Source of the DNA: Bdellovibrionota bacterium FG-1 | GTDB lineage: Bacteria > Bdellovibrionota > UBA1018 | Direction of reading: 5' to 3' | DNA length: 40,080 nt | Assembly: GCA_051382295.1 (NCBI GenBank) | Contig: JBBCAW010000130.1 | Location: 1 to 40,080, forward strand | Shown: positions 1 through 40,080 of the stretch, one piece after another | Layout of the letters: every line of letters begins with the position of its first letter | Numbering within the stretch: the stretch's first letter is position 1 | The notes under the pieces: model-generated | The model's database searches: none | What the model saw: only the letters and a program-made list of their open reading frames with translations | What the model was told of the DNA's origin: nothing | Program-made: the position numbers and the translations under genes

Positions 1-761
1 CGCCCCCCCCCCTGATCAATCATTTGGAGGGCTTCACGCACCTGATCAGGCGAAAAATTATCGAGCAAAACACCGTCCGCGTGGGCCTTAAGGGCTTTGG
101 CTAATTCCTTGAGACTCCGGACTTCAATCTCGATTTTAAGACCATGAGGAGCTACGGCACGGGCCCCTTCCACTGCTTTGAGAATTCCCCCCGCGGCGGC
201 AATATGGTTTTCTTTAATCAGCACTCCACCTGCAAGACTGACGCGATGACTATGACCACCCCCGGCCAGAACTCCGAGCACTGAAAGATCGCGATAACCA
301 GGCAAAGTTTTTCGAGTCGCAGTGACCCGAGGAGGACACTGAGGACAGGCTTTGCGAACCTCATTGACCATCTCATGTGTGGACGTTGCTACCCCACTTG
401 CAAAAGCGGCCAAATTCAAAAAGGGACGCTCTAACGCTAGCACCAAGCGCGCCGGCCCTTTCCACTCACTCAAAACCGCGCCACGCTTGAAGCTCTGACC
501 GTCCGTAAAACGCGTCGTCGCGAAAGGCCCCGCATGTCCGAGGTCTTTCACGACCAGATTGAGTGCCGAAACAAGGGAAGTTCCAGCCCAAATTCCCACG
601 GATTTGGCGATAATTCGGCCCCGAATGGACTTAGGAAGGCGTGCTGACCCTAGCGTTCCGAGGGTGGTCCAATCCCACTGCCAAGCATCCTCCTGCAATC
701 CCGCCTCGAGAAGTGCCTTTCCATTTGATAAATGCCCATGATAGTCGGTAACTAATTTCAT
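1..761 (-). CDS. nadC: Nicotinate-nucleotide pyrophosphorylase (carboxylating), 3'-truncated by the window edge
   Basis: Not in the ORF track. Manual translation gives [27 protein letters not shown]...TRKTLPGYR...[16 protein letters not shown]...IEIEVRS...VLLDNF, the QPRTase motifs. GGAG lies just before the ATG at 761. Confidence 0.93.
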
Positions 762-787
762 TCTCCACAAATACACAGGAAACGCTC

Positions 788-1537
788 ATGATTCAACGCG
801 AACCGAACGGCCGACTCACCTCTCAAATTCGCCCCCTCACGATCGAAACCAGTGTCAATCGCTATGCTGAAGGCTCAGTGCTCATTAAGGCCGGAAATAC
901 CCAAGTGCTTTGCACTGCATCGATCGAAGACGAGGTCCCAGCCTGGCTCAAAGGCAAGGGAAAGGGGTGGGTTACTGCGGAGTATTCGATGCTTCCACGC
1001 GCGACGCATACCCGAAGCAAACGAGACCGCGAAAAGGTATCCGGACGCACGCAAGAAATTCAACGACTCATTGGCCGGGCGCTGCGCGCCATGGTTGATC
1101 TCAAAAAATTAGGTGAACGCTCAATTCTGATCGATTGTGATGTCCTCCAGGCAGACGGGGGCACTCGCACTGCATCAATCACCGGCGCTTGCGTAGCGCT
1201 CGCTCTCGCTCTCGGAAAATTGGCTCGAGAACACAAAATCACCTCAGGCCTGGTTTCGACCGTATGGCTCGATACTGTGGCCGCCGTCAGCGTGGGCCTC
1301 TTCAATGGGAAGGTCCTGGTCGACCTCGATTACAACGAAGACTCCACTTGCGACGTCGATATGAACTTTGTCGTCACGGGAGCCGGGGGCTTTGTCGAGG
1401 TCCAGGGCACTGCGGAACGCCAGGCTTTTTCGAAAACGGATCTTGATCTCATGACTGAAGGTGCGCTCGCCGCCTGCACCGAGATTCGCAAAATTCAGCT
1501 ACAAGCTCTTGAAAAAGCAGGGGTTAAATTAAGATGA
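788..1537 (+). CDS. rph: Ribonuclease PH
   Basis: [38 protein letters not shown] and [18 protein letters not shown] are RNase PH signatures. Confidence 0.97.
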
Positions 1538-1621
1538 CCAAAATAGCCCACTAACCTGGCTATTTTACAGATCACTGGAAATCAGCCTTGGCTATTTTGC
1601 AGTTGGGTGTAAAATGGCCGT
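1538..1621 (+). promoter_or_regulatory. Four-copy GGCYATTTTRCA motif array and probable leaderless promoter of the ATPase gene
   Basis: AAAATAGCC (1540-1548, reverse, partial), GGCTATTTTACA (1558-1569), GGCTATTTTGCA (1590-1601), TGTAAAATGGCC (1608-1619, reverse). TAAAAT at 1610-1615 lies 6 nt before the ATG and there is no SD. Confidence 0.6.
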
Positions 1622-2779
1622 ATGCCTCAACAGCTCTTACCCCTCATCCAAAAAGACCTCGAACGCGGCAAAATGGTCTTTTTGGGAGGGCCACGGCAAG
1701 TGGGTAAAACCACGCTTGCCAAGAAGCTTTTGACCGGCCCCTTTCAAAACCAGGGGCGCTATTTTAATTGGGATTATGACGAGGACAAGCTTTCGATCAA
1801 ACAAAAAAAATGGGTCGACTCGGATCGACTCCTTATTTTCGACGAGCTCCATAAATATCCAAAATGGAAAAACTGGATCAAGGGAGTCTATGATGTCCAA
1901 AGAGATCGACACCAGTTTCTTTTGACCGGTTCGGCCCGAATGAATGTTTATCGACGAGGAAGTGACTCGTTAATGGGGCGCTATTTCAACTATCGCCTTC
2001 ATCCTTTTACATTGGACGATCATCCAGAGGGCATATCAGTCCAAGAAACTTTTACCCGATTAATGTCCATTGGAGGCTTTCCTGAACCTTTTATAGATTC
2101 TTCGCCATCCTTTCATCGACGATGGCAGGCGGAGCGCTTTGTGACGATCTTGAAAGAAGATGCCCGCGATCTCGCACTGGTCAAAGATATCGAAAATTTA
2201 CGGCTTTTTGCCACGCTTTTAAGACAGGCGGTCGGTGGCCCCATCGTTCTCTCCAAGCTAGCTAACGACATTCAAATTTCGGCAACGACCGCAAAAAAAT
2301 GGCTGCAAGCTTTGGAGCTTCTCTACATCGGCTTTGCAGTACGCCCATTCACTCGTCACTTGCCCCGTGCCATTCAAAAACCCCCAAAATTTTACTTTTA
2401 TGACAACGCTGACGTTTTTGGGGACACAGGCGCCCGCTTTGAGAACTTAGTGGCCGCCCATCTCCTCAAGCGAATTCAATTTATCGAAGACACCCAAGGG
2501 ATTTCTTATGAACTCGGCTACCTACGCGATAAAGAAGGCCACGAAGTGGATTTTGTCCTTCATCGAGATGGAAAAATTCAGGAACTCATTGAGGTCAAGA
2601 CCTCCGATGCTCAAATTTCATCCTCACTCCGATATTTCAAAACGCGGCTTAAACCGCCGTTTGCCACCCAAATCGTGGCAGAGTTACCTAAGACTTTTGA
2701 ACACGAAGGCGTCCGTGTGGTTGATCCGTTGACCTATTTTTCAGGTCGATGGAGTTATGGGTGTTTGGGTTCGCCTTAA
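1622..2779 (+). CDS. AAA_14 ATPase with DUF4143 C-terminal PD-(D/E)xK-like domain
   Basis: Walker A GPRQVGKTT, Walker B LIFDELHK, LTGSA, GGFPEP, FENLVA, YLRDKEGHEVDF...IEVK. Confidence 0.9.
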   Translation: MPQQLLPLIQKDLERGKMVFLGGPRQVGKTTLAKKLLTGPFQNQGRYFNWDYDEDKLSIKQKKWVDSDRLLIFDELHKYPKWKNWIKGVYDVQRDRHQFLLTGSARMNVYRRGSDSLMGRYFNYRLHPFTLDDHPEGISVQETFTRLMSIGGFPEPFIDSSPSFHRRWQAERFVTILKEDARDLALVKDIENLRLFATLLRQAVGGPIVLSKLANDIQISATTAKKWLQALELLYIGFAVRPFTRHLPRAIQKPPKFYFYDNADVFGDTGARFENLVAAHLLKRIQFIEDTQGISYELGYLRDKEGHEVDFVLHRDGKIQELIEVKTSDAQISSSLRYFKTRLKPPFATQIVAELPKTFEHEGVRVVDPLTYFSGRWSYGCLGSP

Positions 2780-2814
2780 AACGACCTTTTAGACTGCCGA
2801 TCAACTTCTCACGC

Positions 2815-2847
2815 TTGACTAGATATTACCATGTAAGGTAATATCTA
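2815..2847 (+). promoter_or_regulatory. Sigma-70 promoter overlapped by a perfect 11-bp inverted-repeat operator
   Basis: TTGACT (2815-2820) and TAATAT (2839-2844); TAGATATTACC-N6-GGTAATATCTA (2820-2847). Confidence 0.75.
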
Positions 2848-2862
2848 AAAAGAAGGCAAATT

Positions 2863-3333
2863 ATGAAAATTCAAGTCGTGTCGATCAATCAAAGGAAAAA
2901 GACCCTCGATATCGGTACTGAAAAGGGGGTCCTCAGCCTTCCCTTCTCCCGTCTGCCGCTCAAACCCAACGCTCGAGATAAAGTCACCACAGCCTATGTG
3001 GACTCGGAACTCGCGCGCCGGGCTGTTACCTACTCACTTGCCTCTGGAAAAGAGGAGTCCGTCCACCTTGACGCATTCCTTGACTACAACCGCGATCCGG
3101 ATTTTTTGAGAAATGCGACGCTCCACAAACTCACCGTCGATGCAATTAAACTTGTCGAAAAATCTAGACTGAGTAAGCACGAGCTGATCCGGCGCCTCAA
3201 GACCTCTCCCAGTCAGCTCTATCGGCTCTTAGATCCCGCGAACTACAAGAAATCGATTGACGAAATGCTTCGGTTGCTTGCAGTGCTCGGCTATCGGGTG
3301 GATATGAAGCTTGTGAAGGAAGCGATAGGTTAA
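2863..3333 (+). CDS. Antitoxin-like regulator: N-terminal beta-rich domain plus C-terminal XRE/HigA-type HTH
   Basis: C-terminal SKHELIRRLKTSPSQLYRLLDPANYKKSIDEMLRLLAVLG HTH; upstream palindrome overlapping the promoter. Confidence 0.7.
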   Translation: MKIQVVSINQRKKTLDIGTEKGVLSLPFSRLPLKPNARDKVTTAYVDSELARRAVTYSLASGKEESVHLDAFLDYNRDPDFLRNATLHKLTVDAIKLVEKSRLSKHELIRRLKTSPSQLYRLLDPANYKKSIDEMLRLLAVLGYRVDMKLVKEAIG

Positions 3334-3347
3334 ACCAAAACTCTCGA

Positions 3348-3375
3348 AATTGGGGACACCTCGGTGGTCCGAATT
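3348..3375. other. Imperfect hairpin after the HTH gene (terminator or REP-like)
   Basis: AATTGGGGACACC-TC-GGTGGTCCGAATT; no clear U-tract. Confidence 0.35.
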
Positions 3376-3509
3376 CTACCGATAAAGATTTCTGCGCACT
3401 TAGCTAATGGTTCACAACCAGGGAGGGTCTCTAGAAGCATCGATTATGGCGGCTAAAGCTATAACAAAATGGACATGGTTCTTTCCTAGGCGGCCATTCT
3501 GTTTTGCCT

Positions 3510-3555
3510 TTGACAGGAATATGCCTCATACGTAGAATAAAGCATATGAGGCATA
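3510..3555 (+). promoter_or_regulatory. Near-consensus sigma-70 promoter with inverted-repeat operator for vapBC
   Basis: TTGACA (3510-3515)-N17-TAGAAT (3533-3538). TATGCCTCATA (3520-3530) and TATGAGGCATA (3545-3555) form a perfect inverted pair flanking the -10 box and covering the ATG. Confidence 0.85.
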
Positions 3556-3770
3556 CCGACAAAAGAAAACCTAGAATCTCAAAAAACGAAATTTCTAGAA
3601 CCTCGATGAACATTGATCGGGGTAAGGTTCGTCGCGTTCGGATGATCCTGGGCGCGGCAACGGACACAGAGGCCGTGGATAAAGCTCTAGACTCAGTATT
3701 GGCGCATCAGGAAATTCAGGCCGCCATCGATCAGACTTTTGGCTCAATTCCAGACTTTGAAGTCCGATGA
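3546..3770 (+). CDS. vapB: VapB-type ribbon-helix-helix antitoxin
   Basis: RTSMNID...VRMILGAATDTEAVDKAL pattern; ATGA overlap with the PIN gene. Start moved to the ATG at 3546, 7 nt after the -10 box. Confidence 0.8.
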   Translation: MRHTDKRKPRISKNEISRTSMNIDRGKVRRVRMILGAATDTEAVDKALDSVLAHQEIQAAIDQTFGSIPDFEVR

Positions 3771-4168
3771 AACCCGTTATTGTTGATACGACACTTTGGG
3801 TACACTGGTTGCGCGGGACTTCTGCGAGGTCGCGGCAAGCTTTGCAAGGGCGCTTTGTTTGGATGCCGTCGGTGGTAGCGGCAGAATTATGGTCCGGGGC
3901 CCGCACTCGTGAGTCCGTGCTTGCATTAAATACACTCATGAGGCCTTTTGAGCGAAATCGCCGCTGCATTGTCTTGAATTGGGAAGATTATCGGTTAGCT
4001 GGAGAAACTTTAGCGCAATTAAATTGGCCGGCATCTCCCAAACTCGGAGACGCACTGATTGCAGTTTCGGCTAGAAAAACCGGTGCTGAAATATGGACCT
4101 CAAATACCGAGGATTTTAACGCTCTTGGAAAATTGCTGGGGGTGTTGATTGTTAATCCTGATTTTTAG
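3767..4168 (+). CDS. vapC: VapC PIN-domain ribonuclease toxin
   Basis: Acidic PIN motifs VIVDTT, VVAAEL, GDALIA, IWTSNTEDF; 133 aa. Confidence 0.9.
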   Translation: MKPVIVDTTLWVHWLRGTSARSRQALQGRFVWMPSVVAAELWSGARTRESVLALNTLMRPFERNRRCIVLNWEDYRLAGETLAQLNWPASPKLGDALIAVSARKTGAEIWTSNTEDFNALGKLLGVLIVNPDF

Positions 4169-4450
4169 TAGATACGCCTTTATTTGATCGAGGGGTCCCA
4201 TTCGACCGCAGTGATCGCGTAGGCCTGTTTCTAGGTTGATCATGAATGTTCTTTTTTTCTAATTATCACAAACAAGTTTATTCAAGTAAACATCCTTTTG
4301 TCGGAACAGGAGCCCAAAAGCACCCTTTACGACAAGTGAATTTATATTTAAATAGACGATGATTACAACGTGTTAACTTATGAATATTTCAATTAACTCG
4401 ATTTAACTAAATGTTGACCTTAATGATCAAATAATGATATGGAGACTCTT

Positions 4451-5585
4451 ATGGAATTAGACACTCGCAGTAAAGTTGTTTTCCAAACCCTATTTATGCT
4501 GCTGACCCTTCTCAACCTTCGGCATGCCATGGCTGGCAATTCCACTGATCGCGGGGGCGGCGATGGCGTGGTCTTTGATGACCAAGTGGTGTTGGCCGAC
4601 CCGTATATGAGACGCTCCGCAGACGAAGAAGGTCTCTCGGGCTGTCCCGCCGGAACTGAAGGAAAGCTCCACCCTCAGCTTCAAAACGAACTCAAGCGAA
4701 TTGGCCGCATTTTGTCGACCTACGGCGCCAAAGACAATATCTTCTGGCCGGCACTCGAAAATGCTATGTATCGCCAAAGGCCCAAACGCGAGTTTGAATC
4801 CATCTTTGTTCGGGACTCGGTACTAAATAACGCAGTCTGTGGGATCAAGAGCCCTCATCTTGAACAGCGTCCTCTGTGACATGTTCGATGCCCGAGTAGA
4901 GATTGGTGAGGAGGCCCAGGTGGTTTGGTCCACGGTGACGAACGCGCAAAGTCAGGATGCATTTCCTCAAATGAGGATAAAAATGCAATTGGGCAACCAC
5001 GCTAGGCTTGTCCACTCGAATTTAGCTCTATGCGCAGGGAATTCGCAAGAACTCAAAAACGCAGGAAAACTGATCATAGGGGAAAACGCTATGATTCTCG
5101 ATTCGAGTTTTCCGGCCAATTCGGTCATTCTGGCGCAAGGAGCTGCTATTTCGAATCTTCGAATTCATGAGCTTACCAACATCATCTCTCAAGATAACAA
5201 AACACTCTATGAGCGCTCATCCGAACATGGATGGGGCACCGAAATTTCTATCTGGATGAGAGAAGGCTCTTACCTCAGCGGCGGAAAGAATGAATTCAAT
5301 GTTACGCAAAATAAAAAAATGCACTTTTTTGCGGATCTTTACGAAGGCATTAAAAGCATATTTAACAGTGACATCAACGCCGAAAGTAATGCGTTTGATC
5401 CCCCTCTCCTTGACCTCGCCCCTGGTCTCAAAGTTCAACTCCCCGACTGTCCAAGGAAAATGGTGCAAGATTTCAAGAATGGTCCATGGATAAACACACA
5501 ACCTTTGCTCCAGCTAAAATTCAAAGGATATGAAAAGCTCCGATCCCTCCGGGATGTTGGCTCGCTCTTGAGTTGTGAGAATTGA
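4451..5585 (+). pseudogene. Secreted protein apparently split by a frameshift (ORFs 4439-4879 and 4839-5585); possible beta-helix-like repeats
   Basis: Signal peptide ending HAMA then DRGGGDG. Removing one G from GGG at 4841-4843 joins DSVLNNAVC to GSRALILNSVLC. Could instead be two genes or a sequencing error. Confidence 0.5.
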
Positions 5586-5593
5586 ATTAATTC

Positions 5594-5631
5594 GGGTGGG
5601 CAGGAACTGAAGTCCTGCTTGCCCAAATTTT
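5594..5631. terminator. Hairpin between convergent genes
   Basis: GGGTGGGCAGGA-N7-TCCTGCTTGCCC stem with G-U pairs, followed by AAATTTTT. Confidence 0.45.
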
Positions 5632-5665
5632 TGGTCCTGCAGGCTGCGGTACGCCTTTAAGGGAC

Positions 5666-6241
5666 CTACGACATCACTCCATCATGGCTGATCATGCGCA
5701 GTCGAACCCCTTCGGCCAAAAGCCGTTTCATGGGGATTCCCATCGCTTCAAACAAGTTTTTGACCATATAGAGCGCCACCCGGTGATAATCGCGCCCAAA
5801 GTGCACAATGCGCGTGAAGGCGAGTCCATCCCAAAACGCGCGGCCGGTTGAATTGGGCGCTAGACTGTGCCCCTTGCGCGCGCCGGTCACAATCATCGCC
5901 ACCCCACCCGCAAATCGCCGCAAAAAACGTCGCCAAACCGCCCGCGATGGCACCCGGATCAGCAAGTGCAAATGATTGCCCACGTTGGCAAAGCGATACA
6001 CCCGAATTCCCCATTTTTTGGCGAGTTTTTGAAGGAGCACCTCAATTGCGACGCTGTTTGCCTTTCTGAGCATGGAGTAATCACCATGGGCCATCGACGA
6101 ACGCAAAACGAGGTGGATCGCCTGCTTGGGATCGATCGGGCGGATGGCCTTGCGCTTGCCTTCGGCTAGGTCACCACCGTGCGAGACCCCGCTGGTTTTG
6201 AAATGAAACCCGGGGAGATGCGCTTGCTTGTTTCGCGACAT
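5666..6241 (-). mobile_element. Y1 HUH transposase of the IS200/RAYT (REP-associated tyrosine transposase) type
   Basis: HUH motif ANVGNHLHLLI, FW...FTRIV and a catalytic-Tyr helix (ALYMVKN); no tnpB alongside. Confidence 0.85.
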
Positions 6242-6491
6242 ACAGGAGAGTTATCATCGGGGCAATACATTGGCAAGTGCAATTACTTGATTTTTAGACA
6301 TTTTAAAGGATCAGATCTCATGCGCAACCGCCCAAAACGCACGCCCATGGCGATCCTCGCGCGCTGAGGCAGCGTGCAAGTGGGCCGGTTGAAATTACTT
6401 TCCTCAAGTCCAATACAAAGACATAATATTTCGACAGGCTACCAGCACTTGGAAACTATTTTTGCCAGTTTTGGCTCATATAGCTTCCATT

Positions 6492-6626
6492 ATGGGAAGA
6501 AAAACTATCCCATCGCTCCCGCCCTTGCGACGTAAACTCACGGCCTCCCAAGTTGCCAAGCGAGCCGGCATATCGCGTCCCACCCTTCGAACCATTGAAT
6601 GCGGATTTACTTGTGAGGACTCATGA
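6492..6626 (+). pseudogene. Decayed XRE/HipB-like HTH gene (44 aa)
   Basis: Below the ORF-track cutoff. Manual translation MGRKTIPSLPPLRRKLTASQVAKRAGISRPTLRTIECGFTCEDS has an intact HTH core but lacks the first helix and C-terminus. Upstream imperfect inverted repeat TGGAAACTAT (6450-6459) / ATAGCTTCCA (6480-6489). Confidence 0.65.
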
Positions 6627-6675
6627 AATAAATGAAAGAACGCCCCGAAGATCTGGAAGATCCTGAGGCGTTCTT
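6625..6675 (-). terminator. Intrinsic terminator of the 94-aa gene
   Basis: AAGAACGCC (6636-6644) / GGCGTTCTT (6667-6675) stem with inner GATC pairing, followed on the minus strand by U-rich UCAUUUAUUUC. Confidence 0.75.
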
Positions 6676-6729
6676 GAGGAGGTGGTGGGTACAGCGCTTT
6701 TGCGACTCGGTCAGTGTTTCATGACTGAG

Positions 6730-7014
6730 TTACGCAACTTTTTGAGCACTTCGCTTTTTGGTGTAAGCGAGGTAATGCTCGAACTTTTTCTCGTAATCGG
6801 AAACCGGCTCACCGGATTTTTTGATGAGACCGAATTTAAAATGATCGTAATGTTCATCGCAAAAATTGAAGAGATGGGACTTGGCCTTGCAGCCCCAAGA
6901 ATGACAGCCATCAGGCATCGGCGTATGTGCCTTGCCCTTCACAGGAGCCGAAGCTTTGGGCTCATACTGGGTGGTCGTAGGGGGGGCTTTCTTGGGTGCG
7001 GCTTCTTTCGACAT
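6730..7014 (-). CDS. Small basic protein with a putative C-x4-C-x9-C-x2-H zinc finger
   Basis: CHSWGCKAKSHLFNFCDEH; strong SD GAGGAGG at 7024-7030; has its own promoter and terminator. Confidence 0.8.
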   Translation of the reverse strand: MSKEAAPKKAPPTTTQYEPKASAPVKGKAHTPMPDGCHSWGCKAKSHLFNFCDEHYDHFKFGLIKKSGEPVSDYEKKFEHYLAYTKKRSAQKVA

Positions 7015-7057
7015 TTTCTTTATCCTCCTCAGGATCTTGATTCTCTGTACATGAATC

Positions 7058-7084
7058 TTATCGGAGGGAAGGTTCTAAACTTTA
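7058..7084 (-). promoter_or_regulatory. Sigma-28 (FliA) promoter
   Basis: Minus strand reads TAAAGTTT-N11-TCCGATAA versus the consensus TAAAGTTT-N11-GCCGATAA. Confidence 0.85.
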
Positions 7085-7375
7085 GTAAAATGGTCAGGTT
7101 TAAAATAATATAATTTATTAATTGAAAACAGATAGTTATATGAAATGTAATTGTTAATACTGACATGAGTTTAGATCATAATGGACTTTTTTGGACCGGA
7201 AAAATTACTTCACTAGCAACTTTGAGATATCCCCGAAACGCCAACTACCGGCGCAGAAATATTTTGAAGCTCAGGTTTATTGGTAAAGTAATTCAGATTT
7301 GCAGACGTGAGAGTCGCCCCGGTATCCAGCAGAAAAGTCTACCCCTGATGAAACCCATTGAACTAGAATAACCCT

Positions 7376-8740
7376 ATGGCAAGACCTTGGGTGCTCGATC
7401 CTGATCCGTATTTTCGCGGTAGATTATTGAATTTTTCCACAGGGACGACCAGTTCCGTTCCGCCACCCAAACTGATTTCTTCCGCTAAGGAATTTTTGAC
7501 CGCAAGCTCAGATGCCTGCCTCAACATTCCGGCGCTTTTCATGAACTGGAATCTCGACTCGCCAGGCGCCCTCAACGTGATCAGGGGCTTCAGAACGCTT
7601 CGTCCGGTGACGCCGATTTATCTCTTATATGAAGACAAAAGCCCTTTGCCCCAGCTAGAAATCAATCGCCTTGGCCTCGCGGGAACCATCTCAAAAATCT
7701 TAAATTATCCCCATTGGACACCCAGTTTTCCAAGACTCGCGTTTTCAGAGCCCCAACGACTCGATCCTCGCGATGCTCCTCAAATAGAGGATTACACCGC
7801 TGTTCCGATCACGGATTTTTTTCATGAACGTCCTTTGCTTTTCGATGTCCACCTGAACTTACCCCAGACCGGAAAAATGCTTAAAATTATTGGGGCAGGA
7901 GACACGCTCAACGTGGACCGAGTGGCGGCCTATCTGGCGCGGGGAGTAAGATTTTTTTACATTTCTGAAGCCAGTCATCGTACCGCGCTTTCCTACGTCG
8001 ACTTACTGGCCCACGTGTTACTCACCAAACCCGCCGTCACGATTGAAGCCCGACTCAATCAGACTTTTCTTTCGGCCTCGAAACAACTCGGGGAGTTAGC
8101 AAAGTTGCCGCTCTCGGATGTGCACATCGACGCAGGGATCGATTTTTTAACCCAAGTGTCTAATCTCATTCATACTGGTCTCGAAGCCCAGGCTGAAGTC
8201 GCCCAGGCCTTGGTCAAGAACGCTTTAGTTCAAGAGCACACGCTTTTAGTCACCGCAGCTACTGGCTTACTCACCATCCCGCTAGGGATTCAAGCGCAGA
8301 GTGCCTATCGAACCTTCGGCCTTTCAGCCTATTTTCAAGACATCGGCATGACTCAGCTGGACTCAAAATTCGCCGAAGTCACCGATCCGGAGCCGTTAGG
8401 ACCTGAGGATCGGAAAATTTATGAAACACATCCCGCCTTAGGGGCAAAGTTACTAGAAACCAGCGGCGCGTTTGACGAGTCCGTGATTCAGGCCGTGGCC
8501 CAACACCATGAGCGTCGCGATGGTTCGGGTTTTCCGCGAGGAGCAAGCGCTAGCCAAATTTCAACCCTGGCCTCGACGGTCGGACTTGCGGATCAGCTCA
8601 TTTTTTTACTCCAAAGAAGGTACTACGAACCCCAACTCAACGTGATCGATGTTCTCGAGAAGAAGATTTTCAACGGCTACCCTTTGAACGTTGTGGAGGC
8701 AGTCAGGGCCGTGTTTTTTGAGCACTTGAAGGGGAACTAG
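7376..8740 (+). CDS. HD-GYP-family protein with degenerate metal site and a possible receiver-like N-terminus
   Basis: HPALG, QHHERRDGSGFPRG and VGLAD present; the HD dyad is replaced by FQDIG. Confidence 0.8.
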   Translation: MARPWVLDPDPYFRGRLLNFSTGTTSSVPPPKLISSAKEFLTASSDACLNIPALFMNWNLDSPGALNVIRGFRTLRPVTPIYLLYEDKSPLPQLEINRLGLAGTISKILNYPHWTPSFPRLAFSEPQRLDPRDAPQIEDYTAVPITDFFHERPLLFDVHLNLPQTGKMLKIIGAGDTLNVDRVAAYLARGVRFFYISEASHRTALSYVDLLAHVLLTKPAVTIEARLNQTFLSASKQLGELAKLPLSDVHIDAGIDFLTQVSNLIHTGLEAQAEVAQALVKNALVQEHTLLVTAATGLLTIPLGIQAQSAYRTFGLSAYFQDIGMTQLDSKFAEVTDPEPLGPEDRKIYETHPALGAKLLETSGAFDESVIQAVAQHHERRDGSGFPRGASASQISTLASTVGLADQLIFLLQRRYYEPQLNVIDVLEKKIFNGYPLNVVEAVRAVFFEHLKGN

Positions 8741-10074
8741 GAGTCCTTCACTGTTTTTAGATTTTGCGCGGCGGTTTTTCTGAACTTCTTCGAAATTCGA
8801 GCGTCCTCGCGAACCTGTTGCCAGAATTGAATTGCCATCGGCAGCGCTCTTGCCCACCCACTTAAAAGAGTGTGCTCATAGGTAGAAAGCGAGAAAATTA
8901 TGCCTGAATCTTTGCCCTCGCTATTGGGAACGTAAAACATCGGGAGCATATCGTAAACGGGGGCTAGTACCGCTTGTTTATCCCCTGGATTCCAAAAGAA
9001 AGAAAGATTGCCCGAATGCCGATCCGAGTTTGCAATCAACCTACCGAAGCACTCGACCGTCCCAATAGTCATTAAGTCATCGCTCGAAATTTTTTTCTCT
9101 CGCTCCAAAATTCCCGCCGAAATCGCCCAGTTTTGACCGCCGCCGGTCCATTCATTTTCAAACGCCGAAAGAGTCAGGACCCCCTTTCTCCCCTGCACCC
9201 CCACTCGGTCAAAGCGAATGGTTTCAAGAAAGGTTCTCCCTCCCCCTTCTAAGACCCGCGTTTTTGCGGAAGAAATTCCATGGTCCCGCAATACCTCGCT
9301 TGCAAGTGACTCGCAGATCAATAAATCGCGCCACCGCCCCGCCGAAAACGAATCTCCAGCCGGCGAAAATTTTACGAGTACCTTTTCGAAGACCCCCTTA
9401 CAGCGAATCATCGCACCAAATTTAGGCTGCTCGCCGCCTGCCGAAGAGCCCGCAAGCTGGCCTTCCATCGCTGCCTGAGCCAAAGTGATATATTGTTTCT
9501 CGGGATGGTCGGCGTCGATGGATTGAACGGACTGGTTGCGCCCAGCCTGATGACGGTCAAAGGACTCCGCCCCTAATAGGAGATTCCCGGTCAGATCTTC
9601 GCCTCGTCGTGCGATGGCCTCAAGAATATCGTCATGACCCCAATCCAATATTCGCCCCGGTAACTTCAAATCGGGGTGCTTATGACCAAAGGCCCTCCCC
9701 AGAAAGCCCTGAGGTCGCATATCATCCAAAAAAAACGGAAGCCCCGGGTAAAACTGAGGTCGAGACGGGCTTGATTGCGACAGAAAAACAAAAGAATGGG
9801 GATGCAAAGCCAGCAGATTCCCTAGGAGCACGGTTTCGCCTGCGGCGGAAATTTGAAACACCGGAAGCTGAGAACCCAAGTTCCTCACTCTGCGAAGGGC
9901 GGCCAATTTGCGATTACGAGGGCCGCCTAGAGCGACCAGGATTTCGGGCTGTGCCTGAACACTTCGAAACAGCGTCGATTGACTCATCCCCAAGCGAGCC
10001 ATAAGACTTGCGGGAGACTGGGTGCCCTCCGCGCGCAAAATCGAGAGCAGTCTGGGATCGAGTTTTTTGACCAT
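8737..10074 (-). CDS. yjjJ: YjjJ (HipH)-like HipA-family kinase toxin with N-terminal winged HTH
   Basis: LDDMRPQGFLGR, GSSAGGEQPKF, RWRDLLICE, RFDRVG, LIANSDRHSGN, LAPVYDMLPM. Start reassigned to MVKKL at 10074. Confidence 0.9.
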   Translation of the reverse strand: MVKKLDPRLLSILRAEGTQSPASLMARLGMSQSTLFRSVQAQPEILVALGGPRNRKLAALRRVRNLGSQLPVFQISAAGETVLLGNLLALHPHSFVFLSQSSPSRPQFYPGLPFFLDDMRPQGFLGRAFGHKHPDLKLPGRILDWGHDDILEAIARRGEDLTGNLLLGAESFDRHQAGRNQSVQSIDADHPEKQYITLAQAAMEGQLAGSSAGGEQPKFGAMIRCKGVFEKVLVKFSPAGDSFSAGRWRDLLICESLASEVLRDHGISSAKTRVLEGGGRTFLETIRFDRVGVQGRKGVLTLSAFENEWTGGGQNWAISAGILEREKKISSDDLMTIGTVECFGRLIANSDRHSGNLSFFWNPGDKQAVLAPVYDMLPMFYVPNSEGKDSGIIFSLSTYEHTLLSGWARALPMAIQFWQQVREDARISKKFRKTAAQNLKTVKDS

Positions 10075-10079
10075 TCGTC

Positions 10080-10111
10080 TGAATGATAGCATGAATGATG
10101 AAGTGAATGAT
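10080..10111 (-). promoter_or_regulatory. Three 8-bp direct repeats at 12-bp period over an extended -10 promoter
   Basis: TGAATGAT at 10080, 10092 and 10104; minus-strand TGC-TATCAT (10091-10083) lies 8 nt before the yjjJ ATG. Confidence 0.7.
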
Positions 10112-10230
10112 AAAACTAAGAAAAAAACATTTAATTTCAAATAGTTACGTAATAAAAAAAGAAATAGAGACTTCAAAAACAGCTGAAATCCAATGTAGGT
10201 CCAAAGTGAAATTAAAAAATAGACCCGTTT

Positions 10231-10273
10231 AAAAAAAATCGCCAGCCCGAGAATATCCCCGCGACCGGCGATT
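10231..10273 (-). terminator. Intrinsic terminator of the 505-aa gene
   Basis: AATCGCC (10237-10243) / GGCGATT (10267-10273) stem with an A8 tract at 10231-10238. Confidence 0.65.
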
Positions 10274-10305
10274 CATTATTTCAAGCCAAAAACAAGTCAA
10301 GTTGC

Positions 10306-11823
10306 TTAATGTAAAGTCGTTTGGATCTTCAGATTCCGAAAATGAAGACTCCCCGCAACGCCCTTTTCTGAAATACCGATGAGGTCCAAATCTCCCTGAA
10401 AAGGAACACCGAGCGGGCTTTCAAAAAATCGCCCTTGGTACGTGTGCCAATTGCTGGACTCCCGTCCATCATAGGTGCGAATTTCGGTTGCCCACCAATG
10501 CTTCTCGTCAGCCGCAAAATAGATAAACAAGCGCATTTCGCGTCCATTTTCCATCCACTCCGCTTCGAAAGTCCAATAATCCGGGTTTCCCGGATCGGAG
10601 TGAAAATCCCCAAAAGAGGGACTGCCATAGTAAGTCACGCCTTCGGCACCTATGTGAAAATCATCGGCCGTTAAAAGAACCCGATTCGATCTCCACTCGA
10701 TACTATTGTCTAAAACTGGAAGGAGGTCAGGGTCCTTTGGCAAATAACTACCCCACAACGGAGGGAGCGTGTTCACGCCATCCAACAATCGCTTCACCGT
10801 TTCAATGACTTCATCCAGTTCAACCTTCAAGGTGGCCTCGCTATCGATGCGTCGAATGACCACATCGGCCAAATCATCAATCGGAGTCTGTGAATTCATG
10901 CGCTTGACCAAAACCGGCAGCGACACCTGCAAATCGGTTCCAAACGCCCGATCGAGCTCGCCCTGACAAACGGTCATTCGATAAGACTCTGGATTACGAG
11001 CACATCCAGCGGCTTGCAGCATTCGAAGTTTCCAAAAGATTTCCCACCACAATGCTGTTTGCGAAATATCCAAACCACTCAAACCTTCAGAAACAAAAAC
11101 ACCCTTACTCAAAATCTCATCCGCTGGGCCAAATTGTCGTGAAAGATGCTCATCCAAAGCCTTTGGATCTACCCAGAGATCATTCAGCATCGTTTTGACG
11201 AAACGGCTCCAACCCAAAACCCTTTCAAAGGGCGTGGGCATCTGAATCCGCAAATCGCCAGGCAAATTCTTAGGAATTTTTCGATAAGCCTCAATAATCG
11301 ATTTTTGAATTTCCAGGGCCTGCGCCTCGTTTGCGCCTAAAAGATGCGAAAACTCATGTCCCACCAAGGCGATGGTTTGATTCCAATAGTTGTCGGAATT
11401 CAATTTTTGAGCAAGATTTTTGACGCTGATGCAGATCGAATTGGGCTGACTTCCCGGCGCGGCACCGTCCTTCTCTTCATGAGCGGGATCCAAACAAGGC
11501 CCTTCTTCATTGAGTTCGATGCTTGTGGTCTGGATCATTTCAAAAACAGTGTGGGCGCCCTCAAAAAGTAACTTTCCAACCGGACTCGGTGAGGCCCTGT
11601 AAAGCTTGGCCTGAGAATTAAAATAGAGGTACAAACTGAGTCGAGACTGACGAATTGAATTTTTTATCCATGCCGAACTCACGCCCTCAGGAGGTGTAAT
11701 CCCCCCTCCTCCGCTGGTGCCGCTCCCATCTCCGGCGAGCACGACAGACCCACTCCCCAATCCAAACATCAACAACCCAAGTAGGGTTAAAGTTGTTAGA
11801 CTCCCATTTTTTAATTTTCGCAT
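10306..11823 (-). CDS. Secreted protein with HExxH motif and an aromatic-rich C-terminal beta domain
   Basis: Signal peptide ending VLA, then GDGSGTSGGGG; VGHEFSHLLG; SD AAGGAG upstream. Confidence 0.75.
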   Translation of the reverse strand: MRKLKNGSLTTLTLLGLLMFGLGSGSVVLAGDGSGTSGGGGITPPEGVSSAWIKNSIRQSRLSLYLYFNSQAKLYRASPSPVGKLLFEGAHTVFEMIQTTSIELNEEGPCLDPAHEEKDGAAPGSQPNSICISVKNLAQKLNSDNYWNQTIALVGHEFSHLLGANEAQALEIQKSIIEAYRKIPKNLPGDLRIQMPTPFERVLGWSRFVKTMLNDLWVDPKALDEHLSRQFGPADEILSKGVFVSEGLSGLDISQTALWWEIFWKLRMLQAAGCARNPESYRMTVCQGELDRAFGTDLQVSLPVLVKRMNSQTPIDDLADVVIRRIDSEATLKVELDEVIETVKRLLDGVNTLPPLWGSYLPKDPDLLPVLDNSIEWRSNRVLLTADDFHIGAEGVTYYGSPSFGDFHSDPGNPDYWTFEAEWMENGREMRLFIYFAADEKHWWATEIRTYDGRESSNWHTYQGRFFESPLGVPFQGDLDLIGISEKGVAGSLHFRNLKIQTTLH

Positions 11824-11913
11824 AGCATCTCTCCTTTATCCAAAACGATCCATTTACTCAATTGTTCCTGCTGAAAAACATAATGAGAGAATAGCTTCGT
11901 TTGAGCAGGCATG

Positions 11914-11941
11914 GGTTACAAAAGTTCTGTATTTTGTAACC
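11914..11941. promoter_or_regulatory. Perfect 10-bp inverted repeat in the divergent intergenic region (candidate TIGR02147 operator)
   Basis: GGTTACAAAA-N8-TTTTGTAACC. Confidence 0.7.
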
Positions 11942-11965
11942 AAAAGTAGAGTAAAAGGTAAACCT

Positions 11966-12784
11966 ATGCAGAGAACCCTGTTTGATTTCAAGGATTATCG
12001 ATCTTACCTTAAATACGTTCTTCCCACCGGGGGGCACCTCCGGGGGAGCCGAATTCGCTTAGCCGAGGCGCTGGGGGTCCAAAAAGGGTTCATTTCGGCG
12101 GTTTTGCATGACAAGGGCGAGTTCAGTCTTGAGCAGGCTTTTCGAATCAGTCGCTTTCTTGCCCACTCCGAGGAGGAGCGTGAGTTTTTCCTCCTCCTCG
12201 TTCAAATGGCGCGCGCCGGTTCGAAGGACCTGGAAGGACATTTCTTAAATAAAATAAATGCAATGCTCGTTGGCCGGCGCGAAATCCGGGAACGAATTAG
12301 CACTCAAGCGACCCTCTCTGAGGCAGACCAATTGGTGTACTATTCAAGCTGGCATTACACCGCGATCCATATGTGCCTCATGATTTCGGGACTGCGGACA
12401 CCGGACGGGATTGCCAGGTATCTGGGGCTTCCGACCCGAGCTGTTTCAAAAATTCTCGCATTTTTCGTCAAAACCGGGCTGGCCGAGCAGCGCGGGACCG
12501 CTTACATCGCCGGACCGACGAGGATTCACATCGCCTCGGATTCTCATTTTGTGTCCAAACACCACACCAATTGGCGGATGCAGGCGATTCAATCGATGGA
12601 TCGGACCCAAAGTGAGGATCTGCATTATTCGTTAGTGATGAGCATATCGAAAGGCGCGGCTGAGAAGATTCGGGAAATTCTTCTCAACTCCATTCAGACG
12701 ACAGAGCCCGTAATACGCGAGGCCAAAGATGAGGGTGTTTATGCCATGACCATCGATTTGTTCTCTCTCAACGCAAGGGAGTGA
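11966..12784 (+). CDS. TIGR02147/DUF4423-family HTH regulator
   Basis: LFDFKDYRSYLK, N-terminal HTH, YYSSWHYTAIH, HHTNWR, VYAMTIDLF. Start reassigned to MQRTLF at 11966. Confidence 0.85.
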   Translation: MQRTLFDFKDYRSYLKYVLPTGGHLRGSRIRLAEALGVQKGFISAVLHDKGEFSLEQAFRISRFLAHSEEEREFFLLLVQMARAGSKDLEGHFLNKINAMLVGRREIRERISTQATLSEADQLVYYSSWHYTAIHMCLMISGLRTPDGIARYLGLPTRAVSKILAFFVKTGLAEQRGTAYIAGPTRIHIASDSHFVSKHHTNWRMQAIQSMDRTQSEDLHYSLVMSISKGAAEKIREILLNSIQTTEPVIREAKDEGVYAMTIDLFSLNARE

Positions 12785-12848
12785 AATTAAACCAAACTGG
12801 ACAGCTCTCAGCATGAGAATCCCGGTTATTGCTATACCCGAACACTCC

Positions 12849-13010
12849 TCACGCTCGTCTTAGGTAGTCGACTACACAATTCGCTAGAAAAATCAAAAAC
12901 TTGGTAAAGACGATCAGACGCCAAGTTTTTAGCTGCTTCAGCTTAAGTTTTTCCAGCCGGATCCGAAAGGAGTAATAACTGGTTGTGGAACCAATTTTTT
13001 TACTCTTCAT
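12849..13010 (-). CDS. 53-aa basic peptide with a hydrophobic C-terminus; candidate type I toxin
   Basis: MKSKK...WRLIVFTKFLIFLANCVVDYLRRA; strong SD AAGGGGGTGA sequestered in an 8-bp stem (13017-13024 / 13037-13044). Confidence 0.5.
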   Translation of the reverse strand: MKSKKIGSTTSYYSFRIRLEKLKLKQLKTWRLIVFTKFLIFLANCVVDYLRRA

Positions 13011-13353
13011 AGGATCACCCCCTTTCTCTACTCGGGAAGGGGGTAGGTCCGTATACTCTGTCCAGTTTGGCAGAACCTCAAAAAGCAAAGAAGATGCCAT
13101 GTTTTAGCGCTATTTCGGGCCATTTTACCAAAATGGTGTTCGAAATCCGGCCTCAACAAACAAAAATAGGACTATGATTCTTGGCCAGGGTGAAAAACAC
13201 ACCCAAAGCAACGCACCGTTACTTGCGGCGCCGCAGGCTACTGAATTGCTCAAAAATTCAAAGAAACTTAGTGTAATTTTTACACCCCCATTGTCACACG
13301 GCTTGCAGCTGTTACACTGGCACTCCAATCAATCAAGATTCAGGAGAATCTCC

Positions 13354-14655
13354 ATGACTTCACGGATTCAGAAGGCTGGTTTTTTGTCTTTGGGCGTAGT
13401 GTTATTTTCATTTTTTGGGCCTGTCGCGAAAGCCGACCCAGAAATGCGGTTTATTCAAATTTCCGCACTTGGGAAAGAACAGCGCACTGAAATTGCCAAT
13501 CACGGCGTCAGCATCGAAGCCACGCGCTCTGACAGCGTCTGGGGTTTTGCCACTGTCCCCATGATTGAGACTCTCCAAAAAGACGGGTTTAAAGTCCTTG
13601 GCAACTTTGACCTTAAAATCGGACAGGGCGGCCACGAAGGCACCCTAGACTTTCCACCTGCCGATAGCCCCTTTCATACCTATGCAGAGCTCACGGCAGA
13701 CCTCAATGCGCTTCACGAGGGTAATCCCGATATCACCGAACTCATGAGCATCGGCAAAACCACCGAAGGCAATGAAATGTGGGCGCTCCATATCAATACC
13801 AACACGAAAGAACTCGGTGCAGGCACGAGCGGTAAGCCGGGAGTGGTATTCATGGGCAATCATCATGCCCGGGAACACTTAAGCCTCGAGGTCCCTTATC
13901 TGCTGGCAAAATATTTACTGGATCATCGGCGCGACCCAAAAATTTCGAACTTGCTCGACTCTCGCGATATTTGGATTGTCCCCATGGTCAATCCCGATGG
14001 TGCGCAATATGACATCGCCACCGGAAGATACCAATGGTGGCGCAAAAATCGGCGTAATAATCACAATGGCACCTACGGGGTCGACCTCAATCGCAACTAC
14101 GGCTTTGGCTGGGGCACTGGCGGATCATCTAATGATACCTCCAGTGAAGTTTACATGGGCCCCGCTCCGTTTTCAGAACCTGAAACACAGCATGTTCGGG
14201 ATTTTGTCGATGCCCATCCCAACACCAAGGTGCTCCTCAGCTTTCACACCTATAGTGAGCTGATCTTGTATCCTTGGGGCGGAAAATACGAGCCCGTGCC
14301 TAATCAGGCGGACCACGATACCTTTAAGAAACTCGCGGAAACTATGGCGCAATGGAATCATTACACCCCTGAACAGGCCAGCGATCTTTACATCGCGAGC
14401 GGCGACACCACCGACTGGGCCTATGGCACGCACGGAATCTTTGCCTTTACCTTTGAACTTTCTCCAAAAGATCAAATGGACGGCGGCTTTTACCCAGGTG
14501 CAAACGCCATCGACCGGGTCTTCAATGACAACCTCAAACCTTGCCTCTATCTCTTGGGCATAGCTAACGACCCACACCAAGTGTTAGGTACCCAGCCCAC
14601 TGGTTTTTTAACAAATTACGTGGAACCGACCATTCAAGAAGACTGGATGCTTTAA
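13354..14655 (+). CDS. Secreted M14 zinc carboxypeptidase (carboxypeptidase T-like)
   Basis: HHAREH, NPDG, WRKNRR, GVDLNRNY, SFHTYSE, FTFEL; signal peptide; AGGAG before the ATG at 13354. Confidence 0.93.
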   Translation: MTSRIQKAGFLSLGVVLFSFFGPVAKADPEMRFIQISALGKEQRTEIANHGVSIEATRSDSVWGFATVPMIETLQKDGFKVLGNFDLKIGQGGHEGTLDFPPADSPFHTYAELTADLNALHEGNPDITELMSIGKTTEGNEMWALHINTNTKELGAGTSGKPGVVFMGNHHAREHLSLEVPYLLAKYLLDHRRDPKISNLLDSRDIWIVPMVNPDGAQYDIATGRYQWWRKNRRNNHNGTYGVDLNRNYGFGWGTGGSSNDTSSEVYMGPAPFSEPETQHVRDFVDAHPNTKVLLSFHTYSELILYPWGGKYEPVPNQADHDTFKKLAETMAQWNHYTPEQASDLYIASGDTTDWAYGTHGIFAFTFELSPKDQMDGGFYPGANAIDRVFNDNLKPCLYLLGIANDPHQVLGTQPTGFLTNYVEPTIQEDWML

Positions 14656-16340
14656 AGGTCCAAAATAATCGGCAAAACGACAGGCTTTTTGCCGATGTTG
14701 GCGCTAAAAAATCGTCGGAGTTCGACTCGAATGACTTCTTGAAGGTCCATTTCAAGGGCCCCACTCTGAAGCTCTTGCTCGTACTTGACGATAATTTTTC
14801 GCACTAACGCTTTGGATTCTTCGATCAAAAAGGCCTCTTGGGCTTCGCCCGTCAGCCCCTTGGCAATAATTTCAGGGCCAGACATAATTCGACGAGTTTC
14901 GACATTCCGAACCATGAGCGAAAAGACGATCCCCTTTTCGCCCATTTGGCGGCGTTCCTTCAGCACCAGCTTAGAAACATCGTTCCCATCGCGGCCTTCT
15001 ACCAGCACGCGAGGTTCGTCGATATGATCGACGACTTCGAAACGATCGGAGCCCACTTCAAGGACATCACCGTTCACGGCAATCAAAACGTTTTCGGGCG
15101 CGACCCCCGCTTCTTTAGCGACTGCCGCATGATGAACCAGATGTCGGTATTCGCCATGAATCGGCATAAAGAATTTAGGCTTACAAAGCTCGATCATCCG
15201 CTTGAGTTCAGGCCTCGTGGCATGACCCGAGGCATGGATTTCGTGTACGGATTCGTACAAGACTTCAGCCCCTTGTTTGAAAAGGTTGTTGATCATCCGA
15301 CCAATAGCCCTTTCGTTGCCCGGAATAAACTTAGAACTCATCAAAACCAAATCGCCCTGCTGCAATTTGATCTGACCATGCTCCCCGTTAGAAACCCGAA
15401 TCAGCGCCGAGCGATACTCGCCCTGGCTGCCCGTGGATAAGACCACGACCTCATTGCGCGGATAATCTGAGATGTCATGAATGGGAATCAGGGTGTCTTG
15501 AATATCTTTGATGTAGCCCAATTCGGCGCCCAGACGGACATTTTGCTCCATCGTTCGCCCGGCAAGCGCGACCTTTTTGCCCATTTTTTTGGAAAGATCC
15601 AAAACCTGGCTCATCCGCGCCACGTTTGAAGCAAACATCGACACTAAGGTCAGTCCTTGAGAAGCGGCAAAAAGCTGTTCAAAACTCTGGTAAATCACAC
15701 TTTCGCTCATCGAATGCTCATGCCGTTCAACATTAGTCGAATCACTCATGAGCAAAAGGACGCCACTATCGCCCGCTTTTCCAAAAGAATGCAGATCAAT
15801 CATCGAACCCACATACGGGGTGGGATCAATTTTAAAATCTCCCGTGTGAATGATCTTGCCGACTGGCGTATCAATAATCAGGGCCGCGGCATCGACAATA
15901 CTGTGATTGACCGAAACCGTCTTCACTTTGAAATGTTTGAAGCTGAGCTCATCACCCATCTTAAAAGTGCGAATTTCGGCCCGATCCATCAAACCGTATT
16001 CAGTCAGGCGTTCCCGCAATAAAAGCGAGGAAAAAGGCGAAGCATAGATCGGCGCATGAATCCCCGCTTTAATCGCAAAAGGAAGCGCGCCAATATGATC
16101 CTCGTGACCATGGGTGATCAAAAATGCCTTTACTTTATCTTTGCGCTCAACCAGATAGCTAAAATCCGGAATGACAAACTCGACCCCAAAATGATCGAGA
16201 TCCGAAAAAAGCAAACCGCAGTCCACCACCACGATTTCATCCTCCCATTCGAGGACCATGCAGTTCATTCCAATTTCGCCCAATCCACCCAAAGGGAGAA
16301 TCCGGAGGCCATTCAAAGGGGTATCGGCGATCGCGTTCAA
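14652..16340 (-). CDS. rnj: Ribonuclease J
   Basis: LGGLGEIGMN, THGHEDHIG, HTGDFKID, DSTN, HASGH, PIHGEYRH. Confidence 0.96.
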   Translation of the reverse strand: MNAIADTPLNGLRILPLGGLGEIGMNCMVLEWEDEIVVVDCGLLFSDLDHFGVEFVIPDFSYLVERKDKVKAFLITHGHEDHIGALPFAIKAGIHAPIYASPFSSLLLRERLTEYGLMDRAEIRTFKMGDELSFKHFKVKTVSVNHSIVDAAALIIDTPVGKIIHTGDFKIDPTPYVGSMIDLHSFGKAGDSGVLLLMSDSTNVERHEHSMSESVIYQSFEQLFAASQGLTLVSMFASNVARMSQVLDLSKKMGKKVALAGRTMEQNVRLGAELGYIKDIQDTLIPIHDISDYPRNEVVVLSTGSQGEYRSALIRVSNGEHGQIKLQQGDLVLMSSKFIPGNERAIGRMINNLFKQGAEVLYESVHEIHASGHATRPELKRMIELCKPKFFMPIHGEYRHLVHHAAVAKEAGVAPENVLIAVNGDVLEVGSDRFEVVDHIDEPRVLVEGRDGNDVSKLVLKERRQMGEKGIVFSLMVRNVETRRIMSGPEIIAKGLTGEAQEAFLIEESKALVRKIIVKYEQELQSGALEMDLQEVIRVELRRFFSANIGKKPVVLPIILDL

Positions 16341-16993
16341 AATAGGGTCTCCTCAACTTTAACCCGGGCGCGCAAAATTCGAGTCACTTGTTGTACCCGT
16401 GCGGCTAATACATCCGCAGCAATGTCGGTTTCATCACCCACAACCAAATCAGCGTATTGCCGAGTGGGCTCCAGATATTCGTGATGCATGGGCCGCACCG
16501 TATCGTAATACTGACGGATAATACTATCTAAACTTCTTCCACGTTCGCGCACATCGCGATGAAGCCGTCGAATAAACCGAATATCCGCCTCGACAAAAAG
16601 ATAAACCTTCACGTCAAAAAGGTTTCGAATCTCCGCATCCCAAAGTGTGTAAATACCTTCCATCAAAATCGTGCGACAGGGACCGATGAGCTGGGTTTCG
16701 CCCGTTCGCCGACTCGTTCTAAAATCATAAACGGGGATCGCGACTTGCTCACCTGCCTTAAGGCGACGCAAATGATCTTTCAAGAGCGGCCAATCAAAAG
16801 CGCCCGGATGGTCAAAATTCGGTTCGCCATGCACTCGTAAATCAGGGGGAGGTGTCGGGAGATAATAACTATCCTGATGAAGCAAAGCGACCGACTCGAC
16901 GAGTTCCGCTTCTTCGGATACACGCTGCATCACCTTACGCGCAAAAGTCGTTTTTCCCGAGCCAGAACCCCCGGCAATCCCTACCAAATACAT
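16337..16993 (-). CDS. udk: Uridine kinase
   Basis: GIAGGSGSGKTT, NFDHP, RFIRRLHRDVRERGR; AGGAGG before the ATG at 16993. Confidence 0.95.
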   Translation of the reverse strand: MYLVGIAGGSGSGKTTFARKVMQRVSEEAELVESVALLHQDSYYLPTPPPDLRVHGEPNFDHPGAFDWPLLKDHLRRLKAGEQVAIPVYDFRTSRRTGETQLIGPCRTILMEGIYTLWDAEIRNLFDVKVYLFVEADIRFIRRLHRDVRERGRSLDSIIRQYYDTVRPMHHEYLEPTRQYADLVVGDETDIAADVLAARVQQVTRILRARVKVEETLF

Positions 16994-17050
16994 GGACCTC
17001 CTTCTATCATACTTGACATAATTTTGCGCGTTAAGTTTTATGGTCCCTAT

Positions 17051-18535
17051 ATGTTCCCAATCCCTTGGCTCTTGCCCGCAATCCATCTTATGATTGAGCG
17101 CCCCCCGATCACCCTCAACCCTCGGCGCGCCACGGACGCCCTTAGCCAAAAGCTAGATGCCTTGATGTTCAGAGGCTTGACTCGAATCAACGCTCAACTT
17201 GAGGCCGAGCCCGATCTAGCCGCTCGTTGGAAAATCCTAGATGGTGGAAAAACCTGGATATTTCCAATTCAACCCGGCCTTAAGGACCACGGAGGAGAAA
17301 CGATCTCGGCGGAACGCATTGCCAGCTGCCTAGAAAATTACATGACAGCAAAGCCCGCTACGCCTTTTCGAGGTTCCTTTCCGGGGTGGACTCAAGCACG
17401 AGCCGAGAATGGGGCCGTGTGGATTGAACTCAGTCGCCCAAATCCTTATTTGGCGCGAAACGTGAGCTTATTCCGATACTTTCGGGTCGAAGGAGACTCT
17501 CATCCCTGCATCGAGCCCTCAGCTCATCAGGCGATCATCGGGAGCGGAATGTACCGACAACCCGTCTGGAATCCGGCCCCCGAGAGCCAGATCATGCTTA
17601 CGCCTTTTGAGCCTGTGGCTGAGGGCCGCCCTCCGCTTGAAATCCAGATTGTAGGCGACGACAACACCCGTGTGATCAAACTTTTGCGAGGAGAAGTGGA
17701 CGTCGCCGCTCCCTACACGGTTTCACTCACCAAAAGTCGGTGGCTCACCAGCCATTATCCAGATCGCTTTGAATTGCTCGAAACCGAGGGGGTTTCAGTC
17801 AGCTATCTCGCCTTTAATTTGCGCGACCCTATTTTGAGTCAAAAAGCAGTCCGCCAGGCGATTGCCTTGGCCATCCCCCGCGACTTGATTGTTAAAAATA
17901 AATTTTTGAATTCTTGTCAGTCCGCAGGAAGCCTTTTATCAGCAAGACTGCCAGAAAGTCTTCAAACCAACTTTGCCTACGACCCCCAACGGGCCGAGGT
18001 CCTTCTGGATTCGGCGGGCTTTCGTCGCCCTTCGCCGGGCGCCTCCCGTTTTACCCTTCATTATCGAACTACACCGGTCCGTGAAGGATTCGAAACTGGG
18101 CTGATGATTCAAGACGTGCTCCGAAAAATTGGGATCAAAGTTTCGATCGAATCGGTGGAGCCTGCCGTCTTCTTGGCCTCGATCAAAAAAGGCGCTTTTC
18201 AGCTGTATTCTTCACGATGGATCGGAATTTCGGACGCCTCGATCTTGTATCGAACCCTGCGAGCGGGACAACTGGACAATCGAGTGGGCTATGATAACTC
18301 AATCATGAATGACCTCCTTGATCGGGCGATCACTGAAATCGATCTCGACAAAAGACGCCCACTCATGCAAAAAGCCCAAGCCCTCATGGCTGAAGATTTA
18401 CCCTACTTTCCACTTTGGTTTTGGAATAACTCGATCATTATCCGAAAAGGCCTCACCGGCCTTCAAGCAAAAGATTTATCCTTAAGCGGAGCCTACGAAC
18501 CACTCACTCATTTGCGAAGGGAGCCCCCTTTATGA
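17051..18535 (+). CDS. Family 5 ABC substrate-binding protein (peptide/nickel type)
   Basis: EPDLAARW, YLAFNLRDPIL...VRQAIALAI, DLPYFPLW. Start moved to the ATG at 17051 to avoid overlapping udk. Confidence 0.85.
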   Translation: MFPIPWLLPAIHLMIERPPITLNPRRATDALSQKLDALMFRGLTRINAQLEAEPDLAARWKILDGGKTWIFPIQPGLKDHGGETISAERIASCLENYMTAKPATPFRGSFPGWTQARAENGAVWIELSRPNPYLARNVSLFRYFRVEGDSHPCIEPSAHQAIIGSGMYRQPVWNPAPESQIMLTPFEPVAEGRPPLEIQIVGDDNTRVIKLLRGEVDVAAPYTVSLTKSRWLTSHYPDRFELLETEGVSVSYLAFNLRDPILSQKAVRQAIALAIPRDLIVKNKFLNSCQSAGSLLSARLPESLQTNFAYDPQRAEVLLDSAGFRRPSPGASRFTLHYRTTPVREGFETGLMIQDVLRKIGIKVSIESVEPAVFLASIKKGAFQLYSSRWIGISDASILYRTLRAGQLDNRVGYDNSIMNDLLDRAITEIDLDKRRPLMQKAQALMAEDLPYFPLWFWNNSIIIRKGLTGLQAKDLSLSGAYEPLTHLRREPPL

Positions 18536-19323
18536 AACGCCTGCTCTGTCCTCAACTTCCAAAACCCAATCGCCCCTCCCCTCTTGCTGAAACCGAAGCT
18601 GTCCATGCCATCAGGGTGCTGCGACTCAAAAATGGCGACACCGTCGAAGCGATTGACGGCCAAGGGCACTCGGCGCCCGCGATATTGCGAATTCATGGCG
18701 GTTTGGCGCGCCTTGAACTCGCCGCGACGGACCTCTATACAGCGCAGGTCCGTACGTCCGCACCTGATACCATCGTGCCACTCACGCTCGAGCTAGCGAT
18801 CCTCAAAGGGGACGCCATGGGATGGGCGGTCGAAAAGTCAGTGGAACTCGGAGTCAGCCGCCTGATTCCGACTATCACCGCGCATACCGTGGTTCAGGTC
18901 AAAATGAAGGGCCCCGAAGCCTTTCGCGAAAGATGGCAAAAAATCGCGGACCAAGCGCTCAAACAATGTGGACGATTGGATAGGCTGATCATTGATCTTC
19001 CTACTCCGCTCGAGGAACTCATCGCACGAGAGCCCTCCTCAACGGATTCGCCCCGTTTTTGGTGCGACGAAGCGGCAACAGATGCGACGCCAGATCTGCT
19101 CAGTGCCTTTCGCGCTTCTTCTGCGCCTATCCACCCAGTGCGACTCTTGATTGGTCCTGAAGGCGGCTGGAGCGAGCAAGAACGGGAGCTACTGAGTGCC
19201 GCCGCTCAACGAGTGAGCCTAGGACCCCTTGTGCTACGGGCTGAAACTGCTGCGGTTTTTGGTTCGAGCGTATTGGTCGCAGGGTTAAGATCGGCAAATC
19301 GCTTGACAAGAACAGGCGGTTAG
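18532..19323 (+). CDS. rsmE: 16S rRNA m3U1498 methyltransferase
   Basis: HAIRVLRL, EKSVELGV, KQCGR, IGPEGG, LGPLVLRAETAA. Confidence 0.95.
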   Translation: MKRLLCPQLPKPNRPSPLAETEAVHAIRVLRLKNGDTVEAIDGQGHSAPAILRIHGGLARLELAATDLYTAQVRTSAPDTIVPLTLELAILKGDAMGWAVEKSVELGVSRLIPTITAHTVVQVKMKGPEAFRERWQKIADQALKQCGRLDRLIIDLPTPLEELIAREPSSTDSPRFWCDEAATDATPDLLSAFRASSAPIHPVRLLIGPEGGWSEQERELLSAAAQRVSLGPLVLRAETAAVFGSSVLVAGLRSANRLTRTGG

Positions 19324-19359
19324 CAGAATTTATTAAAACCGGATGGATGGGCCGGAATC

Positions 19360-20085
19360 ATGGCGTTACCTCCTCAGACGAATAGAAGCTCAACTCCAAA
19401 ACAACCCGAACTGAAATTTCAGCCTCTCTCCGAGGGCTTGGGCTTTCATCCCTTTTCGGATGGTTTGCCATATGCGCCGATCGCAAAAACCCAGACCAGT
19501 CGAGTGACTGCCGCCGCAAGCACCGCTAGCCGCTCCTCAGGATCCGGGGCCACGGTAGCTGGGCCTGTCCAGTATGCGCGGATCTCAGTGCCGGTGGCGA
19601 CGCAGGTCGCTTCCAAAAATCAAAAACCGACACAAGCTGCTCTGCCCGCAGCCCAACCGCCCCCCCTCGAAGCCGACCTAGGCGCCGAATATGTATTCAA
19701 ACGTGTTTTTGCCTATTTACTGGACACAATCATCAACACGGGCTTGTGCGCGGGTGCTTTGAGTGCCGCGCTCTGGAAAGAAAATCTCAGCCCTGAGCTG
19801 CTGTTAAATCCAGGAATCGTCCTTCTGGCCGGGTTATTTTTAGGAGTTTTTAATTGGGCAATCACCACGGCGCAAGAAGTGGCGTTTGGCACCAGTATCG
19901 GCAAGCGACTCTTCGGTTTAGCACTTCAAGGAACAGCCTCTGCCCTATTTTTGAGAGCGTTCTTTTTTATTCCTAGCCTTTGCTTTGCCGGCATTGGGCT
20001 CATTTGGGCGCTGTTTGATCGAAAACGACGCTGTTGGCATGACTTGGTGGTTGATCTCCAACCGATCGAAATCAACAACCTGTAA
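19360..20085 (+). CDS. RDD-family membrane protein
   Basis: KRVFAYLLD, SIGKRLFGL, RCWHDLV. Confidence 0.85.
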   Translation: MALPPQTNRSSTPKQPELKFQPLSEGLGFHPFSDGLPYAPIAKTQTSRVTAAASTASRSSGSGATVAGPVQYARISVPVATQVASKNQKPTQAALPAAQPPPLEADLGAEYVFKRVFAYLLDTIINTGLCAGALSAALWKENLSPELLLNPGIVLLAGLFLGVFNWAITTAQEVAFGTSIGKRLFGLALQGTASALFLRAFFFIPSLCFAGIGLIWALFDRKRRCWHDLVVDLQPIEINNL

Positions 20086-20097
20086 ACGGACTGGATT

Positions 20098-20598
20098 ATG
20101 GCCACTCCTTCCCCTCGCAAACACCTGAGTAAGATCAAGAGTCCAGAGTCGATTCGACGTGCTCTAGGGAAGAAGAAAAAAAAATTCCGCGTTGTTTTTA
20201 CAAATGGCTGCTTTGATTTGATCCATAAAGGCCACGTCACCTACCTCGAGCGCGCTCGAACGTTAGGTGAAGTTCTTATTGTTGCGCTCAACAGTGACGA
20301 CTCGGTCCAAAGACTGAAAGGACCAGAACGCCCGATCAATCCACTAGCTGATCGCCTTGAAGTCATGGCCGCCCTCGAAAGCGTCGACTTCGTAACCTGG
20401 TTTGAAGAAGACACGCCATTAAAAACGATTCTGAAAATCCAACCCTCGATTCTCGTCAAGGGCGGCGACTGGAGCGTCGAAGCCATCGTGGGCGCGACCG
20501 AAGTAAAAAGCTGGGGCGGAAAGGTTAAATCCCTGCCCTACGTCAAGGGCCGGAGTACGACGGAGATTTTGGCACGGGCGCGGGCGGTTCGAAGATAA
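20098..20598 (+). CDS. rfaE2: D-glycero-beta-D-manno-heptose 1-phosphate adenylyltransferase (RfaE domain II, HldC)
   Basis: [37 protein letters not shown]. Confidence 0.92.
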
Positions 20599-20673
20599 TA
20601 CCTCGGCAAATTCTGCCCATTTAAAGGCACCCAAAAATCCCCTATGATCTGAGTCTTAGAGGAGCGGAAGGAC

Positions 20674-21096
20674 ATGATGGACGTCGCAAACCTGAATCGA
20701 TCAGCAGATATGAAAGAAGAGCAACGCTGGGCGGATTTTGTGAAGCAACGTCGCACAGAACAGAAAGCCGAACTCACGTCGATCGAATCGGACCATGAGA
20801 AAGATGTCGACTCTGTCCTGAAAAACCATAAAAAAGACATCGATCAACTCGAACAGGCCTACAAAGTCGAACTCACTCAACTCAGGGAGTCAAACACAAA
20901 AGAGCTCGATTCTGAGCGAAAAATTCACGAACAATCGATCAAGGGTGAAAAAGATGCCGCTGAAAAAGAGTTTGAAAAAACTCGGGAACGTGAGCGCACC
21001 CACCTTGAAACCTACAAAAAAAACCAGGAAATCGCGCTTGAGAAAATGCACGAGCGCTTTCAAGCCGCCACGGATGAGCTCCAAAAGCGCAATTAG
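20674..21096 (+). CDS. Hypothetical coiled-coil protein
   Basis: 140 aa, E/K/Q-rich heptads, SD-like sequence upstream. Confidence 0.7.
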   Translation: MMDVANLNRSADMKEEQRWADFVKQRRTEQKAELTSIESDHEKDVDSVLKNHKKDIDQLEQAYKVELTQLRESNTKELDSERKIHEQSIKGEKDAAEKEFEKTRERERTHLETYKKNQEIALEKMHERFQAATDELQKRN

Positions 21097-21105
21097 CCGC
21101 GCCGC

Positions 21106-21633
21106 TTAACCACGAAAGACGCGATCAAAAAAGGCCACGGAAGTCAGGGCCACTCCATAGGTCATACAAATCAAAAAGGCTACGCCCGGGCCGACCCCCG
21201 AATACAAAATGGGTTTGACTGAATGCAGAAACAAATTCCACTCAAAAACCCAACTAAAGAATCCCCAGACCGCACCCATCGCTAACAAACTACCTAAAGC
21301 ATTGGTTTTAACAAAATGAGCGTAAATAAAACCCCAAAATGCCGAAGCCACTTCAAAAAGGCCGAAACCCACTAGTACCGTACTTATCCCAGATGAATAA
21401 TCTGTGGCCTCCCACCCCAAAATCGCGGTGGCCATCAATTTAGCAGGATAAACAAATTCCATTCCGCTCGCCACGGCCACTACAGCTGCCACTGCCATCG
21501 CCAAGAAACCCGCAAAGAGACCGGCAGCAATCCCCGCCGCCCAACGAACGCGATCAGCGACAAGCCATGTAGCAACTAAATCAATGTCTTCAGGAGGTAA
21601 GGCTTGGTCTTGGGTGGATATTGGCGAATGCAT
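21106..21633 (-). CDS. Hypothetical membrane protein (about 4 TM)
   Basis: Multiple hydrophobic Gly-rich helices; AGGAG upstream. Confidence 0.75.
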   Translation of the reverse strand: MHSPISTQDQALPPEDIDLVATWLVADRVRWAAGIAAGLFAGFLAMAVAAVVAVASGMEFVYPAKLMATAILGWEATDYSSGISTVLVGFGLFEVASAFWGFIYAHFVKTNALGSLLAMGAVWGFFSWVFEWNLFLHSVKPILYSGVGPGVAFLICMTYGVALTSVAFFDRVFRG

Positions 21634-21634
21634 C

Positions 21635-22117
21635 TCAAATGACTCCTGTATTTTTTAATCGACCGGGCCTTTGAATCCGCCGCACGACCGCATCTTGAGC
21701 CTGTCCAAAAAGCGGCACCATCAACCCTGCACTCAATAACAGCGGCAAAAGAAGAACTTGACTCGTATGCAACTCTCTTAGCTTTGGCTCCAATAAAAAG
21801 AGCAGGCCGAAAGATACAATCCAAAAAAAAGTCCAAATACGAGTGAGGTTGGCCATCAGACCAATGCGGCGCGTAAATTCTTGTCGCTCCACAGCAAGTG
21901 TCGTCAAAAGCACAACAAAACCAATCACATTGGTTTTGACGATGGCCCAAAGAATTTCTTCCAAATTCCAAGCCAAGACATGAAGGGCACAATAAACACT
22001 GACCCCGGATGCTATCATTCCAACAATTACGGCAACCATGAGGACTCTATTTCGCACAGCTCCCTCGAGTTGCCTAGAAATTACCTTCGAACCGTTTCTT
22101 TTCCCCAATTGACCCAT
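21635..22117 (-). CDS. Hypothetical membrane protein (about 4 TM)
   Basis: Hydrophobic segments; 1-nt gap to the downstream gene. Confidence 0.65.
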   Translation of the reverse strand: MGQLGKRNGSKVISRQLEGAVRNRVLMVAVIVGMIASGVSVYCALHVLAWNLEEILWAIVKTNVIGFVVLLTTLAVERQEFTRRIGLMANLTRIWTFFWIVSFGLLFLLEPKLRELHTSQVLLLPLLLSAGLMVPLFGQAQDAVVRRIQRPGRLKNTGVI

Positions 22118-22145
22118 TGCACCAGTCAGTCATAATGGAAGAATA

Positions 22146-23105
22146 ATGCCACTCATCATCGATTCTCACGCGCATATATTTCCGAACCCTTTACAACAAT
22201 TCACGCCGGAAAATGTCCGCGTACCTATTGAAGCGATTCGACGACGTGCTCGTTCTTGGCTGAAACCCGTTGTGGGTTCATTGCACAAGGCTCAGGTTTT
22301 TCTTCGGCACATCCCTGAACCCGCGCGGTTTGCATTGGATGAAATCAGCGGTCTAGCACCGCTCCCGTCGCTTTTATTCGAATCCACTTCAAGCGACTTA
22401 ATTGCCTCCATGGACGAAGATTCCATCAACTTTGCACTCGTCCTCGCTCATCCCCCGATGATCTCAAATGAGTCGATCATGCAGGAATGTAAAAACGAAC
22501 CCCGTCTCCTTTCGGTAGTCAATATTCCGGCTGGAACCGCCCGCCCGGGGGTAGTACTCAAAAACTTTATAAAACAGGGGGCTAAAGCGCTCAAAATCCA
22601 TCCCGCCGCTGACAGTGACGGCCCAAAATCCCCTCGTTATCGCTTATTATTGAAAGCCGCTGAGGATCTTGGAATTCCTGTAATCATACATACAGGATGC
22701 TTAAATTCGCATCTATTTTACCGCAACCCCCAACTAGGACAAGCCCAGCGCTATGAAAATTGGTTTGAGACCTATCCTCATCTTCGATTTATCCTTGCGC
22801 ATATGAATTTCCATGAACCGCTCATCGCCCTCGACCTGATGGAAAAGCACAACAACCTCTTTGCCGATACCTCTTGGCAGCCAGCAGAAATCATTGGGGA
22901 AGCCGTACGAAGAGTGGGAGCCGAACGAATATTATTTGGAACCGACTGGCCTTTTATCGGAAACAATCTCGATATCGGACTGGCTCGCGTCCGTGACTGC
23001 ATTGAATCCGGAGTGGTCACAGAGGCACAGTCGGAGCTCATCTTGGGCCAAAATGCCCTTAAACTATTTGCCATTCAGCCGCAAAAGGTCAGCCATGGCC
23101 CTTGA
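22146..23105 (+). CDS. Amidohydrolase-2 family metallohydrolase
   Basis: IDSHAH, LKIHP, IHTG, ILAH, LFGTDWP. Confidence 0.9.
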   Translation: MPLIIDSHAHIFPNPLQQFTPENVRVPIEAIRRRARSWLKPVVGSLHKAQVFLRHIPEPARFALDEISGLAPLPSLLFESTSSDLIASMDEDSINFALVLAHPPMISNESIMQECKNEPRLLSVVNIPAGTARPGVVLKNFIKQGAKALKIHPAADSDGPKSPRYRLLLKAAEDLGIPVIIHTGCLNSHLFYRNPQLGQAQRYENWFETYPHLRFILAHMNFHEPLIALDLMEKHNNLFADTSWQPAEIIGEAVRRVGAERILFGTDWPFIGNNLDIGLARVRDCIESGVVTEAQSELILGQNALKLFAIQPQKVSHGP

Positions 23106-24036
23106 ATTCACACAAATGACCGGCTCCCAGTTCGACTTACTTTCTCCGGAAAAAACAGTATTCTTTTTTCCCGTAGGTCCCCTAGAGGACTACGGCCCCC
23201 ATCTTCCTCTAGGTCTAGCTCTCGCGGAAGCGACGAGCCTTTGCCAACGAATGGCTCAACGGATTGAGACCGAAATGCAGGGATGGACTGCGGTGATCAT
23301 GCCGACCGCTCCGCTCGGCTTGGACACGGCTACAAGCAAGCTTGCCCTTTCAGTTCGACCCCACGTTTTAAGGGACTGGCTCGTCGATGCTTGCGATGGT
23401 CTCATTCGCTCAGGACACCTTCACTTTGTTTGTTTCAGTGGCAATCTAGGTCCGAAACAGCTTACCGCCATCGAAGAAGCCGGCGCGCTGATCCAAAAAC
23501 GCACACGATGGCGCCGCTTTTGGCGAAACCTATCCGGCCGGCGCGCTCTACAACCCCTTCCCGCCTTGATTTCGGCCAGCTCAGCCAAAGTGTCGCCTCA
23601 GACCGTCTGGCAATCGCCTCTGTTTTTTGCCCCCGCAGAACACGGTGGAAGAAGAGATACTTCAGTCGCGTTAGCGCTTGATCCCAAAAAAGTCATTTCC
23701 ACCTTTGCAGCGCTCCCCGGAAAAGAACGACCGGAGTCAACACTTTGGCGCCAAAAATGGGTTCATCACTTCGGCAAAAGCCAGGGTTATTGGGGAAAAC
23801 CCGCTGAAAGCACCGCGCAGTGGGGAGAAAGCGTACTCCAAGAAACGATCCAGGAGCTCTTTCCTAAGATCAAAGCAGTCCTCGAAGGAGCGGACCCGCA
23901 ACTTCTTTTTCGGTCTTGGTATTCTATTTTCCCTTCCAATCGAACTTTCTTCAAAGCCTGGATGCTCGCCTTCGCCTTCGGAGCTGTTTTACTCACATGG
24001 GTATTTTTGAATCTTTGGTCCGCCATGAATATTTAA
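23095..24036 (+). CDS. Creatininase-family protein with degenerate active site and C-terminal TM anchor
   Basis: FPVGPLEDYGPHLPLG, EHGGRRDTS, GYWGKP; start reassigned to MALEF at 23095. Confidence 0.8.
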   Translation: MALEFTQMTGSQFDLLSPEKTVFFFPVGPLEDYGPHLPLGLALAEATSLCQRMAQRIETEMQGWTAVIMPTAPLGLDTATSKLALSVRPHVLRDWLVDACDGLIRSGHLHFVCFSGNLGPKQLTAIEEAGALIQKRTRWRRFWRNLSGRRALQPLPALISASSAKVSPQTVWQSPLFFAPAEHGGRRDTSVALALDPKKVISTFAALPGKERPESTLWRQKWVHHFGKSQGYWGKPAESTAQWGESVLQETIQELFPKIKAVLEGADPQLLFRSWYSIFPSNRTFFKAWMLAFAFGAVLLTWVFLNLWSAMNI

Positions 24037-24096
24037 TTAAATGTCCACCCACAAACGATAATTGCCATATTTTTAAAACCAGGTGAAAATAGGGAG

Positions 24097-25176
24097 GTGG
24101 TCCCTCCTCCTCCTACGTTAGATACTTCCGACTTTGGCCCTCCAGAAGCCCTAACAACGGCCTTCGCTGAAAAGCTCAACCATTTTATGGTTCGGTTCGT
24201 TGGGACCGCAATCGCCGCGGGGTTAGATGAGGCGCTCAGTGAAACGCCTAGCGTCGATCTCAAAATTAAAATCTTACTGAATGAATTCTTAGACCGGCCG
24301 GATCTTTCTGAAATTTTTGTCAAGACCGTTTCAAGCATGCGTAATCGAGAGGAAGCCATCCCCATCGAAGAGTGTGTTCGTATTTTCGGGGTGCAGAATA
24401 CCCTCGCTTTTTTGATCACCTATAAATTAGCAGATCACCTCCAATGTAAATCTCTCCTAAAAGACGCAAAAACCGGACGCATTCTTCAACAACCCGGACA
24501 AATTCTCAAATACGCGGTCAAGGTTCAACAGGCTTTCGAAGAGGAACGACGACACGTCGAAACCGCCTTTGCCGCAGGTCTGGTCTTCGATTTGTTGACG
24601 ATGATTATCGCGACTGATTATCCCCCCGGTGACCAAAAACGACTGACGGACTTCTTAGATGCAAGATTTCAACGGGGGATGGGCATTATCGCCTACGCTC
24701 AAAAGCTTGCCCGTTCCATGAAGAAACTTCGCCTCGAGCAATACCTGGCCGCAGGACCGCTTCTTCGAGAGGCGGCTAAAGTCGCCATGGCCATGTCCTT
24801 CCCTCCTTATCAGGATTTTTTAAAAGCCTGCGACAAAATCAAGCTTCCACTTTCATTGCGCGCGGTCGCCGAAAGAGAGCGGTTTGGCGGCGACTACCAA
24901 GCCTTTTCGATTGTCCTGTCGTGGAGTTTTGATCTGGTTTCTGGCGTAGGGGAGTCCATTTTGCAATTCGATGCGCCCCATGTTTTTCTGGAAGAAAGAA
25001 AAGCCGACGAATTCGACCTTGCGGCGCTGTGTTTTTTAGCCGCCTTTATCGGGAGAGTCGGAACCTCGGACAAAGCCCTTTCCGGCGCGGTTAAGGCGGC
25101 CGAACTCCGCCACGAACTCAAAGGGTTTGACCTCACCTTTACGTTAGCTGCGATTCTCAAAAAAGAGGGAGGCTAA
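24097..25176 (+). CDS. HDOD-like all-helical signalling protein (degenerate)
   Basis: IEECVRIFG, ETAFAAGLVFD and AERERFG resemble HDOD patterns; start uncertain. Confidence 0.55.
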   Translation: MVPPPPTLDTSDFGPPEALTTAFAEKLNHFMVRFVGTAIAAGLDEALSETPSVDLKIKILLNEFLDRPDLSEIFVKTVSSMRNREEAIPIEECVRIFGVQNTLAFLITYKLADHLQCKSLLKDAKTGRILQQPGQILKYAVKVQQAFEEERRHVETAFAAGLVFDLLTMIIATDYPPGDQKRLTDFLDARFQRGMGIIAYAQKLARSMKKLRLEQYLAAGPLLREAAKVAMAMSFPPYQDFLKACDKIKLPLSLRAVAERERFGGDYQAFSIVLSWSFDLVSGVGESILQFDAPHVFLEERKADEFDLAALCFLAAFIGRVGTSDKALSGAVKAAELRHELKGFDLTFTLAAILKKEGG

Positions 25177-25179
25177 CCC

Positions 25180-25782
25180 GTGAAGATTAAATTAGAAATC
25201 TACAAAGACCTTTTAGTATTAGCCGCCCAACAAGATGTTTCGGTTCGGAGCATTGAGGTTCTTTTTGCCGGATTCAGAAAACTCACCGCGCTTAAAATTC
25301 CGTGGATCTTTGTCGATTTTTCAAATGCGGAATTAACCCTTGATGCGGTCAAATTTGCCCTCATTTCAAAAAGCAAACTGAAAGGACCTAAAATTAAACG
25401 GGTCTTCATCGTGGGCAGCATCGCGGGGCTTTGCGATGCACCGACGATGGAAAAGGCGCTGGAAATCTGCCAATGCCTTGAAGCAAAAATTCTATTAAAG
25501 AAAATTCGTTTAGAAGGGGAGATCAACGAGCTCAAGCAAAAGAAGATAAGCGTCGAGGAAACCAAAGCTAAATTGACCGCACGCCGGGCCACGGAATACG
25601 GGCTGGCAGCGGAAAATCGCCAATTTCGACGAATTAAAAAGGCCATGGAAAAACAAATCACCGAGTATCAGTTGATGACTGAATGGCTGGCCAAGCATAC
25701 GACGGCAAGCGAGCAGCTCGCAGCTGCAAAAAACCTTCGGGAAGAGGTCATTCGAACACTCCGCGAGGCTCAAATGATATGA
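25180..25782 (+). CDS. Hypothetical protein with STAS-like N-terminus and coiled-coil C-terminus
   Basis: WIFVDFSNA resembles the STAS strand-Asp motif; GGGAGG before a GTG start. Confidence 0.5.
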   Translation: MKIKLEIYKDLLVLAAQQDVSVRSIEVLFAGFRKLTALKIPWIFVDFSNAELTLDAVKFALISKSKLKGPKIKRVFIVGSIAGLCDAPTMEKALEICQCLEAKILLKKIRLEGEINELKQKKISVEETKAKLTARRATEYGLAAENRQFRRIKKAMEKQITEYQLMTEWLAKHTTASEQLAAAKNLREEVIRTLREAQMI

Positions 25783-26111
25783 CGGACGAAGCATCCGGCC
25801 CCTACGTTCCCAAAGATCTCAAAGCCATTACGGACGCCCTTGAACAAGAATGCGCAATTCTGAGAGACGAGGTCGAAAAACTGGAGGCCGTCACGGGCGA
25901 CAGCGAAAAGTTGTTAAACGAAAACGCCCAACTTCGCGCCGATCTAGAAACCCTGCAAACACAGGTTGCCGGGACGATTACGGTCTCTCATCGCCTAGAC
26001 GATATCCGGCACGTGGCGCGAAATGTTGAAATTATGCAAAGCGATCTCGATATTCTTCGCAATCCCAAGGGCAAACCCGGAGCAAAAACACCAGCACCGG
26101 CAGCAAAATAA
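25779..26111 (+). CDS. Hypothetical coiled-coil protein
   Basis: ATGA overlap with the upstream gene; heptad-rich MTDEASG... sequence. Confidence 0.65.
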   Translation: MTDEASGPYVPKDLKAITDALEQECAILRDEVEKLEAVTGDSEKLLNENAQLRADLETLQTQVAGTITVSHRLDDIRHVARNVEIMQSDLDILRNPKGKPGAKTPAPAAK

Positions 26112-26150
26112 CCGTCGCGCTTCCCACTGTCCAGTGTTACGACTCCGAAA

Positions 26151-27191
26151 ATGAGTGACTCTTTTAAACACGCCTCCCTTTTAACCTTTGCGCTCTCACT
26201 TCTGGCCCAACCAACATGGGCCGCCACTGATTTCCCCTGGGCTGCGATTTCGGATCACTTAGTCGCCGAAGCTAACGCGGGACATTCGATTGAGACCCTT
26301 TTTTTTCAGGCAGCTCCCGAACTTAAATCTGCGCTTCATGAAGATTCCAAGCGTGAGAGTTTTAAAAAAATGTGGGGCAAAAGTATCAATTATGACGAAC
26401 TCGCCAAGGACATCATTGTCCACCCCGCCATCCTTGCGATGTTGGCCGATCAAATGAAAATCCCGCTCAAACTTTTTCCGCCCATGACCCGGATTCGCGC
26501 CGATAAGCCTGATCAGGAAGCAACAGCAGAACTTCGTCGCTCAGCGGAAGCAATGCCGACGGATGAAAAAGGGCACACCATTGTGCACGCAGGCATGGAA
26601 CATACCTACGGCTACTTATTCAGTACTCTAAAGACGCCGTTTGGCTACAAACGGGCTCGCTGGAATGAAGGCGAAATGACTCGTGGTTTTGACCTGCCCG
26701 CTGGCACCCTTGGACCCTCACCCAAGGAAGGAACGCTTTTTGCCAACGTGACCTATTTTGGGGGCTCGATCGCCTTTAGGGATGAGCCAGGCACTTTGAC
26801 CCTTCTCAAGAAGGGAGCGGCCGGGATTCCAAAGTCGCTTCTGAGTTTTAACTACTCAGCCCTTCGTCCTACTCGCTTGGTTGAAAAAGTGTTCGCTGAG
26901 GATGAGCTTGGGAACAAACGCCTCGTGACCTTGCGAACGGATTTGGTTCCTTTTCTATCGGCCCAAAAAAATACCCATCTTTTGATTTATTCGATTCATG
27001 ACCCTTTACGCGGCGCCCCTGTTTTAATCACGCTCTTTCCGGTCACGCAGGCTTTTGTGAACACCGTTTTAAAACCGAGCGCCCTGGGCAAAGACCAGGC
27101 AATCCAAACTCGATACAACGGTTTTGTGGCGGGGGGCTCTGGCAAAATATTGAAGGGCTCCCGGCTCATCCAAACCTCTCCGTCACCCTAG
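26151..27191 (+). CDS. Secreted hypothetical protein
   Basis: Signal peptide ending TWA; motif-like block HAGMEHTYGYLFS...GYKRARW. Confidence 0.7.
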   Translation: MSDSFKHASLLTFALSLLAQPTWAATDFPWAAISDHLVAEANAGHSIETLFFQAAPELKSALHEDSKRESFKKMWGKSINYDELAKDIIVHPAILAMLADQMKIPLKLFPPMTRIRADKPDQEATAELRRSAEAMPTDEKGHTIVHAGMEHTYGYLFSTLKTPFGYKRARWNEGEMTRGFDLPAGTLGPSPKEGTLFANVTYFGGSIAFRDEPGTLTLLKKGAAGIPKSLLSFNYSALRPTRLVEKVFAEDELGNKRLVTLRTDLVPFLSAQKNTHLLIYSIHDPLRGAPVLITLFPVTQAFVNTVLKPSALGKDQAIQTRYNGFVAGGSGKILKGSRLIQTSPSP

Positions 27192-27229
27192 CCCTTGCCC
27201 CCGTTTGCGGCCAGTGTTAGGAACCTTGC

Positions 27230-28279
27230 ATGCCTGCACTCACTACGCATCCGGTCATTGAAGTCGCCAATATATGCAGATCCTTTCGCTCCGTAAAAAA
27301 GGAAGAGGGGCTTCGGGGAGCGCTTGCCCTGCTGATCAAACCGACCTACAGCTCACATGATGCCCTCAAAGGGGTAAGCTTTTCTGTCGATCCGGGTTCA
27401 TTTGTTGGGTTGATTGGGGCCAACGGAGCCGGCAAGACCACCTTGCTTAAGATTCTCTCTGGCCTGATCCCCCCCACCTCAGGGCAAGCGAAAGTGCTGG
27501 GGATTGAACCTTTTTCACGACCCCTGAACTTTAGGCGTCAAATTGCGTTAGTGATGGGGCAGAAAGCTCAGCTTTGGTGGGACCTTCCCGCGGTGGACGC
27601 GTTCGATCTGCTGCGGGCGATTTATGAAATCCCCCTGAAAACCTATCAAGAACGACTCAATGAACTGGCGACTTTGCTGGACGTCAAACGCCACCTCAAC
27701 ACCCAAATCCGACGCCTCAGTTTGGGCGAACGAATGAAAATGGAATTGATCGGGGCCCTTCTTCATTGGCCAAGTGTCATTTTTTTGGACGAACCCACCA
27801 TTGGACTGGATGTCCTGGCCGCGCATAAATTAAGGGAGTTTTTAAGGGCATTCAACCATAAGGAGAAGGCGACCATTATTCTGACCAGCCATAACATGGA
27901 TGACATTGAACGCCTTTGCTCGCGCGTTCTCATTATCCGAGCCGGCGAACTCATTTATGACGGAAAACCCCAGGGCCTGACCCGACAAGGGGAGCGACGT
28001 TTGAAACTGCGATTTTTAGAAAACCTCACGATTCAAGACCTCGCTACCACCACCGGCCTTTCGTGTGATGTGATTCGCCTGGGAGACGAAGAGGCCGCCA
28101 CCTTTCACTTCACGGTTCATCAAAAACAAATCGTTCCCATTCTTCAATCCCTCATGGATCGCTATGAGATTATTGATATGGGTGTTGAGGAACAAAGCCT
28201 TGAGCGCGTGATTCAAAAGCTTTACGAAGAAGATCGGGCAACAGTCTCTTCTCCTCCTAGTCCTGGTACCTCCTCTTGA
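27230..28279 (+). CDS. ABC-2 exporter ATP-binding subunit
   Basis: GANGAGKTT, LSLGERMK, LDEPTIGLD, LTSH. Confidence 0.95.
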   Translation: MPALTTHPVIEVANICRSFRSVKKEEGLRGALALLIKPTYSSHDALKGVSFSVDPGSFVGLIGANGAGKTTLLKILSGLIPPTSGQAKVLGIEPFSRPLNFRRQIALVMGQKAQLWWDLPAVDAFDLLRAIYEIPLKTYQERLNELATLLDVKRHLNTQIRRLSLGERMKMELIGALLHWPSVIFLDEPTIGLDVLAAHKLREFLRAFNHKEKATIILTSHNMDDIERLCSRVLIIRAGELIYDGKPQGLTRQGERRLKLRFLENLTIQDLATTTGLSCDVIRLGDEEAATFHFTVHQKQIVPILQSLMDRYEIIDMGVEEQSLERVIQKLYEEDRATVSSPPSPGTSS

Positions 28280-29067
28280 GACTAGGATGGCGCATGGCCG
28301 CGCTTAAAAATGGCCTCCAAGACGCGACGGCCTATCGAGTTGAGTTTCTCTTTGAAATTTTGGGCTCGGCCTTTGTACCAGCAGCCATTCAATGGGTCCT
28401 TTGGTATGCACTCTTCAAACTGGGTGGAGCCAATCAAGTAGCGGGAATGAACTATCTTGACATGGTGCATTACACCCTCACTAGCCTTTTATTCTCCCAA
28501 ATCCGAGGCGGAGACCTCGACTTTGAGTTAGCTGAAATGGTTCGCTCAGGCCAGCTCAGTAATTATCTTTTGAGACCTGTCAGCTTGATGGAGTTTGTTT
28601 ACCTGCGCGGACTCGGCCCCAAACTTTTGATCGCTGGCCTAGCCCTTCTTATTGGGGTCAGTGTAGGGATGAGCATAGGCCTTTCACCCGGACGACTAGT
28701 CGCCTCTATGGGCTTGGCACTGATCGGGAACCTGATTCACTTTCAACTGAGCGCGGCGATCGCGGCGGCATCTTTTATTTGGGAAGAAGCCTATAGCATC
28801 CTCATGGTTAAAAACATGATCGTTGGCTTACTCTCTGGCGAGTTACTTCCTCTCAATATGTTTCCGCATTCGATGCAATGGATCTGGAAAGCAACCCCCT
28901 TTTACCTCTATGTCTTTGGCCCGACTCAATATGCATTGGGCCATTGGAGTCACTGGGAGTTCATTCAGCAACTTGGCATTGCCGGCCTTTGGCTCCTTGT
29001 GGGCTGGGGCCTGATCCGCGTGACTTGGGGTCATGGAATCAAGCATTACCTCAGCCTAGGAGGCTAA
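28276..29067 (+). CDS. ABC-2 type permease (DUF990/ABC2_membrane_6)
   Basis: YR.EF, GQLSNYLLRP, LSGELLPL.MFP. Confidence 0.9.
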   Translation: MRLGWRMAALKNGLQDATAYRVEFLFEILGSAFVPAAIQWVLWYALFKLGGANQVAGMNYLDMVHYTLTSLLFSQIRGGDLDFELAEMVRSGQLSNYLLRPVSLMEFVYLRGLGPKLLIAGLALLIGVSVGMSIGLSPGRLVASMGLALIGNLIHFQLSAAIAAASFIWEEAYSILMVKNMIVGLLSGELLPLNMFPHSMQWIWKATPFYLYVFGPTQYALGHWSHWEFIQQLGIAGLWLLVGWGLIRVTWGHGIKHYLSLGG

Positions 29068-29068
29068 A

Positions 29069-29860
29069 ATGAATCTCGCCCAATACGCTGAACTTTACCG
29101 AGTCCAGCTCAAGAACAACTGGGTGCGTGAAGCGGTCTACCGCACCAATTTTTTAACCTCGGTTTTTACGGATTTGATTTGGATGGGCGTCGAGATGAGC
29201 CTTTTTACGGTCATCTATTCTAATGTGCCGGTCATCGCGGGCTGGACCCGGCCACAGGTCTACTTTTTCTTGGGGATCTTTTTTGCGTCAGACGCGCTTT
29301 TTACGACCCTATTTCAACGCAATTTCTGGAATTTTTCTGACCTCGTCAACAAGGGCGAACTCGACATTCTTCTCACCAAACCCGTTCACCCGCTTTTTCT
29401 AGCGCTCACTCGCTACATCAACCTCACGGCGAGCTTCAACTTACTCCTGGGCTTAGGGGTGGCGATTCGTTTTTCAAAGGAAGCCGGCTTTGCGGGCGGT
29501 TGGCACTGGTTGCTCGCCGTATTTTGGCTTGCGGTGGGACTAGCTACTGCCATTGTGGTGCGGTTTGCCTTTTCCATTTGGATTTTTTGGACGGAGCGCA
29601 GCTGGGCCTTGTCGCGTCTCTATTATCAATTTTTCGCTTTTGCAACTAAGCCCGACACGCTTTACCCTCCGATGATCCGATATCTCATCCTCACGGCGCT
29701 GCCTTTTGCCTTTATTGGGAGCGTCCCGGCGCGGGCGCTCCTTCATGGACTTCAAAACTGGGAATACTTTCTGATTGCGGGAGTTCTCACAACCTTTAGC
29801 TTCATGGATTTATACCTCTGGAAGAAGGGCCTGCAGCGTTATCAAAGCGCGAGCTCCTAA
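29069..29860 (+). CDS. ABC-2 type permease (DUF990/ABC2_membrane_6)
   Basis: YRTNF, GELDILLTKP, LPFAFIGSVPA, GLQRYQSASS. Confidence 0.9.
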   Translation: MNLAQYAELYRVQLKNNWVREAVYRTNFLTSVFTDLIWMGVEMSLFTVIYSNVPVIAGWTRPQVYFFLGIFFASDALFTTLFQRNFWNFSDLVNKGELDILLTKPVHPLFLALTRYINLTASFNLLLGLGVAIRFSKEAGFAGGWHWLLAVFWLAVGLATAIVVRFAFSIWIFWTERSWALSRLYYQFFAFATKPDTLYPPMIRYLILTALPFAFIGSVPARALLHGLQNWEYFLIAGVLTTFSFMDLYLWKKGLQRYQSASS

Positions 29861-29868
29861 AAATCATC

Positions 29869-30013
29869 GGTCGCCACGGCGACCAAAAGCTAAAGGCCGC
29901 TTTCGGTAATCGGGACTCAGCCTCTGCGATGGTCGCCACGGCGACCGATTCAGCAACGTCAAACAAATGTCACCCTTGCGTGAACTTTGCCTCAATCGGT
30001 CGCCACGGCGACC
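29869..30013. repeat. Three identical 16-bp palindromes GGTCGCCACGGCGACC, candidate parS cluster
   Basis: Copies at 29869-29884, 29931-29946 and 29998-30013; the third extends to a 24-bp palindrome (29994-30017). Confidence 0.85.
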
Positions 30014-30134
30014 GATTCTTATTTAAGAATCATTTATTGCTTGCACCCAGAACTGACTGCCCTAGAATCTCTACAACACACGTTTTTACCAACCCGGTCA
30101 GAAGACCAAAACAAACCCAAGGAGGGCGTTGAAA

Positions 30135-31208
30135 ATGGCTTCATTCAGAGAGATGTGTTTTACCCCGGCTGAGTTCGCAACAATCGCAAAAATTGATCGG
30201 AACATGATCCCCGAACTCGAAAGCAATGGACTCCTCAAAACCATTAAAAAACGCATGGGCAACGTCGAGCGAAAAATGATCTCCCTCGAGGACATGCAGG
30301 ACTACTTTCGTAACGGTCGCAGTGGCGACCAAAACCAGGTCTCGACTGCAAACCTCCCTAGTGGCGCGACCGCAGCAGGCCCCGCCGAGGCCGCGACACC
30401 AGCCGCGGTCGCCGCGGCGACCCATCGCTTTATTCAACCCCCTAAGCACAAGAAACAAATGTTCTACAACGTCAAGGGCGGCACCGGTAAATCCACACTG
30501 ACCGCGCAATATGTTATGCGCGCGGCCATGAATGGACTTCGAGTGCTGGCTGTGGATTTGGACGGACAGGGCCACCTCACCGTCAATCTCGATATCCTCA
30601 ACAGCCACGAGTACGCTACGATCTATGACGTCCTCATCAATGATCTACCGATTCAAGACGCCATCATGACCGTAGCCCCTGGTCTCGATTTGATCCCGGC
30701 CAACCTCGGCCTGTGCAATATCGAAATCCCACTCAACCTCAAAGCACGGCGCGAATACCGACTCTCCGAAGCGATCAAGAAAATCGCTGATCAATACGAC
30801 CTGATCGTGGCCGATACCAACCCTGCTGCCTCTATTCTCAACGGCTCCATGCTCGTTGCGGCTGATCTAGTGAATGTGATCTGCGCCACCAATCCTTTAT
30901 CGTTCCACGGCATGTCCCTGGTGATGGCGACCATTGAAACAATGGAACAGGAATTTTCGCGGCAACTCGATGTCAAGATCATCCCTAATATGTACGATGC
31001 CCGCGAAGTCATCAGCCAGGAGGTCTTGGGCGAACTTCGCGCAAGCTTTCCGGACCACTGTACGCACGCGGTCGTGAACCGCTGCGCCGATTTGAATGAA
31101 GCAACAAAACGCCGAACAACGGTCTGGGATGTCAACGCACGAGGCGTTGGTGCACAAGACATCAATACCCTCACTGAAGAACTTCTATGGGAATCCACAC
31201 GTAATTAA
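30135..31208 (+). CDS. parA: ParA ATPase with N-terminal HTH (type Ia-like architecture)
   Basis: Deviant Walker A NVKGGTGKST, AVDLDGQG, DLIPAN, ADTNP; N-terminal FTPAEFATIAKIDRNMI HTH; GGAGG 8-9 nt before the ATG at 30135. Confidence 0.92.
   Translation: MASFREMCFTPAEFATIAKIDRNMIPELESNGLLKTIKKRMGNVERKMISLEDMQDYFRNGRSGDQNQVSTANLPSGATAAGPAEAATPAAVAAATHRFIQPPKHKKQMFYNVKGGTGKSTLTAQYVMRAAMNGLRVLAVDLDGQGHLTVNLDILNSHEYATIYDVLINDLPIQDAIMTVAPGLDLIPANLGLCNIEIPLNLKARREYRLSEAIKKIADQYDLIVADTNPAASILNGSMLVAADLVNVICATNPLSFHGMSLVMATIETMEQEFSRQLDVKIIPNMYDAREVISQEVLGELRASFPDHCTHAVVNRCADLNEATKRRTTVWDVNARGVGAQDINTLTEELLWESTRN
30315..30422. repeat. Two further parS-like palindromes inside parA
   Basis: GGTCGCAGTGGCGACC (30315-30330, one arm mismatch) and GGTCGCCGCGGCGACC (30407-30422, perfect). 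Confidence 0.8.
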
Positions 31209-31252
31209 ACTTAGTTCAAACTATTAATAAATAATAACAAAAGGACTTGAAC

Positions 31253-32203
31253 ATGGATGTCACCAAAGACAAAGAAAAAGACCGGGAAAAAGACGAAGGA
31301 AAAATCAAAACACGGCAAGGCAGCGGGTATCTGAAACAACTTTATTCAACCGCCCGCACCACTGCCGGAAGCACGCACTCGAATCTCAAGAGCCTCACCA
31401 CCTTTATGGTGAATTTTGTCCCCACGGATAAAGTCGACGCCTCCGACCTTCAAGTACGTGTCCATTTTGACGATAGTGAAATCGAAGCCATGGCTCACTC
31501 CATTCGAGAGCATGGGGTATTACAACCGATTTTGGTTGTGCAGGACGGCGATCGCTACAAAGTAATCGCCGGTGAACGACGTCTTCGGGGCGCCAAACGC
31601 GCGGGGTTGGATCGAATTCCCGCACGCGTGCTGTCCACGAACGACAAAGCCACCCATGAAATAGCCCTTCGCGAAAATCTGGATCGCGTCGACCTTCACC
31701 CCCTTGAAGAAGGCGAAGGTTATGTCAGCCTTCTTGAAGCTCAGGCCTACACCAGTCACGATGCGATTGCTAAAGGGTTCGGAAAACCCAAGTCCCGTAT
31801 TACCGAGTGTATCGGTTTTACGCGTCTTCCCGAAAACACCAAGGCTGAGTTACTGAAACGAAACATCAAGAACCGAGCATTGCTTCGACAACTCCTGATA
31901 TTACCCCCCGACCAACATCTGGATTTGATCGCGGAGGCCGCACAAAAAGAAGAGGTCCTACTGGTTCCAGGCGCAATGGAGGGAGCAACCCCTCTTGCAG
32001 AAAGCACAACTCACCCGCCTGTTGCCGTTAAACCCCCTCGAGAACTCAAGCCCTTTGAATTCAAACTGGACCAAAAAGGGTTAACCATGCCGGGTTACAA
32101 ATGGAAAGCGGGCGAAGGGAAAGCAAAACTCCAGACCTTCGCTTCGAATCTTCGAAAGCTCCTTGCTGAAATCGATACCAGACTAACCCAGACCAAAGGC
32201 TAA
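31253..32203 (+). CDS. parB: ParB/Spo0J-family CTP-binding partition protein
   Basis: SIREHGVLQPILV, IAGERRLRG arginine patch, ENLDRVDLHPLEE, HTH HDAIAKGFGKPKSRITE. Confidence 0.93.
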   Translation: MDVTKDKEKDREKDEGKIKTRQGSGYLKQLYSTARTTAGSTHSNLKSLTTFMVNFVPTDKVDASDLQVRVHFDDSEIEAMAHSIREHGVLQPILVVQDGDRYKVIAGERRLRGAKRAGLDRIPARVLSTNDKATHEIALRENLDRVDLHPLEEGEGYVSLLEAQAYTSHDAIAKGFGKPKSRITECIGFTRLPENTKAELLKRNIKNRALLRQLLILPPDQHLDLIAEAAQKEEVLLVPGAMEGATPLAESTTHPPVAVKPPRELKPFEFKLDQKGLTMPGYKWKAGEGKAKLQTFASNLRKLLAEIDTRLTQTKG

Positions 32204-32223
32204 CAACCTATTCCAAACCATTG

Positions 32224-32270
32224 AGCATCCGAGGAAGGAAGAGCCCCCGACGCTACCTTCTTCGGATGCT
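32224..32270 (+). terminator. Long hairpin after parB
   Basis: AGCATCCGAGGAAGG ... CCTTCTTCGGATGCT; weak U-tract. Confidence 0.55.
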
Positions 32271-32290
32271 ATTAGGAAGAGACTCTACCC

Positions 32291-33337
32291 ATGTGGCACA
32301 AACTTTCTCAGCCGTGGATCCCCCTCTCCAAGATCGAAGAACTCGTCCAATTTGAACCCGCTCTCCTGATCGCTGGACTCGTCCTCGGCGCATGGCTGGT
32401 CTATAAGTTATTGCTGCGGGATATTTCACCCGAGCGTCATCGAAATCTCCACAACCATTTTCAAAATCTCTGGCTTCACTCCGCCATTGCTTTGACACTT
32501 TTTAGTTCGTATTCCTTGTTAGCTCGATTGGACGACGGTAACCCCGCCATCGAACGCGTACTCTCCTACATCGGTCTTTTTACCCTACTTTCGGGGTCCA
32601 CCGCGTTTGTCAAAGCGGCTCGAATTTTAATGTTCGAGTATCTTTTCTTAAGCCATATGCGAGTGGCCGTACCCTTGCTGCTGGTGAACTTATTCACACT
32701 CCTACTTTCCATGCTCATTGGTGGGTGGCTGGCGACCGAGGTCTTTAGCGTTCGACTGGCCCCCCTTCTCGCTACATCGGCCATCTTTTCATTAGTCCTC
32801 GGCCTTGCCCTCCAAGATACACTTGGAAACCTGTTTGCCGGAGTGGCGCTCCAATTTGATAAACCGTACTCCATCGGCGATTGGATCGAAATTCAAAATG
32901 GCGCGCAAAAATGGGTAGGAAGGGTCGAAGAAATTTCTTGGCGCGCCACTGGAATGATCGGGGTCGCCGAGGAGTTCATCACGGTCCCCAATCGAGTCAT
33001 GGCCCAAGCTCAGATTTCAAATTTTTCGCTCAAAACCAAGCCGTTTATCCGAAGCCAGGTATTTCGTATGGGACACAAGGCTAATATCAAAAAAACCAAA
33101 GAAATTTTGATCGCCGGTGCGGCTCGTAGCTCACACGTCCGCAAAGACATCTCACCCTTGGTCTTGATTACCGAAGTGGCGGATTCATGGCTTTCTTTCA
33201 AGCTGCTCTACTTCATCGACGATTATGGAGCCCAATTTAGCATCGGCGACGAAGTCATCACTTACGCAATGGAAGAACTTCGCCTCGCCGGAATTGAGTT
33301 AGAAACACCCAAGCTCCAGCTCAAAAGCCCTACTTAG
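32291..33337 (+). CDS. MscS-family small-conductance mechanosensitive channel
   Basis: LGLALQDTLGNLFAG, KPYSIGDWI, GRVEEISWRAT, VPN. Confidence 0.93.
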   Translation: MWHKLSQPWIPLSKIEELVQFEPALLIAGLVLGAWLVYKLLLRDISPERHRNLHNHFQNLWLHSAIALTLFSSYSLLARLDDGNPAIERVLSYIGLFTLLSGSTAFVKAARILMFEYLFLSHMRVAVPLLLVNLFTLLLSMLIGGWLATEVFSVRLAPLLATSAIFSLVLGLALQDTLGNLFAGVALQFDKPYSIGDWIEIQNGAQKWVGRVEEISWRATGMIGVAEEFITVPNRVMAQAQISNFSLKTKPFIRSQVFRMGHKANIKKTKEILIAGAARSSHVRKDISPLVLITEVADSWLSFKLLYFIDDYGAQFSIGDEVITYAMEELRLAGIELETPKLQLKSPT

Positions 33338-33399
33338 CTTTGATCAAACACCCCGGCACGAAAGCTGCTTAGCTTTTGCTCCGCGAAAGGGGCGGTGCT

Positions 33400-33768
33400 A
33401 TGAGAACCAACGATACAATTTGGGATGCCCATTGGGATCTATTTTCCGAGGCCTGCGGACGAAAGCCGGGATACGTCACTGAATTAACAAACTATTCTTG
33501 TTCACTAGACACCAACGAAACCATTGAATTTCGACGCTGGATTCGGATGCTCATCCGGGACCCTCAGTCCAATCTCATGATTGCAGCGATTGGGTGCGTT
33601 GTGCGGTGCATAAATACCCCACCACCCCCAACAAAAACGGGGAACATAACCGCCTATCGTTATCGCGTTGAGTTCACCTTTCCGTTCAATCTTGCACGAC
33701 TGAACGGATCAGTACTGCAAAATGCGGAAGAGGAAACAGTGAGGCATGCACCTCAAGCGAGCGCCTAA
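33400..33768 (+). CDS. PilZ-like small beta-barrel protein (degenerate)
   Basis: GYVTELT, AIGCVVRC and YRYRVEF follow the PilZ strand pattern; RxxxR and D/NxSxxG are not intact. Confidence 0.5.
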   Translation: MRTNDTIWDAHWDLFSEACGRKPGYVTELTNYSCSLDTNETIEFRRWIRMLIRDPQSNLMIAAIGCVVRCINTPPPPTKTGNITAYRYRVEFTFPFNLARLNGSVLQNAEEETVRHAPQASA

Positions 33769-33777
33769 CAATTTGCG

Positions 33778-35133
33778 TTACTTAATCTTGGCCTGATCCA
33801 AGACAAACTTAAGGGTTCGTTCTTGTCGAACTCGAAACAAGAAATCCTCCCGACGAGCGGCGTTGTCCAAATAAAAGCTACGGACTTTTGCCTCTTCGAC
33901 GTTCATCGAGACCGCAAGCCCCTTAATCTCCGCCTCATACTCCTCAGGCTTCAATTCGATTTTTTCCTGCGAAGCGATCCCTTCCAGCAAAAGACTGGCC
34001 CGTACTTGTTGTTCAGACCGTTTGCGAAGATTTTCGATCTCCGACATCACGGCACTTTGGATCATCTTATCATCCAAGCCTTGCTTCTTAAGATCCTGAG
34101 CCCATTCTTGCGCTAAGGCGCGGGTCTGACTTTCCACTAAGGCAAGGGGCACTTCAAAAGCATTTTTTTCAATGATCTGAGTGATCAATTCACTCCGAAG
34201 CTTACGATCGACCTCTTCAGTGCGTTCTTTCAACAGATGTCCTTTGGCCTTCTGGCGCAAATCAGCCACGCCTTCGTAACCGGCATCTTTTGCAAAATCG
34301 TCATTGAGTTCGGGAATTTTCTTTTCCTTCACTTCGTTCACGTCAACGGTAAACTCCGCTTCCTTGCCCGCCATACTTTTTTCAAAATAATCGTCTGGAA
34401 ACTGGATGCGAAAAGTTTTCTTTTCCCCTGAAGTCATTCCAATCAGATGATCTTCAAAGCCATGAATCAGGCTGTCAGATCCGATTTCAACAACCCGTGA
34501 ACCCTTCATGCCTTCACGACGCTCAACTCCGGACTCAGTCACAATACCGCCATCAAAAGCGATATCTGCATGATCGCCCTTACGCGCAGCACGAGAAAGC
34601 ATCTTGCCCGAGGCATCTGCTAAACCGCTGGTCGCCGGAATCAACTCTGAGTGAGACTGAAGGAGATGGTTGACGACATCATCCACGTCTTTATCAGTGA
34701 TTTCGACTTTTTCTTTTTTGAGAGAAATTCCGGTGTAACCTTTAACCACGAGATCAGGCATGACTTCAACCGTGGCAGTAAAGGTCAGGTCTTGATTTTC
34801 AGCAATGGCATGATCGTGCTCGCCTCCCCCGGTCTTGTGTTCAGGGGTTTCAATCTTAGGGCTGCCAATCGCCTTGAGATTTTCTTTACGAATCGCTTGC
34901 TGGTAGGATTCATCGATCAAGTTATGAAAAAGACGATGGCGCACATCTTCCCCGTAATACTGCTTGATCACGGAAATCGGCGCATGTCCGGGGCGAAAGC
35001 CTTTCAGTTTGGCGGTCTTCTGCACTTCATTTAAACCGTGAAGGTAGCGATTCGCCACTTCCTGAGCAGGAACACGGATCGTCAGTTTACGCAAAATAGG
35101 GGTCGGCTTCTCAACTTGTACATTTAATTCCAT
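33778..35133 (-). CDS. tig: Trigger factor
   Basis: LKGFRPGHAP ribosome-binding signature, FKBP domain (IHGFEDHLIG), ELNDDFAK. Confidence 0.96.
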   Translation of the reverse strand: MELNVQVEKPTPILRKLTIRVPAQEVANRYLHGLNEVQKTAKLKGFRPGHAPISVIKQYYGEDVRHRLFHNLIDESYQQAIRKENLKAIGSPKIETPEHKTGGGEHDHAIAENQDLTFTATVEVMPDLVVKGYTGISLKKEKVEITDKDVDDVVNHLLQSHSELIPATSGLADASGKMLSRAARKGDHADIAFDGGIVTESGVERREGMKGSRVVEIGSDSLIHGFEDHLIGMTSGEKKTFRIQFPDDYFEKSMAGKEAEFTVDVNEVKEKKIPELNDDFAKDAGYEGVADLRQKAKGHLLKERTEEVDRKLRSELITQIIEKNAFEVPLALVESQTRALAQEWAQDLKKQGLDDKMIQSAVMSEIENLRKRSEQQVRASLLLEGIASQEKIELKPEEYEAEIKGLAVSMNVEEAKVRSFYLDNAARREDFLFRVRQERTLKFVLDQAKIK

Positions 35134-35169
35134 AGTTGGCCTGGTTTTAAGCCGACCTAACTCAAAAAG

Positions 35170-35704
35170 TCAATCTTGATCAGTTTTACGGCTATGGTTG
35201 ACGAGTTTGAGTAAGGAAATCATCCGCTCAGCGCGAGCGACCGAAAAAGCGCCGGAGCGAATTGCAGTCCCTGACGCCAAGGCTTCGCGAATTTGGCGTT
35301 TTCGCACCCCTACCTCAACAACACGGCAAAGAACTCCAATAAGATCTGAAAGTTCATAGGGGTTTACGCATGAAGTCAAACGCTCCCAAACGAAGGGCCT
35401 GAAGAACAAATTGGCGATCACCATGTGCAGTCAGCATCACCACAGGAATATCTAACCCCTTGGGTCGCATTTGAGTGAGCAACTCAATTCCAGACATTCT
35501 AGGCATCTGAAAATCACAAATCACGGCAGCCACTTCACGCTGCCTCAGTTGTTCAAGGGCATCCTGCCCATCGCAAGCCGTATCTACGCTAAAACCTTGT
35601 TCCGTAACAATTTCACTGAGGAGCTGGCAAATCTCAGGCTCGTCATCAACAAGCAAAACATCAATAGGGGTCAAATTCTGGGGTTTCACTTGAGTATCTG
35701 TCAT
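35170..35704 (-). pseudogene. Response regulator interrupted by a one-base frameshift
   Basis: Receiver motifs LLVDDE, ICDFQMP, LTAHG, KP. Removing one base from the G4 run at 35359-35362 gives KPYELSDLIGVL..., completing helix 5 and a C-terminal tail. Confidence 0.75.
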
Positions 35705-35750
35705 TGAGAATAGGTTACGCACATATTTTTCCGAACTCAAGACCCCAATT

Positions 35751-36557
35751 TTAATACCACACCCTCTCAAGCCAGAGTCCCCGACCCGGCGCAGTAGGCC
35801 CGACTAACGAACGGTCCCCTTTTTCAAGGATCGTCTGAGTAATCAATGAATCCCGTCTATTTTCGCCTACTTGGAGTAAAGTCCCAGCGATTCCCCGCAC
35901 CATTTGCTTCAAAAAACCCGTCCCGAGAATCCGAACCCTCACCAGAAACACCCCATCTATAACACTGCCCGGAAAGTGGACCTTTTCAGACACCACCTCA
36001 GCTTCCAAAATTTTCCGTAGCGTCGTTCGCCCAGGGGGCGATCCAGACGCCTGAAATGGTTTAAAATCGTGAGCCCCTCGAAGACAAGAAATGGCTTCGT
36101 TCATAGCATCCAGATTAAGAGGTTTACGAATCCACCAACTATACGGCTCCAAAAAAGGCACGGCACAAGGCCCCTGTTGAAAATAATAACTATACTGCTT
36201 TTTCAAAGCACTGTGCTGGGCGTGAAACTCAAGCGGTACCGGAACCACCTCCAGTGCCCGAATATCAGAAGGGAGCAATGAATTCAGCCCTTTGAGCAAA
36301 ATTTCAGAAGGCCATGGTTTTTGCCTCAAAACAAAATGGGCGCGCTGACCTAGGGCATGGACCCCCGAATCGGTACGTCCGCTACCCACCACCGTGCTCG
36401 ACTCGCCGGTCATTTGCTTAAGACTGGCTTCGATGGTGGCCTGAATACTGGGGCCGCCTTCGGCGGCAGAACCCTTCTGTCGCTGCCAACCACAATAGCC
36501 CGTACCCACATATGAAAAAATAACCGCGTACTTCCACAAAGGCGTTTCAGAGTTCAA
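35751..36557 (-). CDS. truA: tRNA pseudouridine(38-40) synthase
   Basis: YCGWQRQ, GSGRTDSGVHA, GFLKQMVR, TAPGRGL.L. Confidence 0.96.
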   Translation of the reverse strand: MNSETPLWKYAVIFSYVGTGYCGWQRQKGSAAEGGPSIQATIEASLKQMTGESSTVVGSGRTDSGVHALGQRAHFVLRQKPWPSEILLKGLNSLLPSDIRALEVVPVPLEFHAQHSALKKQYSYYFQQGPCAVPFLEPYSWWIRKPLNLDAMNEAISCLRGAHDFKPFQASGSPPGRTTLRKILEAEVVSEKVHFPGSVIDGVFLVRVRILGTGFLKQMVRGIAGTLLQVGENRRDSLITQTILEKGDRSLVGPTAPGRGLWLERVWY

Positions 36558-38916
36558 ACGTCAATCCAGCGTAAAAACCCGAAACTTGGACAGTAACATC
36601 TCCCGCAAAAGTCGAAAGCCGCCCATAATCCACTGAAAGATAGAGATGCTTGATTCCGTCATGAGCATACAAATCCCAGGTTGAGCTTGGACTCAGCCAA
36701 TCCATCAAAAAGGAAGCACCACCCGCAACATAAAACCCCGTCGAATAGCCACGATTTCCGTCCAGATTATCGTTTCTTCCTTCGTAATATCCGATGACCG
36801 AAGGTCCCACCATGACGAAAGGCCGAATGTATTTCATGAGATTAAATCGATAATCAATCCCCGCCGATACCGGGATCGTGATGAATTGAAAAGTGGTCGC
36901 TGATTCGCTTCCGAAATTACCCCCACTTGGATTCTTCAACGAAAACTGAAAAACCCCCGACCCATGAAAATAGCCGACACCCACCTGAGTAAAAAAAGCT
37001 AAGCTCCCCGCTAATTCACTGTGCCAAGGCTGGTACTCATAAAACAAAGTCAAGTCCGGCGCGTAATGCGATCCATAAATATCGTTAAAACCCCGCTGTG
37101 CCGTGCCTGCGGCCGCCGAAATATCACGAGTTAAGGAGGCGCCGTAACGCAGCCCAAAAGCATGATGAATTTCACCCTGACGATTCGCTTTAAGCTCAGA
37201 GCGCCCCTCTTTGACCGCTTGAATCGCTCCGCCAGCGTCCTCAGGCTGAAGTTCGGCCTTTTTTTTGGCAGTATAGGATTCCGCCTCGGACGGAGATCCT
37301 GAATTTTGGGCCGGAAGTTCTTTTTTTAGCTGGTCGATGTAACTCGGGGGCGATTCCTGGTGCCCCATTTTTTTTTGCAGCGCTTCCGTATAAGACTCAG
37401 AAGACACAGGAGCCGTACCCTTTTCCTTCATTTCCGTTTTGAGTTGATCAATATAAGGAGAGTTAGACTCCGCTTCAGTCGGGCCCGTCAAAAGCGAAAA
37501 AAACCAATAAAACGGAGGGGACAGAACATGACGAGGGGGATGCAAAACCAACCACGCCCCGATTTCCAGGGGGAGAAGAGCATGCAGAACGGGATACCGA
37601 AACCCTGAATGCATCATCAACCACTCCGCCGCATGCGGAGACCAGCGATAATACCAATCAATAAATTCCAAGCCCAAACGGCTTTTTGCCAGCACTTGAT
37701 CCCTGAACTCACGGAGTAAGACGACGGGCTCGGCATCAATCGATCGAAAGGCCGCAGTCGCAATAAAACACTTACTTTTGGCTAAAAACCCTTGAATTTG
37801 CGAAGTTCCGACGCCATCAATTTCGCAGCCGTTAGGGGTAGGAACATAGACCACGCCGGCCACATCGCGAACCAAAAAGGCAACATTATACAGGTGGGCT
37901 TGATCATCACTGGCGGTCAAATTGGAAAAACCCGGAAACTGCGCATTATCGCCCAAACCCGCACTCCGCGAGATCAAATCACTCAAATCAAGAACCGGAG
38001 CTGCGCCGCCGGCCTTGCCGACTAGAATACCGGCATTCAAAGGGGCATACCCTGAAGGAGCGCGCTGAGCGCTATCGGCCAAACCTCCGGTGTTAGCGAA
38101 AATGTTACCATCTCCCGGCGTATAAGAAATCCCGCCAGAAGGGCACGTGATCGCGGCTTTTTGAAGCCGATTACCATCTTCAAAGCGAACATTGATCGTT
38201 GCCGAATCCTGCGCCGAAGGCAACGCAGAGGGGATATTATTGTTGCTATCCAGATTGATGATTTGAAAAGTCACTTGAAGCGCCGAACTTCCTGGCCCAA
38301 GCCCCACGGTCTGAGCATCCGAACAGCCAACCGCAAGTGCCCCACCCCCTTGCTCTTGGCTATAAGCCGTGCAAATGTCGCGGGGATAAAGATAAACCCT
38401 AAGCCCAGTCGAGGGCGTATACGGAATCGCAAAATAATACTGCGAATTGGCGCCGCCTGCGGGGTCTGTGCCATTGGAAATATTGCCGGCATAACACCCG
38501 CCGGTCCCACAATAGGCTTCATTAACACCGGCAATCGGCACGGGTTTAGCAGCATTTTGAAGATTGACTGTCGTCACGATCAGCGCCCAAGTCCCGGTCC
38601 CCGTGATCGCCTTGTCCGAAACAACATCAAATGCCAAAGCATTTTGCAGACTGCCAGACTCACGAAGCTGCGACTGCGTGACATCAAATGCCAAAAACCC
38701 AGAATCGATCAAAAAATCACTCGAACTGATCGACCCCGCCTTGGCCGCGACCCACATGGTGCCGTCAAGAGCGACTCCGCCATAGCCTGCATGCGGAGTT
38801 ACCGTCACGGTCGCGTGCGCGCTACCAGCCGCCAACCCTAGACCAATCAATATTGCACCTAACAAAGGCCTTTTATGTCCGCTCTGAAACAAGCATCTCG
38901 CCGATCTGAATCGCAT
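36547..38916 (-). CDS. Exported Cys-containing protein with an internal CFI-box segment fused to a C-terminal outer-membrane beta-barrel
   Basis: Signal peptide ending AHA; CFIATAAF...LREFRD...FIDWYYRWSP; alternating aromatic strands ending YAGLTFEL. Start uncertain because it overlaps asd. Confidence 0.75.
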   Translation of the reverse strand: MRFRSARCLFQSGHKRPLLGAILIGLGLAAGSAHATVTVTPHAGYGGVALDGTMWVAAKAGSISSSDFLIDSGFLAFDVTQSQLRESGSLQNALAFDVVSDKAITGTGTWALIVTTVNLQNAAKPVPIAGVNEAYCGTGGCYAGNISNGTDPAGGANSQYYFAIPYTPSTGLRVYLYPRDICTAYSQEQGGGALAVGCSDAQTVGLGPGSSALQVTFQIINLDSNNNIPSALPSAQDSATINVRFEDGNRLQKAAITCPSGGISYTPGDGNIFANTGGLADSAQRAPSGYAPLNAGILVGKAGGAAPVLDLSDLISRSAGLGDNAQFPGFSNLTASDDQAHLYNVAFLVRDVAGVVYVPTPNGCEIDGVGTSQIQGFLAKSKCFIATAAFRSIDAEPVVLLREFRDQVLAKSRLGLEFIDWYYRWSPHAAEWLMMHSGFRYPVLHALLPLEIGAWLVLHPPRHVLSPPFYWFFSLLTGPTEAESNSPYIDQLKTEMKEKGTAPVSSESYTEALQKKMGHQESPPSYIDQLKKELPAQNSGSPSEAESYTAKKKAELQPEDAGGAIQAVKEGRSELKANRQGEIHHAFGLRYGASLTRDISAAAGTAQRGFNDIYGSHYAPDLTLFYEYQPWHSELAGSLAFFTQVGVGYFHGSGVFQFSLKNPSGGNFGSESATTFQFITIPVSAGIDYRFNLMKYIRPFVMVGPSVIGYYEGRNDNLDGNRGYSTGFYVAGGASFLMDWLSPSSTWDLYAHDGIKHLYLSVDYGRLSTFAGDVTVQVSGFYAGLTFEL

Positions 38917-39934
38917 TGAGGGCCGCTCCTTTTCGGAGATTATCTGAAACTACCCAAAAATTTAAACCATTTTCAATCGAGGGATCCTTTCGAATCCGCC
39001 CCACATAAACAGCGTCGCGCCCAGCCGCGCCTTCCACCAAAGACTGTTCACCGGGCATTCCCATTGGATAAATCTTTTGCGCAGGGTCATCCTGAACCAC
39101 GACACCCGCTTGCGACCTGAGCGCAGCGCGGGCCTCCTCAGCAGTTACCGCACGCTCGCATTCGACATTTATGGACTCGCCATGACAGGCAAAAGTGGGC
39201 ACTCGCACTGCGGTGGCCGAAATACGCAAAGCCGGCATGCCCAAAAGCTTGCGGCTCTCAGAAATCATTTTGAGTTCTTCGCTCGTTGAGCCTTCTTGGC
39301 CTGAAAAACCACCAATGTGCGGGATGCAATTAAAGGCGATTTGGTGAGCAAAGGCCTTTGGCTCCCTCTTTTTTTGCCCTAAAAATGCCCCTGCTTGTTC
39401 CGACAGTTCGTCCATGGCCACCGCGCCGGCGCCACTGGTGCTTTGATAGGTAGAAACCACGACACGCCGAATTCCCCAACGATCTCGAAGCGGCTTAAGC
39501 GCCATCACCATTTGTACGGTTGAACAATTGGGACCCGTTAAAATTCGCTCACGCGACGAAAGATTTTTTACGCCTTTTTTAAGCCGCGCTTCCAAAAGCT
39601 CGCCATTCACCTCAGGAACCAAAAGAAGCACATCGTCCTCAAGGCGAAAAGTCGCTGAATTATCAACCACCCAAGCACCCGATTCAGCCGCCTGCGGCAC
39701 CCACTCTTTAGAAACGGCGTCACTAGCATCAAAAAAAGCGATATTCACGCCTTCAAAACAGCCTTTCCGAAGCACTTGACAACGAAAATCCCTGCCGTTC
39801 CAATGAATCTCTTTGCCTTCAGACCGAGACGACGCGAACGGTACAAGTTCAGTGACCGGAAATTTTCGAGACGCCAAAACAGCCAAGAGGTGTCTGCCTA
39901 CTGCACCCGTAGCACCCACGACAGCCACTTTCAT
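38873..39934 (-). CDS. asd: Aspartate-semialdehyde dehydrogenase
   Basis: VVGATGAVG, VDNSATFR, PNCSTVQ, STYQSTSGAG, DNLRKGAALNAIQ; AAGGAG before the ATG at 39934. Confidence 0.96.
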   Translation of the reverse strand: MKVAVVGATGAVGRHLLAVLASRKFPVTELVPFASSRSEGKEIHWNGRDFRCQVLRKGCFEGVNIAFFDASDAVSKEWVPQAAESGAWVVDNSATFRLEDDVLLLVPEVNGELLEARLKKGVKNLSSRERILTGPNCSTVQMVMALKPLRDRWGIRRVVVSTYQSTSGAGAVAMDELSEQAGAFLGQKKREPKAFAHQIAFNCIPHIGGFSGQEGSTSEELKMISESRKLLGMPALRISATAVRVPTFACHGESINVECERAVTAEEARAALRSQAGVVVQDDPAQKIYPMGMPGEQSLVEGAAGRDAVYVGRIRKDPSIENGLNFWVVSDNLRKGAALNAIQIGEMLVSERT

Positions 39935-40080
39935 TGGACGGCTCCTTCGGAGCAAGAGGGGTGCGACTCCCCTTTTTGAAGAACAATGGGTTTATGAATC
40001 GCGAGGCGATACCCATTCCATAAAAGACTTAAACCAACATAAGAACTCAGTAACACGAACAACGTCACCTCGGGTTTAGC
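39931..40080 (-). CDS. C-terminal end of a membrane protein, possibly phosphatidylserine synthase
   Basis: Open frame AKPEVTLFVLLSSYVGLSLLWNGY...AVQ*; its stop overlaps the asd ATG (ATGA). The identity is a weak guess from 49 aa. Confidence 0.45.
   Translation of the reverse strand, partial: AKPEVTLFVLLSSYVGLSLLWNGYRLAIHKPIVLQKGESHPSCSEGAVQ

What the first reader, a model, noticed from the sequence alone, without database searches (positions are those of the whole stretch)
29869..32203. Self-contained parABS-like module with a non-canonical centromere GGTCGCC-NN-GGCGACC among housekeeping genes
Seen: five copies of a 16-bp palindrome within about 550 bp (29869, 29931, 29998, 30315, 30407), directly at a parA-parB pair, and I found none elsewhere in the window. 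Established: chromosomal parS is TGTTNCACGTGAAACA, and its parAB usually lies near oriC/gidAB with a ParA lacking an N-terminal HTH. The 7-2-7 layout with a CCACGG core instead parallels F-plasmid sopC (TGGGACCACGGTCCCA), and HTH-ParA is typical of plasmid type Ia systems. No rep, integrase or transfer gene is adjacent; the flanks are an ABC-2 exporter, mscS and tig. Inference: a domesticated second partition system with new DNA specificity that positions a non-origin locus, or a CTP-clamp regulator.
Basis: partly seen in the sequence, partly recalled or inferred. Interest (0 to 1): 0.88.

Follow-up and report, generated by a model that had tools for sequence, protein, structure and literature searches.

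The report
Second, plasmid-type centromere on a chromosome
A whole order of uncultured Bdellovibrionota bacteria keeps, besides its normal chromosome-segregation system, a second complete one of plasmid type with its own DNA docking site, a site also found beside the related gene on plasmids of bacterial symbionts, so these chromosomes appear to carry two independent centromeres.

Summary
Observation confirmed: five palindromes at the stated positions (0.14 expected), three upstream of the promoter and two inside parA's variable linker. All four exact genome-wide copies lie here. The genome also has an intact canonical parAB-parS near dnaA, so this is an extra system, not a replacement. Across 116 genomes of the order, ParB2 occurs in 98, the exact site in 99, both in 96 and neither in 15. 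The locus is syntenic, lies 76-309 kb from dnaA in six genomes, and is cleanly missing between the same flanks in two. The closest relatives with known context are parAB pairs on endosymbiont plasmids. A Ca. Megaera plasmid has the identical site right after parB, and five relatives have variants whose outer bases follow the ParB recognition helix. The sopC parallel is not supported. Best reading: a domesticated plasmid-family type Ia ParABS that positions an origin-side arm locus independently of the canonical system. Binding, motor activity and purpose are inferred, not shown. The scan noted this system before on another genome (e1-940995) as a 'rewired' centromere; my data contradict replacement. 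New variant of a known kind.

The parts
29868..29885 (.). parS2 site 1 (core GGTCGCCACGGCGACC at 29869-29884), just after the stop of the upstream ABC-2 gene
29930..29947 (.). parS2 site 2 (core 29931-29946, exact)
29994..30017 (.). parS2 site 3 (core 29998-30013, extended to a 24-bp inverted repeat), ends 27 bp upstream of the -35 element
30041..30068 (+). Predicted sigma70-type promoter, TTGCAC (30041-30046) and TAGAAT (30063-30068); found by phylogenetic footprint, missed by the consensus scan
   Evidence: pattern in 28 of 39 loci vs 0.4 expected by shuffling; one search found no promoter
30135..31208 (+). parA2, 357 aa: MerR-like winged HTH (about aa 1-62), hypervariable linker, deviant Walker A ATPase (KGGTGKS)
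30315..30330 (.). parS2 site 4 (one mismatch), inside parA2 at the end of the HTH domain, read as GRSGD
30407..30422 (.). parS2 site 5 (exact), inside the parA2 linker, read in another frame as VAAAT
31253..32203 (+). parB2, 316 aa: conserved N-terminal peptide (KTRQGSGYLKQLY), ParB_N with GERR and EN motifs, HTH with invariant K180-S-R-x-T-E-C, R208, R212, C-terminal domain
27230..29860 (+). Upstream flank, not part of the module: ABC ATPase plus two ABC-2 permeases, adjacent in most orthologous loci
33778..35133 (-). Downstream flank, not part of the module: tig; abuts the ABC-2 gene directly in two genomes that lack the module

Best explanation
This is a complete type Ia-like ParABS of a plasmid family that was fixed in the main chromosome of one Bdellovibrionota order and is kept as a second centromere beside the canonical oriC parABS. 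Steps: (1) ParB2 dimers read Y-GGTCGCC-RY-GGCGACC-R with their HTH (strongly inferred from co-occurrence and co-variation). (2) Site binding triggers CTP-dependent clamp closure and sliding, so ParB2 coats several kb around its own operon (inferred from intact motifs and the family mechanism). (3) The ParB2 N-terminal peptide stimulates nucleoid-bound ParA2-ATP, which moves or spaces sister copies of this locus along the nucleoid, as plasmid ParABS do (inferred). (4) Different site, different helix and no LGKGL motif keep it from cross-talking with the canonical system (inferred). (5) The ParA2 HTH and ParB2 spreading over the promoter probably limit the operon's own expression (inferred). The likely benefit is extra segregation or even spacing of an origin-side arm region. 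It is dispensable in some lineages. My odds: ParB2 binds the site about 0.9; working motor about 0.75; role in chromosome positioning or segregation about 0.6.
For: Co-occurrence in 116 genomes: both 96, neither 15, site only 3 (72-77% complete), ParB2 only 2. Of those two, G025 has two sites with a CC centre and G281 has a degenerate ParB2 with no ParA2 found. 148 sites in 126 kb at the operon vs 6 in 308 kb of flanks. Sites inside parA occur in two frames (35 and 20); 26 of 28 VA[ATVM]AT peptides use the exact site codons vs 1.4% expected, while a neighbouring linker peptide has free third positions. The identical site lies just after parB on a Megaera plasmid region of 32% GC, and related sites lie at five further relatives. 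The residue aligned with Caulobacter R173 follows the outer bases: R with TG, Q with TA, the code reported for ParB and Noc (PMC7383237, passages). CTPase and Walker motifs are invariant. Canonical ParB in 107 of 116 and canonical parS in 95 of 116. Same contig as dnaA in six genomes; GC skew flips near dnaA, not at parAB2, in the two examined. ParB2 is as conserved as canonical ParB (mean distance 0.27 vs 0.33 in 14 genomes).
Against: No binding, CTPase, ATPase or localisation data. Nine of 67 good-quality genomes lack ParB2, and in G038 and G183 the module is absent between intact flanks, so it is not essential. Distance to dnaA varies more than four-fold, and in G037, which lacks the module, the flanking ABC-2 gene is also about 350 kb from dnaA, so the position may be inherited neighbourhood rather than selected. 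The six distances are biased towards short values because both genes had to share a contig. Distance matrices of ParB2 and canonical ParB correlate only weakly (rho 0.18, p 0.12, 14 genomes of one family). In the quick ParB tree ParB2 is grouped with, not nested in, the plasmid family, so direction of transfer is not shown. The position aligned with one DNA-binding arginine of Soj is D319 in ParA2 (role of that arginine recalled). Co-variation rests on seven lineages.
Confidence: 0.62

Rival explanations
1. ParB2 binds the sites but mainly as a CTP-clamp regulator or local chromatin organiser (KorB/VirB-like, recalled), repressing its own operon or neighbours by spreading; ParA2 acts as a co-regulator through its MerR-like HTH, and nothing is moved.
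For: Sites bracket the promoter: 37 of 39 loci have an upstream site, 37 a linker site, 35 both. ParA2 keeps a well-predicted winged HTH. KorB is among the structural hits.
Against: No exact sites elsewhere in the genome, so no regulon. No site overlaps the core promoter in 28 loci. Neighbours vary: ABC ATPase in 26 and tig in 15 of 41 loci. The ATPase domain is highly conserved.
Confidence: 0.17
2. ParA2 has a non-DNA cargo or a cell-cycle role (like orphan ParA/MinD ATPases, or MipZ, recalled), using the ParB2-parS2 complex only as a chromosomal landmark that sets a ParA2 gradient for division-site or organelle placement.
For: Bdellovibrio ParA paralogues have non-segregation roles (PMC7186360, passages). 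The canonical system is intact, so segregation is already served. A linker peptide GAxAAG[PS] is conserved at protein level in 17 loci.
Against: All relatives with known context are plain plasmid parAB pairs. No third conserved gene travels with the module.
Confidence: 0.12
3. A relic of an integrated plasmid, or the marker of a plasmid/chromid contig, with no present chromosomal function.
For: Closest relatives are on plasmids, two beside a DnaA-like rep gene. The module is lost in some genomes.
Against: Single copy in 98 of 116 genomes, intact, as conserved as canonical ParB. Same contig as dnaA in six genomes. No rep gene in the window, GC like the flanks, no skew switch. DNA-level selection on the sites.
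Confidence: 0.04
4. Partition-based plasmid exclusion: chromosomal ParB2 and parS2 destabilise incoming plasmids of the same partition family by incompatibility.
For: The identical site occurs on a plasmid. Same-type partition incompatibility is known (PMC13245405, Discussion).
Against: The known plasmids are from intracellular symbionts of other phyla. The site is frozen across the order while plasmid sites vary, unlike an arms race.
Confidence: 0.05

Closest known systems
parAB pairs on plasmids of Ca. Megaera polyxenophila (CP113872, CP113871), Ca. Bandiella numerosa (NZ_CP104165) and Ca. Cardinium (CP101108); annotated, no characterisation found
   Same: ParA with N-terminal extension and N-x-KGG Walker A (36-38% identity for the two best); ParB 38-39% over the CTPase and HTH domains; palindromes with the core TCGC-x-RY-x-GCGA, one identical.
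   Different: On plasmids, two beside a DnaA-like rep gene; one or two sites, mostly right after parB. Here the module is chromosomal, with 2-8 sites upstream of and inside parA.
Type Ia plasmid ParABS (F SopABC, P1 ParABS, V. cholerae ParAB2)
   Same: parA-parB operon, ParA with N-terminal winged HTH; best whole-length fold match is V. cholerae ParA2 (TM 0.68-0.69 by query).
   Different: No close sequence kinship: SopB E 0.01, P1 ParB E 0.11; SopA, P1 ParA and RepA fall outside the ParA2 clade. Site differs from sopC at 8 of 16 positions. Not at a replication origin.
Chromosomal Soj/Spo0J-parS and Noc-NBS
   Same: ParB2's closest solved structures are Noc and Spo0J/ParB (E 1e-28); 16-bp palindrome; residue 173 appears to follow the same base code.
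   Different: Helix residues are K180/C186/R or K191/R208 rather than RTAG or QKKR; no LGKGL motif; the genome's own canonical system is a separate clade on C31 near dnaA.
Dual ParABS of Streptomyces plasmid SCP1 (PMC13245405; abstract and two sections read)
   Same: Two orthogonal type I HTH-ParB systems on one replicon, each with a few sites around its own operon; one may be dispensable.
   Different: SCP1 is a plasmid and its second system is proposed to be a recent gain; here the replicon is the main chromosome and the second system is order-wide.
Borrelia burgdorferi ParA/ParZ plus ParB/SMC (PMC9712426; passages read)
   Same: Lineage-specific second centromere-binding protein, probably from a mobile element, binding in its own operon on the main chromosome.
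   Different: ParZ is not a ParB, takes over the single ParA and sits next to parS; here there is a second full ParA-ParB pair 76 to more than 375 kb from dnaA.

Membership tests
ParABS (type I, HTH-ParB) | ParA with deviant Walker A and catalytic Asp | tested here: met
   K114-G-G-T-G-K119-S, D141, D143, D227 invariant in 34 orthologues; AAA_31 hit
ParABS (type I, HTH-ParB) | ParB with CTPase domain (GxxRxxA, EN) plus HTH | tested here: met
   G107-E-R-R-x-R112 and E141-N142 invariant in 40 orthologues; ParB_N and HTH_ParB
ParABS (type I, HTH-ParB) | Cognate palindromic parS clustered at the operon | tested here: met
   co-variation
ParABS (type I, HTH-ParB) | ParB binds parS, hydrolyses CTP, spreads, and stimulates ParA; DNA is segregated | not testable with these tools
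   needs biochemistry and imaging
Type Ia subtype | ParA with N-terminal (winged) HTH | tested here: met
   model pLDDT 84-95 over aa 1-60, two helices, hairpin, helix; relative P0140 hits HTH_17 1e-5 and MerR 1e-4, below Pfam cut-offs, while the window's own domain gives only a faint hit
Type Ia subtype | ParA HTH binds an operator in the par promoter | tested here: inconclusive
   no conserved operator seen by eye in 39 upstream regions
F SopABC family | SopB-like ParB and sopC array | tested here: not met
   SopB E 0.01; 8 of 16 match to sopC
Canonical chromosomal Soj/Spo0J-parS | parS TGTTYCACGTGRAACA, R173 and G201, LG(R/K)GL peptide, next to oriC | tested here: not met
   the canonical copy is on C31, 13 kb from dnaA
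Plasmid or chromid partition locus | On a separate replicon beside a rep gene or origin | tested here: not met
   same contig as dnaA in six relatives; no skew switch at the locus in two; not directly testable in G000, where C130 and C31 are separate contigs
Noc | Many dispersed binding sites, QKKR residues, no partner ParA | tested here: not met
   sites only at the operon; cognate ParA present; residues differ

The most novel reading that the evidence does not exclude
These bacteria run a two-centromere chromosome with division of labour: the canonical ParABS handles oriC, while a domesticated plasmid ParABS independently grips a locus 0.08-0.4 Mb down one arm and spaces chromosome copies evenly along the cell (useful if the cells grow as multi-chromosome filaments like other Bdellovibrionota). 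It would be an ancient, order-wide case of two full ParB-CTPase systems on one main chromosome, and the family offers a natural series of orthogonal ParB-parS pairs.
Probability: 0.35. Interest if true: 0.8.

Novelty: new variant of a known kind. Interest (0 to 1): 0.64.

Why it matters
Main chromosomes are normally described with one origin-linked ParABS and a near-universal parS. Dual same-type systems were characterised only recently, on a plasmid (PMC13245405). An order-wide second system would make testable why two centromeres on one chromosome do not conflict and how plasmid machinery becomes core. The family also supplies seven natural ParB-helix/site pairs that extend the ParB/Noc specificity code, predicts the parS of several symbiont plasmids, and could give new orthogonal ParB-parS labels. 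The limit is that the hosts are uncultured, so tests must be heterologous.

Tried and rejected
REP-like scattered repeat: rejected. Replacement of the canonical centromere: rejected. sopC kinship: rejected. Second replication origin at the locus: no skew switch in G044 or G239. The sigma70 scan found no promoter. Predicted complex of the ParA2 dimer with the ParB2 N-terminal peptide: no verdict (score 0.31, mark 0.32). Expression: no RNA holder listed. Mantel test of ParB2 against canonical ParB: not significant. The careful ParB tree did not finish; only the quick tree is cited, and it warns of long branches including C21/C32. Literature searches. One search (five spellings of the site) listed one unrelated paper on E3 ligases, seen as a listing only. 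No supplements were read, and sites printed as logos or figures cannot be found by these searches. PMC7022226 (passages) gave nothing on two systems on one chromosome.

Full report
1. Observation. The five palindromes are at the stated coordinates and nowhere else in the window with up to 2 mismatches; shuffles give 0.14. Sites 1-3 lie between the ABC-2 stop (29860) and parA (ATG 30135); sites 4-5 are inside parA. Pfam identifies ParA and ParB and housekeeping flanks. In the whole 4.44-Mb assembly all 4 exact matches are here; 5 one-mismatch matches are scattered singly.

2. Host and canonical system. Named relatives are labelled Bdellovibrionota, Oligoflexia or Bdellovibrionales MAGs. One named record with a 70%-identical ParB2 (L116) has the accession prefix CAIRTR01, a genus that PMC13200544 (passages) places in class UBA1018; I therefore infer that lineage for the window. 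The genome has a canonical parA-parB on C31 with an LGKGL peptide and two canonical parS just upstream, about 13 kb from dnaA. The window module is an additional system.

3. Distribution. Among 116 genomes of the order: ParB2 in 98, always single copy; exact site in 99; canonical ParB in 107; canonical parS in 95; dnaA in 100. Cross-tabulating by hand: both 96, neither 15, site only 3 (72-77% complete), ParB2 only 2. G025 has two sites with a CC centre; G281 has a 50%-identical ParB2 with a decayed N-terminal peptide, no site on its 5.9-kb contig and no ParA2 found (75% complete). These genomes are kin and not independent. In a phylum sample, ParA2 (E below 1e-55) was in 44 of 52 genomes of the order and 0 of 198 outside it.

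4. Anatomy across orthologues. I fetched 40 loci, chosen from the 53 ParB2-positive genomes. With the window they hold 148 sites (up to 1 mismatch) in 126 kb from 1 kb upstream of parA to the end of parB, against 6 in 308 kb of flanks. Consensus Y-GGTCGCC-RY-GGCGACC-R. Of 39 loci with an intact parA start, 37 have an upstream site, 37 a linker site, 35 both. The linker varies about five-fold in length, and the sites in parA are read in two frames. 26 of 28 VA[ATVM]AT peptides use the exact site codons against 1.4% expected from codon usage; common descent inflates this, but third positions of a neighbouring conserved peptide are free. A promoter pattern TTG(C/T)-N18-21-TAnAnT occurs in 28 of 39 loci against 0.4 expected, and no site overlaps it. 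ParA2 and ParB2 keep invariant ATPase and CTPase motifs, and the ParB2 recognition helix K180-S-R-x-T-E-C with R208 and R212 is invariant in 40 sequences. The ParA2 model shows a confident N-terminal winged HTH; its best whole-length fold match is V. cholerae ParA2. ParB2 is closest to Noc and Spo0J structures.

5. Chromosomal position. Gene order ABC, ABC-2, ABC-2, parA2, parB2, (mscS), tig, truA recurs (ABC ATPase in 26, tig in 15 of 41 loci). parB2 and dnaA share a contig in six genomes, at 76, 158, 167, 180, 296 and 309 kb, five with the operon pointing towards dnaA. GC skew flips near dnaA and not at the module in G044 and G239. In G005 skew and contig ends imply at least 375 kb. In G038 and G183 the ABC-2 gene abuts tig with no module and no site, so it can be absent. 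In G037, also without it, the flank is about 350 kb from dnaA, so the position may be that of the neighbourhood.

6. Origin and specificity. The best plasmid ParA hits are on Ca. Megaera and Ca. Bandiella plasmids. An unbiased palindrome scan of those regions found GTGGTCGCCACGGCGACCAC just after parB on CP113872 and GGTCGCA-AC-TGCGACC just after parB on NZ_CP104165. Further members: Cardinium GTTCGCC (two sites), a second Megaera plasmid GTTCGCG, metagenome loci L248 TGTCGCG and L249 TATCGC(C/G) (two sites each). A sixth plasmid hit with no ParB had no site (L126). Of 160 metagenome and viral loci screened, three had ParA, family ParB and sites together (L248, L249, L250). All share TCGC-x-RY-x-GCGA. 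At the helix position aligned with R173, K-S goes with GG, K-G with GT, R with TG and Q with TA. R with G and Q with A are the pairings reported for ParB and Noc (PMC7383237, passages). Position 6 of the site varies while R208 does not, so that contact is not explained. In quick trees ParB2 groups with the plasmid family and two other G000 ParBs (SH-aLRT 99), apart from canonical ParB, and ParA2 lies in a clade of HTH-bearing ParAs with the plasmid family (95), apart from SopA, P1 ParA, RepA and Soj. Direction of transfer is not shown; plasmid origin is inferred from the narrow host range of the chromosomal form, the type Ia layout and the plasmid context of all relatives with known context. 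sopC and SopB are not close.

7. Mechanism. Shown: sequence, co-occurrence, synteny, conserved catalytic motifs, DNA-level selection, co-variation in seven lineages. Inferred from ParABS biology: CTP-dependent clamp loading and spreading, ParA stimulation by the ParB N-terminal basic peptide (PMC12462528, passages), movement on the nucleoid, orthogonality through distinct sites and peptides (PMC13245405, sections 31 and 35). I commit to a second, auxiliary centromere that positions an origin-side arm locus (0.62). Rivals: regulator or local organiser (0.17), landmark for a non-DNA cargo (0.12), plasmid exclusion (0.05), relic (0.04). The lifestyle of this order is not established here; filamentous multi-chromosome growth is known for B. 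bacteriovorus (search listing) and only assumed as a motive.

8. Novelty. The parts are of a known kind. Two systems on one replicon are described for SCP1, predicted for Azospirillum secondary replicons (10.64898/2026.09.14.751567, passages), and paralleled by Borrelia ParZ. I found no paper giving this site or an order-wide second ParABS on a main chromosome; supplements and figures were not seen and most subscription papers are not searched. The scan noted the same system on another genome (e1-940995) as a re-specified centromere; the intact canonical system and the plasmid relatives contradict that reading as shown. Verdict: real, new variant of a known kind, interest 0.64.

Noticed in passing
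G000:C21:145103-146655 (L531) and G000:C32:3888-5431 (L532): Two further, closely related parA-parB pairs in the same genome, each with one palindrome inside parB: AAGTTTCCGCGCGGAAACTT (C21:145394) and AAAGTTTCGGATCCGAAACTTT (C32:4175). The recognition helices are almost identical but the sites differ; probably mobile. The assembly thus has four parAB pairs.
   Followed up: partly
G000 C52:53897, C60:4096, C140:29938, C143:4524: Four closely related ParA-like genes with no ParB_N hit on their contigs form one clade.
   Followed up: no
window 30363-30386 (parA2 linker): Peptide GAxAAG[PS] conserved at protein level in 17 loci although the linker is otherwise hypervariable; third codon positions are free.
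   Followed up: partly
P0128 (713 aa): Two HTH-ParA units of this family fused in tandem in one protein.
   Followed up: no
L125:3765-4765 (CP113871): The parA of the second Megaera plasmid is annotated as two overlapping ORFs, while parB and its 34-bp palindrome look intact.
   Followed up: no
L431 (G281:C10:2656-3459): Divergent orphan ParB2 with a decayed N-terminal peptide but intact recognition helix; no ParA2 or exact site found in this 75%-complete genome.
   Followed up: partly
G008:C104:26996: A single exact parS2 about 3 kb from the canonical parB, away from the parAB2 operon.
   Followed up: no
G027 C88 and C110: Four exact sites on contigs other than the parAB2 contig; may be duplication or contamination.
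   Followed up: no
window 26151-27191 and 33376-33768: Two ORFs without a Pfam family that recur beside the module in 13 and 9 of 41 loci.
   Followed up: no
window 1622-12784: Variable-looking stretch after rph with an AAA_14/DUF4143 ATPase, a PIN domain, a HipA-like kinase, an HD protein, DUF4423 and several ORFs without Pfam hits.
   Followed up: no
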